DNA from: Candidatus Latescibacterota bacterium
Lineage (GTDB): Bacteria; Latescibacterota; UBA2968
Reading direction: 5' to 3'
NCBI GenBank assembly: GCA_965208125.1
Contig: OZ242320.1
Location: 2,784,001-2,848,000, forward strand
DNA: 64,000 nt
In this document: piece by piece, positions 1 to 64,000 of the stretch
How positions within the stretch are numbered: the stretch's first letter is position 1
How the letters are laid out: the number at the start of each line of letters is the position of its first letter
The notes under the pieces: generated by a model
The model's input: only the letters and a program-made list of their open reading frames with translations
What the model was told of the DNA's origin: nothing
Database searches by the model: none
Translations under genes and position numbers: made by a program

Positions 1-1
1 G

Positions 2-1294
2 ATGAGCGATAGACCGAATATTCTTTTTCTTTTTGCCGATCAGATGCACGCTTTTGCGATGGGGTGTATGGGGACGGAGGATATTCATACGCCAAATCTG
101 GACAAGTTGGCGCGAGAAGGGGTTTTGTTTCGAAATTGTTATTCCAATGCACCGGTTTGTACGCCGTTTCGCGCGACGCTGATTTCGGGGCAGTACGGGT
201 CGCAGACAGATACGTTGCGCAATGGGCGGTATATTCCCGAGGGGACGCGTACACTGGCGGGTGCGCTGAATGATGCGGGATATCGAACCGGTTGGGTGGG
301 TAAGTGGCATTTGGGCGCAACGGGTAATGTGTGGATTCCACCCGAGTTGCGAGCGAATTTTACGGAGTTTATCGGGTATCAGTGCTATAACGATTTTTTG
401 CACAGTGTGAAATTTTACGATGAAGCAGGCGATGAGCATTGGTACGATCATCACCGAACAGATGTGACGAGTGATATTGCGATTGAGCGCATGGAGAAGA
501 TGGTGGAAGACGCGCCTTTCGCGCTGTTTGTGTCTTATCAGAATCCGCATTATCCCGAGCAGCCGGGATACGAATACGACGAGGTGTATCGGGGCGTGAC
601 CCTTGCGCGACGTCCAAATTGCGTGGCGGTTGATCCCTATACGAGAACGCATAGTCCGCCGAGTCCCAAGCCCCAGGAGAACGATCCGGTTTATCAACGC
701 TATGGCAATGATCTGGATGAATATCTGCGTGCGTATTACGCGATGGTGACGCAGTTGGATGCAAATGTGGGGCGGATGATGGATGCGCTGGATCGCATGG
801 GGTTGCGAGATAATACGGTGGTGATGTTTACGTCGGATCACGGGGATTTGCAGGGCAGCCACGGAGAGACGAATAAGGGCAAGGCGTGGGAGGAGTCGAG
901 TCGCATTCCCTTGATTGTTCGCGCACCGGGGGGCGCGGCAGGTGCGGTGGTGGATGATCTGGTATCTGGCGTGGATTTTTTTGCGACGTGTGTAGATTAC
1001 GCTGGAGAATCTCCTGAGCCTTCGGTTGAGGGCGATAGTTTCGCGCCTGTAGTGAGCGACCCTTCTCAGACCTTAGACCGACCGGTGTTTTCAGAGATGC
1101 AACCCTGGTGTATGGTGCGCGAAGGCGCGTTTAAGCTGGTGGTGGAAAAAGAAGGCTTTGAGGCAACACATTTGTTCGATTTGGAAAATGATCCCTACGA
1201 GATGAATAATCTGCTGAACGATTCCAATTATAACGAGAAACAGGCGCATTTGTACGATGTGTTGCAAAATTGGTACAGGCGTGTGAAGAGGTGA
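2..1294 (+). CDS. Sulfatase (formylglycine-dependent, arylsulfatase A family)
   Basis: RPNILFLFADQ N-terminus, CTPFR (CxPxR) motif, GKWHLG and TSDHG motifs. Confidence 0.92.
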   Translation: MSDRPNILFLFADQMHAFAMGCMGTEDIHTPNLDKLAREGVLFRNCYSNAPVCTPFRATLISGQYGSQTDTLRNGRYIPEGTRTLAGALNDAGYRTGWVGKWHLGATGNVWIPPELRANFTEFIGYQCYNDFLHSVKFYDEAGDEHWYDHHRTDVTSDIAIERMEKMVEDAPFALFVSYQNPHYPEQPGYEYDEVYRGVTLARRPNCVAVDPYTRTHSPPSPKPQENDPVYQRYGNDLDEYLRAYYAMVTQLDANVGRMMDALDRMGLRDNTVVMFTSDHGDLQGSHGETNKGKAWEESSRIPLIVRAPGGAAGAVVDDLVSGVDFFATCVDYAGESPEPSVEGDSFAPVVSDPSQTLDRPVFSEMQPWCMVREGAFKLVVEKEGFEATHLFDLENDPYEMNNLLNDSNYNEKQAHLYDVLQNWYRRVKR

Positions 1295-1319
1295 TTGTGG
1301 AGCGTGGTGGGGATAGTGA

Positions 1320-2042
1320 GTGGAACAATGGAGGACTGGCGTGGAGAGATCAAATAGTAAAGGTCCAGATTTGAAATTCTGGTATCGCTTTTCGAGCTAC
1401 AAATACACCGTTCTCACCCTTTCAGTGGTGTTTCTTTTTTTGACAATGCCGTTGTTAGAGCGCGAGGGAGAACATTATTTAATACCGTTTCTTTTTTTAC
1501 CGATTATGGCCGCGGTGCTCTGGACGTTGAGCCTTCATAGGGGGCTATTGGCGTTGTGTTTGGTGCTCGGGGTTCTGGGATTTGGTTTTCATTTAATTGT
1601 CGAGACTATTGATCTGTCTGAGGAAATATCCAGAGTGCTTGAGATGGCAGAGGCGGGTGTTTATAAACTGTTTTACGGGATATGCCTCCTGGTCTTTTTG
1701 CACCGGATTTTCTCTGAGACGACGGTCACAGCAGATACCATCCAGGGGGGGATAGCCATTTATTTTTTGAGTGGCTTGTTGTGGGCATTTTTTTATGAAA
1801 CTCTGTTATTATTTAATCCAGATGCGATTTTGTTTTCGAATCATGTCCTGGGTAAGTTTTCAGATCTAATTTATTTTTCTTTTGTTACAATAACCACTCT
1901 GGGCTATGGGGATATAACGCCTGTGAGCCGAATGGCGAAAAATCTGGCGCTTTTGGAAGCTGTTTGGGGACAAACCTATCTGGCGGTGCTGGTTGCTCGT
2001 CTGGTGGGACTGCATTTAAGTCGCAGCGGTCGATTCGATTGA
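1320..2042 (+). CDS. Potassium channel family membrane protein
   Basis: Multiple TM helices and TITTLGYGD selectivity filter; start uncertain; 3' end overlaps ppk1 by 27 nt. Confidence 0.85.
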   Translation: MEQWRTGVERSNSKGPDLKFWYRFSSYKYTVLTLSVVFLFLTMPLLEREGEHYLIPFLFLPIMAAVLWTLSLHRGLLALCLVLGVLGFGFHLIVETIDLSEEISRVLEMAEAGVYKLFYGICLLVFLHRIFSETTVTADTIQGGIAIYFLSGLLWAFFYETLLLFNPDAILFSNHVLGKFSDLIYFSFVTITTLGYGDITPVSRMAKNLALLEAVWGQTYLAVLVARLVGLHLSRSGRFD

Positions 2043-4136
2043 GGATGGTGTTTGGGCAAAAAAGTCCGGGATATCGACGGGTTCGCCCAGAGACAGATTC
2101 ATGAGCATGTCGTGCATGCAGAATGCAGATTCGTTTTGGGCGGGTTCAATGTGACAGTCCGTCCCATCGGGCAGTAGTTCGCGCGATTTGACATTGTCGG
2201 CAAAGCATGTGCTGAGGAGTTCTGTTTTTATCCGATTGATCAGGTCGGGGTCTTCAATGGGACAAAGCGTTTCTACGCGGCGGCGCAAATTTCGAGGCAT
2301 CCAATCCGCACTGCCGATGTACACATCGGGATTTCCGTCATTTTCAAAGTAATAGACGCGGCTGTGTTCCAGGAATCGCCCGATGATGCTACGCACTCTG
2401 ATGTTGTCGCTTATACCGGGAACCCCCGCACGCAGACAGCATATACCGCGCACAATCAGGTCAATTTGCACGCCGTTTTGCGATGCGCGATACAGCGCGC
2501 GAATGACTTTGGGATCTTGAAGTGAATTCATTTTCGCGACAATACGGGCTGTGCGTCCTTTGCGGGCATGGTGGATTTCGCGGTCGATTTTTTGAAGAAT
2601 AGAATCGAGCATGGTAGAGGGTGCAATGAGAAATTTGCTGACCTGGGGATGTGCAGATTGCGTGGTGAGCAAGTTGAAAACTTCGGCCACATCATTTGTG
2701 ATGTCTTCGCGTGCTGTGAACAATCCCAGGTCCGTATAAAGTCGGGCTGTTGAGGGGTTGTAATTGCCCGTGCCGATGTGGGCGTAGCGGCGTAGCCCGT
2801 TGTTGGCTTCGCGCCTGACCAGCATCGAGAGTTTGCAGTGCGTTTTAAGGCCCACAACCCCATATACGACGCATACACCCGCATCCTGAAGGCGGCGCGC
2901 CCATCGAATATTGGATTCCTCGTCAAATCGCGCTTTGAGTTCAACGACCACAGTTACTTCTTTACCCACCTCTGCTGCGCGGATCAGTGCATCGATAACG
3001 GGCGAATCTTCGCTGGTGCGATAGAGCGTTTGTTTGATGGCGAGCACATCGGGATCGGTTGCCGCTGAATTGACGAATTGAACAACGGGTGTAAAAGCAT
3101 CGTAGGGATGGTGAAGCAACATATCTTTTTGTTTAATCTGGTCAAAGAGGGTATCGACTTCCTCATACGTGTGGTCGGGCGGGTGATAGGGTGAATATTT
3201 CAAATCGGGTCTGGGGGTCGCGCTATAGAGTCCCATTAAACGGTTGAGATTCACCGGTCCGTTGACCTGATACACCTGGTTGTTTTTCAGACTGTATGTC
3301 GATTGTAAGCGCTTGACAAGTGCCCTGCTGGCATCGGCTTCGATTTCGAGGCGGACCGTGTCGCCTTTGCGTCGATTTTGCAATTCGTCTTCAATGGCGA
3401 GCAATAAGTCGTCGGCTTCTTCTTCGTCCAGATAAAGATCGCTGTTTCGGGTGATGCGAAAAGCAGCCGAGTCGAGAATTTGATATCCCCGGAAAAGTTC
3501 GGGAATATGTGCCTGAACAATATCGGCGAGAAAGACAAAGTCGATGCGCTGGCTGTCTTCTTCTCGAGGCAAGCGAATCAGACGCGGCAATAGACGGGGA
3601 ACCTGCACGACGCCGAGCAGTGTTTCACCTTCGCGGTTTTTGAGCAAAAGGGCGATGCAGAGGGCTTTGTTGATCAGGCGTGGCAATGGGTGTGCAGGGC
3701 TTATGGTGAGTGGGGTTAAAACCGGGTAGAGTTCTGCGTGGCAGTAGTCGTCAAGGAAGGATTTTTCGCGTTTGGAAAGCGTGCTGATGGTGCGTATGTG
3801 AACATCTGCATCGCGCAATGCGGGAAGGAGTTCATCATTCCAGCAGGCGTATTGCTCATCGACCATGCGATGGGCTTCTTTTGCAATGGCTGAAATTTGC
3901 TCTTCGGGCAGTAGGCCATCGGGACCGTAGTCGGAAATGCCCGCTTCTACTTGCTGGAGCAGTCCCGCTACGCGCACTTCAAAAAATTCGTCGAGGTTGT
4001 TGGCTACAATGCCCAGGAATTTGACCCGTTCCAACAGGGGATTTTCAGGGGTGCGGGCTTCTTGTAATACGCGCTGATTAAAGCGCAACCACGAAAGTTC
4101 CCTGTTAAAATAGAGACTGGTATCGCCGAGGTCCAT
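2016..4136 (-). CDS. ppk1: Polyphosphate kinase 1
   Basis: YFNRELSWL, NLDEFFEVRV, LLHHPY, ELKARFDEE, GTGNYN, SADWMPRN motifs. Confidence 0.97.
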   Translation of the reverse strand: MDLGDTSLYFNRELSWLRFNQRVLQEARTPENPLLERVKFLGIVANNLDEFFEVRVAGLLQQVEAGISDYGPDGLLPEEQISAIAKEAHRMVDEQYACWNDELLPALRDADVHIRTISTLSKREKSFLDDYCHAELYPVLTPLTISPAHPLPRLINKALCIALLLKNREGETLLGVVQVPRLLPRLIRLPREEDSQRIDFVFLADIVQAHIPELFRGYQILDSAAFRITRNSDLYLDEEEADDLLLAIEDELQNRRKGDTVRLEIEADASRALVKRLQSTYSLKNNQVYQVNGPVNLNRLMGLYSATPRPDLKYSPYHPPDHTYEEVDTLFDQIKQKDMLLHHPYDAFTPVVQFVNSAATDPDVLAIKQTLYRTSEDSPVIDALIRAAEVGKEVTVVVELKARFDEESNIRWARRLQDAGVCVVYGVVGLKTHCKLSMLVRREANNGLRRYAHIGTGNYNPSTARLYTDLGLFTAREDITNDVAEVFNLLTTQSAHPQVSKFLIAPSTMLDSILQKIDREIHHARKGRTARIVAKMNSLQDPKVIRALYRASQNGVQIDLIVRGICCLRAGVPGISDNIRVRSIIGRFLEHSRVYYFENDGNPDVYIGSADWMPRNLRRRVETLCPIEDPDLINRIKTELLSTCFADNVKSRELLPDGTDCHIEPAQNESAFCMHDMLMNLSLGEPVDIPDFFAQTPSSIESTAAT

Positions 4137-4182
4137 AACACACTCCGGGGAAGAGGCGACGGAATTGCGTTAAAGGTCTGGT

Positions 4183-4212
4183 ATTATAATGCGATGGGGG
4201 GCAGATTGTCAA
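4183..4212 (-). promoter_or_regulatory. sigma70-type promoter for ppk1
   Basis: Minus strand TTGACA-N18-TATAAT about 50 nt upstream of the ppk1 start. Confidence 0.75.
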
Positions 4213-4232
4213 ATAAAAACGGCGATCTTGAG

Positions 4233-4274
4233 GAAAAGGTCGGATGGGCAAAAATCCATCCGACCTTTTCTTTT
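4233..4274. terminator. Strong hairpin with U-tracts possible on both strands
   Basis: GAAAAGGTCGGATGG-gcaaaaat-CCATCCGACCTTTTC, a perfect 15-bp inverted repeat. Confidence 0.7.
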
Positions 4275-4325
4275 GAGAAGAGAGTTAGCGGGAAGAATCC
4301 CCGAAGAAAGGATGAAATGGCGTAT

Positions 4326-4391
4326 TTGTAACAAAAATGTCACGTTTTTGTGACCAAAGCGTAACCGTTTTGGAGGCGATTTGTAACATTA
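4326..4391 (+). promoter_or_regulatory. Pho-box-like array (OmpR/PhoB-type 11-bp direct repeats)
   Basis: GTNAC cores at 4328, 4339, 4350, 4361 and 4383, all in 11-bp phase, upstream of porin-pst genes. Confidence 0.8.
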
Positions 4392-4447
4392 TAGCGATAT
4401 CTTATCGCGGAGAACGTCGTTTATTCACCAATTCGGAGGGAGAGCAC

Positions 4448-5401
4448 ATGCGCATTTGTAAAGCAATTTGGGGAATACTGTTGTGTTTGAGTTTTGTATT
4501 GGCAGGACGGGGTGAAGCTGTCGATACCAGACTCCAGGGTGTTATGTTTGCCGATTATTATATCGTCAGAGGAAATGGAGAAGAAGAGAATGGCTTTCGG
4601 TTTCGACGCATTTATCTCACCCATGATCTGAAGTGGAGTGATACCTTTTCTGGACGGGTTCGGCTGGAAGCCAAGGATGCGGGCTTTAATAGTGAGAAAA
4701 AAATAGAACCTTTTGTAAAGCACGCGTATTTGCGCTATCGCAAAAATGGCCATGCGATCTATATGGGGCTGTCGGGTACGCCAACATGGAACGTATCGGA
4801 GTCTGTTTGGGGTTATCGCTCGGTCGAGAAGACCCTCATGGATCGAAAAAAAATTGCCTCTTCTGCTGATTTAGGCATTGCATATCGCACGCGATTAGAT
4901 GAAGCTGGAAAGTTAAATGCCCAGATTATGCTGGCCAATGGCAGTGGGCAGCAGTCCGAGTCAGATCACTACAAGAAAATTTACGGTCTGTTGCATTTTA
5001 ATCCCGGCACTCTAAATGTGACGACTTATGTAGATTGGGAAAAACGCGCAGGCAATCGAGATCGCACGACTTTTGCTACGTTTATTGGGTGGAAAAAGAA
5101 AATTTTCCACGGCGGTTTGGAAGCCTTTATGCACTGGCGCAACCATACCGCACAGATGCGAGGACTTTCACTGTTCGGCTCAGGACAGATTAGCGAGAAG
5201 ATAAAGGTGTTTGCTCGCGGCGATTTCTTTGATCCAGACGATAAGTCTGACGACGATGGGGAATATTGTTTTCTCGGAGGGCTTGACATTGAGCCGGTAA
5301 AGGATATTCACATCATGCCCAATGTGATGGGCACAAATTTTCAGGCTCCAGATGTAGATATTGAGGTGATTCCCCGGCTGACGCTATATGTTAAGTTTTG
5401 A
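4448..5401 (+). CDS. Outer-membrane porin, probably phosphate-related
   Basis: GGAGG RBS before ATG 4448, signal peptide, FRFRRIYL porin-like motif, beta-strand pattern, C-terminal Phe, upstream of pstS. Confidence 0.75.
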   Translation: MRICKAIWGILLCLSFVLAGRGEAVDTRLQGVMFADYYIVRGNGEEENGFRFRRIYLTHDLKWSDTFSGRVRLEAKDAGFNSEKKIEPFVKHAYLRYRKNGHAIYMGLSGTPTWNVSESVWGYRSVEKTLMDRKKIASSADLGIAYRTRLDEAGKLNAQIMLANGSGQQSESDHYKKIYGLLHFNPGTLNVTTYVDWEKRAGNRDRTTFATFIGWKKKIFHGGLEAFMHWRNHTAQMRGLSLFGSGQISEKIKVFARGDFFDPDDKSDDDGEYCFLGGLDIEPVKDIHIMPNVMGTNFQAPDVDIEVIPRLTLYVKF

Positions 5402-5408
5402 GTACAGG

Positions 5409-5447
5409 TTATCACATAAATGTCGTGTTTTTGTCACATGTGTAACG
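5409..5447 (+). promoter_or_regulatory. Pho-box-like repeats upstream of pstS
   Basis: ATCAC/GTCGT/GTCAC at 5411, 5422, 5433 (11-bp phase) plus GTAAC at 5442. Confidence 0.65.
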
Positions 5448-5498
5448 CGATATAGGTTTATTTTTTGTATGCTATCACACTACGCCAAGGGAGATTGA

Positions 5499-6476
5499 AT
5501 GACCAGATTTATTTTTATGATTGCATGTATGGCTGTTTTGATACCGGCTACAGCTCAGGCACAACAAGATTCGCCTGTTTCCGCGTATCAAAAAGTGAGT
5601 GGGATTTCCGGAAGTGCCAATAGCATTGGCTCCGATACGATGAATAATTTGATGACGCTCTGGTTGGAAGGCTTTCGCAAGTACTATCCCAGTGTAACTA
5701 TTCAGGTTGAGGGCAAGGGATCGAGCACGGCGCCTCCCGCACTGATCGAAGGCACCGCGCAATTTGGGCCTATGTCGCGCCCGATGAAGGCTTCGGAAAT
5801 TGACAAGTTTGAAAAGCATTTTGGATATCCCCCTACAGTGTTGCGAACCTCGTTGGATGCACTGGCTATTTTTGTCAATAAAGATAACCCAATTAATGGG
5901 TTGACTTTGCAGCAGGTAGATGCGATTTTTTCCAAGACGCGACGCGGTGAGTACAGGGAAAATGTTACGAGATGGGGACAGTTGGGTCTGGGAGACGATT
6001 GGAAAAATGCCGCATTCAGCCTTTATGGTCGCAATTCCGCGTCGGGCACTTATGGGTTCTTCAAAGATCACGCGCTGTTTAAGGGCGATTTCAAAGATGA
6101 AGTAAAAGAGCAGCCCGGGTCTGCTTCGGTTGTACAGGGTGTGGCCGAAGACAGGTACAGCATTGGTTATAGTGGCATTGGTTACAAGACCTCTGGCGTG
6201 CGTGTCGTACCTCTGGCGCTGGAAACTGGCGAACCCTTTAGAGAGGGTACGATAGAAAATGTGATCGATGGATCTTATCCTCTGGGGCGTTTTTTGTATT
6301 TGTACATCAACAAGGTGCCCAATAAACCACTCGATCCGCTGGTGAGAGAATTTTGTAAATTTATTTTTTCTAAAGAAGGGCAAGAGATTGTCGTTAAAGA
6401 TGGCTATATGCCCGTGCCCTATCAGGTGGTTAAAGAGGAACTCGAGAAGTTACAGTTACCCATCCAAACACCCTAA
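5499..6476 (+). CDS. pstS: Phosphate ABC transporter substrate-binding protein
   Basis: GSDTM, GKGSSTAPPAL, GRNSASGTYGFF motifs; signal peptide. Confidence 0.95.
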   Translation: MTRFIFMIACMAVLIPATAQAQQDSPVSAYQKVSGISGSANSIGSDTMNNLMTLWLEGFRKYYPSVTIQVEGKGSSTAPPALIEGTAQFGPMSRPMKASEIDKFEKHFGYPPTVLRTSLDALAIFVNKDNPINGLTLQQVDAIFSKTRRGEYRENVTRWGQLGLGDDWKNAAFSLYGRNSASGTYGFFKDHALFKGDFKDEVKEQPGSASVVQGVAEDRYSIGYSGIGYKTSGVRVVPLALETGEPFREGTIENVIDGSYPLGRFLYLYINKVPNKPLDPLVREFCKFIFSKEGQEIVVKDGYMPVPYQVVKEELEKLQLPIQTP

Positions 6477-6661
6477 CTGCCAGCGGTGAGACGTTAGAGG
6501 GCCAGCCAACTTCCATCCCAGAGGCGAGAGAAAGCCCCAGCCCCTGTTTCTCACCTCTTATCTATAGCAATCGTCACGCCGGCAGGATTTAATCCGGCGT
6601 CCAGCTTCTACATTACTGCATAGCTAAAACATACTGGATTGCGGCTAAACACCATACCGCG

Positions 6662-8935
6662 ATGACGAGCACCTTTCCCGTCTCACTCTTTATTATGGCA
6701 CTTCCATTGAAACCATTATCAAAGCGACAATTGCCCGGCATCACGCCAAAGGCACGTCTGATGGATCGCACTGGACAGTGGGTGATCACTGCTGGCGGCA
6801 TCGGGGTGATCCTGTCGGTGTTGGGCATTTTTCTTTTTGTGTTGATGGAGTCCTATCCCCTGTTTTTGAAGCCGAGCGTGTCCAGGGTGCATACCTTTGA
6901 TTTTTCGCACCGTCAGCCGGTTCTGTGTACGGGGGTTGACCCCTATCAGGCGGTGATGTTTGTCGTGCATGAAGCGGGGATTGATTTTGTGGATATGACT
7001 ACAAAGTCTGTGACAAAGTCTGTGTATCCCCCAGAACTACAGGGACGGCGTATTCGGGCAGCTTATCGCGCTCTGGATAACACGCATGTTGGTCTGGGGC
7101 TGGAAGACGGTACAATGCTGGGCTGCCGCGTGAATTTTGCCGTGGATTACGATGCGGAGGGAAAACAGATTGTGACGCCGTCTTTTTCTGTTGAGTCGTC
7201 GATGGTTCTAACCGATCAAGCTCTTGCACATCTCGTATTTCGGCACGATGGGGAATCCCGAAGTACGGTACTTGGTATTGCGGATTCCGGGCAACTCGTT
7301 TTGGGAATTTCCGAAACACAGCGCGGTCTTTTGGGCGGTGGTACAACAACAGTTCGCACATACGATTTGACTGATGAGATCAAAGGGCGCGCCAGGGTAG
7401 GTGCTGTGGCAAAATCGGGACGCTATGTTCTGGTGGGCACAGACCGCGGTGAAGTATTTCGGTGGGAAATTGGACGGAGGGGTTCCAATCCCAGGCTGTT
7501 GGATTATTTTCGGGTTTCCGACCAGGAGGTGACTGCGCTGGATTTTGTGCTGGGTGATGTGTCGCTCGTTGTGGGCGATTTGGGTGGTCGCGTATCTGTC
7601 TGGATGCCCGTCAGGGCGAGCGAGGGCGACAATAAAAGGGCGTTCAAAAAGATCCATACTTTGCGGTCTCATCGCGCGGCGGTGGTTGCACTGGCGTCGT
7701 CTGCTCGCGACAAACAGTTTTTATCGGGCGATGTAGCGGGAATGGTTGCATTGCATCACATGACATCGGAACAAACGTTTTTCGAATTGTCCGGTGATGG
7801 CCCCATTCGAGCCATGGCTTTCGCGCCCAAAGTGGATGGCTTTTTGACAGTGAGCGGGTCGGGGCAGGTGACGGATTTCGACCTCCAAAATCCACATCCT
7901 GAAGTGACGTTACAAACGCTTTTTGGCAAAGTGTGGTACGAGGGATATACGGAGTCTCAATACGTGTGGCAATCCACGGGGGGATCGGATGATTTTGAGC
8001 CCAAGTTGAGTATTGTACCTTTGATATTTGGCACATTTAAGGGCACGCTTTACGCCATGTTATTCGCGCTGCCTCTGGCAGTTCTGGCGGCGATTTACAC
8101 ATCGGAATTTGCGTCTCCCAACGTGCGTGGTGTGGTCAAACCCGTGGTGGAGTTGATGGCTTCGCTTCCCAGTGTGATTCTGGGCTTTTTAGCTGGTTTG
8201 TGGTTGGCACCGCTTCTGGAGACGAGGATTGTCGGTGCCCTGTTGTTGTTACCCTGTGTGCCCATTGTGGTGGTGGTATGTGCGTGGGCGTGGAGACAGA
8301 TGTCCGAAGATTTTGCGCGCAGAATACCGGATCACTGGATTCTAACTTTGTTGGCTGGTATCGCGTTGTTCGCGCTCTATCTGTCGTTCGCGCTCGGTCC
8401 GGTAGCTGAGTCGCTTTTGTTTGGCGGCAATTTTCAAGGCTGGCTGCTCGGCACAACGGGTACGCGCTACGATCAGCGCAATTGTCTGGTGGTGGGCTTT
8501 GCGATGGGATTTGCCGTAGTGCCCATTATTTATACGATCTGCGAAGATGCTCTGTCGAGTGTGCCACAGCATCTGCGCGCTGGATCACTCGCGCTTGGCG
8601 CAACGCCTTGGCAAACCGCTATCCGCGTGGTGTTGCCCACGGCGAGCCCGGGTATTTTTTCCGCGACTATGATTGGATTCGGTCGCGCTGTGGGCGAAAC
8701 GATGATTGTGTTGATGGCTACGGGCAATACTCCGATTCTGGATTGGAGCATTTTTAACGGCATGCGCACGATGTCGGCCAATATCGCCGTGGAGATTCCC
8801 GAAGCACCCCATGAAGGTACGCTTTATCGCGTGTTGTTTTTGACAGGGGTTTTGCTGGCGGCGATTACTTTTTTGGTGAATACGCTGGCAGAAGTGGTGC
8901 GGCAGCGTTTGCGCGAGAAGTATAGCAGGATCTGA
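6662..8935 (+). CDS. pstC: Phosphate ABC transporter permease PstC with a large beta-propeller-like periplasmic domain
   Basis: PLIFGTFKGT, SLALGATPWQT, GRAVGETM motifs; WD-like N-terminal region; start may be 6695. Confidence 0.92.
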   Translation: MTSTFPVSLFIMALPLKPLSKRQLPGITPKARLMDRTGQWVITAGGIGVILSVLGIFLFVLMESYPLFLKPSVSRVHTFDFSHRQPVLCTGVDPYQAVMFVVHEAGIDFVDMTTKSVTKSVYPPELQGRRIRAAYRALDNTHVGLGLEDGTMLGCRVNFAVDYDAEGKQIVTPSFSVESSMVLTDQALAHLVFRHDGESRSTVLGIADSGQLVLGISETQRGLLGGGTTTVRTYDLTDEIKGRARVGAVAKSGRYVLVGTDRGEVFRWEIGRRGSNPRLLDYFRVSDQEVTALDFVLGDVSLVVGDLGGRVSVWMPVRASEGDNKRAFKKIHTLRSHRAAVVALASSARDKQFLSGDVAGMVALHHMTSEQTFFELSGDGPIRAMAFAPKVDGFLTVSGSGQVTDFDLQNPHPEVTLQTLFGKVWYEGYTESQYVWQSTGGSDDFEPKLSIVPLIFGTFKGTLYAMLFALPLAVLAAIYTSEFASPNVRGVVKPVVELMASLPSVILGFLAGLWLAPLLETRIVGALLLLPCVPIVVVVCAWAWRQMSEDFARRIPDHWILTLLAGIALFALYLSFALGPVAESLLFGGNFQGWLLGTTGTRYDQRNCLVVGFAMGFAVVPIIYTICEDALSSVPQHLRAGSLALGATPWQTAIRVVLPTASPGIFSATMIGFGRAVGETMIVLMATGNTPILDWSIFNGMRTMSANIAVEIPEAPHEGTLYRVLFLTGVLLAAITFLVNTLAEVVRQRLREKYSRI

Positions 8936-8945
8936 TGTTCTGGAG

Positions 8946-10553
8946 ATGGATGTGAAAAATTTTTGGAAAACAGGTGTGCCATTTATCTGGTTGACCGGTA
9001 GCGCGCTGGCGCTTTGTTTGCTTATGATTACAGGGCTGATCGCGCTGGTTATGTACAATGGCACCGGATTTTTCTGGCCCTCGGATATCGAAGCAGTGAT
9101 ACTCAAAGATGGTCGGAAAGCGATGGGGCAGCGGTGGGGCAAACAGGAGATTCCAGCATCGCATCGAACGGGATCCGGGCTATTTCGCATTCAGCTCAAA
9201 GTGGGCAATCGCGATGTGTATAGCAGCGATTTTCAATGGATAGATGAATCGGATATTCAATCGACGGACTATCCCGTAGATGCGGTGGTTTTTGAGCGGC
9301 GCGAGTGGGGCAATTTTTACGGGTTTATCGAAGCTCTGTACGAAGGTGAAACCCAGATGTCGAATACATGGGATGTGCTGCAAGCACAATTGGATAATAC
9401 CCGGCAACGACACGAACAGATTCGGCGAATTGAAAAAGATGCGATTGGCGACTTAAATCGGCAAATTGAAAATCTGCGACTAAAAAAACGCGAGATAGAA
9501 TTGGGTGGTGGAAATGCCGATGAAGTGGATGCGATTGATCGAGAGAACCGAACCTATTGGGAAGCTTATGAACAATTGGCTGACCAACTGGCGCAATTGC
9601 GTGCAGCCAACGAGACCTACCGCATAGATGTGCGGTTAATTGGCGGCGAGGTGCGGCAGATTGCCACGGCCGATATCGTGCGTGCTTATCGTCCCAATCG
9701 GCTGGGGATTTTGGGAAAAATGAGCGTTTATTTTGAGCGCGTTGGGGAATTTTTATTTGCTGAACCCCGTGAATCCAATACAGAAGGCGGGGTATTTCCC
9801 GCGATCTTTGGCACTGTTATGATGGTTTTTTTGATGAGTTTGGCGGCTGTGCCATTTGGTATCTTGGCCGCGCTCTATTTGCGCGAATACGCCAGGCAAG
9901 GTATTTTAGTTAGAGTGATTCGCATTGCGGTTAATAATCTGGCGGGTGTACCTTCTATTGTTTTTGGGATGTTTGGACTGGGATTTTTTGTTTATGGCAT
10001 TGGCGGAAGTATTGATCAACTCTTTTTTCCCGAAGCGTTGCCCACGCCCACATTTGGTACTGGCGGCATTTTGTGGGCTTCGTTGACCCTGGCATTGCTG
10101 ACAGTGCCGGTGATGATCGTTTCTGCTGAAGAAGCCCTTTCTGCCGTGCCGAGCGATGTGCGTGCCGGGTCGCTGGCTCTGGGGGCGACCAAGTTGCAGA
10201 CCATTTTGCGCGTGGTTTTGCCCGGCGCGCTGCCGGGTATTCTCACAGGCATTATTCTCGTGATTGCGCGCGGTGCTGGCGAAGTGGCTCCGCTGATGAT
10301 TACTGGCGTTGTGAAATTGGCTCCTGCGTTGCCCATGGATGGTATCTGGCCCTTTTTTCACCTGGAACGCAAGTTTATGCATCTGGGGTTTCACATTTAC
10401 GATGTGGGTTTCCAGTCGCCCAATGTCGAGGCGGCTCGTCCCATGGTATATACGACGACTTTATTGCTGATGGGAATTGTACTGGCTCTGAATCTGGTGG
10501 CTATTCTGGTTCGCAATCGGCTTCGCAAGCGCGTTGGTGGTGCGACGTTTTGA
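8946..10553 (+). CDS. pstA: Phosphate ABC transporter permease PstA
   Basis: PRESNTEGGVFPAIFGT, NLAGVPSIVFG, ARGAGEVAPL motifs. Confidence 0.95.
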   Translation: MDVKNFWKTGVPFIWLTGSALALCLLMITGLIALVMYNGTGFFWPSDIEAVILKDGRKAMGQRWGKQEIPASHRTGSGLFRIQLKVGNRDVYSSDFQWIDESDIQSTDYPVDAVVFERREWGNFYGFIEALYEGETQMSNTWDVLQAQLDNTRQRHEQIRRIEKDAIGDLNRQIENLRLKKREIELGGGNADEVDAIDRENRTYWEAYEQLADQLAQLRAANETYRIDVRLIGGEVRQIATADIVRAYRPNRLGILGKMSVYFERVGEFLFAEPRESNTEGGVFPAIFGTVMMVFLMSLAAVPFGILAALYLREYARQGILVRVIRIAVNNLAGVPSIVFGMFGLGFFVYGIGGSIDQLFFPEALPTPTFGTGGILWASLTLALLTVPVMIVSAEEALSAVPSDVRAGSLALGATKLQTILRVVLPGALPGILTGIILVIARGAGEVAPLMITGVVKLAPALPMDGIWPFFHLERKFMHLGFHIYDVGFQSPNVEAARPMVYTTTLLLMGIVLALNLVAILVRNRLRKRVGGATF

Positions 10554-10576
10554 ATAGGTGAGAGAAAGGAATCGCG

Positions 10577-11389
10577 ATGGCTGAAGCAGAACTTGCAAAT
10601 ACACGGTCCGATGAAGCAATTGTTCCAGATATTCAGAATCCCATTGTCACCATATCTAATCTGAGCCTGTATTACGGCGAGACGCAGGCCCTTTTTGACA
10701 TTGACATGCAGATTCCCGAGTATCAGGTAACGGCTTTGATCGGTCCTTCGGGGTGCGGGAAGTCAACGCTGTTGCGGTGCATGAATAGGCTGAACGATTT
10801 GATCGATTCGGTGCGTATCGAGGGTGCGGTTGAAATTGATAATGACGACATTTACAGTTCTGGTTATGATGTGATTTCGTTGCGCCGCCGGGTCGGGATG
10901 GTATTTCAAAAGTCCAATCCTTTTCCCAAGTCGATCTATGAGAATCTCGTTTACGGTTTGCGAATTGCAGGTGAAAATCGGCGGGCGGTGCTCAATGAGG
11001 TGGTGGAACGCAGTTTGCAGGCTGCCGCGCTTTGGGATGAAGTAAAAGACCGGCTCGATGACAGTGCTCTGGGGCTTTCGGGAGGACAACAGCAGAGGTT
11101 GTGCATTGCGCGTGCAATTGCCGTTGAGCCTGCGGTGATCTTGATGGATGAACCCTGTTCAGCACTGGATCCAATTGCGACAGGGCGCATTGAGGAGACA
11201 ATAGAAGAGCTCAAAAAGCAATATACGATTGTAATTGTAACACACAATATGCAACAAGCGTCGCGCATTTCGGACTATACGGCGTTTTTCTATTTGGGGC
11301 GTTTGATTGAGATGGCCGAAACGAGTGAGATGTTTACCAATCCGCAGCTCAAACAAACCGAAGATTATGTGACGGGGCGGTTTGGCTAA
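10577..11389 (+). CDS. pstB: Phosphate ABC transporter ATP-binding protein
   Basis: [40 protein letters not shown]. Confidence 0.97.
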
Positions 11390-11400
11390 GCAGAGGAGTA

Positions 11401-12084
11401 ATGATTATGGAGCGTACTCTTGACCAGCATCTCGACCACCTCAAAGGTGAGTTGTTGAAGATGGGCAGTGCGGTGGAAGAGTCGATTGAACAGGCAGTAC
11501 AATCGCTTGTAGAACGCGACAATCACCTCGCCGATGTGGTTGAAGAGGGTGGGCATCACATTGACGATTGGGAAGTGGAGATAGAAGAAGAGTGTTTGAA
11601 GTTGCTGGCTGTGCAGCAACCGGTGGCTGGCGATTTGCGCCTGGTGGCGAGTATGATAAAGATCAATTACGATCTCGAGCGCATCAATGATCAGGCGGTG
11701 AATATCGCGCAGCGCGCCCGCTTGCTCAATCAGATGCCGCAATTGAAACCGCTGATCGATATTCCGCGGATGGCTGTGTTAGCACGGGGTATGGTCAGGG
11801 ATGCTTTAGATGCTTTTGTCAATCGCGACGTGGAATTGGCCAATAAGGTGCGTAAAATTGACGATACAATGGATGCGTTGCGCGATCAAATTTTTCGGGA
11901 GTTGTTGACGTACTTAAACACGGGTATGTCCGCGACTGTAGATCAGGCAATTTTGCTCATTCTCGTGTCCCGGCATTTGGAGCGCATAGGCGATCATTCA
12001 TCCAATATTGCCGAAAATGTCGTCTATCTCGTTCAGGGACGCATTGTGAGACATCAAAAGGAGGAATTGCGCGCAGAGGAGTAA
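11401..12084 (+). CDS. phoU: Phosphate signalling protein PhoU
   Basis: QPVAGDLR, DLERIND and HLERIGDH repeats; follows pstB. Confidence 0.95.
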   Translation: MIMERTLDQHLDHLKGELLKMGSAVEESIEQAVQSLVERDNHLADVVEEGGHHIDDWEVEIEEECLKLLAVQQPVAGDLRLVASMIKINYDLERINDQAVNIAQRARLLNQMPQLKPLIDIPRMAVLARGMVRDALDAFVNRDVELANKVRKIDDTMDALRDQIFRELLTYLNTGMSATVDQAILLILVSRHLERIGDHSSNIAENVVYLVQGRIVRHQKEELRAEE

Positions 12085-12103
12085 TCCCTCTTTGTGGCGA
12101 ACA

Positions 12104-12135
12104 CTGTCGCGTAAATGACACGCGATTGTAACACC
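12104..12135 (+). promoter_or_regulatory. Third Pho-box-like array, downstream of phoU
   Basis: GTCGC/GACAC/GTAAC at 12106, 12117, 12128 (11-bp phase). Confidence 0.5.
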
Positions 12136-12175
12136 GCGATGATATCATATCCAAAGCACGACGTATTCTCCCTCT

Positions 12176-12211
12176 TGGGAACCGGCCCGCGACCCGGTTC
12201 CCATTTTTTTT
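12176..12211 (+). terminator. Rho-independent terminator
   Basis: TGGGAACCGG-N8-CCGGTTCCCA followed by T8. Confidence 0.85.
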
Positions 12212-12318
12212 GCCCCGAACATGAATTCGGGGCTTTTTCGTTGACCCAAAATTGGTACCTGTGTATTTTACTATCTGGAGATGCTACTATATTATATTAG
12301 TATTAAAAAATAAGGTGG

Positions 12319-12867
12319 TTGACCTCTTTGCCCAATTGCATAAAATCCGAAGCCCGATTTTGCGAGCGCTGTGGGACTTTGCTGGTTGTAAAAGCAGTTG
12401 AAGATCGGGAGAGGCCTTGTTGTCCGTCGTGTGGATTTGTGGCCTATCTCGATCCCAAGGTAGCAGCCGGGGTTATTGTAACCCTCGATGGTGGCGTTGT
12501 CCTGCTCAAGCGCAATATTGATCCCGGGTTTGGCAAGTGGGTGTTCCCCGGCGGATATGTGGATGCGGGCGAGCCTACCGATGTCGCGGCTGTGCGCGAA
12601 ACCCGCGAGGAAGTGGGGTTAGAGGTCGAGATCGGCGAGTTGCTCGGTGTGTTGTCTTATGAAGGGGAGCGGGTGGTGCTGATTGTTTATACCGGACGGG
12701 TTGTGGGCGGAAAGTTGGAAGGCAATTTTGAATCGCAGGCTGTGGCTACATTTGCCCCTCGGGATATTCCATGGAATGATCTGGCTTTTGACACAACGAG
12801 AGAGGCATTGCAAATTTGGGTGGCGCAGTATGGCGAAGTGTACGAAAAAGAAAGGTTATTATGCTGA
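12319..12867 (+). CDS. NUDIX hydrolase with N-terminal zinc ribbon
   Basis: CERCG/CPSCG cysteines and Nudix box GGYVDAGEPTDVAAVRETREEVG; TTG start. Confidence 0.9.
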   Translation: MTSLPNCIKSEARFCERCGTLLVVKAVEDRERPCCPSCGFVAYLDPKVAAGVIVTLDGGVVLLKRNIDPGFGKWVFPGGYVDAGEPTDVAAVRETREEVGLEVEIGELLGVLSYEGERVVLIVYTGRVVGGKLEGNFESQAVATFAPRDIPWNDLAFDTTREALQIWVAQYGEVYEKERLLC

Positions 12868-13772
12868 ATTCTATTGAAGATGTTGAAGAGCGGTTTGCCG
12901 AGCAGGGTTATATCACTGACCGCACATTGGCAACGACGATTTTTTTGGCACAGTCGCTTGGCAAACCAATTTTTCTGGAGGGAGAACCAGGCGTTGGAAA
13001 GACAGAAGTGGCCAAAGTTATGGCCAGTATTTTTGATACTGAATTGATTCGATTGCAGTGCTATGAAGGCATTGATGCCAATACGGCATTGTACGAGTGG
13101 AACTATCCGCGCCAGATGCTGGAGTTAAGGCTTGAAGAAGCGCAGGGGATCGACAAGGCCGAAATTGGTCAGAATATTTTTCGCGAAGATTTTTTGCTCA
13201 AGCGCCCCCTTTTGTCGGCTCTTGAGGGTAGCGCAGAAAAGCAACAGGTGTTGTTGATTGACGAAGTGGATCGGTCGGATGAAGAGTTTGAAGCGTTTTT
13301 GCTCGAAGTGTTGTCCGATTTCCAGATTACGATTCCCGAAATTGGTGCGATAAGAGCGATGCAAGTGCCGTTTGTCGTGCTTACGTCCAACCGCACGCGC
13401 GAGTTGCACGATGCACTGAAGCGCCGGTGTTTGTATTTGTGGATTGATTATCCCACGTTTAGCAAAGAAATGGATATTGTGCGGTCGCGTGTGTCGGGCG
13501 TGCAGAACGAATTGGCACAACAGGTTTGCGGGTTTATGCAATTGTTGCGCAATCGCGATTTTTACAAAAAACCCGGCGTTGCCGAAACGATTGATTGGGC
13601 GCTGGCTCTAATGGCTATGCAAGTTGACGAATTGGATCCTCAGACAGTTGATGCGACATTGGGATGCGTTTTGAAGTATAAAGAAGATATTGAAAAAATT
13701 CAGGAAGACGGCCTGCCACAACTGATTGAGAAGGCCCGATTGTTAAAAGAACGCACGCAAGTTGCCGTTTAG
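12861..13772 (+). CDS. MoxR family AAA+ ATPase (CoxD-like)
   Basis: GEPGVGKT, RLQCYEG, LLIDEVD, LHDALKRRC. Confidence 0.9.
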   Translation: MLNSIEDVEERFAEQGYITDRTLATTIFLAQSLGKPIFLEGEPGVGKTEVAKVMASIFDTELIRLQCYEGIDANTALYEWNYPRQMLELRLEEAQGIDKAEIGQNIFREDFLLKRPLLSALEGSAEKQQVLLIDEVDRSDEEFEAFLLEVLSDFQITIPEIGAIRAMQVPFVVLTSNRTRELHDALKRRCLYLWIDYPTFSKEMDIVRSRVSGVQNELAQQVCGFMQLLRNRDFYKKPGVAETIDWALALMAMQVDELDPQTVDATLGCVLKYKEDIEKIQEDGLPQLIEKARLLKERTQVAV

Positions 13773-13780
13773 GAGATTAT

Positions 13781-14917
13781 ATGCCAAGGACTATGCTGGG
13801 ACGAGTTGTCGGTTTTTCAAGGGCTTTGCACAGTGCAGGTGTTGAAGTCAATGCGGGCAATCTCATCGATTTGTGCGACAGTTTTCAATATATCAGCCTG
13901 CACAATCGAAGCGATTTTTACGCTGCTGCGCGTGCAACACTGGTGTCGCGTTACGACGATCTGGAGACTTTTGACGAGGTTTTCAGGACTTTCTGGGCGC
14001 GGCCGATTTTGCCCGACGATATGACGCTGACCGATACGGATGCTGGCGGAGATCCAGATCTCGATGTGCAGGCAGATGTCAATGAGGTGGTGGATACCGC
14101 AGATTTGCAGGAAGAGGCCGAGGGGGAGGGCGAATCCGAGGAGGTTGGGTATAGCCCCGATGAGGCCTTGATGGCGAAAGATCTGGCGGCAATGTCCGAT
14201 CGCGAGATTGAGCAGGCCCGAAAGGTGATTCACGAGATTGTGAATATTATTGCCAATCGCCGCAGTCGCAGGCGCGTGCCCGAAAATCGGGGGGCTGAAC
14301 TGGATTTCAGGCGCACATGGCGGCGCAATGCACTATATGGTTCTGATGGTGTGGAATTGATGATGAAGCGGCGGCGCATCAAAAAGACCAAGCTGATGTT
14401 GTTGTGTGATGTGAGTGGGTCTATGGATTGTTATAGCCGCTTTTTAATCCGCTTTATCTACGCGCTCAAGCGCGAAATCCGAGATGTGGAGGTCGGGGTG
14501 TTTTCCACGCGGATGACCGCGATTTCGCGGCTGCTGAAAACAAAAGGTATTGAAGAGTCACTCGTGGAAGTGGCTGATACAGTACACGACTGGGCAGGTG
14601 GAACAGATATTGGCGGGTGTTTGCGCGAGTTTAACGATCAGTTTGCGCGCGATATGTTGCACTCGCGCACTGTGATGATTATTGTGAGCGATGGCTGGGA
14701 TCGGGGTGATCCCGATTTGATGCGGCAAGAGATGGCGCGCTTGCGAAAGCGCGTGCATAAGTTGATGTGGCTCAACCCGCTTTTGGGTACGCCGGGGTAT
14801 CAGCCCCTGTGTTTGGGGATGAAGACAGCACTTCCATATCTGGATTATTTTTTGCCCGCACACAATCTGGAGAGTTTGATTCAACTTGCCCGAACACTGC
14901 GGTCTGTTTGGAAGTAG
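13781..14917 (+). CDS. VWA-domain protein (CoxE-like)
   Basis: DVSGSM MIDAS motif, WAGGTDIG, SDGWDRG, WLNPL. Confidence 0.9.
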   Translation: MPRTMLGRVVGFSRALHSAGVEVNAGNLIDLCDSFQYISLHNRSDFYAAARATLVSRYDDLETFDEVFRTFWARPILPDDMTLTDTDAGGDPDLDVQADVNEVVDTADLQEEAEGEGESEEVGYSPDEALMAKDLAAMSDREIEQARKVIHEIVNIIANRRSRRRVPENRGAELDFRRTWRRNALYGSDGVELMMKRRRIKKTKLMLLCDVSGSMDCYSRFLIRFIYALKREIRDVEVGVFSTRMTAISRLLKTKGIEESLVEVADTVHDWAGGTDIGGCLREFNDQFARDMLHSRTVMIIVSDGWDRGDPDLMRQEMARLRKRVHKLMWLNPLLGTPGYQPLCLGMKTALPYLDYFLPAHNLESLIQLARTLRSVWK

Positions 14918-14926
14918 GGGGATGTT

Positions 14927-16018
14927 ATGGCTGGTCGTGATGTTTTTCAAGAGGCACTGACTCTGATTTCTCAGGGGGAAAAGGCCGCCTTATCGACTAT
15001 TGTATCGAGTAAGGGGTCTTTGCCGATGAGCAAAAAGGCCAAGATGCTCGTGCGTCCCGATGGCGTGATTATAGGTACGGTGGGCGGCGGTTGTTTGGAA
15101 GCCGATGTGTGGGCCGAAGCCCGTCATGTGATGGAAACCGAAGCACCGACGTTGCAGAAGTTTATTTTGACGGAGAAACACGCGGGCGAAAATGGCCTCA
15201 ATTGCGGTGGCAATGTCGAGATTTTTACCGAACCTCTGCTGCCCGATCGCGCAGATGATATGCTCGCCGAGATTGCGCGAGTTCGCAAAGTGCGCGGTTC
15301 GGCTGTGTTGGCGACACTGGTTTCGGGCGGCGATCAGGTGGGTGCGAAGTTACTGGTACATCCCGATGGTAGAACAGTGGGGAGCCTGGGCCATGATCTT
15401 GCCGAAGCCTGTGTGCGCGAAGAGGTGGCGGCTTTTGAGGCGATTCCGGAGAGTTTGCTCAAAGTTATAAAGATCGGCTCGGAACCCGTTGTGGTCTTTT
15501 TGGAATCTATTTGTCCCGAACCCACGCTGTTTTTGTTTGGTGGGGGGCATGTGTCCTATGCCATTGCACAGATTGCACATTCGGTCGGGTTTCGGATTGT
15601 GGTTATTGACGACCGGCCCATGTTTGCCAACAAAGAGCGGTTTCCCATGGCGAGTGAGACGCTGACGCTGGAGATGGAGACGGCTTTTGATCATCTAATT
15701 GTTGACGATTTGTCTTATGTGGTGGCTGTGACGCGGGGACACCAGCACGACAAGCCGGTCATTGAGCAGGCAATAAATACTCAGGCGGCGTATGTCGGTA
15801 TGATTGGCAGCCGTCGCAAGATCGCATTGATGTGGAAAGAGTTTGAGGCCAAAGGCATTCCGCGAGAAAAATTGGATGCGGTTCACGCGCCGATTGGATT
15901 GGATATCGGTGCAGATACGCCCGAAGAAATCGCCGTGAGTATTGTGTCAGAACTCATTCAGGTGCGCCGGTCACAAGGGAAACCCATTCACCAGGGTATG
16001 TCGCTGTCATCGGTGTGA
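14927..16018 (+). CDS. XdhC/CoxF-CoxI family molybdoenzyme maturation factor
   Basis: GTVGGGCLE, CGG, FGGGHV, YVGMIGSRRK, APIGLDIGADTPEEIAVSI. Confidence 0.92.
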   Translation: MAGRDVFQEALTLISQGEKAALSTIVSSKGSLPMSKKAKMLVRPDGVIIGTVGGGCLEADVWAEARHVMETEAPTLQKFILTEKHAGENGLNCGGNVEIFTEPLLPDRADDMLAEIARVRKVRGSAVLATLVSGGDQVGAKLLVHPDGRTVGSLGHDLAEACVREEVAAFEAIPESLLKVIKIGSEPVVVFLESICPEPTLFLFGGGHVSYAIAQIAHSVGFRIVVIDDRPMFANKERFPMASETLTLEMETAFDHLIVDDLSYVVAVTRGHQHDKPVIEQAINTQAAYVGMIGSRRKIALMWKEFEAKGIPREKLDAVHAPIGLDIGADTPEEIAVSIVSELIQVRRSQGKPIHQGMSLSSV

Positions 16019-16039
16019 AGTGAGAAGCATAAAGACGGA

Positions 16040-18319
16040 ATGGAGAGAGATCAGGCCCTGAAAAGTTTTTTCAAAATATGTTGTGGCGTGATGCTATCTA
16101 CAATTCTGACGTTGGCTTCGATGAGCGTGAGCACGGTTGGTATTGCGCTGGCAGCGGCGCCCTCGCAAAAGCCACGGCTGGGTAAAGTTAGCTTTGATCA
16201 AGTGATCGATGTGAACAATATCGCGATGTTTGTGACCAATCAGGGATCGTTTGCCTGGAATCTGACGACTGGATATTCGGGTCTTGAATTTCCCAAGGGC
16301 ACGTACGGGCAAACTGCGGTCTTTGCCGCGGGACCGTGGATTGCGGGCAAGGTCAATGGCGAGATTCGCGTGGCGATTGCCGAGTATTCATTTGAGTTTG
16401 CGCCCGGGCCTATTTTGCCCGATGGCACACCCGCTGACCCACAACTCGACCGCTATCGCGTGTATAAGATCAACAAAGGCGATGGTCCGGAAAATCCGGA
16501 TTACGCGCAGTGGCCGGTTGAAGACGGTGCGCCAGTTAATCCCGACGGTACGCCAATGGTGCTGGGTGATCAGACCCTGTGGGCGGTGTATAACGATGCC
16601 GATCCCGGCGTTCACGTCAATATGCAGACCGCGCCTTTGGGCATTGAAATACAGCAGACGACATTTGGGTTTGACCGCACAGATCCACTTGGCAATGTGG
16701 TATTCATCAAATTTTTAATCATCAACAAGGGTGGTAATACCATCGACAGCACGTATGTGTCGCTGTGGTCTGATCCCGATCTGGGGCAGTTAGATAACGA
16801 CCTGGTGGGTTGTGATGTGGAGACCAGCTTTGGGTTTTGTTATAACGGATCGAATACAGACTCGCAGTATGGTTCGTCACCTCCAGCCGTGGGGTATGAC
16901 TTTTTTAAGGGTCCGATTGGCGATGACGGTGTGGAATTGCCGATGACGTCGTTTAACAAATATATCAACGGTACCGATCCATACACCGCAGAACAGGTCT
17001 ATAACTATATGAAGGGCCTTGATCCAGATGGCGGTGTGGCTCTGCACACTGATCCGATTACGGGTCAGGTGAAGGCATTTATGGTCGATGGCGATCCGGT
17101 TGCGGGTACGGGCTGGCTTGACGAAAATCCGGCTGACCGGCGTTTGATGCTCACGGCGGGTCCATTTACCTTCGCACCTGGCGATACGCAGGAAGTGGTG
17201 GTGGGGATTATTATGGGTCAAGGTCAAGATCGTCTCACGTCGATTACGGCTGTGCGGGTTAACGATACGTTTGCACAATCGGCTTTTGATGCCGATTTTG
17301 TTGTATTTCCTCCGCCTCCGCCTCCGTCTCCTCCGACGCCTCCGCCCCCTCCGCCCCCACCTCCTGTTGGTATAAAGGATTGGGATATTCCATCGGGCGG
17401 GCGCTGGTACACCTGGGCAAATACCGATTGGGGGGCCGAAGGCTTCGGTGGTGCAATGACGGGCGATATTGCCCATCAATGGTTTGGCCCGACGAGTGTG
17501 CCACCTTCGCGCTTGGTCAATGTGGAATTGCGATTTACCAGTGTGATTGAAGATGAAGGCGAAGATCAGTACAAACCCATTGACTTGACCAATCCCAATG
17601 TGTCGTGGGGATATCGGTATTTGCGCAGCGCAGGTGCTCCTGCTCCTGCACCGGCAGATCAGACGACTACAAAATCACCTTATGACTGGAGCAATTATAT
17701 CATCAATACATCGGGTCCCGGTGAATATGTGTATCAGGAGCGCAATCCAATCGCGCTTTCGGCCTGGGATGTTGAAAATAACCGCCGTCTCGAAGTGGGT
17801 TGGCTGGAAAACAATCAGCCCGGCGGCCTGGTCAATGGTGCGTATGGTCCGGCCTATTACAACGATGTGAGCAATCTGGCGACCAGTGGACCGCGCGAGT
17901 GGCTGTTCATTTTTGATCGGGATTATACCGAGCCGGATGATGATTCCAATTTGGCGGAGTTGTCACAGGGCTTGATCAACGACAACCCGGCGCCGCCCAT
18001 TATGTATATCATTTTTGCTGCGCGCCGTATCGCGGATCGGTTTCCGCAGGATGGCGATTCGTTTTTGATTCTGGTCAATCGCGTCAACGACACCAATCCC
18101 GGCGATTTTAATGGCGATGGCACGATTAACTTTTCCGATTTTCTTTTGTTCATTGTGGCTTTTGGTACAGGTTCAGGAGATGCAGGTTTCGATGCTCAGA
18201 TGGATCTCAATGGCGATGGCATGATTGACTTTTCCGATTTTCTGATCTTTGTCGGTCATTATGGGAGTGGTACCTCTGGTTCGAAGGCCGCGCTGCCACT
18301 GCCCTTTCCCTATAGGTAA
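16040..18319 (+). CDS. Secreted protein, paralogue of 21455..24577, with poly-Pro linker and C-terminal EF-hand/dockerin-like tail
   Basis: Signal peptide; two blocks nearly identical to the downstream gene; PPPPPPSPPTPPPPPPPP linker; duplicated DxNGDGxIxFSDFL Ca-binding motifs; start could be 16091. Confidence 0.8.
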   Translation: MERDQALKSFFKICCGVMLSTILTLASMSVSTVGIALAAAPSQKPRLGKVSFDQVIDVNNIAMFVTNQGSFAWNLTTGYSGLEFPKGTYGQTAVFAAGPWIAGKVNGEIRVAIAEYSFEFAPGPILPDGTPADPQLDRYRVYKINKGDGPENPDYAQWPVEDGAPVNPDGTPMVLGDQTLWAVYNDADPGVHVNMQTAPLGIEIQQTTFGFDRTDPLGNVVFIKFLIINKGGNTIDSTYVSLWSDPDLGQLDNDLVGCDVETSFGFCYNGSNTDSQYGSSPPAVGYDFFKGPIGDDGVELPMTSFNKYINGTDPYTAEQVYNYMKGLDPDGGVALHTDPITGQVKAFMVDGDPVAGTGWLDENPADRRLMLTAGPFTFAPGDTQEVVVGIIMGQGQDRLTSITAVRVNDTFAQSAFDADFVVFPPPPPPSPPTPPPPPPPPPVGIKDWDIPSGGRWYTWANTDWGAEGFGGAMTGDIAHQWFGPTSVPPSRLVNVELRFTSVIEDEGEDQYKPIDLTNPNVSWGYRYLRSAGAPAPAPADQTTTKSPYDWSNYIINTSGPGEYVYQERNPIALSAWDVENNRRLEVGWLENNQPGGLVNGAYGPAYYNDVSNLATSGPREWLFIFDRDYTEPDDDSNLAELSQGLINDNPAPPIMYIIFAARRIADRFPQDGDSFLILVNRVNDTNPGDFNGDGTINFSDFLLFIVAFGTGSGDAGFDAQMDLNGDGMIDFSDFLIFVGHYGSGTSGSKAALPLPFPYR
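16103..17300 (+). repeat. Long direct repeat A, copy 1 (about 1.2 kb)
   Basis: Co-linear with 21473..22667; mostly synonymous differences and one 3-nt indel by eye. Confidence 0.9.
17309..17365 (+). repeat. CCN-codon low-complexity tract (poly-proline)
   Basis: cctccgcctccgcctccgtctcctccgacgcctccgccccctccgcccccacctcct. Confidence 0.9.
17369..18079 (+). repeat. Long direct repeat B, copy 1 (about 0.7 kb)
   Basis: Co-linear with 23462..24181; near-identical framework interrupted by divergent segments. Confidence 0.85.
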
Positions 18320-18550
18320 AAATTGGAACAACAAGTATGGAGGCCATTATGTCATCTGGTTGTGAGTTGTCTTTATGAGAGATTTATGCAAGTGAGGTTC
18401 GGCAAGAACTTTCACAATGGTTTACTGTCGGGGGAGAACAAGGAGGTGATGCAAGCGACATAGTTGTAAACGATTTACGTGAGGGGGGAAGAATGAGAGG
18501 CGCGTGTCTTTAAGTCTGGTTTTCGAAATTATTTCAGAAGGGAGTTAACC

Positions 18551-21439
18551 ATGACAAGATGGATAATCGCACTTGTTGCGATGTCGTTTTTATCCGCATC
18601 GGCGATGGCCGGGGTGACGGGTAAAATTGTGGGTCAGGTTGTTGACAAAGATGACGGTGGTAGTTTGCCCGGTGCCAATGTGGTGGTTCTGGGCTTGCAC
18701 AGTGTCTTTGGTGCGACATCCGATACCGAAGGTAATTTTGTGATTTTGAATGTGCCAGCAGGCACTTTTGACGTAAAATGCAGCTTTATCGGGTATCAAG
18801 ACGTGGTGCTCAAGGGCATCAAGGTGTTACCCGATTTGACTACGGAAGTAGATTTTGTGCTTACAGCACAGGCTCTGGAAGGCGAAACTATTGAAGTGGT
18901 GGCGGAGCGTCCGCTGGTGCAGAAAGACAAGACCAGCTCGATGCGCCTCGTAACCAGCGAAGAACTCGAGTATATGCCGGTTCGCGGGTATGCAGCGGCC
19001 ACGTCCTTGCAGGCGGGTGTGACGAATCGGAACGGCTCTCTTTACATACGCGGTGGGCGGTTTTCAGAAGTTGACTACATTGTCGATGGCGTATCGCAGA
19101 AGAATTTGCAGTATGGCTCATCGACCACGGCCCTGAGCAATGGTGCTATAGATCAGGTATCCGTGATTGTGGGTGGGTTTGAAGCGGAGTATGGGCGCGT
19201 GATGTCGGGCGTTGTCAAGGTGGTGACGCGCGAAGGCGGGCAGAACTATTCGGGGTCTGTGGAACACATCACCGATGAGTGGAATGACCGCAGTTGGGCC
19301 GGTGCGCCCTCTTATGGGTATAACACTACCGAAGCGACACTGGGTGGTCCACTCATTCCCGGGACGAACGGGCCTTCGTTTTTTGTCTCTGGAGACCGCG
19401 TCGATCGCCTCGACCGCAGTCCGCGCTGGGGTGTGGAAGCCCACGAGTGGGAAAAAGACCTTTTGCCAAAGGAAGATTACGATCTGCTCAGCGAGGGCAT
19501 ATTGCCGCATTATACGCTCGACAGCTGGAGCTGGCAGGGCAAACTGGCGTATCGATTGTCCGACGAAATCGATCTGAAAGCAGGGATTATAGGCTCAAAA
19601 TATGATCGCTTGAGCTATAGTCACTCATATCGCTATAATTTGCGGCATGCGCCGCGTGCCAAAAGCAATAACTATTCGGCGTTTGCTCGCGTGACCTACA
19701 CGCTCGGAGCAAAGACCTTCTTCACCTTGCAAACAAGTATGTTCGATCAGAATTTCAAGGCGGGTGACGGGGTTCATTTCGACAATTTGCACGACTATGC
19801 CCGTCCCCAGGGCAATCCGCGTTATGACGCGGAAAGTTTGTTTGCCCGCGGCGATGTGGATTCCACCGAGATTACGCGGACAACGGAAACCATCAATGAT
19901 CGCTCTATAACGTATTTTGAAGGCGATGAAGGGCGCATATATAATAGCTTTACGCAAAGCAGTTCATTTTATCTCACGCCTATCGACTTTGATTTGACCA
20001 GTCAGGTCAGCCGCAATCACCAGTTCAAGCTCGGTTTTGACGTGCAGATGCATCGGTTGCGTTATTATCGTCATCTGGTCCCCAGTTTGATCTTTCGCGG
20101 TCCATTCGTCAGCACAGACGACAGGGGTGGCTTTCAGGATGTAGATCGCTACGGGTATGATTACAACTGGAATAAACAGGGCATTGAGCCTCTGGATTCT
20201 ACCCGCGACGCGCAAAAAGAACCCATTTTGGCCTCGTTTTACGTGCAGGACAAGATGGAATACGACGGTTTGATCATCAATGCGGGCGTGCGATACGATT
20301 ATTTGAATGCGAGTACCGATGTGCTGGCGAATGAAGGCGTGCCACTGGGTGGCGATTCGACATTGGATCCATCGGATCTGGCTGGCAACAGCGTGTATCA
20401 CAAGATCAGCCCGCGTCTGGGCGTTGGATTTCCCGTTACAGATAAGACCGTGTTTCACATGAACTACGGTATTTTTTATCAGCAACCCAAGCTGGAAGAC
20501 CTGTATGTTGGTCTGGATTATCTGGAATACAAAGCGCCACTGGGGGGATATTATTACGCTTTTGGCAATCCGAATCTCAGACCGGAAAAAACCACGGCTT
20601 ATGAAGTGGGTGTGGTGCAGCAGGTGGGTGACCATGCCAGTGTCGATGTGACGGCGTATTACAAAGCCGTGGAAAACCTCGTCCAGGTGACGACAATTCC
20701 GTCTGATCCCGTGGCTTTTGCCTCGTTCCGCAACAACGACTACGGAACCATTAAGGGGCTGGACTTTGGTTTGCTAATGCGTCGCATAGGGCGCACAACA
20801 GCACGCATCTCTTATTCACTGGCTTATGCGACGGGCACGGGATCATCGCCACAAACCCAGCGGCGGATCGCCTGGAGCTTCCAACCCGGCGTGACCGAGC
20901 CGCCCAAATCGACCTCACCGCTCGACTTTGATCAACGCCACAAAATTTCGGCATCGATCGACTATCGCTTTGTAGATAAAGACGGCCCGAGGTTCCTGGG
21001 CGGTCAGCCGCTGTCCAATGCCGGGATCAATGTGTTGTTCACAGCCGGGAGTGGATTCCCCTATACCCCCACGTTTACGTTTAATGAAGTGACTACAGGG
21101 GCTTCGGCGTCACGTCCTTCGGGACCGGTGAATTCCAGCTATGGTCCCTGGACATTCAGGACTGATGTGAAGGCGAATAAGCGTTTCAAAATTATAGGAC
21201 TTCAGGGTGACATATACGTATGGGTGCTCAATTTGCTCAACCGCGCCAACGCAACCAGTCCCGTGTATTCGAGCACGGGTAGCCCAATGACTTCGGGCTG
21301 GTTGAATACAGCTGAAGGCCGCAAATTTGTGGAGCGCTTTGGTCAACTGGGCGAAGACAAATACAAGCTCAAAGAGAACAGCCCATTCAACTTTGGCACG
21401 CCGCGGCAGGTTCGCTTCGGACTCGCGCTCAGCTTCTAA
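18551..21439 (+). CDS. TonB-dependent receptor with N-terminal carboxypeptidase-regulatory-like domain
   Basis: GKIVGQVVD...LPGANV, YIRGGR plug motif, GGFEAEYG, GNPNLRPEKT, C-terminal PRQVRFGLALSF. Confidence 0.92.
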   Translation: MTRWIIALVAMSFLSASAMAGVTGKIVGQVVDKDDGGSLPGANVVVLGLHSVFGATSDTEGNFVILNVPAGTFDVKCSFIGYQDVVLKGIKVLPDLTTEVDFVLTAQALEGETIEVVAERPLVQKDKTSSMRLVTSEELEYMPVRGYAAATSLQAGVTNRNGSLYIRGGRFSEVDYIVDGVSQKNLQYGSSTTALSNGAIDQVSVIVGGFEAEYGRVMSGVVKVVTREGGQNYSGSVEHITDEWNDRSWAGAPSYGYNTTEATLGGPLIPGTNGPSFFVSGDRVDRLDRSPRWGVEAHEWEKDLLPKEDYDLLSEGILPHYTLDSWSWQGKLAYRLSDEIDLKAGIIGSKYDRLSYSHSYRYNLRHAPRAKSNNYSAFARVTYTLGAKTFFTLQTSMFDQNFKAGDGVHFDNLHDYARPQGNPRYDAESLFARGDVDSTEITRTTETINDRSITYFEGDEGRIYNSFTQSSSFYLTPIDFDLTSQVSRNHQFKLGFDVQMHRLRYYRHLVPSLIFRGPFVSTDDRGGFQDVDRYGYDYNWNKQGIEPLDSTRDAQKEPILASFYVQDKMEYDGLIINAGVRYDYLNASTDVLANEGVPLGGDSTLDPSDLAGNSVYHKISPRLGVGFPVTDKTVFHMNYGIFYQQPKLEDLYVGLDYLEYKAPLGGYYYAFGNPNLRPEKTTAYEVGVVQQVGDHASVDVTAYYKAVENLVQVTTIPSDPVAFASFRNNDYGTIKGLDFGLLMRRIGRTTARISYSLAYATGTGSSPQTQRRIAWSFQPGVTEPPKSTSPLDFDQRHKISASIDYRFVDKDGPRFLGGQPLSNAGINVLFTAGSGFPYTPTFTFNEVTTGASASRPSGPVNSSYGPWTFRTDVKANKRFKIIGLQGDIYVWVLNLLNRANATSPVYSSTGSPMTSGWLNTAEGRKFVERFGQLGEDKYKLKENSPFNFGTPRQVRFGLALSF

Positions 21440-21454
21440 ATGGGAGGTTAGAAC

Positions 21455-24400
21455 ATGAAAAGCTTTTTGAATATTCTGACGCTGGCTTTGATGAGCGTGA
21501 GCATGGCTGGCATTGCGCTGGCTGTATCGCCCTCGCAAAAGCCGCGATTGGGTAAAATTAGCAATGATCAAGTGATTGATGTGAACAATATCTCAATGTT
21601 TGTGACCAACCAGGGATCATTTGCCTGGGATCTGGCGACCGGGGCTTCGGGTCTTGAATATCCCAAGGGCACGGGCAAAACCGCGGTATTTGCCTCCGGT
21701 CCGTGGATTGCGGGGAAGGTCAATGGAGAGATTCGGGTGGCGATTGCCGAGTATTCATTTGAGTATGCGCCCGGGCCGATTTTGCCCGATGGCACACCCG
21801 CCGATCCGCAACTCGACCGCTATCGGGTGTATAAGATCAGCAGAGGTGATGGCCCGGAAAACCCGGATTATGCGCAGTGGCCGGTTGAAGACGGCGCGCC
21901 GGTCAATCCCGACGGTACGCCGATGGTGCTGGGCGATCAGACCCTGTGGGCGGTGTATAACGATGCCGATCCCGGCGTCCACGCCAATATGCAGACCGCA
22001 CCTTTGGGCGTTGAAATACAGCAGACGACATTTGCGTTCGACCGCACAGGTCCTCTTGGCAATGTGGTGTTCATCAAATTTTTGATCATCAACAAGGGTG
22101 GCAATACCATCGATAGCACGTATGTGTCGCTGTGGTCTGATCCCGATCTGGGTCAGTTCGATAACGACCTGGTGGGCTGCGATGTTGAGACCAGCTTTGG
22201 GTTTTGTTATAACGGGTCAAATGTAGATGCGCAGTACGGTTCGTCACCTCCAGTCGTGGGATATGACTTTTTCAAGGGTCCGATTGGCGATGACGGTGTG
22301 GAATTGCCGATGACGTCGTTTAACAAATATATCAACGGCACGGATCCTCAAACCGCAGAAGAGACCTTTAATTATATGAAGGGCCTTGATCCGGATGGCG
22401 GCGTTGCCGATCACACCGATCCAATTACAGGTCAGGTGAAGGCATTTATGGTCGATGGAGATCCGGTTACGGGCGCGGGCTGGCTTGACGAAAATCCGGC
22501 TGATCGCCGCTTTATGCTCACGGCGGGTCCGTTTACCTTTGCGCCCGGCGATACGCAGGAAGTGGTGGGCGCCATTATTATAGGTCAAGGTCAAGATCGT
22601 CTCACGTCGATTACAGCCGCGCGTTTTAACGATACATTTGCACAATCGGCTTTTGATGCCAATTTTGAATTGCCATCGCCTCCGCCTGCACCCAAAGTAT
22701 CCGTGGGGATAACAGGGGATCACGGAGGCAATGGTAGAATTCAGTTGACCTGGGGTAGTGACTCAGAAGTTGCCTCGGGCGATTATGCATTCGAAGGTTA
22801 TAACGTGTACCAGGGCGAGTCGGTTGCTGGTCCCTGGAGGCGTCTTGTGACTTATGACGTGGTCAATGGCTCGGCCATTATTTTTGACAGTCAGTTCGAT
22901 GAAGGTGCCGGTGTGGTGATCAACTCGCCCGTGCAATTTGGCGGCGACTCGGGTATTCGGCGCTTTATTGAACTCACCGAGGATAAGGTTTTGGGTGGTC
23001 GTCTGGTGACGGGTAAAACCTATTATTTTGCAGTGACGGCCTATTCGTTGAATGAGAGCAGGTCGCCAAAAACGCTCGAGACATCCATCACACCTCTGGC
23101 CGATGGGCGCATGACGTTTAAGCCCCTTTCGGATGAGATGATTCCGGCCAATGGCATTGTGCCGCGCGGACCCACTGCGGGTACGCGCTTCAATACCGTG
23201 GGTGTGGATAGTGTTGTTGAACACACATCGGGTGTAAGCGATGGTATTGTGGCTGTGGAGGTGGTTGACGATACACGGGTCACGGGCGCGTCTTACGAAG
23301 TGCGCTTCCGCGATACCGAGGCCGGAACGGTTTGGGATCTGATCAATCTGTCGAGTGGTCAGGCCGTGCTTTCAGATATGCAGCAGCACGCAAATATAGA
23401 TGATGCGATTACCAATCCAATTGTCGAGGGTTTGCTCGTGCGCGTTACCGGTCCTCCCCTTGGCATGAAAGATTGGGATATTCCATCGGGTGAGCGGTGG
23501 ATGACGTGGTTTCATACCAGTCCCTATTTGGCTGGTTTTTCTACTGAAGGCTTCGGAGGTGCGATAACGGGCGATGTTGCCCATAGTTGGTTTGGTCCCA
23601 CGAGCGTGTCACCTTCGCAGTTGGTCAATGTGGAATTGCGATTTACCAGTGTGATTGAGGATGATGGCGAAGATCAGTACAAACCCCTCGACCTGACCAA
23701 TCCCAATGTGTCGTGGGGATATCGGTATTTGCGCGCCGCGGGCAGACCTGCACCTGCTCCCGAAGAACTAACCCTGTCCCATGTGCCTTATGACTGGAGT
23801 GATTACATCGTCAATACAGAAGGTCCCGGTGTTTATGTGTATCAAGACCGGAGGCCCATTGCACTGTCTGCATGGGATGTTGAAAATAATCGGCGCCTTG
23901 AAGTGGGCTGGCTGGAAAACAATCTGGCCGGTGGCCTGGTCAATGGAGCCTGGGGACCGCCACTTGGTGACGATGTGCCCCATACGTTTGTCGCCCGTGA
24001 GTGGCTGTTCATTTTTGATCGGGATTATACCGAGCGGAACGATGATTCCAATTTGGCGGAGTTGTCTCAGGGCTTGATCAACGATGCGCCGGCACCGCCC
24101 ATTATGTATATCCTTTTTGTTAATCGCCGCACGGCAGATCGTTTCCCGCAGGATGGCGATTCATTTTTGATGATCGCCAATAAAATCAATACCCCCAACG
24201 ATGTGTTTTTATTTAACACGCAGGGGACTCTCCGCGGTGATCAGGAGTTGGCGGTGGAGGATTTGACAAAAATTCTGGCGGTGCCCAATCCGTATCTGGG
24301 GCGTTCGTCTTATGAATTTAACTCTCTTGCACGCCAGATGCGTTTTACCAATCTTCCCGCGCAGTGTACGATCCGAATTTTCAGTCTGTCGGGCGATCTG

Positions 24401-24577
24401 GTGCGAACGATTGAGCACAATAACGGTCTGTCGTTTGATACCTGGGATCTAAAAACAGATCAGGGCGTGCTGGTTGCCAGCGGCATTTATATCGCGCATT
24501 TTGACGCGCCAAATATCGGTACGCATTTTATCAAGTGCGCGGTGTTCATGGAAGCTGAGACGCTGAACACATTTTAA
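21455..24577 (+). CDS. Secreted protein with FnIII-like middle region and T9SS-type C-terminal sorting domain
   Basis: Signal peptide; IQLTW...FEGYNVY...YYFAVTAY; tail AVPNPY...FTNLP...IRIFSLSGDLVRTI...WDLKT...VASGIYI. Confidence 0.85.
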   Translation: MKSFLNILTLALMSVSMAGIALAVSPSQKPRLGKISNDQVIDVNNISMFVTNQGSFAWDLATGASGLEYPKGTGKTAVFASGPWIAGKVNGEIRVAIAEYSFEYAPGPILPDGTPADPQLDRYRVYKISRGDGPENPDYAQWPVEDGAPVNPDGTPMVLGDQTLWAVYNDADPGVHANMQTAPLGVEIQQTTFAFDRTGPLGNVVFIKFLIINKGGNTIDSTYVSLWSDPDLGQFDNDLVGCDVETSFGFCYNGSNVDAQYGSSPPVVGYDFFKGPIGDDGVELPMTSFNKYINGTDPQTAEETFNYMKGLDPDGGVADHTDPITGQVKAFMVDGDPVTGAGWLDENPADRRFMLTAGPFTFAPGDTQEVVGAIIIGQGQDRLTSITAARFNDTFAQSAFDANFELPSPPPAPKVSVGITGDHGGNGRIQLTWGSDSEVASGDYAFEGYNVYQGESVAGPWRRLVTYDVVNGSAIIFDSQFDEGAGVVINSPVQFGGDSGIRRFIELTEDKVLGGRLVTGKTYYFAVTAYSLNESRSPKTLETSITPLADGRMTFKPLSDEMIPANGIVPRGPTAGTRFNTVGVDSVVEHTSGVSDGIVAVEVVDDTRVTGASYEVRFRDTEAGTVWDLINLSSGQAVLSDMQQHANIDDAITNPIVEGLLVRVTGPPLGMKDWDIPSGERWMTWFHTSPYLAGFSTEGFGGAITGDVAHSWFGPTSVSPSQLVNVELRFTSVIEDDGEDQYKPLDLTNPNVSWGYRYLRAAGRPAPAPEELTLSHVPYDWSDYIVNTEGPGVYVYQDRRPIALSAWDVENNRRLEVGWLENNLAGGLVNGAWGPPLGDDVPHTFVAREWLFIFDRDYTERNDDSNLAELSQGLINDAPAPPIMYILFVNRRTADRFPQDGDSFLMIANKINTPNDVFLFNTQGTLRGDQELAVEDLTKILAVPNPYLGRSSYEFNSLARQMRFTNLPAQCTIRIFSLSGDLVRTIEHNNGLSFDTWDLKTDQGVLVASGIYIAHFDAPNIGTHFIKCAVFMEAETLNTF
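21473..22667 (+). repeat. Long direct repeat A, copy 2
   Basis: Matches 16103..17300. Confidence 0.9.
23462..24181 (+). repeat. Long direct repeat B, copy 2
   Basis: Matches 17369..18079. Confidence 0.85.
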
Positions 24578-24603
24578 CGAACCGCTGAATGGAGGAATAA
24601 CTT

Positions 24604-25659
24604 ATGTTCAGGCAGATGATTTTTCTGTTTGCCGCGCTGGCATTGATCGTTCAGGATGCCCGTGCAGGCGATGAGAGCCGTATCGGCACAGCCGCAGCAC
24701 AAGAGTTGCGCATTCCAATTGGTTCGCGCGGTACAGCACTTGGAGGCGCCATACTGGCTCATGTAAAAGGTGCGGAGGCATTGCAGTGGAATCCTTCGGG
24801 ATTGGTATTTGGAACGCACAAACGCGAAGTCTTGTTTTCATATCTGGATTATATTGCAGATATGAATGTGAACTATTTTGCGATTACCACGCGTCTGCGC
24901 GATGATATTTCGGTGGGGATCAGTGCCCGTGCGTTAGCAGTGGGCGATATTATTGTGACGACCGAGGAATCGCCCGAAGGTACGGGTGAGATACTCTCTC
25001 CGAGGTTTTCGTGTGTGACATTTACGTATTCGCAATTGTTGACAGATCGCGTGTCGTTTGGCACTACGATTAAATATATCCACGAGGCGATTAAGCGAGA
25101 GGTTGCCAATGGCCTGGCGTTTGATTTTGGTTTCCAGTACAAAACCGCACTCAAAGGTTTAACGCTGGGTATTGCTATGCGCAACTATGGTCCAGACATG
25201 CGGTTTGATGGTCCGGATCTGGATCGGGTGGTGAGATTGCAAGACGCGATTCCAGAGGCTGATCCCCAAGCCGGGTCGCGCACTTTCCGCACGTCACTGG
25301 CATCTGCGGAGTTGCCCACGTCCATAGAAATCGGTTTTTCCTATGCTTTCTATGAAGACGCGCTGGGCAAAGCTGCTTTTTCTGCGACCTTCCGCAATAA
25401 CAATCTGGCGACTGACGAGTATCAGGCTGGCGTTGAGTATTCGATGAAGCAAATTCTTCAGTTGCGCGGAGGGTATGTGACGTCTCCAACCGGTGATGCC
25501 CTGCCCAACGGGTTTAAGAAGGAATATATTCTCGGTCCGACGTTTGGGTTTGGTCTCAATGTGCCTATGGGCAATATGGCTTTTCAAGTGGATTATGCCT
25601 ATGGCAGAACTGAGTACTTTCAGGATAATCACTGGGTGACTGTGGGGCTTGGGTTTTAG
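24604..25659 (+). CDS. PorV/PorQ family outer-membrane beta-barrel
   Basis: GTAAAQELRIPIGSRGTALGG, WNPSGL, FDFGFQY, C-terminal Phe. Confidence 0.85.
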   Translation: MFRQMIFLFAALALIVQDARAGDESRIGTAAAQELRIPIGSRGTALGGAILAHVKGAEALQWNPSGLVFGTHKREVLFSYLDYIADMNVNYFAITTRLRDDISVGISARALAVGDIIVTTEESPEGTGEILSPRFSCVTFTYSQLLTDRVSFGTTIKYIHEAIKREVANGLAFDFGFQYKTALKGLTLGIAMRNYGPDMRFDGPDLDRVVRLQDAIPEADPQAGSRTFRTSLASAELPTSIEIGFSYAFYEDALGKAAFSATFRNNNLATDEYQAGVEYSMKQILQLRGGYVTSPTGDALPNGFKKEYILGPTFGFGLNVPMGNMAFQVDYAYGRTEYFQDNHWVTVGLGF

Positions 25660-25730
25660 AAGTGTGAAGTATGAAGTGTGAAGTATGAAGGGTGGCCTTC
25701 TCTTCTAACTTCTCACTTCTTTCTTCTCAT
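25659..25730. repeat. Heptamer tandem repeat with a partially complementary pyrimidine tract
   Basis: (GAAGTGT GAAGTAT)x2 GAAGGGT followed by CTTCT-containing repeats. Confidence 0.75.
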
Positions 25731-25740
25731 AGGTGTATTT

Positions 25741-25785
25741 AACCGCCTGCATTGGTTTTTATTACCAATGTCAGGCGGTTTTTTT
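25741..25785 (+). terminator. Rho-independent terminator of the receptor operon
   Basis: AACCGCCTG-CATTGGT...ACCAATG-T-CAGGCGGTT plus T-run. Confidence 0.8.
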
Positions 25786-25842
25786 CTTCTTTGAAAATCC
25801 TATTTATATAAAAAACAATAAGATAGGGTCTGAAGAGTGTTT

Positions 25843-25858
25843 TGGCACAGATATTGCA
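25843..25858 (+). promoter_or_regulatory. sigma54 (-24/-12) promoter of pspA
   Basis: TGGCAC-AGATA-TTGCA consensus preceded by an AT-rich tract. Confidence 0.85.
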
Positions 25859-25910
25859 AAGAGATAGATGTGAATTTGATCGATAACCAATAACCAGAAG
25901 GAGATATACC

Positions 25911-26579
25911 ATGGGTGCCTTTTCAAGGATAAGCAATGTGGTTCGCGCTGAGGTTGACGATGTTCTGAATAAGATAGAGGATCCAAAGAAGATGGTGCGG
26001 CAGATGGTGCGGGATATGGAGGACGCGCTGGATGATGCGGTGGTTGCTGTGGCACAGGCGATGGCCAGTGAGAAGTTGCTGGCGCGTCGGATTGCACAGA
26101 AGCGGGAAGAGTCGGCTTTGTGGGCGCGCAAGGCAGAGGATGCTATGGATGCTGGTGAAGAGGAACTGGCGCGCAAAGCACTATTTCAGAAGGTGGCGGT
26201 TGATGAAGCGGTCAATACCCTGCAAAAAGCGCGGGGGGAAGCGGAAGAGGTGACGGCGACCCTGAAGCAGCGACTCGCAGAACTGAAGGCCAAATTGGCG
26301 TCTGCCCGCGCACGGCAGAGCACGCTGGCGATTCGCAGACAGGTGGTGCAGGAGGTGCGACAGGATGCGCGTGTAGAAGCTTATGATCGGTTTGTTCGGG
26401 ATGTGGCGCGCGAGGAAGCGACTGCTGAAGTCTATGCCGAGATGGTGGATGATGCACAGTTGCAAGAAGAGTTTGATCAACTGGAACGAAAGCAGCGCGT
26501 TGAAGCCGAGATGCAGGTGTTGAAGGAGAAAGTGAAACAAAGTGCGCGCCAGAATGATGAATCTGAAGAGGAGAAGTAA
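25911..26579 (+). CDS. pspA: PspA/IM30 family protein
   Basis: MGAFSRI...KIEDPKKMVRQMVRDME...GEEELARKAL coiled coil; strong RBS. Confidence 0.9.
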   Translation: MGAFSRISNVVRAEVDDVLNKIEDPKKMVRQMVRDMEDALDDAVVAVAQAMASEKLLARRIAQKREESALWARKAEDAMDAGEEELARKALFQKVAVDEAVNTLQKARGEAEEVTATLKQRLAELKAKLASARARQSTLAIRRQVVQEVRQDARVEAYDRFVRDVAREEATAEVYAEMVDDAQLQEEFDQLERKQRVEAEMQVLKEKVKQSARQNDESEEEK

Positions 26580-26581
26580 TT

Positions 26582-26770
26582 ATGTTCGCAAAATTATTCG
26601 GCATTGCCTTGCTGGTCGTCGGTGGGTTTGTTGCTTTTTGCTTGCTGATGGCTCTCGTTGGAACAGTTTTGAGTATTTTGATTTTTGCGTTGAAGGTGGC
26701 AATTCCCATTTTGCTGGTGTATCTGGGATATCGGTTGATCACGAGAGATAGACACCAGGTTACGTATTGA
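26582..26770 (+). CDS. Small two-TM membrane protein co-transcribed with pspA
   Basis: 62-aa hydrophobic ORF 2 nt after pspA with a GAGGAG RBS. Confidence 0.75.
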   Translation: MFAKLFGIALLVVGGFVAFCLLMALVGTVLSILIFALKVAIPILLVYLGYRLITRDRHQVTY

Positions 26771-26787
26771 ATGGTTGGCTGACTGCC

Positions 26788-26858
26788 GGGACGGCACAGG
26801 GGCCGTCCCCTACATAGACACGATCATTGCATGTAGGGGCGACCACAGGGGGTCGCCC
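26788..26858. repeat. Inverted pair of GTAG-type REP-like elements
   Basis: GGGACGGC-acaggg-GCCGTCCCCTACA ... TGTAGGGGCGACC-acaggg-GGTCGCCC; a degenerate single copy lies at 42183..42210. Confidence 0.75.
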
Positions 26859-26876
26859 GCTGCACGCGAATGAATA

Positions 26877-26911
26877 GAAGCCCTGGGCGTTGGATGACGT
26901 CCAGGGCTTTT
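26877..26911 (+). terminator. Hairpin terminator after the psp genes
   Basis: AAGCCCTGGGCGT-tggatg-ACGTCCAGGGCTTTT. Confidence 0.65.
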
Positions 26912-26974
26912 GTGTACAAACGCTTGACAGAGAGACATATTGCAGATTATTTTTTTCACTCAGTGGAGTGGTTT

Positions 26975-27118
26975 ATGATCGCTTATCTAAAAAAAATGAA
27001 AAATCGAACATACGAAATTCTCGAAGTCGCTGATCTTACCCGCCGCATTAAAAAGGAATTGTCCAGGCGCAAGCTCATTCCGTCTGATGTGCGTTTTACC
27101 GATGTTGTTGATGATTGA
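26975..27118 (+). CDS. Small basic hypothetical protein (47 aa)
   Basis: GGAG RBS, upstream TTGACA-N18-TATTTT, stop overlaps the next start. Confidence 0.5.
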   Translation: MIAYLKKMKNRTYEILEVADLTRRIKKELSRRKLIPSDVRFTDVVDD

Positions 27119-29106
27119 TAAGGTGGCTTGTATTGGAAAATTTTTTTTTCAAACTACGATCGCGAACTACTGACCCGTTTGCGCGATTGAAAAATTATCT
27201 GAAATTTCGCGTTGAGCGATTGTTGTTGAGCGGAGCACATTCTCGATTGCTATTTATCGCGTCCTTAATTGGCATTGTCGCTGTTGGTGGGGGGTTGCTG
27301 GTGCAAGAAACGGATGCGCCTTTTGATGATAGCGAAACAGCTATCTGGTGGGCATTTTTGCGTTTGACCGATCCGGGTTATTTGGGGGATGACGAAGGGC
27401 TTGCCCGCCGCGTGATTTCAACGGTGGTAACGGTGCTTGGGTACGTGCTTTTTATGGGGTCGTTGATCGCGATTATGACGCAGTGGCTCAATCAGACAAT
27501 TCGCGATTTTGAGCGCGGGCTTACGCCCATTGTGCGTCGCAATCACATTTTGATTTTGGGATGGACCAATCGCACGTCTGAAATTGTCAGCGAGTTGATG
27601 CGCGCCGAAGGTCGCGTGCGCCGGTTTTTACAACTGCTCGGTGCGCGCGGATTACATGTGGTGATTCTTTCCGAAGACGTGAGTTTAGAGCGCACAATGG
27701 AATTGCGGAGAGCACTGGGTCCTTTGTGGAATCCTAAGAAGATTACATTTCGGTCGGGGATACCCCTGCGGATAGAACATCTGGAGCGCGTGGATTTCCA
27801 AAACGCGGGTGCCATTATTTTGCCCGGTGCTGATTTTGCTTATGGCAGTGCGGATGAATCGGATACGCGTATCATAAAAACACTGTTGTCGATATCGACT
27901 CAGCGGGAAAAAGAAGATGAGATAGAAGTTCTGCCTTTGCTGGTGACAGAAATTTTCGATTCCGACAAAGTGTTTATGGCAAAGAGAGCCTATCGGGGTA
28001 TTTTAGAGATTTTGGCGAGTGATCTTTTTATTACGCGATGTATGGCGCAAAATGTGCGTCATCCGGGATTGTCACAGGTGTTCCACGATATCTTGTCGCA
28101 CGGGGTTGGCAATGAGGTCTATGTGCGAATGTGCGAGGAGTTTATAGGTTTTCGTTTTGGCGATCTATCAGCTGCGTATCCCAAAGCGATTTTGCTGGGC
28201 GTGGTGCGTCCTCAAGGTGAAACATTTTGCCCCCTGCTCAATCCACCCGGGGATCTGATTTTGGAATCAGAAGACCGTCTGGTCTTTTTGGCAGAAGGAT
28301 ACGAGGATTGTGAACCTCTGAGAAATTATCAGTTAGAACGTGTATCGCGTAAATTTCAAGAGGTGCCCCATGTGACGGAAAAAGGCAAACGACGCATCTT
28401 AATTTTAGGATGGAATCACAAAGCTGCGGTTTTGCTTAAAGAATTCGGCAGGCAAATGCGCGAACAATTTGAGATCGCGGTTTTGTCTCTTATACCCCCG
28501 GCACAAAGAGAAGCTGAAGTGGCGCAAAAAGGTATTGACCCGCGCCGAGTCGTTGTCACCCATCGCGAAGGCGACCCCACTTCTCTATCAGATTTAAGAG
28601 AAATGGATCCAGGTGGGTATGACAATGTGGTGATTTTGGGCAGTGACTGGGTAGAGACACAGGAAGAGTCAGATGCGCGGACGATTGTGGGACATCTGGT
28701 GCTGAGGAATGTGCTGGATGAGAGCACGCATGAACCAGAAATTCTGGTTGATTTGATGGATTCCGAAAATGTGGCGCTATTTGAAGATTACGATACAGAG
28801 GTTCTGGTTACGCCAATGATCGCAAGCCATGTGCTGGCACAGGTTGCGTTGCGTCGGGAGATCAATGTCGTTTATGAAGAGTTATTTGCCGCCGGTGGTG
28901 CAGAAATTTTCTTTCGCCGGGTTTCAGATTACGGCATAGCAGGTAAAAATGTGAACTTTGGAGAAATAAAAGAGATGTCGGCCTGGCGGGGCGAAATCGC
29001 GCTGGGTATTCGCCAAAACGGCGGGGTTGCGCTCAATCCGACGCCTGATGAGCCATGTGTGCTAAGTGAATCGGATGATCTTATTGTATTGGTTCGGGAG
29101 GATTAA
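27115..29106 (+). CDS. CASTOR/POLLUX-related ion channel (TM plus two RCK domains)
   Basis: WWAFLRLTDPGYLGDD pore region; two HILILGW/RILILGW RCK starts; NP motifs. Confidence 0.85.
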   Translation: MIRWLVLENFFFKLRSRTTDPFARLKNYLKFRVERLLLSGAHSRLLFIASLIGIVAVGGGLLVQETDAPFDDSETAIWWAFLRLTDPGYLGDDEGLARRVISTVVTVLGYVLFMGSLIAIMTQWLNQTIRDFERGLTPIVRRNHILILGWTNRTSEIVSELMRAEGRVRRFLQLLGARGLHVVILSEDVSLERTMELRRALGPLWNPKKITFRSGIPLRIEHLERVDFQNAGAIILPGADFAYGSADESDTRIIKTLLSISTQREKEDEIEVLPLLVTEIFDSDKVFMAKRAYRGILEILASDLFITRCMAQNVRHPGLSQVFHDILSHGVGNEVYVRMCEEFIGFRFGDLSAAYPKAILLGVVRPQGETFCPLLNPPGDLILESEDRLVFLAEGYEDCEPLRNYQLERVSRKFQEVPHVTEKGKRRILILGWNHKAAVLLKEFGRQMREQFEIAVLSLIPPAQREAEVAQKGIDPRRVVVTHREGDPTSLSDLREMDPGGYDNVVILGSDWVETQEESDARTIVGHLVLRNVLDESTHEPEILVDLMDSENVALFEDYDTEVLVTPMIASHVLAQVALRREINVVYEELFAAGGAEIFFRRVSDYGIAGKNVNFGEIKEMSAWRGEIALGIRQNGGVALNPTPDEPCVLSESDDLIVLVRED

Positions 29107-29108
29107 GT

Positions 29109-29996
29109 ATGAATCCCTGGGATAATTTACGCACGGTAATTGAGGAACCAATCGTTTCTTTCGGCGAAATAGAAATAACGCCAGCTATTTTGCTGACGGC
29201 TACGCTGATTATCCTTATTGCGTATGGTATATCGCGGTTGTTGCAGCGGATGTTGCGGCGTGGCGTATTTGAACGGCTACGCTTAAACGAGGGTTCGCAG
29301 TCAGCTATATGTCGCCTATTGCACATTGTTATTATGTGCATCGGCGTATTTATCGCCATAGAATATACCGGGATTAATCTGACGACATTGGCTGCGGTCA
29401 GTGCGGTATTGCTGGTGGGGATTGGTCTGGGGTTGCAAACTATTACCCACAATTTTATCAGCGGACTCATTATGTTATTTGAGCGCCCCGTGCAGGAGGG
29501 AGATTTTGTGGAGGTGGGCGGCGTGCAAGGTAGTGTGCAGGCGGTCAATGCATATAGCACGAAAGTCGAGACCCTGGATAATGTGACGATTATTGTGCCC
29601 AATTCAAAATTTCTATCTGAAAATGTCACAAACTGGAGCTTTCAAGAGTCAAAAGTGCGTATTCATGTGTCTGTGGGGGTGTCCTACGGTTCCGATGTGG
29701 AACTGGTCGCGAAGACGTTGTTGGAGGTGGGACGGGCGCATCCAGAGGTTTTGTCCAATCCCGAGCCGCAGATGCAGTTTCTGGGCTTTGGCGATAGTTC
29801 GCTGAATTTTGATTTGCTGGTGTGGATTGAGGATCCGACCCGTCAGTATTTTGTGATTAGCGATTTGAATTTTGCAATCGTCCAGGCATTTCGAGAGCGG
29901 GATATCGAGATTCCATTTCCGCAGCGGGATTTACACGTGCGAAGTGCCGTGCCCATGCATTTGCCGACATCATCTGAAAATGAGCGGGAAGAATAA
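29109..29996 (+). CDS. Small-conductance mechanosensitive channel (MscS family)
   Basis: GIGLGLQ...NFISGLI..FERP, VPNS, VGVSYGSD, FGDSSL, IEIPFPQRD. Confidence 0.93.
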   Translation: MNPWDNLRTVIEEPIVSFGEIEITPAILLTATLIILIAYGISRLLQRMLRRGVFERLRLNEGSQSAICRLLHIVIMCIGVFIAIEYTGINLTTLAAVSAVLLVGIGLGLQTITHNFISGLIMLFERPVQEGDFVEVGGVQGSVQAVNAYSTKVETLDNVTIIVPNSKFLSENVTNWSFQESKVRIHVSVGVSYGSDVELVAKTLLEVGRAHPEVLSNPEPQMQFLGFGDSSLNFDLLVWIEDPTRQYFVISDLNFAIVQAFRERDIEIPFPQRDLHVRSAVPMHLPTSSENEREE

Positions 29997-31258
29997 TGTC
30001 ATTAGATAGACGACCTGTTGCCGGTGCATTGATGGTGGGATTTGCAGCGAGTTTTTTGTTGTGTGGTTATGAGTTTGTGCGGAGTGTATCCACGTCGTTG
30101 TTCATCGGGGCGTATGGGGCGCACAATTTGCCTTTTGTTATGACGCTGACGCCTCTGGGTACGTTTGGTATGGTTTGGATGTATGGGGTGTTGTTGTCGC
30201 GATTTGGGTCGCGGCAGACTTTGTTTTTGACGTCGGTGCTTTCGGGTGGGGGTATTCTGGCGTGTTATGGGGGGATTTTATCTGGTTTTCATCCAGCGAT
30301 CGGGGTGTTATATGTGCTGCGCGAAGCGTATATTGTGCTGATTATTGAGCAATACTGGTCGTTTATCAATAGCGTCTTGCGCGATGATCAGGGGCGAAAG
30401 TACAATGGTCCGATCTGTGGGATTGCATCGGTGGGTGCGATTTGTGGAGGTTTGATTGTAGGGCAAACGGCGAAGGTGATAGGCAGTGAACATCTGTTGA
30501 TTTTTGCAGGGTTATCGCTTTTGCCAGCAGCGGTTCTGGCGTGGTGGGCTTATGGTTTAGGGGGTGTGCCGGTTCAGGAGCCGGAAAAGCGGGGCAAGCT
30601 GGCATTGGGTTTGTTTCGGGATATTCCGACTTTGCGCTATCTCGCAGGTTTGATTTTTGTGACGCAGATGGTGTCGGCGGTGCTGGATCTGCGGTTCAGT
30701 GGGCTGGTGGAAACGGCTTTGCCGATGCAGGACGAACGCACTGCGTATCTTGGGCATTTTTATGCGTTGTTGAATGCATGTGCATTTGTGTTTCAATTTG
30801 GCGTTGCGCCCTTGTTGCTGCATTTTGTGTCGTTGCGAACCGCACATCTCGGTATTCCGGTGGTTCATCTGATAACGTGTGGGGTGTTGTTGGCATATCC
30901 GACTCTGACTACTGGTGCGTTGGCTTATCTGGTGTTTAAGACGCTGGATTATTCGGTATTTCGGGCGGCAAAAGAGTTGCTCTATATTCCGCTTTCGTTC
31001 GATGCGAGGTACCGGGCAAAAGAAGTGATCGATGCTTTTGGTTATCGCGCGTCAAAGGGGATGACTTCGGGGTTGATCGCTCTGGCGGGGACCATTTCTT
31101 ACAGGGTTTTCAATATTGGACGGTTGCCGGGATCAGTATATCCGCTTGTCGCTTTGGGCGCGCTGGGTGTATGGAGTTGGATCGCGTGGGCAATTACAAG
31201 ATCGGAGGATGATAGGGGCCGGCGACTACGGGTTTCAGAGGAAGTTGCTGATTTTTAG
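29996..31258 (+). CDS. TLC/Npt-like (nucleotide translocase-related) MFS transporter
   Basis: About 11 TM helices; DYSVFRAAKELLYIPL...RYRAKEVID motif. Confidence 0.65.
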   Translation: MSLDRRPVAGALMVGFAASFLLCGYEFVRSVSTSLFIGAYGAHNLPFVMTLTPLGTFGMVWMYGVLLSRFGSRQTLFLTSVLSGGGILACYGGILSGFHPAIGVLYVLREAYIVLIIEQYWSFINSVLRDDQGRKYNGPICGIASVGAICGGLIVGQTAKVIGSEHLLIFAGLSLLPAAVLAWWAYGLGGVPVQEPEKRGKLALGLFRDIPTLRYLAGLIFVTQMVSAVLDLRFSGLVETALPMQDERTAYLGHFYALLNACAFVFQFGVAPLLLHFVSLRTAHLGIPVVHLITCGVLLAYPTLTTGALAYLVFKTLDYSVFRAAKELLYIPLSFDARYRAKEVIDAFGYRASKGMTSGLIALAGTISYRVFNIGRLPGSVYPLVALGALGVWSWIAWAITRSEDDRGRRLRVSEEVADF

Positions 31259-31266
31259 ATGAATGC

Positions 31267-31295
31267 TTGACACAAAATACCAAAACCTCTATTTT
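31267..31295 (+). promoter_or_regulatory. sigma70-type promoter of the ileS leader
   Basis: TTGACA-N17-TATTTT. Confidence 0.65.
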
Positions 31296-31325
31296 TAATC
31301 GCGCTGATAGGAAAAGGATAAAAAT

Positions 31326-31463
31326 ATGAACACAACCCGTCAAACATCCCCACAACTGAGAAAGGGTCCTGCCCAGGTGACAGGTTATCTGACACCGGGC
31401 AGTGCCATTGGGGTTATACGTATATATGCCGCGGAGATGCCTGTGGGGTGTTGTTTGTCTTAA
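31326..31463 (+). CDS. Candidate ileS leader peptide (45 aa)
   Basis: AAGGA RBS; MNTTRQ...AIGVIRIY...CCLS* with Ile codons ATT, ATA, ATA clustered. Confidence 0.5.
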   Translation: MNTTRQTSPQLRKGPAQVTGYLTPGSAIGVIRIYAAEMPVGCCLS

Positions 31464-31486
31464 GCTATATACTTTTTGTATGACAC

Positions 31487-31519
31487 ACCGCCAGAGGCGT
31501 TTGCCGTGGCGGTTTTTTG
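31487..31519 (+). terminator. Attenuator-type terminator in the ileS leader
   Basis: ACCGCCA-gaGGC-gttt-GCC-g-TGGCGGT followed by a T-run, about 45 nt before the ileS start. Confidence 0.7.
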
Positions 31520-31562
31520 TTGTACGCAGGGATGTTCTTTGAACGACTTCAAGGAGTTTTTA

Positions 31563-34500
31563 ATGTTTAAAAAAGTAGATACAAATGTGAATTTTCCCCA
31601 AGAGGAAGAAAAGGTGCTCGCTTTTTGGGATGAGATCAGGGCATTTGAAAAATCGCTCGAGATCAGAAAGAATAACGATGAATACGTTTTTTACGATGGG
31701 CCGCCTTTTGCGACGGGTCTGCCGCATTACGGACATTTGCTGGCCGGGACGATCAAAGATGTGATCCCGCGCTATCAAACTATGAATGGCAAATACGTAG
31801 ATCGCGTCTTTGGATGGGACTGTCACGGCTTGCCCGTAGAATACGAGCTTAGCCAAGAATTGGGCCTGAATAGCAAAAGCGAGATTGAAGAGTACGGGAT
31901 TGCGGAATACAATGAGGCCTGTCGGGGTATTGTTTTGCGCTATACTGCCGAATGGCGACAATTTGTCAAACGCATTGGGCGCTGGGTCGATTTTGAGAAT
32001 GGGTACCGCACGATGGACCGCGATTATATGGAGTCTATCTGGTGGGTGTTCAAACAGCTTTGGGACAAGGGCTTGATCTATGAGGGGCACAAAATTTTGC
32101 CTTATTGCCCACAGGATGCGACACCTCTGTCCAATTTTGAGGCCAATCAGGGTTATGAGTCCGTGCAGGATCCGGCTATTACCGTTGCGTTCAAGCTCAA
32201 AGATGAACCGGATACATATCTGCTGGCGTGGACGACGACGCCCTGGACACTGCCGTCAAATCTGGCAATGACTGTGCACGAAGATATAGATTACGTGTAT
32301 GTCAAAGATGAGGATGTGACGTACGTTCTCGCTGAGGCGCGTGTGGATACCTATTATCCCTCGGGCAGACCCGAGATTGTCAGGACTGTAAAGGGGAAGG
32401 AACTTCTGGGTCTGCAATACGAACCGCTTTTCCCCTATTTTGAAGATCTGCGCGCGGAGGGGGCGTTCCGCATTATTACAGCCGAGTTTGTGACCACTGA
32501 AGAAGGAACGGGTATTGTCCACACGGCACCTGGATTTGGCGAAGACGATGCCGAAGCCGGTCGCGTTCACGGCGTTCCGGCTGTTTGTCCGATTGATGCC
32601 GAATGCCGTTTTACGTCTGAGGTGAATGACTACGAGGGGCGTTTTGTCAAGGACTGTGATAGCGATATTGTGAATCGCTTAAAAGAGGAGGGCAAGCTCG
32701 TTCACCGCTCTACACATCACCACAGTTATCCCCATTGCTGGCGGTGTGAGTCGCCCCTTATTTACAGGGCGATTTCGACGTGGTTTGTCAATATTGAGGA
32801 GATTAAAGAGAAGATGCTCCGTGCAAACGCGCAGATCCACTGGGTGCCCGAACATATCAAGGCGGGACGTTTTGGCAATTGGCTGGAAAATGCGCGGGAT
32901 TGGGCGATTTCTCGCAATCGCTATTGGGGTTGCCCACTTCCACTGTGGCGAAATGAGGAGACGGGTGAGACTGTGTGTGTTGGCTCTATCGGCGAGCTGG
33001 AGGAACGCACGGGTGGTAAGTTTGACGATATCCACAAGCATTTTATGGATCCCGTGATTATTGAAGGTGAAACGGGACCTCTTACCCGCGTGCCCGAAGT
33101 GCTCGATTGCTGGTTTGAGAGCGGTTCTATGCCTTATGCACAACGCCATTATCCGTTTGAAAATAAAGATTGGCTGGACGCGCATTTTCCGGCGGATTTT
33201 ATCGCGGAGGGATTGGATCAGACGCGGGGCTGGTTTTATACGCTCGTGGTGCTCGGCGCTGCCCTTTTTGACCGTCCGCCGTTTGAGAATGTCGTGGTCA
33301 ATGGCATGATTCTCGCCGAAGATGGGCGCAAAATGTCCAAGCGGTTGAAGAATTATCCCGATCCGATGCATATTATGAATACGTATGGTGCGGATGCTCT
33401 GCGTCTCAATATGCTGTCTTCACCTGTGGTGCGCGGGGAAGATCTCGCGTTTTCGGAACAGGGGGTTCAAAAGACGATGCGCAGCGTCTTGCTGCCTTTG
33501 TGGAATGCGTATAGTTTTCTGGTGACTTATGCGCGTGTTGATAACTGGCAGCCCACGTCGGAACGGTCAGATCACCCGCTTGACCGCTGGATCCGCGCGC
33601 GTTTGAATCATCTGGTGCGCGATATTCGCCAGGGTCTGGATCGCTGTCACCTGCAAACAGCGGCTACGCGATTTGCAACATTTATCGACGATATGACCAA
33701 CTGGTATATCCGACGCAGCCGGCGGCGATTCTGGAAGAGCGATAATGATAGCGATAAATTGTCTGCCTATGCGACGCTCTATCATGTGCTTTTGACGCTG
33801 GTTAAAGCATTGGCTCCTTTTGCGCCGTTTATCACGGAGACTATCTACCGGAATTTGCGCGCGAGCGATATGCCGGAGTCCGTGCATTTGTGCGATTATC
33901 CCGATGTGATCGAAGCCGATCTGGATGAGAGATTGGAACAGCAGATGGCGCGTACGCGAACAGCGGTTGGGTTGGGCAGGTTTTTGCGGAGTCAGGCCAA
34001 TGCGAGGACCCGACATCCGTTGCGTACGGCGATTCTCGTGTCCATGCAGGAGGATGTGCGCGAAGATCTCAAGGCGTTACAGGATATTGTCGCGGATGAG
34101 TTAAATGTGAAAGAGGTGGATATTCGCGACGATGAAGAAGCAGTGGTGACGCTTTCAGCAAAAGCCAATTTCAGGGCATTGGGGCCGCGTTTGGGGAAAA
34201 ATATGAGGGTGGCTGCGGAGAAGATTGCGGGTCTCGGCTTTGAGGAAATCCAATCTCTGCGCGAAGGTCACGCGCTGACATTGGAATTAGATGGTGCGGA
34301 GCCTTTAGATCTCACGGTGGATGATATTTTGATCCAGCGCGAAGAGAAAGAAGATATGGCTGTGGCCAATGAAGGCGATATTACGGTGGCGCTGGATTTG
34401 CACAGGGATGAAAATTTAGTACGCGAAGGTCTGGCGCGCGAGATTGTCCATGTGATTCAAAATATCCGGAAGGAGAAGGGGCTGGATGTATCCGATCGGA

Positions 34501-34682
34501 TTGCGGTGACATATATGGATAATGGCAATTCTCTGGCACCTGCTTTCGATCAGTTTCGAGATTATATCATGGGTGAAACGCTCTGTACGAGATTGGTTCG
34601 CGCAGATGAGGTGGATGGCGATGCGATTGATATAGAGGGTCAGGCCGTGCGGTTTCTCGTCGAGAAAACAAGTGTGTTCTAA
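31563..34682 (+). CDS. ileS: Isoleucine--tRNA ligase, type 2
   Basis: FYDGPPFATGLPHYGH, GWDCHGLP, WTTTPWT, DQTRGWF, KMSKR; AAGGAG RBS before ATG 31563. Confidence 0.97.
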   Translation: MFKKVDTNVNFPQEEEKVLAFWDEIRAFEKSLEIRKNNDEYVFYDGPPFATGLPHYGHLLAGTIKDVIPRYQTMNGKYVDRVFGWDCHGLPVEYELSQELGLNSKSEIEEYGIAEYNEACRGIVLRYTAEWRQFVKRIGRWVDFENGYRTMDRDYMESIWWVFKQLWDKGLIYEGHKILPYCPQDATPLSNFEANQGYESVQDPAITVAFKLKDEPDTYLLAWTTTPWTLPSNLAMTVHEDIDYVYVKDEDVTYVLAEARVDTYYPSGRPEIVRTVKGKELLGLQYEPLFPYFEDLRAEGAFRIITAEFVTTEEGTGIVHTAPGFGEDDAEAGRVHGVPAVCPIDAECRFTSEVNDYEGRFVKDCDSDIVNRLKEEGKLVHRSTHHHSYPHCWRCESPLIYRAISTWFVNIEEIKEKMLRANAQIHWVPEHIKAGRFGNWLENARDWAISRNRYWGCPLPLWRNEETGETVCVGSIGELEERTGGKFDDIHKHFMDPVIIEGETGPLTRVPEVLDCWFESGSMPYAQRHYPFENKDWLDAHFPADFIAEGLDQTRGWFYTLVVLGAALFDRPPFENVVVNGMILAEDGRKMSKRLKNYPDPMHIMNTYGADALRLNMLSSPVVRGEDLAFSEQGVQKTMRSVLLPLWNAYSFLVTYARVDNWQPTSERSDHPLDRWIRARLNHLVRDIRQGLDRCHLQTAATRFATFIDDMTNWYIRRSRRRFWKSDNDSDKLSAYATLYHVLLTLVKALAPFAPFITETIYRNLRASDMPESVHLCDYPDVIEADLDERLEQQMARTRTAVGLGRFLRSQANARTRHPLRTAILVSMQEDVREDLKALQDIVADELNVKEVDIRDDEEAVVTLSAKANFRALGPRLGKNMRVAAEKIAGLGFEEIQSLREGHALTLELDGAEPLDLTVDDILIQREEKEDMAVANEGDITVALDLHRDENLVREGLAREIVHVIQNIRKEKGLDVSDRIAVTYMDNGNSLAPAFDQFRDYIMGETLCTRLVRADEVDGDAIDIEGQAVRFLVEKTSVF

Positions 34683-34720
34683 AATCAGCGGCTCGGTGTA
34701 CAAAGAAAGAAAGGGCTACG

Positions 34721-37168
34721 ATGCAACATCACGCACGGGTCGTTATTATCGGTGCTGGTATTGCCGGCACCAGTGTCGCCTATCACCTTGGACAACTGGG
34801 GTGGAGGGACATTGTGGTCCTGGAAAAGGGGCCTCTGTTCAAAACCGGCGGCTCGACCTCCCACGCCCCTGGCCTCGTTTTCCAGGTCAATGTTTCGCGC
34901 ATGATGTCTGTCTTTGCACGCGAGACGACCCAGCTCTACCAACGCCTCAGTTCATCCGGCGACGAGTCATTGTGGTTTGAGGTCGGCGGATTGGAAGTCG
35001 CGACGACGCCCGAGCGGTTCAACGACCTCAAGCGCAAGGTCGGGGCCGGTCGGGCCTGGGGCATTGATACAGGCTTGCTCGGTCCGGCGGAAGCCCGTGC
35101 GAAGATCTCCCTTCTGTCCGATTCGATCTACGGTGCGCTGTACACGCCGAGTGACGGCATTGCACGGGCCTGGCAACTGGCCGAGGCTATGGCCGATCAC
35201 GCTCAGGCTGGTGGGGCCGCGAGGTTTTATGGAAATACCACAGTAACCGGCATTGACGTGGTTGAGGGGCGCGTGGTTGCGGTGCATACCGATCGCGGGC
35301 ATATCCGCACCGAGGCCATTGTCTGCGCCGCCGGGATATGGGGGCGCCTGATCGGTCAGATGGCTGGCGTTTCCCTGCCTCTGGTGCCTTTTTGTCACCT
35401 GTACGCCGAAACAGATCCTTTGCCCGAACTCGCTGGCGAAACCGTGCAGTATCGGCACCCTATTCTCCGCCATCAGGACCGGGCGATCTACTGTCGGCAA
35501 GAGGGCCAGGCCTACATCATCGGCTCCTACGACCACGAGCCTGTGCGCGTCGAGCCGGAGAATATCGAATCGCACGCGGAAGCCCTCGAGATGCCCTCAA
35601 TGCGACCCTGGTCGGCTGCGGCCTTTCGCAAGGGGATGATCTCGGCTGGCGAATTGCTGCCTGCACTCAGCCGCGCCGCGCTGACCCGCAAGGTCAACGG
35701 CCTGTTGCTGTTTACGCCAGACGGAATGCCCGTGCTCGGCGAAGCTCCTAACGTCAAGGGGTTTTGGTCGGCCGAGGCGGTGTGGATCACGCATGCTGGC
35801 GGTGTCGGCAAGGCGGTCGCCGAATGGATGGCAAATGGTCAGCCAACCATGGATTTGCGCCACGCCGACCTCGCCCGCTTCCTTCCCTTCCAACGCACCG
35901 CGTCTTATACCGTCCAGCGCAGTACGCAGCAATACCGTGAGGTGTACGACATCATTCATCCGGCGCAGCCGATAGACGCCCCGCGCGGCCTGCGTCTTCT
36001 TCCATACCACCAACGCTATCGGGAACTGGGGGCCGTTTTTATCGAAAGCGCGGGATGGGAACGGCCTCAGTGGTTTGAGACCAACGCGGTCCCCACTGAC
36101 CACAGTCACACCCGCAGCGGCTGGGCGGCGCGTTTTTGGTCGCCGATCATCGGCACAGAGCACCGCGCTGTCCGCGAGCGCGTGGGGCTTTTTGACCTGA
36201 CTCCGTTTGCCAAATTTCGTGTATTCGGGCCCGGGGCCCTGACGTTTTTGGACTATTTGGCCGCCAACCGCATGGACCAACCCCAGGGCCGTATTACCTA
36301 TACCTCAATGCTTACGCCACAGGGGGGCATCCAGTGCGATCTTACTGTAACACGCCTTGCCGACGATCAATTCCTCATCGTCACAGGTGGTAGTACCGCC
36401 AAGCGCGACAAAGCGTGGATCCGCCGCCACATGCCCACAGATGGCTCGGTTGTCCTGTCCGATGAGAGCAGCCGCTGGTGTTGTTTAGGCGTTTGGGGTC
36501 CCAGGGCTCGCGAACTACTGCGTCGCATTACCGACGCTGACGTGTCTGACCACGCATTTCCCTACCTGACTGCGCAGCATCTCGACATCGGCGCGATTCC
36601 GGTTCTTGCTTTGCGGATTTCCTATGTCGGCGAACTCGGCTGGGAACTTTACGCGCCGTTTGAGTTTGGGCAAGCTCTGTGGGATGAACTTTGGCAAGCC
36701 GGACAGCCAGATGGCGCAATTGCCGCCGGGCTGGGAGCCTTTGAGTCCCTGAGGCTCGAAAAGGGCTATCGGCTTTGGGGCAACGAACTCCACACTGAGT
36801 ACAATCCGCTGGAGGCCGGGCTATCTTTTGCAGTGCGGATGGAGAAGGGGGACTTCATCGGGCGTGCGGCTCTCGCCAGGACCCGTGAGCAAGGTTCGGC
36901 GCGAAAACTCTGCTGTCTGACCCTCGACGCACCAAACGCGGTGGTGATGGGGAACGAGTCGATTTGGATTGACGACAGAATATGCGGTTATGTCACCAGT
37001 GCCAACTACGGCTATTCCATTGACCGCGGTATCGCCTACTGTTATCTGCCGGTGCAACACGCCCGCGTGGGAACTCAGGTTGAGATCGAATACTTTGGTG
37101 AGTCTCTCCCAGCTACGGTCGCTTCCGAACCCCTGTGGGATCCGCAGATGACGCGCCTCAAGTGCTGA
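34721..37168 (+). CDS. FAD-dependent dimethylglycine/sarcosine dehydrogenase-like protein (GcvT-domain fusion)
   Basis: GAGIAG, GSTSHAPG, FTPDGMP, GWERP, SYVGELGWE, SLRLEKGY. Confidence 0.9.
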   Translation: MQHHARVVIIGAGIAGTSVAYHLGQLGWRDIVVLEKGPLFKTGGSTSHAPGLVFQVNVSRMMSVFARETTQLYQRLSSSGDESLWFEVGGLEVATTPERFNDLKRKVGAGRAWGIDTGLLGPAEARAKISLLSDSIYGALYTPSDGIARAWQLAEAMADHAQAGGAARFYGNTTVTGIDVVEGRVVAVHTDRGHIRTEAIVCAAGIWGRLIGQMAGVSLPLVPFCHLYAETDPLPELAGETVQYRHPILRHQDRAIYCRQEGQAYIIGSYDHEPVRVEPENIESHAEALEMPSMRPWSAAAFRKGMISAGELLPALSRAALTRKVNGLLLFTPDGMPVLGEAPNVKGFWSAEAVWITHAGGVGKAVAEWMANGQPTMDLRHADLARFLPFQRTASYTVQRSTQQYREVYDIIHPAQPIDAPRGLRLLPYHQRYRELGAVFIESAGWERPQWFETNAVPTDHSHTRSGWAARFWSPIIGTEHRAVRERVGLFDLTPFAKFRVFGPGALTFLDYLAANRMDQPQGRITYTSMLTPQGGIQCDLTVTRLADDQFLIVTGGSTAKRDKAWIRRHMPTDGSVVLSDESSRWCCLGVWGPRARELLRRITDADVSDHAFPYLTAQHLDIGAIPVLALRISYVGELGWELYAPFEFGQALWDELWQAGQPDGAIAAGLGAFESLRLEKGYRLWGNELHTEYNPLEAGLSFAVRMEKGDFIGRAALARTREQGSARKLCCLTLDAPNAVVMGNESIWIDDRICGYVTSANYGYSIDRGIAYCYLPVQHARVGTQVEIEYFGESLPATVASEPLWDPQMTRLKC

Positions 37169-37189
37169 GAACCTGGCAGGTTGCTAAAA

Positions 37190-37222
37190 AATAATACGCC
37201 CTCCTTTCGGGGGCGTATTATT
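37190..37222. terminator. Hairpin between convergent genes
   Basis: AATAATACGCCC-N9-GGGCGTATTATT. Confidence 0.75.
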
Positions 37223-37246
37223 GTCTCAGGTGATTGGAGCACTCTG

Positions 37247-38557
37247 TTAGTTGACGTAATCGCGGCCTTTGCGCTGCGCCACCTCGCGGATGTTGGGGTT
37301 TACCGATGGGCGAAAGGGCACCTCGACGATCTCGGCGGGCACCGCGCAGTCGCCGTATTCGGGGGGAAGGTAGATGCACAGGGCTGTTCCGATGGCCCGC
37401 ATTTCCCAGGGCACATAAGCCAGCGCGATGTTGGTTTCCAACTCGGGCGAAAACCACGGCGAGGTGACGTATCCGAGCGGATCACCACCCTCGGCGGTAC
37501 TGATCAGCCAGAAGTCGTGGGCATAGTCCGTCACCGGCATTCCTCCGAAGGTGATCCCGACCAGTACATTGCGAAATGGGGGTCTCCCAGCCTCGATGGC
37601 CGCCCGCACTTCGTTGAGCTTTTGCTTGCCGATGTAATCGGCCTTCTTTTTGCGGGGCACCTGGTAGCCGAGGTTGCACTGGAACGGCAGGGTTTCCTGG
37701 TCCATGTCCTGACCCCAGGAGAGGATGCCTGCAGCGATGCGCCGATGATGGGCCGGGGCAATGACCATCAGTTGGTGCCGCTCGCCAGCTTTGAGCAGCG
37801 CGTCCCACAGATCTTCGGCGTACAGGGTGGCGTCTCTGAGGTAGATTTCGTAGCCTTTTTCGCCGGTGAAGCCGGTTTGCGAAACCACGACCGGGTGTCC
37901 GGCCACCTCCCCTTCCATCAAGCCATAAAACGGTATATCGCGCACGCGCTCGCCAAACAGATCAACCATCAACGCCTCGGACTTCGGCCCTTGAATTTGC
38001 ACCGGTGCCACATCGATTTCGCCGATGGACACGTCGTAGCCCAGCCCTACGTTGACACCGCGCAACCACAGTTCCAGGTCGCTGTCTGCCAGCGAAAACC
38101 AGTACTCGTCCTCGGCGAGGCGCAACAGTACCGGGTCGTTGAGTATGCCGCCATCTTCGTTGCAGAGGATGACGTATTTGCCGTGCATTGGTTTGATGAG
38201 GGTGGCGTCGCGGGTGATGACGTAGTTGACAAAGGCGGCGGCGTCTGGTCCCTTCACCTGAATCTGACGCTCGACTGCCACGTTCCACAGCGAGACGTGG
38301 TTGACCAGTGCGTCGTATTCGGTCATAGCCCCACCATCTTGCGGGCGCACATAGCCGCGCGGGTGGTATATGCGGTTGTACACGGTGGCACGCCAGCACC
38401 CGGCCTCCATTGACAGGTGCCAATACGGCGATTTGCGGACGCGGGTGGAAATGAGCATTTCCACCGGGGTTGCACCGGACTGGCGGAGATTAATGGGCAC
38501 GCGCCGGTCAGACTGATCTACGCTGGTGCATTGGGTAACTGATCGGAGGCGGTTCAT
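37247..38557 (-). CDS. Aminomethyltransferase (GcvT/DmdA-like) family protein
   Basis: RVRKSPY, LWNVAVERQI, GGILNDP, QIQGPKS, SQTGFTGEKGYEIY, RRIAAGILSWG. Confidence 0.88.
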   Translation of the reverse strand: MNRLRSVTQCTSVDQSDRRVPINLRQSGATPVEMLISTRVRKSPYWHLSMEAGCWRATVYNRIYHPRGYVRPQDGGAMTEYDALVNHVSLWNVAVERQIQVKGPDAAAFVNYVITRDATLIKPMHGKYVILCNEDGGILNDPVLLRLAEDEYWFSLADSDLELWLRGVNVGLGYDVSIGEIDVAPVQIQGPKSEALMVDLFGERVRDIPFYGLMEGEVAGHPVVVSQTGFTGEKGYEIYLRDATLYAEDLWDALLKAGERHQLMVIAPAHHRRIAAGILSWGQDMDQETLPFQCNLGYQVPRKKKADYIGKQKLNEVRAAIEAGRPPFRNVLVGITFGGMPVTDYAHDFWLISTAEGGDPLGYVTSPWFSPELETNIALAYVPWEMRAIGTALCIYLPPEYGDCAVPAEIVEVPFRPSVNPNIREVAQRKGRDYVN

Positions 38558-38634
38558 GGAAAATCTCCTGTTGATAATGCAATGGGACCTCAGGCTGGCT
38601 ACAGGGACAACCAGTAGATGATTCTTCGAATTGT

Positions 38635-38892
38635 TCAGTTGAGATGGCTTCTTGTCCTGCTTTTATACAACCCCAAAATCCCCACCGCGATCAATACGCC
38701 CGCTGTTGGTCCCGCTATGTCCAATCCCAGCCAGAATCCTTCTTTCCACTCGATGCTCTCTGTGCCGAACATTTCATCTACGACGACTACCTGCTGCTTG
38801 TTCTTCGTAAAGATTTGCGTTCCGTCTATTACCCACTTTGCACCTATACCTATCGCGAGTATAAATGTGATTATGCTGACGGTTTTCCACAT
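38635..38892 (-). CDS. Small two-TM membrane protein
   Basis: 85-aa ORF with GGAG RBS directly after the cytochrome-porin. Confidence 0.65.
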   Translation of the reverse strand: MWKTVSIITFILAIGIGAKWVIDGTQIFTKNKQQVVVVDEMFGTESIEWKEGFWLGLDIAGPTAGVLIAVGILGLYKSRTRSHLN

Positions 38893-38910
38893 GGGTTCTC
38901 CACACAGGTG

Positions 38911-40053
38911 TTAATAAAACACATGCAGTTGTAATGCGTAACGCGATGAGCGAAAGGTCTCTGTGTCGAGGATGCGATATTCGGGGCGCAGTTCAATTTG
39001 GGGTGTGAGAAATATTTGCATGCCAAGTACGGCCTGCCGAGTCATCAAATCAACAGGGCGTGCTGATGCGCGGATATGCGTTATTTCGCTGGTTTCTCCT
39101 CGCGCGAACAAAAGCAGTCCGGGGATTGCTTGAAGCGTGATATCAAGTGAAGCGGTTTTTGCTTCTTGCACATCTTCCTTATCGGATAGGACATATTCGG
39201 CCATGAGGGCGATCTTGTCCTGCGATCCGACGCCCGCAAAGAGATTTGTCATCAAAAAGTCGCCGTTTTTGAGCCACGATCCTCCCAGATAAAAATTCAT
39301 TCTTTGTTCGACCAATCTGGGCCACAATACGATACGTCCCAGGAATGAGGGTTTATCGCGGTTTTCGATCAAAGAGGCGTTTTGTACGGTGTTTTCAGAG
39401 AGTGCGCGGGCAGAATAAATACCTGCGGTTAGGGATAGCCACAGTTTTTTGTAATAGTGTACTTCTGCGCCGTATTCTGCGTAATTGGGCGCGATTAGCG
39501 ATGTGGCTCCGGCAACGTCTGGTGTTTGGCGCACGAGCATGGTGTGGTCGTCATACCGCATGCCAATGGTTGGCTGGAAATGCCCGACGCGCAATGCGGG
39601 CCAGTTGTAATTGGGTTGATAAATCGCCGATGCTGTCCACGCGCGCTGTCCCGCGTATTTTTCGGGGCCAAAATTATAAGAGCCTTCGATTTTCAGGGCA
39701 TTTGAGGGGCGGACAACACTGTATAGCGCAACTTGCATCGGGAATACTTTGCGCTCGGCTTCTGGCGATGTATGAGATCGCGCCATTTGTCCGCGGAGGT
39801 CTGCGCCCATGAGTACCAGGCCATCGGCATAAGCGGTTTTGCCCGGTAAGACGTAATTGGGTGCGAGCAATCCCACGCCGTCCATTGAGTACTGTCCCAA
39901 TTCGTCTCGCTGCGCTCCGCCCTGCGCGGTGATGTGACAGTTCACACATCGATTGGCCGTCAATAATGCAAATTGCGAAAGGGCATCCGCTTGCCCGACC
40001 CATCCCAGCAGGATTAATAGTCCCAACAATCGAAAACGTTTTGTCTTGGTCAC
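38911..40053 (-). CDS. Outer-membrane beta-barrel with N-terminal CxxCH (cytochrome-porin fusion)
   Basis: Signal peptide, ALSQFALLTANRCVNCH, amphipathic strands, C-terminal QLHVFY. Confidence 0.7.
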   Translation of the reverse strand: MTKTKRFRLLGLLILLGWVGQADALSQFALLTANRCVNCHITAQGGAQRDELGQYSMDGVGLLAPNYVLPGKTAYADGLVLMGADLRGQMARSHTSPEAERKVFPMQVALYSVVRPSNALKIEGSYNFGPEKYAGQRAWTASAIYQPNYNWPALRVGHFQPTIGMRYDDHTMLVRQTPDVAGATSLIAPNYAEYGAEVHYYKKLWLSLTAGIYSARALSENTVQNASLIENRDKPSFLGRIVLWPRLVEQRMNFYLGGSWLKNGDFLMTNLFAGVGSQDKIALMAEYVLSDKEDVQEAKTASLDITLQAIPGLLLFARGETSEITHIRASARPVDLMTRQAVLGMQIFLTPQIELRPEYRILDTETFRSSRYALQLHVFY

Positions 40054-40077
40054 ACTTCAATCCTTGGATTTTAAAGT

Positions 40078-40635
40078 CTAAAAAGTCTGCCCGTCTCCGG
40101 GGGGATTGCCGCCGAAAATTACTTGTTGGCCGGTCAGGTCGCGCAGGAAGATCTGCAGGCGGATGATGTGTACATTGCCCGCTCCCATGCGCATATTCAG
40201 GCCATCTATAACATCGAGGGTCATAAAATCGAAATTTTGCAAAAGAAAATTGGCTCCATCGAGATAATCTTCGAAGGCGGCTTCAAGTTCCTCGATGTGC
40301 AATCTGAGCAGATACGGATTTGCGGGACGCATGTCGTGCAAGGTAGATTGAATGGCGTGAATCCGCGCGATCATGGTGTTTATGAATTGCCGCGACCAGT
40401 AGCGTGGGATCAAGTTATTCGTGATCTCGGCGGTTACGCCGGCGTATTCTATAAAAAAGACGTCAATAGATGTAAACGCCTGGTGGATGTCGGCGATATA
40501 GGCGTTGACTTCATCCACAGTGACGTGGTCATACGGCTGTTCAGCAGATGGTTCGGGCGCAGGGGTCACGGGATTGGACGAACCACATCCCGTGTACAAC
40601 GCCAGCAGTGCAAAACACAAAATCCATCGTTTCAT
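40078..40635 (-). CDS. Lipoprotein, unknown function
   Basis: Lipobox-like LYTGC after a hydrophobic signal; helical domain. Confidence 0.7.
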   Translation of the reverse strand: MKRWILCFALLALYTGCGSSNPVTPAPEPSAEQPYDHVTVDEVNAYIADIHQAFTSIDVFFIEYAGVTAEITNNLIPRYWSRQFINTMIARIHAIQSTLHDMRPANPYLLRLHIEELEAAFEDYLDGANFLLQNFDFMTLDVIDGLNMRMGAGNVHIIRLQIFLRDLTGQQVIFGGNPPGDGQTF

Positions 40636-40642
40636 AAATGCC

Positions 40643-41158
40643 TCATTCGTTTTGTCCCATATAAAGCAGACGCCGTTTCTGATATCTCCTGGTATTGTTT
40701 AAAAAACGCGCGACTTCGTCATCTGACAATGTGCGACGCAGTTTGGCGGGTACTCCGGCGACAAGTGTGCGCGGCGCGACCTCTGCGCCTTCCAATACCA
40801 GCGCGTGGGCAGCCACCAGCGCGGATTCGCCTACTGCCGAGCCAGTTAATACGGTTGCCCCCATTCCGATGGTTACGCCCTGTTCTATTCGACAACCGTG
40901 CAAGATAGCATTGTGTCCCACGGTTACATTTTTGCCGACATTACAGGGATAACCCGGGTCGGTATGCACGACAGTGCCGTCCTGGATATTCGATCCTTCG
41001 CCGATCACAATGGGTTCAACATCGCCCCGAATCACGGCATTGAACCAGATGCTCGCATGTGCTTCAATCACCACGTCGCCAATTACAACAGCACCGGGCG
41101 CGATATAGGCCGACGGATCTATGTGAGGGGTTTTGTCCTTATAAGGCAAAATTGTCAT
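40643..41158 (-). CDS. Gamma-carbonic anhydrase family (hexapeptide-repeat) protein
   Basis: IGDVVI, IWFNAVIRGD, SNIQDGTVVH, VGHNAILHGC, AGVPAK. Confidence 0.93.
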   Translation of the reverse strand: MTILPYKDKTPHIDPSAYIAPGAVVIGDVVIEAHASIWFNAVIRGDVEPIVIGEGSNIQDGTVVHTDPGYPCNVGKNVTVGHNAILHGCRIEQGVTIGMGATVLTGSAVGESALVAAHALVLEGAEVAPRTLVAGVPAKLRRTLSDDEVARFLNNTRRYQKRRLLYMGQNE

Positions 41159-41162
41159 TGCG

Positions 41163-42125
41163 CTATCTCCGCTTGTTACCCTCAACAGGCCCCAGTGTGA
41201 AGGTTTCGCCGCTTTGCGTGGCTCTGGCACCTGTCACCAGCCCGCTTACAAAACCAAAGATGCCAAAAATTGCAGCGGCCCAGATTGTTGTCTCTTTGAC
41301 GTCGGCATTGGCCTGCCAGGCGGCAAGTGCTCCGGTCAATGCGCCTGTTACGGCTCCTCCAATTCCCTGTAAAATTGCCCGTTCCATCGCCGCGGAACCG
41401 CGTTCCCCAAAGAATTGCACTTTGTGAATTTTATCTACGGCGATTTTTTGAACGCTCAATTCCGTCTCGATCAAAATGTTATCATCGTCATAGGCGGGCA
41501 AAAATTCGCCTTTGATTTGTTTTCCATCCTTCAGGGTGACCATTCCGGGAAAGCGCGTTTGCACCTGGAAGCGCGTCCTGCGTTCTTCAAAAGATATGGC
41601 ATCCTCGGTATATTGCGGGTAGGTATCGTCTATTTTGGAGGAGTCTGCAATTGTGTACTCGCCTTTCACGATTTCATCGAAGTGTTCGATATATTCTCTC
41701 AGGCGGCGCAGATTATTTTCACTTTGCACATTCACCAGCCGCGTTTCAATGCGAGGGCCTGATCGATATTGAATTTTTATGGCGAGTTTGCCGTTGTCTT
41801 GTTTCATAAATTCGGCAAATTGAAATCCCGCTACGCCCAGATGCAAGATTGGAAGATTTATTTTTTGAGTATAAATAGTTACCCCCTGAAACAAAGCGTA
41901 GCGATTGCTTTCTTCTAAATCGATTTGAGGACCCACCCGGGGACTTAATACGATGCGCGTACCCGATACCTGCCGCACATCGACAATCTCCCAACCATCA
42001 TGTCCCAATTGGTAAATCCCGCGCTCGTATTGCGTTTTGTTTTCGCTTTCTGCTGCCCGAACAGGACAAAGGGAAAAAAGCAAAAAGCTCATCGCAGTAA
42101 TCAATGAAACCGATTTTTTAATCAT
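41163..42125 (-). CDS. Secreted hypothetical protein with C-terminal glycine-zipper TM helices
   Basis: Signal peptide; GGAVTGALTGALAA; GGAG RBS before ATG 42125. Confidence 0.65.
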   Translation of the reverse strand: MIKKSVSLITAMSFLLFSLCPVRAAESENKTQYERGIYQLGHDGWEIVDVRQVSGTRIVLSPRVGPQIDLEESNRYALFQGVTIYTQKINLPILHLGVAGFQFAEFMKQDNGKLAIKIQYRSGPRIETRLVNVQSENNLRRLREYIEHFDEIVKGEYTIADSSKIDDTYPQYTEDAISFEERRTRFQVQTRFPGMVTLKDGKQIKGEFLPAYDDDNILIETELSVQKIAVDKIHKVQFFGERGSAAMERAILQGIGGAVTGALTGALAAWQANADVKETTIWAAAIFGIFGFVSGLVTGARATQSGETFTLGPVEGNKRR

Positions 42126-42219
42126 GAGGTCTCCTCTGATATGAACAAATAACAGCAAATTTTATGTATCTATCCCCTTTAGCGGGCAAGCACAGAGGCA
42201 CCGCCCCTACATTTGACTT

Positions 42220-42870
42220 TTATCCGCGTTGATCCGCGTCATCCGTTTCATCCGTGTTCATTATTGCCTCGGAAATGCCATCTAAAATATACGGGCGGTA
42301 CTTGCGAAACCGCAGGCGAGGATGAAACCACGTGCCTTCGGGATCTGCTGTGCCGGGGATCGGGACCATGCTGGTCAGATCAATTCTGGACAATGTCGCC
42401 TCTCCCAAAAACCATTCCGCAATTTGTCTGGCCGTGCGATTTGGCCGACCATTTTCGATGGAAACTTCCCTGTCCATAGGAAAAAATAGCGCGCCATCTC
42501 CCAACACAGATACATCGTTTTGATATGCTTGTGCGGCTTCGGTCATTTGCCCGGGTTCTGATATGACAACACCTGTTACACAAGCAATATCCTCTTTGGA
42601 CACCACGTCGCTAAATAGCGTGCGAATGCGATTTTGCAACCCGCCGTAATTATCTAAAAGATGTGATAACCGGGGGTTCACGCCAGCTTGAAGAAGGCCC
42701 AGTGTATTGTAGCGCGAACATTCGGATACAAAATCGTCTTCATTGTCAAACAGTCCCACGCCGATCAGATTTTCGTCATCCATCACATTGAGTTGCGTGA
42801 GGCCCAAATCTGATTTGTGCTGAAGCAAATCGTAAAAACGCCGCACATCCCGCTCGTGAAAACGCTTCAT
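42220..42870 (-). CDS. Hypothetical protein resembling a degenerate RepB/AEP primase domain
   Basis: GLFDNEDDF...AGVNPR...VPIPGT motif order; start overlaps the argH stop. Confidence 0.5.
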   Translation of the reverse strand: MKRFHERDVRRFYDLLQHKSDLGLTQLNVMDDENLIGVGLFDNEDDFVSECSRYNTLGLLQAGVNPRLSHLLDNYGGLQNRIRTLFSDVVSKEDIACVTGVVISEPGQMTEAAQAYQNDVSVLGDGALFFPMDREVSIENGRPNRTARQIAEWFLGEATLSRIDLTSMVPIPGTADPEGTWFHPRLRFRKYRPYILDGISEAIMNTDETDDADQRG

Positions 42871-44258
42871 CCAGATGCCTCTCCATCGGTCAGCAAACGC
42901 CGCCCTGTTTCGATCTGTCTCAAAACAGAATCGCGTCCTGTTCCGCCATCCAGATTGCGCTGTGCTGTACTGGCTTCTGCCGACAATATCGCTTGCACAT
43001 CGGTGTCGAATACCTCAGATGCTGCGCGCAATGTCGGCATGTCCAATTCTTCCAATTTTTGTCCGCGCGCCAGAGCGGTTTTTACCAGTTCCCCAACGAT
43101 GCGGTGACACCGGCGAAAAGGTACGCCTTTTCGCGCCAGATAGTCGGCCAGATCGGTGGCTAAAATGGTGCCGTCTATGGCCTCGGCCATCCGCTCGCCT
43201 TTAATTTTCATGGTCTGCCATACACCCGCAAAGACCGATAGGGACATCAGCACGGTTTCTGCGGTGTCAAAGACGGGTTCTTTGTCTTCTTGCATGTCTT
43301 TGGCATACGCCAATGATACGCCTTTCATCACGGTGAGCAGAGACATCAGATTGCCGTACACGCGCCCGGTTTTGCCGCGTACCAGTTCCAGCGAATCGGG
43401 GTTCTTCTTTTGCGGCATCATGCTCGATCCGGTGCTGAAGGCGTCGTCCAGTTCGACAAACCCAAATTCAGAAGACGACCAGATGATCAGATCTTCGCAG
43501 AATCGGCTCAAGTGCCCCATCAATATGGATGATGCCGATAAATACTCGAGGAAGTAATCGCGATCACTAACTGCATCGATGCTGTTTTCAGTGATGCGAT
43601 CAAATCCCAGTTCCTCGCGCAAAAATTCTCGGTCAACCGGATATGCACTTCCCGCCAGTGCGCCCGAACCCAGGGGCATGGCATTTGCGCGTTTCCAGCA
43701 GTCTTCGAATCGCGAGCGGTCGCGTACCAGCATCCAGAATAGGGCCATGGCATAATGCGAGAAGCGGATCGGTTGTGCCTGTTGGACGTGCGTATATCCC
43801 GGCATCAGGGTATCGAGGTGTGTTTCAGCAACGTCCAATACCACGCCCATTAACCGCTCGATCTGCACGAGGGTGTTGGCGATTGTTTCGCGTAAAAATA
43901 GGCGTTCGTCCAGAGCGATTTGATCGTTGCGGCTGCGTCCCGTGTGGATTTTTGCGCCGGCATCGCCGACCAGTTCCGTCAAGCGCTTTTCTACTACCGT
44001 GTGTATGTCTTCCAGATCATCCGTCAATGGCAAGGTGCCCGCGTCGAGTTCACGCTCCACGCGATTTAGACCTTTGAGGACCTGTTCCAGTTCCTGTTTT
44101 GTTAAGACACCCATTCGGGCCAATGCGCGGGCTTGCGCTCGGCTGCCTTCAATATCCATTTTGTACAGGCGCCGATCAAAACCAATGGATGCATTGAATT
44201 TTTCCATTAGTTCTTCAGTTGATCCCGCAAATCGCCCTCCCCAGAGCTTTTCAGCCAT
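42867..44258 (-). CDS. argH: Argininosuccinate lyase
   Basis: KLWGGRF, HTGRSRNDQ, MPGYTH, GSSMMPQKKNPD. Confidence 0.97.
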   Translation of the reverse strand: MAEKLWGGRFAGSTEELMEKFNASIGFDRRLYKMDIEGSRAQARALARMGVLTKQELEQVLKGLNRVERELDAGTLPLTDDLEDIHTVVEKRLTELVGDAGAKIHTGRSRNDQIALDERLFLRETIANTLVQIERLMGVVLDVAETHLDTLMPGYTHVQQAQPIRFSHYAMALFWMLVRDRSRFEDCWKRANAMPLGSGALAGSAYPVDREFLREELGFDRITENSIDAVSDRDYFLEYLSASSILMGHLSRFCEDLIIWSSSEFGFVELDDAFSTGSSMMPQKKNPDSLELVRGKTGRVYGNLMSLLTVMKGVSLAYAKDMQEDKEPVFDTAETVLMSLSVFAGVWQTMKIKGERMAEAIDGTILATDLADYLARKGVPFRRCHRIVGELVKTALARGQKLEELDMPTLRAASEVFDTDVQAILSAEASTAQRNLDGGTGRDSVLRQIETGRRLLTDGEASG

Positions 44259-44373
44259 GGCGCATTTCCTCTCAACAGAGCCGTCATTGCGGCACGGTTT
44301 TAGCCGCAATCCAGTCTATCAAATAAGAATAACAAATATTAGCGAATTTTTTTAAGACCAATGACTACTCCAC

Positions 44374-45600
44374 TCACTGAAATTTAGCAAGTACGGTTCC
44401 CAGTTCTCGGAGAGATTTGTTGCGTCCTGGTGCCTCCATCAAATCTTGTAGCAATTCGCTGTCGAAAATAGCACTGCCAATGCCGAAATCCGTAATCCAG
44501 CCATCCAGTGCTACTCGATCTCCTCGGATATCCTCAAGGTTGATGACTTCTGTGCCGAGGCCAGGAACGTTGCGTAAGAGTAAAACGCCGAGCGAATCCG
44601 ATAAGTTGTCAGGGTTAAAGGCATCGAGAAGTTGAGAGCTATGGGTTGTGATAACCACCTGAGAGTGTTCGGAAATTTGCTCAAGAACATTTGTAATGTC
44701 TGCCAAAGCACCGGGGTGTAGATTCCTCTCTGGTTCTTCAATGGCAATAAGCGGCGGCAATTCAGGTTCGTTAAGCAAGATATAATATGCAACCAAACGC
44801 AATGTGCCATCAGATGCTCTCTTCAAAGGTATCGGCTTCTCATATCCTTCTGAAAGACAGAGCTGGTTATCTCCGTCAATTTTGCACTGGTCCAGTCTAA
44901 GATTAGTAGAAACAGCGAGAGAGTCACTAACGCTTTGGAAACGATCTGGCATATCCTCGTACCAGTCCGAGAGTAATACCGATAATATCGAACTATCATC
45001 ATTGAGCTTTGGAGATTTGTCCAACTCTCCTGATAAAAGTAAAGATAATGGAAGCACCTTGAAATGCTCTCGTATGAGGTCTGGTCGAAAGTCGCAAAAT
45101 TTCCACTCCTTAATAAACTCTGTCAAGGCTCTTGTTGTAGGCATATCTCCATAATCGCCTGCGGATTTCAAAGCGAGTTTATTGGACTTATATGGCGTGT
45201 CATTCTCTCCATCTTCATCCTTAACTTTGCCCTGTCCGTCCTGAACTGATATGACGTTTACATCGTTAACCAACAATTCTTCAGCAACAACCGGATTGTC
45301 AGCTTCTGCTTTCAGTTTCAGTTCGTATAGTGCTGAGATTTCTTTCACTTTTGCCTGTATTTGGAAAGTGATGTGGCTCGCCTCACCTGCCCAAAGGCGA
45401 TTTTGGATAAATTCAACTGGAGGCAGTTCTTCTTCTTTCATCATATCATTGAGAAGGTTCAAGGCATTCAAGATATTCGATTTTCCACTTGCATTGGGTC
45501 CGACGAGCACTGTCAAAGGCTTTAGCGGAAGCTCAACATCGCGCAAGCTAAGAAAGTTTTTAATATGAACTTTCTCTAAAAATGCTTTCTGTTCAGACAG
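44374..45600 (-). CDS. AAA_21/AAA_15-type ABC ATPase (defence/TA associated)
   Basis: IKNFLSL, GPNASGKSN, SDGTLR, IEEPERNLHP, ITTHS; frame extends to a CTG at 45600 behind a GAGGTG RBS. Confidence 0.85.
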   Translation of the reverse strand: MSEQKAFLEKVHIKNFLSLRDVELPLKPLTVLVGPNASGKSNILNALNLLNDMMKEEELPPVEFIQNRLWAGEASHITFQIQAKVKEISALYELKLKAEADNPVVAEELLVNDVNVISVQDGQGKVKDEDGENDTPYKSNKLALKSAGDYGDMPTTRALTEFIKEWKFCDFRPDLIREHFKVLPLSLLLSGELDKSPKLNDDSSILSVLLSDWYEDMPDRFQSVSDSLAVSTNLRLDQCKIDGDNQLCLSEGYEKPIPLKRASDGTLRLVAYYILLNEPELPPLIAIEEPERNLHPGALADITNVLEQISEHSQVVITTHSSQLLDAFNPDNLSDSLGVLLLRNVPGLGTEVINLEDIRGDRVALDGWITDFGIGSAIFDSELLQDLMEAPGRNKSLRELGTVLAKFQ

Positions 45601-45602
45601 GG

Positions 45603-45678
45603 CTAATCACCTCTTCTTTGATGAGGACGGCCTCTATTTGTCCCACGCGCCAGTTGTCTGGCAATCAGACGGGTTCAA
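45603..45678 (-). pseudogene. Remnant N-terminus of a HEPN-like toxin gene
   Basis: TTG-NPSD, frameshift, then IARQLARGTNRGRPHQ and a stop; overlaps the end of the upstream ORF. Confidence 0.45.
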
Positions 45679-46000
45679 AGTATCGGCCTTCCTGAACTGC
45701 TTCCCATTCAGACTTCTCGACGAATGACTTGCTCAGGAATAGAAAGTCGTCTATCCCCAGTTCCATCAGCTTTGGACGGATGCGTCTGGTCAGGCTAAGG
45801 GTCCATTCCGCGTCCAGACGTTTTTGATCTCCATCAAATACGATGGTAATATTCAGGTACTTGTCGCCATCGTGGTCTATTTTAGGCTCTACTATGATCG
45901 GGTCGAATACAAATTCGTCCTTGAAGCGTTGGGCCAATGTTTCCCTGACGATATTCGCAACTACATCGGTCTGTGTTTTGGTTACCATCGCGGGTGCCAC
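45665..46000 (-). CDS. Small hypothetical protein, possible MNT-like antitoxin
   Basis: 111 aa with DHDGD..L.I.IVFDG and SFVEKSEW; overlaps the remnant partner gene. Confidence 0.55.
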   Translation of the reverse strand: MAPAMVTKTQTDVVANIVRETLAQRFKDEFVFDPIIVEPKIDHDGDKYLNITIVFDGDQKRLDAEWTLSLTRRIRPKLMELGIDDFLFLSKSFVEKSEWEAVQEGRYFEPV

Positions 46001-46091
46001 TTGTGGTAGATGGTTGTAGATGTCTTATCAGGTTGATTTCAGAATAGGCCGTTCAATGTATCGTTTTTTAAACATTATGTAAATATTTGTA

Positions 46092-47549
46092 TTACAATGG
46101 GTTAAACCACTGTTTTGTCGCAACCTTATTTAATTCAAATGGATAATTGGGACGTAATAACCACTTTGCATTGTTATCATGCCTTGAAACTGGCTCATAA
46201 AATTTGTTTTCTTCACAAAATAATTCAAAATGAAATTTGGTATCTACGGAAAATTCATCATCATAATCTTTAACTTCGAATTCCAAGCCACAAGAAATTG
46301 TCGCTCGAGATAATGCTTCATCAAATTCTCCTGTATAACAACACGACACTAAATCATATTTCGACATATCCTTTTTGATTTCTTTTATACTGCTCGCCAA
46401 AGTTTTTCTTTGTCTTTCGATAATGTTCATACTTCTTGTCACATCTGACGTTAAAATAGCCATCTGTTTATAATTTTTCTGTTTCCATGCAATCAAGAAT
46501 TTTTGCAGTGCATACTCTGGAGATTTCTCATCAAAATTTTGAGTCTCAAAATTTCCATCGTCAGTAATTTTTAACTTCGTCCGGGGGCGGAAAGTAGTTA
46601 AATCTTTTTCAATTTGATGGCTTTCATCTATTTGTTGAGTTCGGGACTTATTTTTTACTGTTTTAACATCTTTGAATTCCCTGATCATTTTTGTTACTCG
46701 ATGTATTCCAAGCAGCAATGACCAACACTTACATGCCGTAAATTTATTATCGAAATTTGTATCCATTCCATGCACTATCCCATTTCGATAAGGAATTGTA
46801 ATCTCCTCTGCATTATAACTACCGCGATTCGAACCTATCACATTTAGAACTTCCCATAGATTGGGAGCGATTAATTTCAATGCTGTTTTTGTCTCATCGG
46901 TAATCTTTTGTCGAGTTTTACTGGCAAAAATTGTGCCTTTATCATTACCCAAATCAACAAAAAATTTAGACGTTATACCATCTATCACAGGCAACAGCAA
47001 TAATACACACTCAGAATATCTCTCCTTTATAACACATTGATAGGCTTTCCATATCATGTCCGAATACATATTATTTCTTTGATAATCTTCCTCTTCTATA
47101 GACTCTGAACCTGACTGAGCCACCTGCATATTCTTACTCTGTTGACGTATTCTTTTTTCACTACGGGGATCAAACTTAATATCGAATTGAACATTTTTCA
47201 TGTGGAGATTTATTCGATTGAACCCACCTAAGTCATCCAACCAGAAATCACACAACACTTCTTCTGCACTGTGATAATCTTTAATTTTACATTTTTCACT
47301 GGTCGCCTTAATAATGTCCAGGCTATATAGATCATGAATAAACCAACCTCGTTTAATCAAATATCTGTCAATCACCTTAGCATTATCAAGGGCGGATTTA
47401 ATCTGAACAACTTGATCTTGCAAAGATGAAATTGTTGATTTCGATGAAGGAACTAAATGTTTCAGAAATTTTAGAGTGTCCGGCAATGTATTAAAATCTA
47501 TACCAAGGCTTTTAATTTTATGAGACATGAAATCTGAATAATTGTCCAT
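46092..47549 (-). CDS. AT-rich hypothetical protein with a HEPN-like RxxxxH motif
   Basis: LLLPVIDG...YRNGIVHG; GC visibly lower than flanks. Confidence 0.65.
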   Translation of the reverse strand: MDNYSDFMSHKIKSLGIDFNTLPDTLKFLKHLVPSSKSTISSLQDQVVQIKSALDNAKVIDRYLIKRGWFIHDLYSLDIIKATSEKCKIKDYHSAEEVLCDFWLDDLGGFNRINLHMKNVQFDIKFDPRSEKRIRQQSKNMQVAQSGSESIEEEDYQRNNMYSDMIWKAYQCVIKERYSECVLLLLPVIDGITSKFFVDLGNDKGTIFASKTRQKITDETKTALKLIAPNLWEVLNVIGSNRGSYNAEEITIPYRNGIVHGMDTNFDNKFTACKCWSLLLGIHRVTKMIREFKDVKTVKNKSRTQQIDESHQIEKDLTTFRPRTKLKITDDGNFETQNFDEKSPEYALQKFLIAWKQKNYKQMAILTSDVTRSMNIIERQRKTLASSIKEIKKDMSKYDLVSCCYTGEFDEALSRATISCGLEFEVKDYDDEFSVDTKFHFELFCEENKFYEPVSRHDNNAKWLLRPNYPFELNKVATKQWFNPL

Positions 47550-47607
47550 CGTGTAATCATCCTTTGCCGGTGTATCAGTTGGTTTAGGCGCTGACTACAA
47601 AAATCCG

Positions 47608-47934
47608 TTATATCTTATATCCACGTTGTTTTTTTTTAAGGACTTGAGCCAGTGTCTCCGCCGGTTGGATATCGTCTGTAAGCTGATGCTTGTCCCGTGC
47701 GAGTTTGCGAAAGTCGCACTCTACTTGGATACCGTGCCAGAACTGATCTGACTGACCGAAGAAGGCACCAAAGCGAATCGACATGGCGGGGGTAATTGAC
47801 CGTTGACCACGCACGATTTCGTTGATTTCACGCGGAGCAACTCTGATTGCACGCGCCATGGCATTTTGCGAAATCCCCATTGGCTTGAGGTACTCCTCGA
47901 GCAGAATTTCGCCGGGTGTCATTGGCTTATTCAT
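47608..47934 (-). CDS. higA: HigA family antitoxin
   Basis: [17 protein letters not shown]...[12 protein letters not shown]...FW HTH pattern. Confidence 0.92.
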
Positions 47935-47965
47935 GTCTATCTTCCCTCACTCATAGGGTCCCTTA

Positions 47966-48244
47966 TCAATGATAATCTACTATCGCAACCTGTTCTGGTC
48001 CAAAATCAGTCCACCTGAAGACAATGCGCCATTGGTCGTTGATGCGAATGGAATGAAAGCCTGAGAGCCGACCTTTGAGGGCTTCAAGGCGATTACCAGG
48101 TGGAACGGCAAGGTCTCTGAGGGTATCAGCCTGATTCATCTGAATCAATTTTCGCAGCGCGACTCGCGATATAGCAGCAAACCGTCGATTGCTTTCCAAC
48201 TCGAAAAGTTCTTCGGTGTCCTTATCCGCAAATGACTGAATCAT
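47966..48244 (-). CDS. higB: HigB (RelE-like) toxin
   Basis: [39 protein letters not shown]. Confidence 0.93.
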
Positions 48245-48329
48245 GGTTTCGGTAAATTACCCTTGATTTGATAATTTTAGGACAGGTCTTAGCTGTTATA
48301 GGAGTTGTTGTACACCACTCGAAACTCAC

Positions 48330-49571
48330 TCACAAATCAGCACTTTGTCCCGCTGCGTGTTGGGCTTTTGCGCCGACGCCGAGTACGTTTAGGAAGCCCT
48401 CGGAATCGCGGTGGTCGTAGTCGCCCACGTCTTCCATTGAGGCGGTTTCTTCGGAATAGAGAGAGTGCGGCACATTTTCCGATGATTGAAATAGTACCGT
48501 GCCTTTGTATGCGGCGACTGTGATTGTACCCGTCAATAGCTTTGCCACGGGGGCGAGCGCGCCTTGCATCATTTGAGTGGATAGATCGCAGTAATATCCC
48601 TGGTAGATTTGTTCGGCGAGGGATGAAGATATCGAATCGTAGAATCTTCGCGCGCGTCTGTCCAGAACTTGCTGGAGCAAGAACTCGTAACACGCGCCGA
48701 GCAGGCAAAGCCCCGGGCTTTCATATACGCCGCGCGATTTAATGCCGACAAAGCGATTTTCTACGGTGTGAATCCCGATGCCCACGCCGTTTCGCCCGCC
48801 TATTTCATTGGCTTTCAGGATTGCGGTTACGGAATCGGTATCTGTGCCATTGATTTGTACGGGGCGGCCCGCGTCTATTCTGACACTAAATGATTCGGGC
48901 TTATCCGGCGCCTGTGCGGGAAATACGCCCATGCCCGGTTCAATAAAATCGGCTGCTATGTCGAGATATTCGAGTTTGCCCGCCTCGTGTGTTAGGCCCA
49001 GAAAGTTGGCGTCGGTAGAATAGGGTTTTTCGTACGTGGCTGTAATTGGCAAGTTGTATGTATTGCAAAAGTCGATCATTTCTTTGCGCCCGCCAAATAT
49101 GTCGAGAAATGCAGGGTCTCGCCAGGGGGCATACACGGTTACGCTGGGTTTGAGCATGTTGGCGACGAGTTGAAATCGCACCTGATCATTGCCGCGTCCG
49201 GTTGCGCCGTGCGCGAGTACGTCGATATCGCGACGCTTCATTTCCTCCAATAATCCCCGCGTGGTGACATATCGCGCGATGCCGGTTGTATTCCAATATC
49301 CGCCTTCGTAACGCGCTTGTCCAATTAGCATTGCAATACCCGTTTCTGCCAGGTCGGTCTTTAGATCGATCAGCACGGCTTCACGCGCGCCACAGGCGAG
49401 CATGCGTTTGGATATGTCATCGATATTTTTCTCATCGGGTTGGCCAATATCGGCGGTTAAACTCACGACATTTACGCCGCGGTCAGCCAGCCATTTTGTC
49501 ACGGTGCAACTGTCCAATCCCCCCGATGATGCAAGTGCTACTGTTTTTCCGCGCAGTTCATTAAGCGTCAT
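48330..49571 (-). CDS. argG: Argininosuccinate synthase
   Basis: SGGLDS, HGATGRGNDQVRF, YSTDAN, VENRFVGIKSRGVYESPG. Confidence 0.96.
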   Translation of the reverse strand: MTLNELRGKTVALASSGGLDSCTVTKWLADRGVNVVSLTADIGQPDEKNIDDISKRMLACGAREAVLIDLKTDLAETGIAMLIGQARYEGGYWNTTGIARYVTTRGLLEEMKRRDIDVLAHGATGRGNDQVRFQLVANMLKPSVTVYAPWRDPAFLDIFGGRKEMIDFCNTYNLPITATYEKPYSTDANFLGLTHEAGKLEYLDIAADFIEPGMGVFPAQAPDKPESFSVRIDAGRPVQINGTDTDSVTAILKANEIGGRNGVGIGIHTVENRFVGIKSRGVYESPGLCLLGACYEFLLQQVLDRRARRFYDSISSSLAEQIYQGYYCDLSTQMMQGALAPVAKLLTGTITVAAYKGTVLFQSSENVPHSLYSEETASMEDVGDYDHRDSEGFLNVLGVGAKAQHAAGQSADL

Positions 49572-49584
49572 GGTTTTTTCCTTT

Positions 49585-50439
49585 TCATCCTTCGTCTAAA
49601 GAAAAGCCCGCACTATTCAGTAAATCTATCACATTTTCGCGTGCGTGTCGGATGCGAATGTCGATTTCCTCAGCGGTAAAATTACCACCTGTGCCGTTCA
49701 CGCGCTCGACCACCACTGGGCCATCAAAGCCCGCTTCGAATGCCGTGGCAAAGATGCGTTCAAAATCTACATCTCCTTCGCCGGGAATGGGGAAGTTGTT
49801 TTCTGCTTTGGGACCAATGTGATCTTTGGCGATTATTTTACAGGTTTGGGCTGCAATATGGGGAAAATCGTCTTCGGGAGATATGCCTTCGTAATAATGG
49901 ACATTTCCCGGGTCGTAACAGGCCCGCACCGAGATCCGATCAATTTCGGGCAATAAGCGGGCCAGATGTTTTGCGGTTGCGGTATTGCCCGTATGCGGTT
50001 TGAGGGCGAGGATGATGTTTTGATTTTGTGCATGGGTTCCCGCTTCTTTCAGGTCTGCGACATAGGCTTCGTGGGCAGATTGAAAGACTTCGGGCGCGAG
50101 CGGTTCATCGGGAAATCGCCGATACCCGCCCACTCCGGCCATCTGAATTATTTCGGCGCCGAGTGCCCGGCACACGTCAATTCTGCGCATAAGATAACGC
50201 GCGTTATCTCTTGCCGGGGTGGATCCAAGTCCGATTACTACAGGGGTTAAATCCGCTTGTTCGCACAGGGTTTTTGTGCGGTGCACAAGGGGTCCATCGG
50301 GATCAAAACCGAGCGTATCTTCGCCTTCGTGCGACCAGCCCAAACCCACGTAGGAATATCCTGCGCGGGCAACGCCTTCAATCCCTCGCTCGAGAGGATA
50401 GTTTGCATAGGGTAGTGTTAAGCAGACGAGTTTGACCAA
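49585..50439 (-). CDS. Sugar phosphate isomerase/epimerase (TIM barrel)
   Basis: LKPH, YDPGN, KD, PGEGDVDF, GPVVVE; probable TTG start after GGAGG. Confidence 0.8.
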   Translation of the reverse strand: MVKLVCLTLPYANYPLERGIEGVARAGYSYVGLGWSHEGEDTLGFDPDGPLVHRTKTLCEQADLTPVVIGLGSTPARDNARYLMRRIDVCRALGAEIIQMAGVGGYRRFPDEPLAPEVFQSAHEAYVADLKEAGTHAQNQNIILALKPHTGNTATAKHLARLLPEIDRISVRACYDPGNVHYYEGISPEDDFPHIAAQTCKIIAKDHIGPKAENNFPIPGEGDVDFERIFATAFEAGFDGPVVVERVNGTGGNFTAEEIDIRIRHARENVIDLLNSAGFSLDEG

Positions 50440-50456
50440 AAGAGGCCTCCACACTG

Positions 50457-50999
50457 TTAGTCGGTTTTCCGTGTTACAAATAGCGCGAGAAATCCGGGTA
50501 AAAAGGCGATGGTCCAGGAAAGCAACTTATAGACATAATGCGGCCCACCGAGCGCGTGACGGGTCCATATACCCAAAACCAAGAAGGCGAGGCCGGAAGT
50601 CACGGCAGCCAGGATACCTCGGAGCAATGTGCGTTTCAGGCTTTCGGAGATGGTGTTCACCCACCAGTGGAGCAGGGCTGCGAGGATCCACAGTTCCATC
50701 CACGAGACGACTATTGCATTAGCGCGAATGAAAGGGCGCAAGAGGTAATAGCCACCGGCGGATAATATGCCAAGGACGAGGCCACCGAGTGCGCCCAACA
50801 GGATCGTTTGTGTTGTTTTGCCGCTGTAGCCGAGGACAGCACCCAAACAGAGGCACAATAGTGCGCCGTGAAGAATGCCGGCAAACATGCGGTGTTTGAT
50901 CCCGTGATGCGCCCACAGAAAATCGCCCAGTGTGCTGAGCGCGGCGAGTATGATCGCGGCGACGAGTGCGCGTAAGATTCCGTTGTATTGAACAGTCAT
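50457..50999 (-). CDS. Membrane protein, unknown function
   Basis: About six hydrophobic helices; strong RBS. Confidence 0.7.
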   Translation of the reverse strand: MTVQYNGILRALVAAIILAALSTLGDFLWAHHGIKHRMFAGILHGALLCLCLGAVLGYSGKTTQTILLGALGGLVLGILSAGGYYLLRPFIRANAIVVSWMELWILAALLHWWVNTISESLKRTLLRGILAAVTSGLAFLVLGIWTRHALGGPHYVYKLLSWTIAFLPGFLALFVTRKTD

Positions 51000-51023
51000 G
51001 TGCTCCTCCTGGATAACTGAGGT

Positions 51024-52421
51024 CTATCCATTTTGTCGATATGCGGGATTGGGCGTGGGTATCACAGCGCCGGTATCTGTCAGGAATTGGTCGATAAGGT
51101 CATTCAATTTAGATACGCGGTCGGGGTATTCGTCTGCCAGATTATTTGTTTCGCCGATGTCTTCCACCAGGTTGTAAAGTTCTACGCGGTCGCTCTGGTC
51201 GTCGTTGTCGCAGTAGAATCGGATGAGTTTCCAATCGCCTTTGCGAACATAAGTCGATGGCAGGCCATCTGCTGCCGGCGTATAGTGCGGGAAGTGACAG
51301 AAAATGGTGTCCCGATCAAGGATTTCGCCGCGAAGCGCGGGGGCAAAACTGATGCCGTCAACCGATGCAGGTGCGTCGAGGCCGCAGAGTTCGGTCAGGG
51401 TGGGGAAGAAATCGATGCTCTGCACGATCGCCTGATCGTTATGACTACCCGCTTCAATATGATCGGGCCACGCGACAATTAATGGTTCGCGAGTGCCGCC
51501 TTCGTAGGTATTTGCCTTTCCGCCTCTCAGGGGCGCGTTGCTCGTTATAGGTACATCGACATAATCGGGATGGACATTGTCTGTCGCGCTCCAGTGTACT
51601 CCGCCATTGTCAGAAAAGAAGATTACGATGGTATTGTCTAAAATCCCCTCTTCTTCAAGTGTTCCAATTAATTGCCCTACCGCGTCGTCCATTGTTTCAA
51701 CCATGGCTGCGTAAACGGGATTGTGTTGAGGATCTTCGATATCGACTTTTTGCGCGTATTTTTCTATTACATCCTGTTTGGCGTGCCAGGGAGAATGTAC
51801 GGAAAATTGCCAGAAATGGAGATAAAAAGGTGTGTCTTTGTTTTCGCGAATAAATTCAATGGCTTCCAGCGCCATGTGATCTTCCAGGTGCTCGCCCGGT
51901 TCGCCTTTGTTGGGATAGACTTTCCACGGCGCAAACCAGCCGTCGGCCAATGGGCTGGGGGCAGGTGTATGCGGGATGTCGATGTCGAATCCGTGTTCAA
52001 ACGGGCTATAAGGCTCTGCGCCCAGGTGCCATTTCCCAATGTGCGCGGTTTTGTATCCGGCATCGCGAAATACCGAGGATAGGGTCTGGTATTCCGTGCT
52101 TAAGCGGGTAACGCTTTGTGCGATCAGAGCTTTGTTATGCGGTGGTCCTTTTTCGTTTAAAGAGGATTCGAGTACAATGCGGTCCAGATGGCATCCCGGC
52201 GTTGTAATGCCAACGCGCGCGGGCCACAATCCCGTCATGATGCTCGCGCGAGTGGGTGAACACAGTGGATTGGCGGCGTACGCATTGGTGAACATCATGC
52301 CGCGTTCGGCAAGGGCGTCGATATTTGGGGTTTTGCAAAATGCACTGCCGTATAACGATGTATCGCGCCAGCCCAGGTCGTCTGCGAGAATGAATACTAC
52401 ATTTGGTTTGTTTTTTTTCAT
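51024..52421 (-). CDS. Sulfatase
   Basis: KPNVVFILADDLG, CSPTR, GKWHLG, FSDNGG, YEGGTREP. Confidence 0.93.
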   Translation of the reverse strand: MKKNKPNVVFILADDLGWRDTSLYGSAFCKTPNIDALAERGMMFTNAYAANPLCSPTRASIMTGLWPARVGITTPGCHLDRIVLESSLNEKGPPHNKALIAQSVTRLSTEYQTLSSVFRDAGYKTAHIGKWHLGAEPYSPFEHGFDIDIPHTPAPSPLADGWFAPWKVYPNKGEPGEHLEDHMALEAIEFIRENKDTPFYLHFWQFSVHSPWHAKQDVIEKYAQKVDIEDPQHNPVYAAMVETMDDAVGQLIGTLEEEGILDNTIVIFFSDNGGVHWSATDNVHPDYVDVPITSNAPLRGGKANTYEGGTREPLIVAWPDHIEAGSHNDQAIVQSIDFFPTLTELCGLDAPASVDGISFAPALRGEILDRDTIFCHFPHYTPAADGLPSTYVRKGDWKLIRFYCDNDDQSDRVELYNLVEDIGETNNLADEYPDRVSKLNDLIDQFLTDTGAVIPTPNPAYRQNG

Positions 52422-52434
52422 GGGGCCCTCTATC

Positions 52435-53580
52435 TCAGACTTGATCAATTCCCTCTTGGGTTTCGGCAATCAGGAGATCGACGACGGCGCGCAATGCCTC
52501 TATTTCGGTGGCACCTTCCAGGCGGCAGATGCGAAAATGGTCAACCTGTCGGTCAGCGCTGCTGCCGTCGCGGATGATTTCGGATACGCGGTGTAATTCG
52601 TCTTCACAGCCGAGTGCACGTGCGTCTTCGGTCAATTGTTCAATTAGTCCGCGTGCGTAGTCGTCTATGTCCATGCGCCCGCCGTCGCGCGTATCACCCA
52701 GGAACGCAAATACCCCGTAGCGCTGTGCAAGCCAGCGATTCTCGGCGATGATTTCGGTGCGTGGCTCATGGGGCAGGGTGCCTGCCCGCGCCTGCCGCAG
52801 CAGCATGCGGATGAGGGATGCGTAGAGTGCGACAATGCATACTGCGTCTTCGATGTGCGAACAGGTGTCACAGATGCGTATTTCCACTGTTGGATAAGCG
52901 TTGCCGGGGCGGATGTCCCACCAGAGTTCGCTGCCGTCTCCGATAAAGTTCAGTCGCTGGTAGTCTTTTACGAGTTGCTCGTATTCTGCTTGAGAATACA
53001 GGGGCCCGGGAAGGCCGGTGCGCGGGAGGGCACTGAAGATGTTCAGGCGATAGGATTTGAAGCCGGTGAGGTTTCCGCCGCTGAATGGCGACGAGGTGGA
53101 TAGTGCGTGGAGCAGGGGCAGGTACCGGCGAAGTGCGGTCATGACGCGGATGCGTTCATCCGGGTTACCGAAGCTGGCGTGGATATGCATGCCCCCGATG
53201 AGCAGCCGCCGCACGGATTCCTGGTATGTGACTTCAAATTCCTCATAGCGCTTTTGGGGTGTGGGCGTCTGCACTGACCACGACGCGAAGGGATGGGTGG
53301 AGGCAGCCATCAATGCAGCACCGTACTGTGCAGCGGCATCAATGACTATCCGGCGGGTCTCTATCAGTGCCGTGCGGACTTCGGCTATTGATGTGCAGAC
53401 GTGGGTGTTGGTCTCTATTTGGGAGCGCAGAAATTCCGTTACTACTTTGTGGGGACCGCTGTTTTTTTCGCAAACGGCGAGGATGCCCGGGTCGGGGTCG
53501 GCAACGAGGTCGCGGGTGTTGGGATCGACGAGAAAGAATTCTTCTTCGACGCCGAGGGTGATTGTGAGGTCTTTATCCAT
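52435..53580 (-). CDS. Carboxylate-amine ligase (GCS2/YbdK family)
   Basis: TLGVEEE, GMHIH, SSPF, WWDIRP, TVEIRICD, ENRWLAQRYG. Confidence 0.92.
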   Translation of the reverse strand: MDKDLTITLGVEEEFFLVDPNTRDLVADPDPGILAVCEKNSGPHKVVTEFLRSQIETNTHVCTSIAEVRTALIETRRIVIDAAAQYGAALMAASTHPFASWSVQTPTPQKRYEEFEVTYQESVRRLLIGGMHIHASFGNPDERIRVMTALRRYLPLLHALSTSSPFSGGNLTGFKSYRLNIFSALPRTGLPGPLYSQAEYEQLVKDYQRLNFIGDGSELWWDIRPGNAYPTVEIRICDTCSHIEDAVCIVALYASLIRMLLRQARAGTLPHEPRTEIIAENRWLAQRYGVFAFLGDTRDGGRMDIDDYARGLIEQLTEDARALGCEDELHRVSEIIRDGSSADRQVDHFRICRLEGATEIEALRAVVDLLIAETQEGIDQV

Positions 53581-53590
53581 ATTGGGCCTT

Positions 53591-54286
53591 TTATGCGATT
53601 GCTTCGGCCAATTCTGTAAAATCGGCGACTGTTATATCTGCGCGATACGGCGAGTCTTCGTAGGGCAAGTTGTAGCGGTTTACATAAGCGCCACGCATAC
53701 CGCAGGCGCGGGCACCTACCACGTCAAACGAGTTGGCCGATACCATCATGCATTCGCCTACTTCCAGTCCGAGGATTTGTGCAGCGCGGCGATACACAGC
53801 GGGATGCGGCTTGAATGCGCCCATTGTCGTTACGGAGATGACGGCGTCAAAATCCCACTGGATTCGATTTTTCGCCAGGTGATCGAGAAAGGCGGGGTCG
53901 CCGTTGGATAGTCCGACGAGTTTGTAACGCGCGGACAGTTTTTCCAGTCCTGCTCTGACTTCGGGAAAAGGTGACAGTTCTTGCCAGCAGGCCATAAATG
54001 TCTGTACTTCCTCTTTTGACATTTCAATTTTATTCAGGGCGAGTACATATACAAATGCACGTCGCACTGTCTCCAGGTAGCCCCCGTGCCCGAGCATCAT
54101 GATTGTGTCCTGAAATTGTTCCAGGCGTTGACGATAACGCCATTGCTGCCAGAACTGTTCTGCTGTGGTGTCGGCTCCTTTTTCTCGAAGCATTTCGTCG
54201 ATAAATGGGGTCAAACTGCCACCCAGATCCAAAATCGTGCCAAATAGGTCAAATGTCAATGCCTGTACTTGTTCTAATTTTTCCAT
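53591..54286 (-). CDS. Haloacid dehalogenase type II
   Basis: FDLFGT, LSNG, FKPHPAVY, VSANSFDVVGA. Confidence 0.9.
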   Translation of the reverse strand: MEKLEQVQALTFDLFGTILDLGGSLTPFIDEMLREKGADTTAEQFWQQWRYRQRLEQFQDTIMMLGHGGYLETVRRAFVYVLALNKIEMSKEEVQTFMACWQELSPFPEVRAGLEKLSARYKLVGLSNGDPAFLDHLAKNRIQWDFDAVISVTTMGAFKPHPAVYRRAAQILGLEVGECMMVSANSFDVVGARACGMRGAYVNRYNLPYEDSPYRADITVADFTELAEAIA

Positions 54287-54398
54287 AAAAACCATCAGCC
54301 CTCTCTATTTTTATTTTTGACCACGAACAATCAGGGGTTGATTCACCACTGCAAATAGTCTATTTTTGGGATAACGCATCGCTTTTAGGATTGGACAC

Positions 54399-54632
54399 AT
54401 GCCAACAGTCATCATCAACGGATACAAGTTTCGTTTCTATTCTTCAGATCGTTTTGAACCGCCACATATGCATGTTATCAGTGCCGAAAAGGTAGCAAAA
54501 ATTTGGCTACGCCCCGTGTCTGTTGAGTATAATCGGGGATATCACCGCGCAGAATTAAATCAAATTGTGAAGCTTACCCGAGAAAACATAGAACAGTTAG
54601 AGGAAGCCTGGGATGCTTACTTCTCCAGATAA
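54399..54632 (+). CDS. DUF4160 domain protein
   Basis: MPTV...GYKFRFYSSD..EPPHMHV...AKIWL. Confidence 0.85.
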   Translation: MPTVIINGYKFRFYSSDRFEPPHMHVISAEKVAKIWLRPVSVEYNRGYHRAELNQIVKLTRENIEQLEEAWDAYFSR

Positions 54633-54873
54633 AAAGACAGTTATTGCAACAAGCGTCCGTTTTGATAATGATCTTCTGTATGTCGCATTAAGCGATGGAC
54701 GCGAAATAAGTCTGCGGTTGGACAATATTCATTGGTTAGATTGGTTATACAGGGCAACTGGCGAACAACGTGCCAACTGGTCAATAGAACCGGGCGGTTT
54801 TGCTATTTATTGGGAAGGCTTAGATGATGGTATCGAACTTTGCCATCTTTTGAGCCTTGAATCCCTTTTTTGA
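54613..54873 (+). CDS. DUF2442 domain protein
   Basis: LSDGR...WL..AT.EQRANW...IYWEGLDDGI; overlaps the DUF4160 gene. Confidence 0.85.
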   Translation: MLTSPDKKTVIATSVRFDNDLLYVALSDGREISLRLDNIHWLDWLYRATGEQRANWSIEPGGFAIYWEGLDDGIELCHLLSLESLF

Positions 54874-54885
54874 GCTATTCGACAA

Positions 54886-55896
54886 TCATTTGGGCGAGCC
54901 TACCGGTATTTCCACTCTGCGACCTGTGCGGGCAGATTCGTGCGCGGCGAGGGAAATCGCGATGGTGCGTCTGCCGTCGAGGCCGTTGGACTGAGGTTGT
55001 TCGCCTGTTCGGATACATTGCAAAAAGTAAGTCATTTCTTCCAGCAATCCGTTGTTCCTCTCATAAGTCATGTGTTCGGGTTTTTTGCCTATTCGGTTGA
55101 GTGTGAGTTGTGCGCCTGTTCCACTGGTAATTTTTACCGAGCCTTCAGTGCCAGCTACGCCCAGTTCATAGCTTCCGCCTGGATAAATTCGACTGCTGCT
55201 TAAAGATCCGATTGCGCCTGAACTAAATTCCAGATTGATAAAGACACTTTCCTCTACGGTGTTATCTGACGCATCGTCGTATCGCATCACTGCCTGAACA
55301 GCGCACACTTCGCCAGCCATCCAGGTCAGTTGATCCAGTTCGTGGCTGTGCATTGAGAAAAGCCCGCCGTATCTCTCCCGATCCAATTGCCATCCCGCTA
55401 CGCCTCCAGGTGCTCCTGTGCCCAAACGCACGGTATGCGCCATGCGAATCTCGCCGATTTGTCCTTCGTCGATCAATCGTTTCATTTCGCGGTAGGCATT
55501 TTGAAATCGCCGCACATACCCGATCATTAAAAAGACACCGGCATGATCAGCCGCTTCAATCATTGCGTCGCAATCTTCAACTGTGAGTGCCATTGGTTTT
55601 TCGCAAAATACATGCGCGCCTGCTGTGGCGGCATCGACTGTAATGGGGCTGTGTACAAAATTGGGTGTTACTACGAGCACGGCGTCTGGGGATTGCGCCG
55701 ATAGCATGGTTCGGTGATTGTCGTAAATAGCGGGCTGGGACGCGAGTTTGCCGGATAGAGCCTCTGCCGAGGCCCGTTCCCGATCGCAAACTGCCACGAG
55801 TTCTGCGCCTTCTATACTCTCTACGTTGGCAGCGTGACGCGATCCCAATCCCCCACAGCCGACGAGTCCTATTTTGAGCGTTTGGTCTGGTGCCAT
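54886..55896 (-). CDS. Gfo/Idh/MocA family oxidoreductase
   Basis: GCGGLG, VFCEKPMA, SHELD. Confidence 0.9.
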   Translation of the reverse strand: MAPDQTLKIGLVGCGGLGSRHAANVESIEGAELVAVCDRERASAEALSGKLASQPAIYDNHRTMLSAQSPDAVLVVTPNFVHSPITVDAATAGAHVFCEKPMALTVEDCDAMIEAADHAGVFLMIGYVRRFQNAYREMKRLIDEGQIGEIRMAHTVRLGTGAPGGVAGWQLDRERYGGLFSMHSHELDQLTWMAGEVCAVQAVMRYDDASDNTVEESVFINLEFSSGAIGSLSSSRIYPGGSYELGVAGTEGSVKITSGTGAQLTLNRIGKKPEHMTYERNNGLLEEMTYFLQCIRTGEQPQSNGLDGRRTIAISLAAHESARTGRRVEIPVGSPK

Positions 55897-55909
55897 GTCG
55901 CTTCTCCTT

Positions 55910-56920
55910 CTATAGATGAACTGGCGTACCACGATCCCGTGCGGATGCTTCAGCGGCGAAGCAGGCCAGATGGGTGTTGACCGCTACGGATAGATTATCG
56001 TGGGATTCCACGTCGGTTGTGATACAGTCGATGAAGTGGTCGATCATTTCCTGGAAGGGATGGTGTGATACTGCGCCGCTATCTGGCAATACGGTTGGAA
56101 TTTCAGATAGGTCGCGTTGTCCCGAGATTTGTTTTGTATAAAATCGATTGTTGCGGATTATGCCTTCGTCGCCAAATACTTCCAGGTTGAATACATAAGG
56201 CATAAAAAATTCGGTCGATCCGGAAATTTTTCCCGCGGTGCCGCGCTCAAATTGAACTGCAGCCACGGTTGTTGCGAGATATGTTTCGGGATGACTGGAA
56301 TTGCGAGCAGAGACTCCGGATACCTGAACGATGGAATCATTGTTCAGCACATATCGCGCTGCGTCCATTGCGTGACAGCCCCCGTGTACAATAGCCCCGG
56401 CAGTCATGGGATTCCACCCGGGTTTTTCAAATTTTTTTGGGTGCTGATGGGTTGGCCCGTGCCAGTAGTCGGCCTGTACGAGAAGAGGCTGTCCAATCCA
56501 TCCTTTTTCAATGACTTGTTTGATGGATTGGACCATCGGGTTCCATCGCAGGACAAAGCTCACGACGGTTTTTACCCCGGCTTTTTGAACCGCTGTATCC
56601 ATGGCGTGAAGTTCGTCTGGATTCAGGGCCACGGGTTTTTCGATCAGAATGTGTTTGCCGGCTTCGGCTGCTGCGATGGTTTCTGCGGCGTGTAAATCCG
56701 GGGGGGTGCAAATCGATACCAGATCCACGCCGGGATGGGCGAGCAGGCGGTCGTAAGAATCGAATAGTTCACAATCTATACCACAAGCGGTGGCCTTTTT
56801 TTGAGCGCTTTCCATTGTCCGACTGCCAATGGCTACGACCCGGGTATGGGGATTGTTCTGGTATGCTTTGATATGTTCGGTGGATACATTTCCCGCGCCC
56901 TGAATTGCTACGCCGATCAT
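55910..56920 (-). CDS. Gfo/Idh/MocA family oxidoreductase
   Basis: GAGNVS, ILIEKPVA, GCHAMD. Confidence 0.9.
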   Translation of the reverse strand: MIGVAIQGAGNVSTEHIKAYQNNPHTRVVAIGSRTMESAQKKATACGIDCELFDSYDRLLAHPGVDLVSICTPPDLHAAETIAAAEAGKHILIEKPVALNPDELHAMDTAVQKAGVKTVVSFVLRWNPMVQSIKQVIEKGWIGQPLLVQADYWHGPTHQHPKKFEKPGWNPMTAGAIVHGGCHAMDAARYVLNNDSIVQVSGVSARNSSHPETYLATTVAAVQFERGTAGKISGSTEFFMPYVFNLEVFGDEGIIRNNRFYTKQISGQRDLSEIPTVLPDSGAVSHHPFQEMIDHFIDCITTDVESHDNLSVAVNTHLACFAAEASARDRGTPVHL

Positions 56921-56932
56921 TGGACTTCCTTT

Positions 56933-58897
56933 TTAATAATTGTGTACATTGTGCCCGCGAGCGGGGAACCACACCCAATCGATGGCAAAGACCAGGGCCG
57001 TGCTCAAAGCCTGGGCGACGATCAATCCGATGAAAAAGGGCTTGCCGCGTTCGTAGAGATCCACGCCGCCTATTCTCATCAGCAGCGATTTGATTGCCCA
57101 GACGATCACAATTGAAAAGAAGACCTTTGTGACGCCGTAGTTGCCCTGTATGGCCAGGCCAATGGGATGCAGGGGCCACCAGGGGAGCCAATAGCGGGCC
57201 ATCGTGAACGCGGCCATAGCTGCCGCACCGATTAAAGCCCATATTGCCAATCCGCCTTTGCCACCCATTGGAATTGGGTTGCGAATGGAATTGATCGCTT
57301 TGTTAAATGCGCCCGGCGCGGCGTTTTTGAGTCCCATGTTGCCCAGGTTGTACGCGCCATAAGCATATCCCAGGTACAGTGTGTTGGCGACGGAAACCAT
57401 ATAACCCAGGATGAGTGATAGCCCGATCATCAGAGCAATCTGTCTGGGTTTTACCACGCGATCTACGGCTTTGACGGATTGTGTCATGGCGGGCATGACA
57501 TAGCCTTTGCCGGCGCTGTTAAATATCCGCATAAATGATAGGATTGTGACACTTTGCCCGTTGATTGTCGGCGTGCCCCAAATTTGCAATACTGCGTCAA
57601 ACGGCTGTACCTGATAGTACACGTACACGAGGCCGAGTTCGGCAACTACGCGAGAGAGCCCCAAAAATGTCAACAGGGCAATTGGCAAAAATGTGAGAAT
57701 GACAAATAGTGCCAGGCCCGCGGCGTATAACCAAGTAGCGACAAATAACAGGGAGACGATCAGGCCGATTACAGCCGTGCGATACGATAGCAATTCGCCG
57801 CTGTCATCGACTTCGCAATCTGGTTGCACGGCTTTTCGCCAGACATCTGTGAGGTGCGCGCGGCCCATCCACAGGCTCCAGATTGCGAGAAAAATGAGCG
57901 CGCCACCGCTTTGCCAACCCAGTGCCGGACTTTGCCACTGTCGGTCTGCTGCGCCGGGTGTGTACCCAAATTTGTTGAATAAAAGGACCTCAAATCCCGA
58001 TAAAAGCACCCATACCCAAACGCTGAATAGCACGTCTAATCGCGCAAAATAACCGAAGCCAATGGCATAAAAACTGACCCTGCGAATTAAAAAAGGAAAG
58101 TCGGGATAGAACCGAAATTGCCCGCCTTCAAACGGAATGTGCGGAAAAATCGGTGTGAAGTACGACCCGATATTCCAGACTTTCAGCAGCATCACGAGTC
58201 CAAACGCGATCCAGAACAGCGGCGACGAAAAAACCTGGCCTAATCTGCCCCCTTGTTGGGTCTCGGTCAATAGGGTGCCCACTTCTACGATGGGATAGGT
58301 CAAGCGTTCGTGATCTACCCACTGTCGGCGCAACATGACGACCACACAAAAGACGGAAAATGCGACTGCGCCGAGGAAGCAGGTCCACCAGAAAAGTGGG
58401 GTTATCCAGGCGCCGAGTGCGGGGACATGGCCTGCGGGCGTGCCTTCGTAAAACCAGTTCATCGCACCCGTATCATTTTGCGGTGCCAGCCACGTTGGGA
58501 TATTGTGATGGAGATAAAAATTCCATCCATTTTCCGGCGTGGCAAAATAGTACACCCCGGCTAAGACACCGATGAGGTGCCCGGTAACGCCGTCATAAGG
58601 CACAATTGCGGCAACGAGTCCCATCCCCAGAACTACGCGCAATTCCGGTGGTGTGAGCACGAGAGAGGACAGGGCACGGCGCGCGATGATGTTCAATACG
58701 GCCAGCGATAAGAATGGAAAGAGCAGTGCCAGGGGGAAATGGCTGCGGCTGATATTGGAGCCGCTCATGTAGTAGGCCATCCATTCGTCCCACAAGACGG
58801 TTGCGACGATGATCACGATGGCTACAAAAATGGCCCGGGGCGTTACGGCGCGACCGCTTTGAACCTCAGTTGCTCGATATGTGGATGCTTCTGCCAT
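56933..58897 (-). CDS. DUF6785/DUF6784-type polytopic membrane protein
   Basis: YFATPENGW, WFYEG, RRQWVDHERLTYP, WWPLHPIG, KPFFIGL. Confidence 0.75.
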   Translation of the reverse strand: MAEASTYRATEVQSGRAVTPRAIFVAIVIIVATVLWDEWMAYYMSGSNISRSHFPLALLFPFLSLAVLNIIARRALSSLVLTPPELRVVLGMGLVAAIVPYDGVTGHLIGVLAGVYYFATPENGWNFYLHHNIPTWLAPQNDTGAMNWFYEGTPAGHVPALGAWITPLFWWTCFLGAVAFSVFCVVVMLRRQWVDHERLTYPIVEVGTLLTETQQGGRLGQVFSSPLFWIAFGLVMLLKVWNIGSYFTPIFPHIPFEGGQFRFYPDFPFLIRRVSFYAIGFGYFARLDVLFSVWVWVLLSGFEVLLFNKFGYTPGAADRQWQSPALGWQSGGALIFLAIWSLWMGRAHLTDVWRKAVQPDCEVDDSGELLSYRTAVIGLIVSLLFVATWLYAAGLALFVILTFLPIALLTFLGLSRVVAELGLVYVYYQVQPFDAVLQIWGTPTINGQSVTILSFMRIFNSAGKGYVMPAMTQSVKAVDRVVKPRQIALMIGLSLILGYMVSVANTLYLGYAYGAYNLGNMGLKNAAPGAFNKAINSIRNPIPMGGKGGLAIWALIGAAAMAAFTMARYWLPWWPLHPIGLAIQGNYGVTKVFFSIVIVWAIKSLLMRIGGVDLYERGKPFFIGLIVAQALSTALVFAIDWVWFPARGHNVHNY

Positions 58898-58898
58898 T

Positions 58899-60794
58899 TT
58901 ATTTTATATGCCAATCGGGGTGTTCGAGGGCTTCGTAAACCACGCCGCCTTCGACCTGCATTGGCATGGGCACACCGGTGAGATAACAGATTGTGGGGGC
59001 GACATCGATTGAGCGCACTTGTTTTGTGAGCAGGCCAGTCTGCTTAATTCCCGCGCCCGCAATAACAAATGTCGAATGCTGCCCGGCCATGCCGAAGCTC
59101 ACCGAGGGCAATTGTTTGCCGTGTGCGCCGTCAAATTCGGGATGCAGTGCATAGACCACATCGCCGACCAGGTCGCTCCACAAGTTGACCATTTCGGCAT
59201 TTTCGCGGCTCAGAGCCAGCGCGAAGGGGTGGCGTCCGGTGGCTTCGTCTTTGTATTCCATCAGTGCGGCAATCAACTCTCGACGCACGGTTTCGTAATC
59301 CTCTTGAGGAACGATTCCGTCGGGTTCGCGTCCTTCCAGGTTGATGAAGATATGCACCAATCCCACGTCGCAGGCGCGCGTTTTGCTCCAGTCGATCTGT
59401 CCATTTTCGTGGTATTTCACAAATCCCGTTTCTGTGAGGACTTTGCGGATGTTGACCGCGGGGAATTGATTGGATGTGCCGCCGTGATCGGCCACGACTG
59501 CGACGACGGTATCGTCGTCGGCAATATCGTCAACGATGCGACCGATCATGCGATCAATTGACTGATAGGTGCGGAAGACGCCTTCGCGCGACCGATCGAG
59601 GACCGATTGCTCGGCACCGCTCGTGGGATCGGCTTGCCCCAGGAAGAAGTGGCTCGTATAATCCGACGCGTGCGTTTCAATCATTAATAGATCCCAGGAC
59701 CGAGATCCCGTCAGGTACTGCGCCACATCGGCCAGTCGCTGGTGGTGGAACTCCAGCAATTCAAAATACGTGTCATCGTCAATTACGCCCAGGGCATCGC
59801 GGCCGGGGTTTTGCAAGAAGTTACCGACATTTTCGTCAATTTCCCGCGCGATGGAAGCCGGTTTTGTATATCCGTCGGGAGGCCAGATTTGCGGTACAAA
59901 TAGCTCGAACATATCGGCATTTTCGGTCAGTGCGATCAATTTCATCTGTACGTGGCCGCTTACCTCTTCGCCGTCTATTTCAAATGTGTCGAGCCACCAA
60001 TCGCTCCATTCGCCCACGCCGAGGTCACACACTTTGGAATCTCCGTTGCGCGCGCGACAGACGGACACGCGGTCGTATCCCTTTGCGGTTGTCGCGTAGA
60101 TTAAACCGTAAAATGGTTTGGGCGTGCCCTTCTTGCCCCGGTTCATGGGTGCGCGCCCGCGCGCCAGAGGCGTGATCACCATTTCGACTTCGAGCGGTGG
60201 CTTTTCGGAGTCGGGCAGTGCTGTCCATCCATCTGCCGCTTTGAGGGTGACGGGATCGAATTCCGATACTGTTTGCAGGGCGCTCGGGTCCAGTGTTTCG
60301 GGGTCGCGCTGTACGACCAGTCGCCGCGGTGCCCACTTGCCTCCTACAAATAAGTGATAGCCCGCGACCTGATGGTGATTGGATACACCGGGTCCCGTGC
60401 CTTCTACCTGGATCCCGGTCGTGACGGTTGGCGGCCACGACATTTCCCATTTGACCAGAATCGGCGTTTTACCCGCGCGCTCATAAGTATTCCAGATATA
60501 CTCGGATTTGGACAGATCCGTATTGATGCCCCAGACGGTCTGATCCAGTCGTTTGCCCAGAGCGCGGATGTTAAAATCCATCACTTCGTGATTGCCGGGC
60601 CATGATCCCGTGGCTATAGCCGTCCATCCCGGCGGCGTGAGGGTGGGAAATACGCCGATCATGGGGCGCCAGGCTCCGCGTTCCATAAGTTTTGCGATAT
60701 TGGGCATGTGTCCCCAGTCGGCCAGGTTTTTCACAATTTCCATGCTCGCCCCATCCATCCCTATGACAATTGCCTTTTTTGCTGGACTTTCCAT
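58899..60794 (-). CDS. Alkaline phosphatase superfamily (type I phosphodiesterase/nucleotide pyrophosphatase)
   Basis: IGMDGA, PTLTPPGWTAIATG, ADHG, DVAPTI. Confidence 0.85.
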   Translation of the reverse strand: MESPAKKAIVIGMDGASMEIVKNLADWGHMPNIAKLMERGAWRPMIGVFPTLTPPGWTAIATGSWPGNHEVMDFNIRALGKRLDQTVWGINTDLSKSEYIWNTYERAGKTPILVKWEMSWPPTVTTGIQVEGTGPGVSNHHQVAGYHLFVGGKWAPRRLVVQRDPETLDPSALQTVSEFDPVTLKAADGWTALPDSEKPPLEVEMVITPLARGRAPMNRGKKGTPKPFYGLIYATTAKGYDRVSVCRARNGDSKVCDLGVGEWSDWWLDTFEIDGEEVSGHVQMKLIALTENADMFELFVPQIWPPDGYTKPASIAREIDENVGNFLQNPGRDALGVIDDDTYFELLEFHHQRLADVAQYLTGSRSWDLLMIETHASDYTSHFFLGQADPTSGAEQSVLDRSREGVFRTYQSIDRMIGRIVDDIADDDTVVAVVADHGGTSNQFPAVNIRKVLTETGFVKYHENGQIDWSKTRACDVGLVHIFINLEGREPDGIVPQEDYETVRRELIAALMEYKDEATGRHPFALALSRENAEMVNLWSDLVGDVVYALHPEFDGAHGKQLPSVSFGMAGQHSTFVIAGAGIKQTGLLTKQVRSIDVAPTICYLTGVPMPMQVEGGVVYEALEHPDWHIK

Positions 60795-60804
60795 ATACTC
60801 CTCC

Positions 60805-62109
60805 TCAAAGTGATTGAAGAACGTCTCGCGTTTTCGAGAGCGTTTCATCTATATCTGTTTGTGAATGTGCAAACGAAATACTGCCTTGTTTTGTTGCCAG
60901 TGGAAAGTGATAAATGCCTTTTTCAATCAATGCGCGGCGATACTGTTCGTCAAGCGCGAAATCGTGGTGTTCGGCAATATCGTGCCAATCAATGGGCGCG
61001 TGGTCCATAAAATAAACGCAAAAAGCCGATCCCTGTCGGGAAATTGTCACATCTATTCCGGCTTCTTTGAATAATGCCGTCATTTCCGTTTCCAATTGTT
61101 CGCCTACCGCGTAAAGCTGTTCAAAATCTGCCGATGCGAGTTTTTCCATTGTGGCAATGGCGCCTGCGCATGATATGGGATGGGCATTGTATGTTCCCGC
61201 GATCAATACGCGCTTTGCTGGATTTTCGTGGACAAAATAATCCATGAGGGATGCCCGTCCGCCAATTGCGCCAATGGGATAGCCATTGGCTATTGCTTTG
61301 CCAAATACGGACAGGTCTGGCATGATGCCACATATGCTTTGATAGCCTCCCATCGCGTGGCGAAATCCCGTTTTTACTTCGTCGAATATTAGCACAACCC
61401 CTCGCGCATCGCACAAATCGCGCAATCCCCGTAAATAGCCCGCTTGCGGATGTACGATGCCGATATTTTGCAAAATAGGTTCGAGGATTAACGCGGCGAT
61501 ATCGTACTGGTCCATTGCCCAGCGCACGGAATTGAGGTCGTTAAAATTCACCACATGTACATCGTCCAATACGCTGTTGGGTACGCCAGCAGAGAGCGGT
61601 ATTTTTTTGTATTCACCCGGGGAAACTCGCGGTCCGATTGCATCTATCGGCGTCGTGACATTCAACGCTACGTCATTGTGCCAGCCGTTATATCCTCCCT
61701 GCATTACGATGACGCCATTGCGCCCCGTATGCGCCCGCGCAATGCGAATGGCGTGATAGGTGGCTTCTGACCCCGTATTGGTGAGCATGACTTTTTCGAC
61801 GGACGGTACGTGTTTTACAATCAATGCGGCGCAATGTCCTTCCCAGGGGTTGGTGCCCGATCCCATCAGTGTTGCGCCTTCGGCGAGTACTTTTGCCACT
61901 GCCGCGTTTACATCCGGATCATTGTGTCCCAGGATAAATGGCGCGAATGCCGCGTGATAGTCGATGTATCCATTGCCGTCTGCATCCCACACATGGCTGC
62001 CCTGCCCGCGCACAAAGGCGATTTCCGGCGCGACGGCGCGGTTGACTGATACTACGCCTCCGGGGATGACTTTGCGGTTTTTTTGGAAAATTGTTTTGGA
62101 AGAGGACAT
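60805..62109 (-). CDS. Class III aminotransferase (glutamate-1-semialdehyde aminomutase-like)
   Basis: IPGGV, WDADGN, NTGSEAT, DEVKTGFR, FGKAIANG, AGTYN. Confidence 0.88.
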   Translation of the reverse strand: MSSSKTIFQKNRKVIPGGVVSVNRAVAPEIAFVRGQGSHVWDADGNGYIDYHAAFAPFILGHNDPDVNAAVAKVLAEGATLMGSGTNPWEGHCAALIVKHVPSVEKVMLTNTGSEATYHAIRIARAHTGRNGVIVMQGGYNGWHNDVALNVTTPIDAIGPRVSPGEYKKIPLSAGVPNSVLDDVHVVNFNDLNSVRWAMDQYDIAALILEPILQNIGIVHPQAGYLRGLRDLCDARGVVLIFDEVKTGFRHAMGGYQSICGIMPDLSVFGKAIANGYPIGAIGGRASLMDYFVHENPAKRVLIAGTYNAHPISCAGAIATMEKLASADFEQLYAVGEQLETEMTALFKEAGIDVTISRQGSAFCVYFMDHAPIDWHDIAEHHDFALDEQYRRALIEKGIYHFPLATKQGSISFAHSQTDIDETLSKTRDVLQSL

Positions 62110-62116
62110 AGCTTTA

Positions 62117-62830
62117 TCACACGTCGCGTTTGTAATAATTTTCCCAGCGTTCAGCCGGTTCGTAACCCAAAATGCGTTTTGCTTTTTCCATGGTGTATTT
62201 CTGGTGCGCTGTCATACTCACCATGTTGAATTCCTGATAATTATCCGGCACGGATGCGATATCCAGCGCGAGGCAACACGCATGGGCCAGGTCTTTCCAG
62301 AATATGCGAAATGGGGGGAAGTCTTCGCCTTTGATCGGCTCACTCGGCTCCAGACCCAGGCTGTTGAATACAAAACAAATTGTCTGTATATCGTATATTC
62401 GCGCGTAGGTGCGACAAATCTCGTAGCTGAGCATTTTGGTTAAGCCGTAATACCCGGTACCAGGAGCGCGGGGGACATCGGTGATTTCAAAATCCTGATC
62501 GTAATAACTCCGCACCAGTTGCGGTCCCGTATGTACTACTTTTTTGATGCCCAATTCGGCAGCGGCTTTCATGACATGCAGTGCGCCCAGCACACTGACG
62601 TGAAAGCTCAGGATGGGATCGGGACGATTTACTGTAAAATTCATCACCGCGTCCACGCCCCGCATGGCATCGCGCACCTGGTCGTAATCGCGCATATCTA
62701 CATGTTCGATGGGCCGACCATCGGGATAGGGCTTTACGTCGGCCAGTATGAGATCGCAATGCGATTCCATATCTGGTATGATATTGGGTGCAATCTGTCC
62801 CGAAGCGCCCAGCAAAAGTACTTTTTTCAC
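62117..62830 (-). CDS. NAD-dependent epimerase/dehydratase family
   Basis: GASGQIA Rossmann motif and YGLTK (YxxxK); GTG start. Confidence 0.85.
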   Translation of the reverse strand: MKKVLLLGASGQIAPNIIPDMESHCDLILADVKPYPDGRPIEHVDMRDYDQVRDAMRGVDAVMNFTVNRPDPILSFHVSVLGALHVMKAAAELGIKKVVHTGPQLVRSYYDQDFEITDVPRAPGTGYYGLTKMLSYEICRTYARIYDIQTICFVFNSLGLEPSEPIKGEDFPPFRIFWKDLAHACCLALDIASVPDNYQEFNMVSMTAHQKYTMEKAKRILGYEPAERWENYYKRDV

Positions 62831-63594
62831 GCGTCACCTCCACGCCAGCTGGCTTCAAAATTGTGCTTCGGTTGAAAACCCCGCAACTGGGATCCACTAA
62901 TTTTGCCGACCAGATATTTTGGATTTGGAATGTCTGCACAAATGTGGTGGAGGGCAAATCGCTTGTTCCACTTCAATTCGGATTGTGCATCTCGATTGAG
63001 AGATAGGCGAAATGCCCGCGCCGCATCGCGGTAATCGACCCACATGAGGTCTGGGTCTTGTGGAGAAGTGTCTTCTTCTGCGATCAGCTTGCCCAGTCGC
63101 AATACTGTGACGGCTACGGGAAAATCGCGCGCAAATTCGCGCGCCGTCATTTCGCCGAGATAGCGCGTGAGTTGGAATTTGTCCGTGGATGGCATGGGGC
63201 GCCACATTTCGCTGATATATACATCATCGGGATAGGCTTCGAATATTTGTAGTGTGCTTCCATATACGAATCGCTTTATGCCGGCATCTATACCGGCTTT
63301 GAATAGAACATGGGTGCCCCGGGTTGCCAGATCCAGCAGTTCTTGTTCGCAGGCGAGATCGTCTTCGGGCAGGTTGGGTGGTGGCTCACCTGTGTATATA
63401 ATAGCCTGCATGTTTCGAACTGCACGCCACGCTACGTCTGGGTCGCGCATGTCGCCTTCAAAATAGGTGATATTTTCATCCTGTTCAGAAGGTGGATCGC
63501 CCGTTCCCCAGAGTCGCAACTGGTTACCGGGCGCCAATTCTCTGGCGATGGCCTGTCCCAGACGGCTCTCGGCTCCTGTTATCAGTACATTCAT
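62827..63594 (-). CDS. NAD-dependent epimerase/dehydratase-like protein lacking YxxxK
   Basis: TGAESRLG; FQLTR at the position of YxxxK. Confidence 0.75.
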   Translation of the reverse strand: MNVLITGAESRLGQAIARELAPGNQLRLWGTGDPPSEQDENITYFEGDMRDPDVAWRAVRNMQAIIYTGEPPPNLPEDDLACEQELLDLATRGTHVLFKAGIDAGIKRFVYGSTLQIFEAYPDDVYISEMWRPMPSTDKFQLTRYLGEMTAREFARDFPVAVTVLRLGKLIAEEDTSPQDPDLMWVDYRDAARAFRLSLNRDAQSELKWNKRFALHHICADIPNPKYLVGKISGSQLRGFQPKHNFEASWRGGDA

Positions 63595-64000
63595 AATTTG
63601 TCCTCCAGATCAGATTCCCAGCCAAATTGCTGGCATAAGCGCTGAATGGGGCCAGGGATTGGCGCAGAGATTTCGGTCCATTTCTCCGATTTGGGGTGTG
63701 CAAAACCGATGCGGGTAGCCATTAGTAGCAATCGGTTGATTTCAAAATGGGATTGAAAAAAGCGATTGTGATGGCGGTCTCCATAGCGCGTATCGCCGAT
63801 GATTGGATGGTGCAGATGCGCACAGTGGCGGCGGATCTGATGTTGCCGACCAGTTACTGGCATTGCGCGCATGAGCGAATACCGCGCGGTTTTATATCGC
63901 CCCACGGGGTATGGTAGTTCAACAGTGCCCTTGCAGTGGAAATCGGTGATGGCTTCAACGGGTGAAGATGTGTTGGGCGGGCAATAAGCGTGGCGTATCC
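63591..64000 (-). CDS. RluA/TruC family pseudouridine synthase (5' end outside the window)
   Basis: PVTGRQHQIRRH...HPIIGDTRYG...RLLL. Confidence 0.88.
   Translation of the reverse strand, partial: IRHAYCPPNTSSPVEAITDFHCKGTVELPYPVGRYKTARYSLMRAMPVTGRQHQIRRHCAHLHHPIIGDTRYGDRHHNRFFQSHFEINRLLLMATRIGFAHPKSEKWTEISAPIPGPIQRLCQQFGWESDLEDKL

Follow-up and report, generated by a model that had tools for sequence, protein, structure and literature searches.

Three adjacent genes of Candidatus Latescibacterota bacterium, encoding a TonB-dependent receptor (TBDR), a secreted partner protein of 1040 residues (P1040) and an outer-membrane barrel of the PorV/PorQ family, constitute an inherited unit, i.e., their adjacency across genomes is far above chance. 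This triad is considered, with a probability of about 0.55, to be a SusD-independent uptake unit in which the partner is held by a private barrel, as PorZ is held by PorQ. P1040 would then play the role of a capture lid beside its receptor. Coordinates (Table 1) are those of the window, i.e., the whole stretch of 64,000 nt that was analysed (assembly GCA_965208125.1, contig OZ242320.1, positions 2,784,001-2,848,000).

Table 1. Features of the triad locus, with positions in the window.
Feature	Position	Strand	Description
P759	16040..18319	+	ORF; dockerin-tailed paralogue of the surface protein
TBDR	18551..21439	+	962 aa; signal peptide, CarboxypepD_reg, TonB-box-like motif, plug, large barrel
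P1040	21455..24577	+	Secreted 1040-aa partner protein; Sec signal peptide
P1040 N-terminal domain (residues 34-405)	21554..22669	+	Beta-supersandwich (AF2 model and structure search)
P1040 residues ~415-666	22697..23452	+	Beta-sandwich modules; missing in P759
P1040 residues ~667-927	23453..24235	+	Domain common to P759
Triad-type C-terminal domain (P1040 residues ~935-1040)	24257..24577	+	Seven predicted strands, VPNPY motif
PorV/PorQ-family outer-membrane barrel	24604..25659	+	351 aa, signal peptide
Intrinsic terminator	25741..25787	+	Hairpin, then U-run

The ORF coordinates and the hairpin agree with the description given in an earlier note on this DNA, i.e., three genes separated by 15 nt (21440-21454) and 26 nt (24578-24603) and ending at one shared terminator. 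The hairpin itself (25741-25780, then U7) has a folding energy of −25.9 kcal/mol (z −7.8), a value equalled by none of 200 shuffles. Contigs from RNA libraries of four studies (90-99% identity) span the TBDR, P1040 and barrel genes with both gene junctions, and one of 7.6 kb runs from XdhC into the barrel gene; DNA is possible in such libraries, and these contigs are no evidence of a transcript, its level or its strand, nor can transcription be proved from them.

The gene neighbourhood survey proposed in the earlier note finds the triad kept. Among 79 P1040-family loci, the TBDR gene lies upstream in 78 and the barrel gene downstream in 76, on one strand and in the order TBDR - P1040 homologue - barrel, and all four misses fall at contig ends. 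The record titles of these loci carry five or more phylum labels (Latescibacterota, Zixibacteria, Eisenbacteria, Gemmatimonadota, Ignavibacteria). The co-phylogeny test, likewise proposed, reveals that the three components co-diverge: the Mantel r is 0.88 for TBDR vs. barrel, 0.71 for TBDR vs. CTD (the C-terminal domain of the partner) and 0.75 for barrel vs. CTD, and no permutation of 5000 gave a value as high. In the trees of the barrel (38 rows) and of the TBDR (37 rows), a single branch parts the P1040-type from the other type of partner (SH-aLRT 100 in both trees; 0/500 shuffles as low). In its tree, the TBDR clusters with those of P1040-type triads of other phyla, apart from its 14 paralogues in the same genome. 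Since linked genes have a common history, co-divergence means joint inheritance and is no sign of contact.

The genome contains 15 triads. The other 14 middle proteins belong to one family, which is unrelated to P1040 save for the last ~90 residues; the CTD of this family aligns with that of P1040 with a hhalign probability of 99% (E 3.7e-18). Thus two unrelated families of middle proteins have only the CTD subtype in common. With an HMM of this CTD, 14 middle proteins score 98-143 bits, the broken T10 copy 38 bits and the next-best ORF of the genome 26 bits, despite the presence of canonical CTD proteins. The CTD subtype is therefore confined to the triad middle proteins in this genome, and its relation to the barrels is one-to-one. 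Membrane proteins of the DUF6785/DUF6784 type are encoded in 8 of the 15 triad loci. Family search covered two triad loci, T11 and T12, and both encode sulfatases, further hydrolases and membrane transporters beside the triad. The DUF6785 proteins and these hydrolases fit import. A Pfam and NCBIfam profile search of the P1040 locus detected no linked importer or enzymes; for this copy, substrate and transport direction are judged by analogy with the other 14 loci. Clustering of the genes that flank 58 distant P1040-type loci gave recurrent neighbours, of which five were scanned: four have no Pfam match and one is NlpC/P60, and families so uninformative give no clue to the substrate.

The receptor matches the plug domain PF07715 (30.3 bits, cut-off 23.9) and the 22-strand barrel PF00593 (90.6 bits, cut-off 27), with an N-terminal CarboxypepD_reg domain and a match to PF25183. 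The motif E-[LI]-x-V-[VIT]-A-E-R-P (residues ~112-120) is present in 15 of 15 paralogues in the genome; it precedes the plug and we take it to be TonB-box-like, in which case it would speak for import. The NCBIfam families listed for the receptor at E≤0.01, 16 in all, include no model named SusC or RagA. The earlier note had seen no SusD-like lipoprotein, and this holds: profile searches found no SusD at the triad locus and, in the whole genome, no match to PF14322 and one weak match to PF07980 elsewhere (31 bits, with an internal TAG). A Bacteroides control was positive in both searches. A lipobox is present in none of the 15 middle proteins including P1040, and a different anchor is therefore required.

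The tail of P1040 is a sub-threshold, atypical variant of the T9SS CTD. It scores 19.6 bits against TIGR04183 (type A sorting domain), i.e., under the cut-off of 23, and the partial profile matches that rank best are to the C-terminal ends of PorZ (E 6e-6) and PorU. The AF2 model predicts seven strands across residues 941-1030, as a C-terminal beta-sandwich; the architecture described for type A CTDs is a 3+4 sandwich (PMC11285876). Thus the T9SS-like character attributed to this tail in the earlier note is retained as regards the strands and the partial PorZ and PorU matches, and not as regards the sorting-domain cut-off. PF13860 occurs in 6 of the 120 relatives listed. A Foldseek match to PorZ (5m11) was discarded, its rmsd of 31 Å making the alignment unusable. 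It must be added that the atypical CTD, the dockerin of P759 (see below) and the presence of 15 triads in the genome had been overlooked in the earlier note.

The assignment of the barrel as PorV/PorQ-like, first made from the DNA, is borne out by NF033709 (PorV/PorQ family: 170.4 bits, cut-off 90). All equivalog scores are under their cut-offs: 70 vs. 250 for PorV, 83 vs. 220 for PorQ and 60 vs. 325 for PorV2. A profile of the barrel orthologues matches the solved PorV of Flavobacterium johnsoniae (6h3i_F) with E 4.6e-20. The structure prediction of the barrel with the CTD, which had also been proposed, yields a median ipSAE of 0.87 vs. 0.00 for the best of three controls, these being unrelated proteins only, so that the comparison cannot speak to a « private » specificity. 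Of 80 solved complexes, 58 attain the mark used for such scores, as do 2 of 110 mismatched pairs. The partner has a pLDDT of at least 79, and the runs agree in at least 88% of their contacts. In the predicted complex, the tail of P1040 thus sits on extracellular loops of the barrel encoded next to it; since PorV-substrate complexes have already been solved (6h3i, 8gl6 and others), the score may reflect likeness to these. The modelled interface is enriched in columns that orthologues conserve, both for the CTD (15/27, the interface comprising 42/113 residues, p 0.02) and for the barrel (13/54 vs. 51/329, p 0.049). Among the paralogous barrels of the genome, the interface is no more conserved than the remainder (0.40 vs. 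0.46), which fits paralogue-specific pairing and is no proof of it.

P1040 belongs to a large family that lacks annotation; of 7999 candidates scored, 1695 protein clusters match at E≤1e-3. It has no Pfam match, its family profile finds nothing among PDB sequences at E≤0.01, and only unnamed clusters correspond to it in the protein atlas. The N-terminal domain is the most conserved region of the family and contains invariant columns. According to its AF2 model (mean pLDDT 80.1), it is a beta-supersandwich resembling the non-catalytic domains of glycoside hydrolases and phosphorylases, i.e., the N-domains of GH15, GH116, GH94 and GH65 (VIA Z 17-19.5, rmsd 3.0-3.6 Å, 230-270 residues aligned). 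This modelled likeness to carbohydrate enzymes is the sole functional hint for P1040, and a likeness of fold proves no function. Residues 556-932, when folded alone, have a pLDDT of 81.8; the best match for the C-domain is a FlgK/FlgL subdomain (VIA Z 9.4, only 87-91 residues), which is too small to give this domain a fold name.

The upstream paralogue P759 has two stretches in common with P1040, one of 409 aa (89% identity) and one of 265 aa (72%). The earlier note was thus right about the paralogy; the tail of P759 is a type I dockerin (PF00404, 33.9 bits, cut-off 22.9), and the CTD is missing. From its N-terminus onward, P759 comprises the supersandwich domain, a linker rich in Pro, the C-domain that it shares with P1040 and the dockerin (residues ~687-744). 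Cohesin modules are encoded in the genome. P759 would present a P1040-type head on another anchor, i.e., the cohesin modules of T9SS-anchored proteins, and a dockerin-tailed copy is to be expected if the head acts at the cell surface and the tail is a mere fixture. Among 22 close loci compared, P759 is an insertion found only in this genome and in one other. In RNA-library contigs of relatives, position 16018 is joined to 18416 and P759 is missing.

Core T9SS genes were searched in the genome, a check that the earlier note had also advised, with a divided outcome. SprA is encoded (641 bits), as is a PorU-like protein, whose scores of 265 and 80 bits lie under the cut-off of 420. No match to GldL, GldM or GldN was obtained in the genome, and the same searches were silent on control genomes, hence this result is uninformative. 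The GldK candidates have only partial matches to a C-terminal sulfatase-maturase-like domain, and the best of them is not followed by an operon. With GldL, GldM and GldN unmatched and GldK at domain level only, export of P1040 by T9SS is not secured.

We propose that, in the outer membrane of this SusD-free bacterium, the three gene products would act together as a single unit of TonB-powered uptake. P1040 would be exported by Sec, then over the outer membrane via the T9SS translocon. Its CTD would remain uncut and stay plugged onto its own barrel, by analogy with the CTDs of PorZ and PorU, which remain bound to PorQ and PorV, respectively (PMC10202324). The same review proposes that « cognate PorV-like barrels » protect CTDs. 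The barrel-partner pair would be located beside the TBDR, where the supersandwich domain would catch the substrate, probably a glycan, and pass it to the receptor. The half of this scheme that concerns the private anchor, already suggested in the earlier note, receives computational support from the exclusive CTD subtype, the co-divergence, the conservation, the complex model and the presence of SprA and a PorU-like protein.

P1040 could also be an ordinary T9SS cargo, e.g., an adhesin or an enzyme mechanically unrelated to the TBDR. The barrel would then be a shuttle from SprA to the sortase, the CTD would be cut, P1040 would be released or tied to lipopolysaccharide, and the linkage of the genes would reflect co-regulation only. 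The accepted model treats PorV as a shuttle (PMC10202324), SprA and the PorU-like protein are encoded in the genome, and the contact between TBDR and P1040 is a matter of inference. Co-regulation alone, however, explains neither the adjacency in 78 of 79 loci nor why, from phylum to phylum, TBDR lineage and partner type go together. The P1040 CTD profile fits the retained CTDs of PorZ and PorU better than the general sorting-domain model, and with one general PorV-like protein (the best such match of the genome, 231.8 bits, located outside all triads) 15 further shuttles would be unneeded. We thus regard the shuttle as unlikely.

It is still less probable that the triad is an export unit, in which the TBDR would work outward like Oar of Myxococcus and move P1040 across the outer membrane, the barrel then holding it. 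The TBDR has the CarboxypepD_reg N-domain and the PF25183 match, and Oar is said to have a CarboxypepD_reg-type domain layout. The motor genes GldL, GldM and GldN were undetected (with uninformative controls), and the need for a TBDR in protein secretion is documented for Oar and the PopC protease (PMC6434023). Against export, SprA is present, and the DUF6785 inner-membrane proteins of 8/15 loci and the hydrolases of T11 and T12 fit import. It is very improbable, finally, that the barrel serves as a channel of the FadL type or as a platform on which the TBDR is assembled (BamG-like, as for BamA/BamH), without any anchoring of the CTD. PorV-family barrels are indeed FadL homologues, and weak matches to TodX (E 4.5e-4) and BamG (E 8e-4, 18.5 bits vs. 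250) are observed, but the complex model seats the CTD on the barrel (0.87, controls at 0.00) and CTD subtype and barrels are one-to-one.

The SusD-independent uptake unit can be compared with known systems. PorZ-PorQ and PorU-PorV of the Porphyromonas gingivalis T9SS attachment complex consist, as the triad pair would, of a CTD-retaining secreted protein and a holder of the PorV/PorQ family (PMC10202324). They differ from the triad in that: (i) the triad pair adjoins a TBDR gene and exists in 15 copies in one genome; (ii) P1040 is no secretion component; (iii) the triad barrel is under the PorV and PorQ equivalog cut-offs. In SusC/SusD (RagA/RagB) of Bacteroidota, as probably in the triads, a TBDR gene lies beside that of a surface-exposed partner, in nutrient-utilisation loci; unlike SusD, the triad partner has neither the SusD fold nor a lipid anchor, measures 700-1040 aa and would need a third protein as holder. 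The type B CTD system of F. johnsoniae, with PorP/SprF-like barrels, uses another CTD class and another barrel family, and is not known to include a TBDR. As would hold for the triad, the gene of a cargo-specific barrel adjoins that of the cargo (PMC10202324). In Myxococcus xanthus, a TBDR (Oar) is functionally tied to a secreted protein (PopC) (PMC6434023), as proposed for the triad; its direction is export, and neither a CTD nor a PorV-like barrel is known to take part. In the BamG-BamH pair of the BAM complex of Bacteroidota, BamG, which the triad barrel matches weakly, binds BamA, and BamH is a lipoprotein. The earlier note knew of no functional characterisation of such a three-gene unit, and our literature search (supplementary files lying outside it) likewise found no description of a TBDR/CTD-protein/PorV-like gene unit. 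The triad probably supplies a transporter with a surface partner by a route that we have not found in print.

A broader reading is put forward tentatively, at somewhat worse than even odds: FCB-group bacteria outside Bacteroidota would have a third way to provide a TonB-dependent transporter (TBDT) with an extracellular partner, i.e., a specialised CTD plugged in the socket of a private PorV-family barrel. As parts of this whole, the barrel would first be a dedicated extractor at SprA and later a permanent socket beside the transporter, and the system may run on a T9SS without the known GldKLMN motor. The joint would be of ancient origin: two or more lineages, distinguished by cognate TBDR, barrel and partner family, would predate or cross phylum boundaries. 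Heads would be swappable between anchors, as the dockerin-tailed copy suggests.

What is understood of surface partners in TonB-dependent uptake comes, to our knowledge, almost entirely from SusC/SusD of Bacteroidota. Sediments, soils and sponges harbour abundant Latescibacterota, Zixibacteria, Eisenbacteria, Gemmatimonadota and Ignavibacteria, groups in which we know of no SusD. With its 15 paralogous sets, its two families of partners and an anchor swap that arose naturally, this genome lends itself well to tests. If the triad is a SusD-type equivalent, it would explain polymer capture in these phyla and give a role to thousands of « hypothetical » proteins of 700-1400 residues and to many extra PorV-like barrels; parts of the T9SS would then be reused as a general surface-anchoring joint.

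The four ORFs that the earlier note had described at this locus are all present where it placed them. So are the gaps of 15 nt (TonB-dependent receptor, TBDR, to P1040, the 1040-aa middle protein) and 26 nt (P1040 to barrel) and the shared terminator after the barrel gene. In the TBDR, the CarboxypepD_reg, plug and barrel domains all score over their Pfam cut-offs. The window barrel belongs to the PorV/PorQ family (NF033709, 170 bits vs. a cut-off of 90) and is under the cut-offs of the profile models for PorV, PorQ and PorV2 proper. The triad (i.e., TBDR, middle protein and barrel genes) is flanked by CoxD/CoxE/XdhC-like maturation genes on one side and by pspA on the other. Synteny of the MoxR/CoxE/XdhC operon directly upstream with the triad is kept within the genus.

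Coordinates of the features discussed (window positions unless a contig or locus is named; G000:C1 is the source genome contig outside the window, G038:C19 a contig of a relative, L023, L024 and L102 are triad loci)
Feature	Position	Strand	Remark
Operon: MoxR-like AAA ATPase, CoxE-like VWA protein, XdhC-family maturation factor	12816-16018		directly upstream
P759 (paralogue of P1040)	16040-18319	+	ORF
TBDR	18551-21439	+	ORF
P1040	21455-24577	+	ORF
Barrel	24604-25659	+	ORF, 351 aa
Intrinsic terminator	25741-25780		hairpin followed by U-run; -25.9 kcal/mol, z -7.8; strong
P1040 form of a relative	G038:C19:5426-7543		834 aa
T10 middle gene	L023 (G000:C1:3063700-3065750)		399-aa and 215-aa ORFs, opposite-strand ORF overlapping
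Small beta-barrel	L024:506-1216		example; same position in 8 other loci
DUF6785/DUF6784 proteins	L024:7661-9649, L024:12423-14516		8 further copies in triad loci
P1040 homologue, TBDR and barrel	L102:5962-9099		each broken over several frames
Cohesin and T9SS CTD ORFs	G000:C1:2266947-2271767, 2271846-2278310, 4832074-4832880		outside the window

P1040 is a member of a large family that lacks annotation: of 7999 candidates scored, 1695 clusters match at E<=1e-3. Its proteins have about 1000 aa and about 40% identity along their full length. A relative is encoded in 355 of 376 candidate stretches from a species-representative genome collection. The neighbourhood survey proposed in the earlier note, made on 79 loci retained from this collection, gives a TBDR as the next gene upstream, in the same orientation, in 78 and a PorV-family barrel directly downstream in 76; all four misses are contig ends. 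The phylum labels in the record titles are Latescibacterota, Zixibacteria, Eisenbacteria, Gemmatimonadota and Ignavibacteria, together with two oddly labelled bins. Matches to P1040 at E<=1e-20 occur in 97/168 genomes of the phylum and 20/20 of the genus, a few of them being tail-only. The disrupted triad of L102, from an 8.4-Mb Latescibacterota genome, is either a decaying copy or the product of assembly errors.

The source genome (5.75 Mb, single contig) has 18 ORFs over the PorV/PorQ family cut-off, 15 of which are the last gene of a TBDR-middle protein-barrel unit (T01-T15, T08 being the window triad). All 15 TBDRs belong to a single paralogous group. The other 14 middle proteins form a single family of 694-914 aa, with a fragmented copy in T10, and share with P1040 the last ~90 residues only (hhalign probability 99%, E 3.7e-18). 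Scored with an HMM built on this tail, 14 middle proteins reach 98-143 bits, the broken T10 copy 38 and the next ORF 26. Because this gap exists despite ordinary-CTD proteins encoded in the same genome, the triad tail is a dedicated CTD subtype, in one-to-one relation with the extra barrels. No lipobox is found in the middle proteins of the 15 triads. The T10 middle gene is probably a decaying copy.

A gene for a ~240-aa small beta-barrel (weak matches to PF13505 and TIGR04565) directly precedes the TBDR in 9/15 triad loci; this outer-membrane protein is a possible fourth component. Membrane proteins of ~660 aa with DUF6785/DUF6784 follow the barrel in 8/15. The two loci examined by family search, T11 and T12, contain sulfatases, a ceramidase-like protein, a phosphotriesterase-family protein and a SulP permease. 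In profile searches of the window, T08 has no small beta-barrel, DUF6785/DUF6784, sulfatase or other gene of the T11/T12 type.

Co-phylogeny, also proposed earlier, is found. Among the in-genome paralogues, pairwise distances correlate for TBDR-barrel (r 0.88), TBDR-tail (0.71) and barrel-tail (0.75), with 0/5000 permutations as high. In the barrel tree (n=38), the window barrel clusters with barrels that P1040-type triads have in other phyla, apart from the other 14 of its own genome; a single branch divides the two partner types (SH-aLRT 100; 0/500 shuffles as low). The TBDR tree (n=37) has the same split, with the window TBDR again among the P1040-type of other phyla. Since linked genes have a common history, these results indicate joint inheritance and not, by themselves, contact. 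They show that a triad is passed on, and copied, with all three parts together, and that two lineages are old.

A T9SS-like CTD on P1040 had been claimed. The best matches of the tail are to the PorZ (E 6e-6) and PorU C-termini, but it reaches only 19.6 bits with the type A sorting domain, i.e., under the cut-off of 23, and the claim holds in part. P1040 has no Pfam match. In its AF2 model (mean pLDDT 80.1, pTM 0.62), residues 34-405, the best-conserved region across the family, form a beta-supersandwich. Its structural matches (VIA Z 17-19.5, rmsd 3.0-3.6 A, 230-270 residues) are the non-catalytic N-domains of glucoamylase, glucodextranase, GH116 glucosidase, GH94 and GH65 phosphorylases and dextran dextrinase. 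In the model the supersandwich is followed by beta-sandwich modules, a ~260-residue domain and a seven-strand tail, and by no catalytic (alpha/alpha)6 domain. The ~260-residue domain, folded alone, has no clear solved relative in a structure search. The predicted fold hints at sugar binding, without being a proof of it. The 834-aa P1040 form of a relative has head, C-domain and tail and no middle modules; the insert 415-666 is thus dispensable in nature.

The barrel (residues 23-351) and the P1040 tail (928-1040) were modelled as a complex with a separate alignment for each. The ipSAE values are 0.88, 0.87 and 0.87, against 0.00 for the best of three controls, all of them unrelated proteins; the mark for this score is passed by 58/80 solved complexes and 2/110 mismatched pairs. 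Partner pLDDT is at least 79 and at least 88% of contacts are common to the runs. Loop 111-126 and the mature N-terminus of the barrel contact the VPNPY motif and last strands of the tail, and orthologue-conserved columns are modestly enriched at this interface (p 0.02 and p 0.049). The score may owe something to likeness, because the barrel profile matches the Flavobacterium PorV (E 4.6e-20), solved with translocon and substrates.

Among core T9SS genes, which the earlier note wished to see checked, the source genome has SprA (641 bits summed) and a PorU-like protein of 1905 aa, under its cut-off. GldK gives partial domain matches only, and GldL, GldM and GldN are undetected by profiles that control genomes failed to validate. 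The best PorV-family match is a barrel outside any triad. The claimed absence of SusD extends from the locus to the whole genome, as searched by profile, apart from one weak PF07980 match.

The reading preferred here, with a rough probability of 0.55, is that P1040 is exported via the T9SS, held by its uncut tail on its own barrel, and acts as surface capture partner of the neighbouring TBDR, in the place that SusD takes in SusD-based uptake. Sec would take P1040 across the inner membrane, and the T9SS translocon across the outer one. By analogy, the uncleaved tail would then remain on the barrel as PorZ is kept on PorQ and PorU on PorV (PMC10202324). Computation shows joint inheritance, the tail subtype exclusive to triads and the modelled contact of tail and barrel, whereas the route of export, the retention of the tail, its TBDR contact, capture and substrate are inferred.

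P1040 could also be plain cargo and the barrel its shuttle, a rather improbable arrangement. The direction of transport leans towards import because of a conserved, TonB-box-like TBDR motif and of putative importer and hydrolase genes in sister loci. Export through the TBDR, in the manner of Oar (PMC6434023), is improbable. A FadL- or BamG-like role of the barrel (PMC12578637) would leave the modelled contact with the tail aside and is very improbable.

The second surface-protein paralogue reported upstream, P759, is real (with P1040, 89% identity in the first 409 residues and 72% in the 265-residue C-domain), but it lacks P1040 residues ~415-666 and ends in a dockerin, not a CTD. It is present in just one other of 22 close loci compared, and in RNA-library contigs of relatives XdhC is joined straight to the stretch that precedes the TBDR, with no P759 between. 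P759 is a recent insertion. Its C-domain (17360-18130 vs. P1040 23453-24235) is 85-89% identical to sister-species P1040 homologues and 72% to own-genome P1040, which suggests transfer or recombination and not simple local duplication. Cohesin modules (PF00963) directly precede ordinary T9SS CTDs in 3/4 cohesin-bearing ORFs of the source genome, and dockerins occur in ~78 other ORFs. Together they resemble a T9SS-anchored cohesin-dockerin display system, whose cohesins are the likely dock for P759.

The triad components are of known kinds and their combination is not: full-text literature searches, which covered main texts, found no description of a TBDR/CTD-protein/PorV-like gene unit. New here are: (i) a 15-fold triad expansion in one genome; (ii) two partner families carrying one tail subtype; (iii) TBDR and barrel trees divided by partner type; (iv) a barrel-tail complex model with controls; (v) a predicted supersandwich head on P1040; and (vi) a natural anchor swap, i.e., a P1040-type head on a dockerin in P759.

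Follow-up and report, generated by a model that had tools for sequence, protein, structure and literature searches.

Two fixed versions of a previously undescribed domain in paralogous cell-surface proteins of a marine Latescibacterota bacterium

The proteins P0001 and P0003 of an uncultured marine Candidatus Latescibacterota bacterium are paralogues located at the cell surface. Both are members of an uncharacterised family whose A-mid-B core is fixed, and their domain B, which has not been described before, occurs in two fixed versions that differ chiefly in three short stretches. In our best reading, to which we assign a probability of roughly 0.5, the difference between the two B types amounts to a switch of specificity in a protein that captures a substrate, with both capture and binding being putative. 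The stretch of DNA analysed, here called the window, comprises 64,000 nt of the forward strand of contig OZ242320.1 (assembly GCA_965208125.1, positions 2,784,001-2,848,000), which represents the host genome of 5.75 Mb as a single contig. All positions count from the first letter of the window as position 1, and all features described lie on the + strand. For comparison, we drew on 21 genomes of the genus with a total of 23 gene copies (21 long and 2 short genes) and on a stored set of 242 family proteins, the window's own three counted in.

The long paralogue P0003 (21455..24577, 1040 aa) consists of a signal peptide, domain A (21542..22684, aa 30-410), the all-beta spacer "mid" (22694..23452, aa 414-666), which has no counterpart in P0001, the derived type 1 of domain B (23453..24214, aa 667-920) and a T9SS-type C-terminal domain (CTD; 24230..24574, aa 926-1040). 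A-mid-B-CTD is the commonest architecture, found in 127 of the 242 stored proteins, and in 11 of these 127 domain A is split in two pieces. The CTD weakly resembles both type A and PorZ tails: it scores 19.6 bits against Por_Secre_tail (cut-off 23), 6e-6 against the PorZ tail and E 0.0099 against the CTD of PorZ (5m11), and homologues carry the name "T9SS type A sorting domain-containing". The short paralogue P0001 (16040..18319, 759 aa from the first ATG) is made up of a signal peptide, domain A (16103..17311, aa 22-424), a poly-Pro linker, the ancestral type 2 of domain B (17360..18109, aa 441-690) and a C-terminal type I dockerin (18098..18274, aa 687-745; Dockerin_1 33.9 bits, cut-off 22.9). 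Since the database version, P0007, has 742 aa, the protein probably starts at M18 (16091). Elsewhere in the host genome there are five matches to cohesin domains in four reading frames. Comparison of P0001 with the short copy of G006, the second genome that has the short paralogue, indicates purifying selection (dN/dS 0.041/0.27 for A and 0.044/0.28 for the B framework).

The two repeats differ in the way they have diverged. Domain A of P0001 is 89% identical to aa 7-414 of P0003 (363 of 409 positions in BLASTP, one gap); over 403 codons, the Nei-Gojobori method gave a nucleotide identity of 0.888 with 83.3 synonymous and 52.7 non-synonymous differences (dN/dS 0.16), in agreement with the first-pass annotation of this DNA, which had described repeat A as differing mostly at synonymous sites. 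In repeat B, 191 of 265 positions are identical (72%, 12 gap positions), and the 243 codons compared have a nucleotide identity of 0.790 with 66.8 synonymous and 86.2 non-synonymous differences (dN/dS 0.30). The differences in B are concentrated: in 30-nt windows, identity drops to 0.27-0.57 at three places only, and is 0.63-0.97 in the rest of the domain, with at least 0.80 in 32 of 38 windows. These places define segment 1 (17405..17440, aa 456-467, WYTWANTDWGAE in P0001; 23498..23548, aa 682-698 in P0003), segment 2 (17627..17677, aa 530-546, SAGAPAPAPADQTTTKS; 23735..23785, aa 761-777) and segment 3 (17843..17893, aa 602-618, YGPAYYNDVSNLATSGP; 23951..23998, aa 833-848). Type 1 has a specific insertion of five residues in segment 1 (aa 689-693 of P0003), which is gapped in more than 90% of the distant alignment rows, and a deletion of two residues in segment 3 relative to type 2. 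Within these limits, 27 of 45 aligned codons differ in the segments in addition to seven indel codons (+5 and -2), as compared to 32 of 199 codons in the framework. The three best windows of 15 residues contain 31 of the 64 differing positions of B, a value matched by none of 5000 permutations, and in the same test on A, 785 of 2000 permutations reach the observed value. In a free nucleotide alignment, the segments are genuinely diverged in their DNA and the gaps sum to 15 nt and 6 nt. On this basis, the segment differences do not originate from compensated frameshifts. The open reading frames and all peptides quoted in the first-pass annotation were found in the sequence as given, and the abrupt switches and length changes that it reported are real; its description of the B framework as almost identical was overstated, with a longest exact run of 41 nt in B (65 nt in A) and a framework dS of 0.46.

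Such a pattern could in principle result from gene conversion within the genome, which would have homogenised the framework of the two copies and left the segments as unconverted remnants. The synonymous divergence is indeed patchy in both repeats (pS of 0.00-0.84 in windows of 15 codons), and the exact run of 65 nt in A points in the same direction. However, the identical three-segment difference separates long genes of species without a second copy, and the B-framework dS between the two copies of the host (0.53) is no lower than that between the short copy and the type-1 long genes of other species (0.40-0.50). The comparison of orthologues thus largely refutes this idea, and we regard it as very improbable.

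Across the genus, every copy belongs to one of two discrete types. Type 1 is present in 8 of the 21 long genes, type 2 in the other 13 and in both short genes, and none of the 23 copies has segments of mixed type; the mosaic loops that had been proposed as a check among related alleles are absent from this sample. The 83 diagnostic nucleotide sites all lie inside aa 418-913, and in outgroup species 68 and 73 of them are in the state of type 2. P0001 matches type 2 at 65 sites, type 1 at 7 and neither type at 11, with the first 8 of the 83 falling in the mid region that it lacks. In the B tree, type 1 forms one clade (support 100), the stem of which measures 0.22 substitutions per site and is several times as long as any other inner branch; type 1 is also a clade in the tree of the mid region (97). 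There are 31 columns without any residue common to both types, and 21 of these are located in the three segments. These sequence comparisons identify type 2 as the ancestral and type 1 as the derived form, both being stably inherited in the genus. In the host, type 1 is carried by the long T9SS protein and type 2 by the short dockerin-tailed paralogue. G006 has type 2 on the long and the short gene alike, which indicates that the short paralogue is not there for the purpose of supplying a second type. What stands of the first-pass reading is the existence of discrete B versions, one per paralogue in this genome, but not their CDR-like hypervariability. In addition to the two fixed types, the family-wide entropy argues against hypervariable loops: it is 1.33 in the segments and 1.49 in the framework (p 0.19), so that the segments vary no more than the framework. 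The calculation used alignment A2 with those 47 of its 54 other rows in which B is less than 65% identical to the query, and the 7 closer rows were omitted. Moreover, the type-2 segments of G000_S and G016_L differ in only 7 of 45 codons with a dN of 0.12 and a dS of 1.4, showing that they are under purifying selection.

Domain B shares with CDR-like binding domains and with the targets of diversity-generating retroelements a conserved scaffold with the differences gathered in a few short stretches. It differs from these in that the segments are conserved inside each form, in the lack of a reverse transcriptase or template and in having two fixed forms rather than many. Programmed diversification of the segments, be it by such a retroelement or by cassette switching, can be dismissed almost completely: The resemblance, which consists in a few variable stretches close to the C-terminus of an otherwise conserved framework, is superficial, both forms remain stable from species to species, and the repeats are direct rather than inverted. 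A search of the complete host contig for RVT_1 gave no match, with the control search being positive in 3 of 14 genomes, and silent cassettes are absent, the genome having no more than two copies each of A and B.

How did the derived type arise? Parsimony analysis gave an omega of 0.50 on the type-1 stem and of 0.20 off the stem (Fisher p 9e-5), with stem values of 0.62 in the segments and 0.41 in the framework, showing that amino-acid change is accelerated on the branch between the types. On the stem, omega stays under 1 in all partitions, which falls short of positive selection and is compatible with relaxed constraint followed by re-stabilisation. Among the type-1 copies, dN/dS of the framework is about 0.13, indicating that constraint was back after the stem. 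Synonymous change on the stem is also uneven (dS 0.41 in the segments, 0.13 in the framework), and this contrast is more in keeping with alleles of old age whose framework has recombined, or with the replacement of several nucleotides at a time, than with point substitutions in one simple burst. A count in the manner of McDonald and Kreitman yielded 33 non-synonymous and 5 synonymous fixed differences against 151 and 225 polymorphic ones (p 2e-8), a result that is biased because the groups were defined by protein difference and the synonymous sites are too saturated within the groups to stay fixed. It is conceivable, though unlikely, that type 1 is just a tolerated equivalent variant of single origin, which arose by drift under relaxed constraint, perhaps during redundancy with the short paralogue, and was spread by recombination or lineage sorting with its function unchanged. 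The omega values on the stem are in line with this, the clade of short paralogues originates at about the same tree depth as type 1, and the segments are coil of lower model confidence. However, the three segments changed jointly and the type-1-specific motifs were then conserved in all eight type-1 genes, and with the query used, the short paralogue is absent from 7 of the 8 type-1 genomes, three of these 7 being assemblies of 1-5 contigs. Furthermore, the RW.TW and NGA.GP motifs in segments 1 and 3, with their invariant G165 and P169, are highly conserved throughout the family, and neutral remodelling right beside them is unlikely.

The neighbours of domain B do not follow its types. The trees of the flanking regions intermingle them, and not a single one of 204 variable columns of the adjacent receptor or of 51 variable columns of the PorV-family protein is fixed between them. 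This lack of co-variation, and the presence of both discrete types across species while the flanks recombine, would also be expected if the exposed domain B were targeted, for example by phages, by predators or in the course of host (sponge) recognition, and the two types were kept for evasion rather than for substrate specificity. Both types can even be found in one metagenomic run: the depth of the dominant relative of X4 is about 155 and falls to 7.8 over the type-1 B, and type 1 is carried by a minor contig (depth 6.8) that shows 10 differences in 394 nt. Scattered positions are almost unconstrained (omega 0.91), this being a post-hoc set that wrongly includes the invariant W712 instead of S711. 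Yet we hold such an epitope dimorphism to be rather doubtful: There are two types and not many, the strong conservation of the type-2 segments over a dS of 1.4 is unlike that of a target in an arms race, 14 of the 20 positions most often replaced off the stem are outside the segments (6 are inside), and no phage or host partner is known.

Domain A is a beta super-sandwich as in the non-catalytic N-domains of GH15, GH116 and GH94 enzymes, with matches of Z 17-20 over 235-273 aligned residues (rmsd 3.0-4.7, sequence identity 7-14%), among them 9ju0 (Z 20.0; rmsd 3.3 over 256 residues), 1ug9 (Z 19.8; rmsd 3.0 over 236 residues) and 1lf6 (Z 19.4). In most rows the match is confined to residues 26-461 of the model, i. 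e. to the N-terminal part of these enzymes, including GH15 glucoamylase and glucodextranase; a few rows extend to 484-547. In contrast to the enzymes, the remaining model is mostly beta, without a long helical stretch. Domain B, with about 250 aa, is beta-rich and aromatic-rich and has the invariant residues R, Q, R, E and Y as well as a nearly invariant E183. The model of B from P0003 is of good quality (pLDDT 87.4, pTM 0.89), and a search of the PDB with it gave no clear match. In this B-only model, the 10-residue blocks covering the coil segments score 67-80 as compared to the mean of 87.4. Among the class-level loci, four have all six parts, and in three of these four B is the best-conserved part, with 51-60% identity versus 29-45% for the others.

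The genomic neighbourhood suggests where the long protein may act. Its gene is the second of an operon-like triad, preceded by that of the TonB-dependent receptor P0002 (18551..21439, 962 aa; CarboxypepD_reg, plug and beta-barrel) and followed by that of a PorV/PorQ-family outer-membrane barrel (24604..25659, 351 aa; NF033709 170.4 bits, cut-off 90), with intergenic gaps of 15 nt and 26 nt, respectively. The triad is kept in all 20 other genomes of the genus, the receptor being cut by a contig end in one of them, and in 8 of 8 loci at the family or class level. The host genome contains 15 such triads and encodes SprA. A complex model of P0003 residues 667-1040 with the PorV-family protein reached a score of 0.85 (best control 0.00). 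Among solved complexes, 58 of 80 attain this mark, and among mismatched pairs, 2 of 110 do; the contact agreement between runs was at least 79% and the pLDDT of the partner at least 81. The confident predicted interface is restricted to residues 941-1035 of P0003. PorV-type complexes have been solved structurally, and the pass of the model may stem from likeness to these.

According to PMC10202324, cognate PorV-like barrels such as PorP/SprF, which serves cargo with a type B CTD, and PorQ, the partner of PorZ, are encoded beside their cargo. The barrel gene adjoining a putative cargo gene, and the predicted seating of the P0003 CTD on the barrel, match this arrangement. The present barrel differs from PorP/SprF in fitting the general PorV/PorQ family model instead. 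Moreover, those systems are from Bacteroidota, whereas the pair studied here belongs to Latescibacterota and is coupled to a TonB-dependent receptor, a combination of which we found no description in the literature searched.

A second point of comparison is provided by the SusC/SusD-type polysaccharide utilisation loci of Bacteroidota with their surface glycan-binding proteins. As in these loci, a receptor with an N-terminal CarboxypepD_reg domain adjoins the gene of a large surface-exposed protein, the unit is present in many copies, and the fold of domain A is one associated with carbohydrate enzymes. Here, however, the partner is no lipoprotein but a cargo of T9SS type, whose gene precedes that of a PorV-family barrel, and glycan binding is putative. 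No SusD-like protein was found among the neighbouring genes scanned, and P0002 gave no SusC/RagA-family match at E<=0.01.

Taken together, we suggest that the T9SS exports the long protein, which is then held by its CTD on the cognate PorV-like barrel beside its TonB-dependent receptor, where it would capture the substrate to be imported, probably a glycan. The remodelled segments probably flank the conserved polar and aromatic core of B and may have shifted its recognition. If the segments do alter recognition, as we infer, the host would therefore display both specificities, with the new one located at the transporter and a cohesin scaffold bearing the ancestral one. The difference between the types may have originated by ordinary mutation and spread between species by recombination. 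If this is true, the B type probably alters what the adjoining nutrient-uptake channel takes up.

The abrupt switches between the two copies of domain B are real, and they are set in a framework that is common to both paralogues. The short paralogue P0001 (window 16040-18319, + strand; 759 aa as an open reading frame, 742 aa in its database form, so that M18 is probably the start) and the long paralogue P0003 (21455-24577, + strand; 1040 aa) have their N-terminal parts in common, a signal peptide followed by domain A. In P0003, A is followed by a 250-aa beta-rich spacer (mid), by domain B and by a C-terminal domain (CTD); P0001 has a poly-proline linker instead of the spacer and a type I dockerin instead of the P0003-type tail. 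The two copies of A are 89% identical, with 83.3 synonymous and 52.7 non-synonymous differences (dN/dS 0.16) that do not cluster (785 of 2000 permutations), and the first-pass annotation was correct in stating that A differs mostly at synonymous sites. The two copies of B are 72% identical (dN/dS 0.30), and in a windowed comparison their nucleotide identity falls to 0.27-0.57 at three places, mostly being 0.80-0.97 outside. These three segments (aa 682-698, 761-777 and 833-848 of P0003) differ at 27 of 45 aligned codons plus 7 indel codons, as compared to 32 of 199 codons in the framework, a clustering that was unmatched in 5000 permutations. Compensated frameshifts as the source of the abrupt peptide switches were ruled out by a free alignment of the nucleotides. 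The framework DNA had been described as almost identical, which overstates the case, given a framework dS of 0.46 and no exact run longer than 41 nt.

Our comparison across the genus covered G000, the genome to which the window belongs, and 20 other genomes, and 23 gene copies were aligned. G000 holds no copies of A or B beyond the two of each. In all 20 other genomes the long gene stands in the same order, xdhC, receptor, long gene and PorV-family gene, with pspA mostly the next gene after them (one of these loci is truncated by a contig end). In the alignment B falls into two discrete forms: type 1 is present in 8 of the 21 long genes, including P0003, and type 2 in the other 13 long genes as well as in both short paralogues. 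The types have no residue in common at 31 columns, 21 of them within the three segments. Mosaic loops, which the first-pass annotation suggested looking for among the alleles of relatives, did not appear: segments of mixed type occur in none of the 23 copies. The four species that diverge most within the genus all have type 2; in two of them, G016 and G001, 68 and 73 of the 83 diagnostic nucleotide sites, respectively, are in the type-2 state. Type 1 is therefore the derived form. The type-1 genes form one clade in the B tree (support 100); its stem measures 0.22 substitutions per site, and the clade is nested in a radiation of close species. By these alignments B, an undescribed and otherwise conserved domain, is polymorphic with two forms.

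The short paralogue was found in one of the 20 other genomes, G006, at about 9506-11722 on the - strand of locus L049 (G006:C1:1714300-1727200). G006 is no close sister of G000 in the receptor tree. For domain A, the dS between G000 and G006 is 0.27 for the short copies and 0.40 for the long genes; since the short copies are the closer ones, this hints that the short gene has moved between members of the genus or has been lost repeatedly.

The three segments had also been taken for CDR-like loops. This idea holds insofar as there are two forms of B whose differences are concentrated in the segments; it fails in that the segments are conserved within type 2 and are not hypervariable in the family. 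The type-2 segments of the G000 short copy and of the long gene of G016 differ at 7 of 45 codons (dN 0.12, dS 1.4). Among 47 distant family members the entropy of the segments is 1.33 versus 1.49 for the framework (p 0.19), portions of segments 1 and 3 rank among the best-conserved motifs, and more than 90% of the rows have a gap at the type-1 insertion (aa 689-693). Of the 20 positions with the most replacements, only 6 fall within the segments, and the list is headed by T893, S711, A894 and N890. Off the type-1 stem, omega is 0.39 for the segments and 0.16 for the framework.

The type-1 stem itself carries 53 non-synonymous and 32 synonymous changes by parsimony. Since its omega is 0.50 as compared to 0.20 elsewhere (Fisher p 9e-5), the counts point clearly to an accelerated protein change on this branch; omega stays below 1, and positive selection is not proven. 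By part, the segments have a stem omega of 0.62 and the framework one of 0.41, neither of which exceeds 1. In synonymous change on the stem the segments (dS 0.41) surpass the framework (0.13), and the stem pattern also fits older alleles whose framework has partly been recombined. A McDonald-Kreitman-like count gave 33 non-synonymous to 5 synonymous fixed differences against 151 to 225 polymorphic ones; it serves as a description only, because the groups are defined by the trait and the synonymous sites are saturated, both of which bias it. A set of "hot spot" positions chosen post hoc was rejected as a candidate for positive selection: its omega is 0.91, not above 1, and it contains the invariant W712 and not S711.

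Several observations show how the types are distributed among the species. The xdhC, receptor, PorV-family and A sequences do not track the type of B: none of 204 variable receptor columns and none of 51 PorV columns is fixed between the B types. It takes three changes to place type 1 on the receptor and xdhC trees, at least two of which are forced by well-supported branches; the type-1 genome G007 is here paired with the type-2 genome G009 at a support of 97. In the A tree, the long gene of G007 groups with five type-2 genes (95) and that of G013 with four type-1 genes (99); in the mid tree, type 1 forms a clade (97). At the diagnostic sites, the G007 long gene has the type-2 state at 10, in small patches, and the G013 long gene has the type-1 state at 10. 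In one metagenomic run the type-1 B is absent from the dominant relative and present on a minor contig. The type difference most likely arose by ordinary mutation and was spread by recombination, with no programmed or hypervariable system behind it, as the genome lacks a reverse transcriptase. A diversity-generating retroelement was rejected on the grounds that G000 has no RVT_1 match and that each repeat exists in two copies only, and cassette switching because further copies of A or B are absent from G000. The candidate for in-genome switching between B copies, a contig of sequencing run X18 that joins mid to a type-2 B and is about 90% identical to the window, is best read as the type-2 long gene of a relative.

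What kind of domains are A and B? For Pfam, no family was above the cut-off on A, mid or B; the sub-threshold rows on P0003 are DUF7141 (aa 602-647) and FlgD_ig (aa 969-1012), and the NCBIfam rows are confined to the C-terminal tails. The full-length model of P0003 has a pLDDT of 85.5 and is, outside A, mostly beta with a few short helices. The A model resembles the super-sandwich at the N-terminus of dextran dextrinase and of enzymes from families GH15, GH116 and GH94 (Z 17-20 over 235-273 aligned residues, with an rmsd of 3.0-4.7; most rows within model residues 26-461). The catalytic (alpha/alpha)6 barrel of these enzymes is absent from the model, and the fold of the N-domain alone is shared. 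For B modelled alone (pLDDT 87.4, pTM 0.89), Foldseek against the PDB gave nothing at E<=0.001, merely weak jelly-roll-like rows. The best match among 48161 chains compared with VIA-align was FlgK (Z 4.5, 85 residues aligned, rmsd 2.9), the best ESM Atlas score of 0.79, to unnamed clusters, is below the meaningful level, and a profile search of PDB sequences yielded a weak PorZ tail and rows at chance level. R757, Q797, R814, E821 and Y858 of B are invariant and E849 is nearly so; in the model, several conserved residues would sit at strand ends beside segments 2 and 3. If strands 128-136 and 138-142 are one kinked strand, the three segments together with S711 and T893/A894 might all lie in odd-numbered strand connections. 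All six parts are present in four class-level loci, and in three of these B is better conserved than any other part (51-60% versus 29-45% identity).

The architectures of 242 proteins were compared, 239 found via B and the three of the window. The A-mid-B-CTD architecture is present in 127 of them, 11 with A in two pieces, and many of the others look like fragments. A and B co-occur, and the C-terminal anchor varies. At locus L061 (G056:C19:1-16000; about 5426-7606, - strand) A is joined straight to a shorter, very divergent B (about 200 aa, 27% identity) without mid, in a gene that still stands between a receptor and a PorV-family gene. Metagenomic runs with the labels sponge, marine and coral contain near-identical sequences. 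In the literature searched, which was covered in part and includes the main texts of PMC4454575 and PMC12993501 searched by term, there was no description of the family or of the triad.

P0003 is flanked by its presumed partners. P0002 (18551-21439), between P0001 and P0003, is a TonB-dependent receptor with CarboxypepD_reg, plug and 22-strand barrel domains (Pfam TonB_dep_Rec_b-barrel 90.6 bits, cut-off 27; Plug 30.3 bits, cut-off 23.9). The protein encoded after P0003 (24604-25659) belongs to the PorV/PorQ family (NF033709 170.4 bits, cut-off 90), yet stays below the PorV, PorQ and PorV2 equivalog cut-offs. The core of the type 9 secretion system (T9SS) is present in G000, with SprA at 505.6 bits in its best stretch and 641.3 bits with its neighbours (cut-off 200). 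The P0003 tail scored 19.6 bits against Por_Secre_tail (TIGR04183/PF18962), below the cut-off of 23; it matched a PorZ tail in NCBIfam (E 6e-6) and the PorZ CTD in the profile search of PDB sequences (E 0.0099), and P0003 homologues carry the NCBI name T9SS type A sorting domain protein. The resemblance of this C-terminal domain to T9SS sorting domains is weak. P0001 matches Dockerin_1 (Pfam; 33.9 bits, cut-off 22.9) and G000 has five cohesin matches in four reading frames; both parts of a dockerin-cohesin display are therefore encoded in the genome, their pairing being putative. A scan for promoters and terminators at 15800-26200 gave counts within shuffled expectation (15 versus 10.9 and 14 versus 11.3). 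The receptor-to-PorV stretch is covered by contigs from two RNA libraries at about 92-95% identity; these are contigs of relatives and no proof of transcription here, and the uncovered parts carry no meaning.

The arrangement of receptor, cargo and PorV-family barrel is a recurrent one. It was retained in all eight family- and class-level loci, and every one of 41 genomes from the phylum has PorV-family genes, with 4-29 per genome. G000 has 18 PorV-family genes above the cut-off and 32 plug domains, and 15 of the former lie 5.1-6.6 kb downstream of a same-strand receptor gene, separated from it by a single cargo gene (two frames in one triad), in operon-like triads; examples are C1:5140395-5147052, C1:2141323-2147836 and C1:1092197-1098702, next to the window's own triad at 18551-25659. 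The receptors have 987-1118 aa, the cargo proteins 694-1040 aa and the barrels 313-374 aa. A profile of the CTD built from the long-protein family matches 14 of the 15 cargo proteins, and A and B occur in a single triad of the 15, that of the window. Eight other cargo proteins were scanned and had no Pfam family at E<=0.01 save a weak CHU_C in one. Nine triads of G000 have an extra upstream gene of about 235-270 aa; the two that were scanned match OMP_b-brl, one of them weakly. Triads can stand in tandem, as the class-level locus L055 (G054:C202:1-12767) has a second, more divergent unit of receptor, CTD cargo and PorV-like gene (about 133-4627) directly upstream of the A-mid-B-CTD triad. Cognate PorV-like barrels encoded next to their cargo are known for PorP/SprF and PorQ (PMC10202324). 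In our case, residues 667-1040 of P0003 modelled in complex with the PorV-family protein scored 0.85 and the best control 0.00; 58 of 80 solved complexes attain this mark, and so do 2 of 110 mismatched pairs. The runs share at least 79% of their contacts and the partner has a pLDDT of at least 81; the confident interface is restricted to P0003 residues 941-1035 and is uninformative on B, and the score may reflect a likeness to solved PorV-type complexes. A SusC/SusD pair was rejected as an identity for the receptor and its partner: no SusC/RagA model is among the 16 NCBIfam matches at E<=0.01, and none of the 13 neighbouring proteins scanned has a SusD-type Pfam family.

Two further features of the window stand apart from the triad. 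The gene at 6662-8935 (+ strand) encodes a WD40-like beta-propeller at the N-terminus and, fused to it, a permease domain of the phosphate ABC type (BPD_transp_1); it belongs to a pst-like cluster that also encodes a second permease, an ATPase and PhoU. The segment 44374-47549 (- strand) lies in a GC trough at 44-48 kb (0.37-0.46 versus about 0.51 elsewhere) and encodes an AAA_21/AAA_15 ATPase (44374-45546) and an adjoining 485-aa open reading frame without a Pfam family (46092-47549); it may be an acquired defence-type island.

The most likely function of P0003 is a putative capture of substrate beside the TonB-dependent receptor, with type 1 as a form of changed specificity. It is possible, with a probability of about 0.3, to combine our observations into one picture: an undescribed PUL-like uptake module of the Latescibacterota in which B is a specificity switch of a new fold and in which G000 has kept both specificities. 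In such a module, present as 15 triads in G000, the substrate-capturing partner of the receptor would be a T9SS-exported protein on its own PorV-like barrel, and B would be the new-fold recognition (or catalytic) module of the window's triad. The types of B would then be a specificity switch, kept polymorphic throughout a species complex that is marine and in part sponge-associated, and the ancestral type would be retained in G000 tethered via the dockerin. Even if this reading is wrong, there is still a clean two-allele polymorphism of a surface protein that is common to closely related species. If it is true, nature provides a pair of variants, with a common scaffold and a difference of three remodelled segments, that would help to find the target of a surface domain which is phylum-wide and uncharacterised. 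The Latescibacterota may have their counterpart of the SusC/SusD systems in the arrangement of receptor, T9SS cargo and PorV-like barrel, and this would bear on the uptake of polymers by uncultured marine and sponge-associated members of the phylum.
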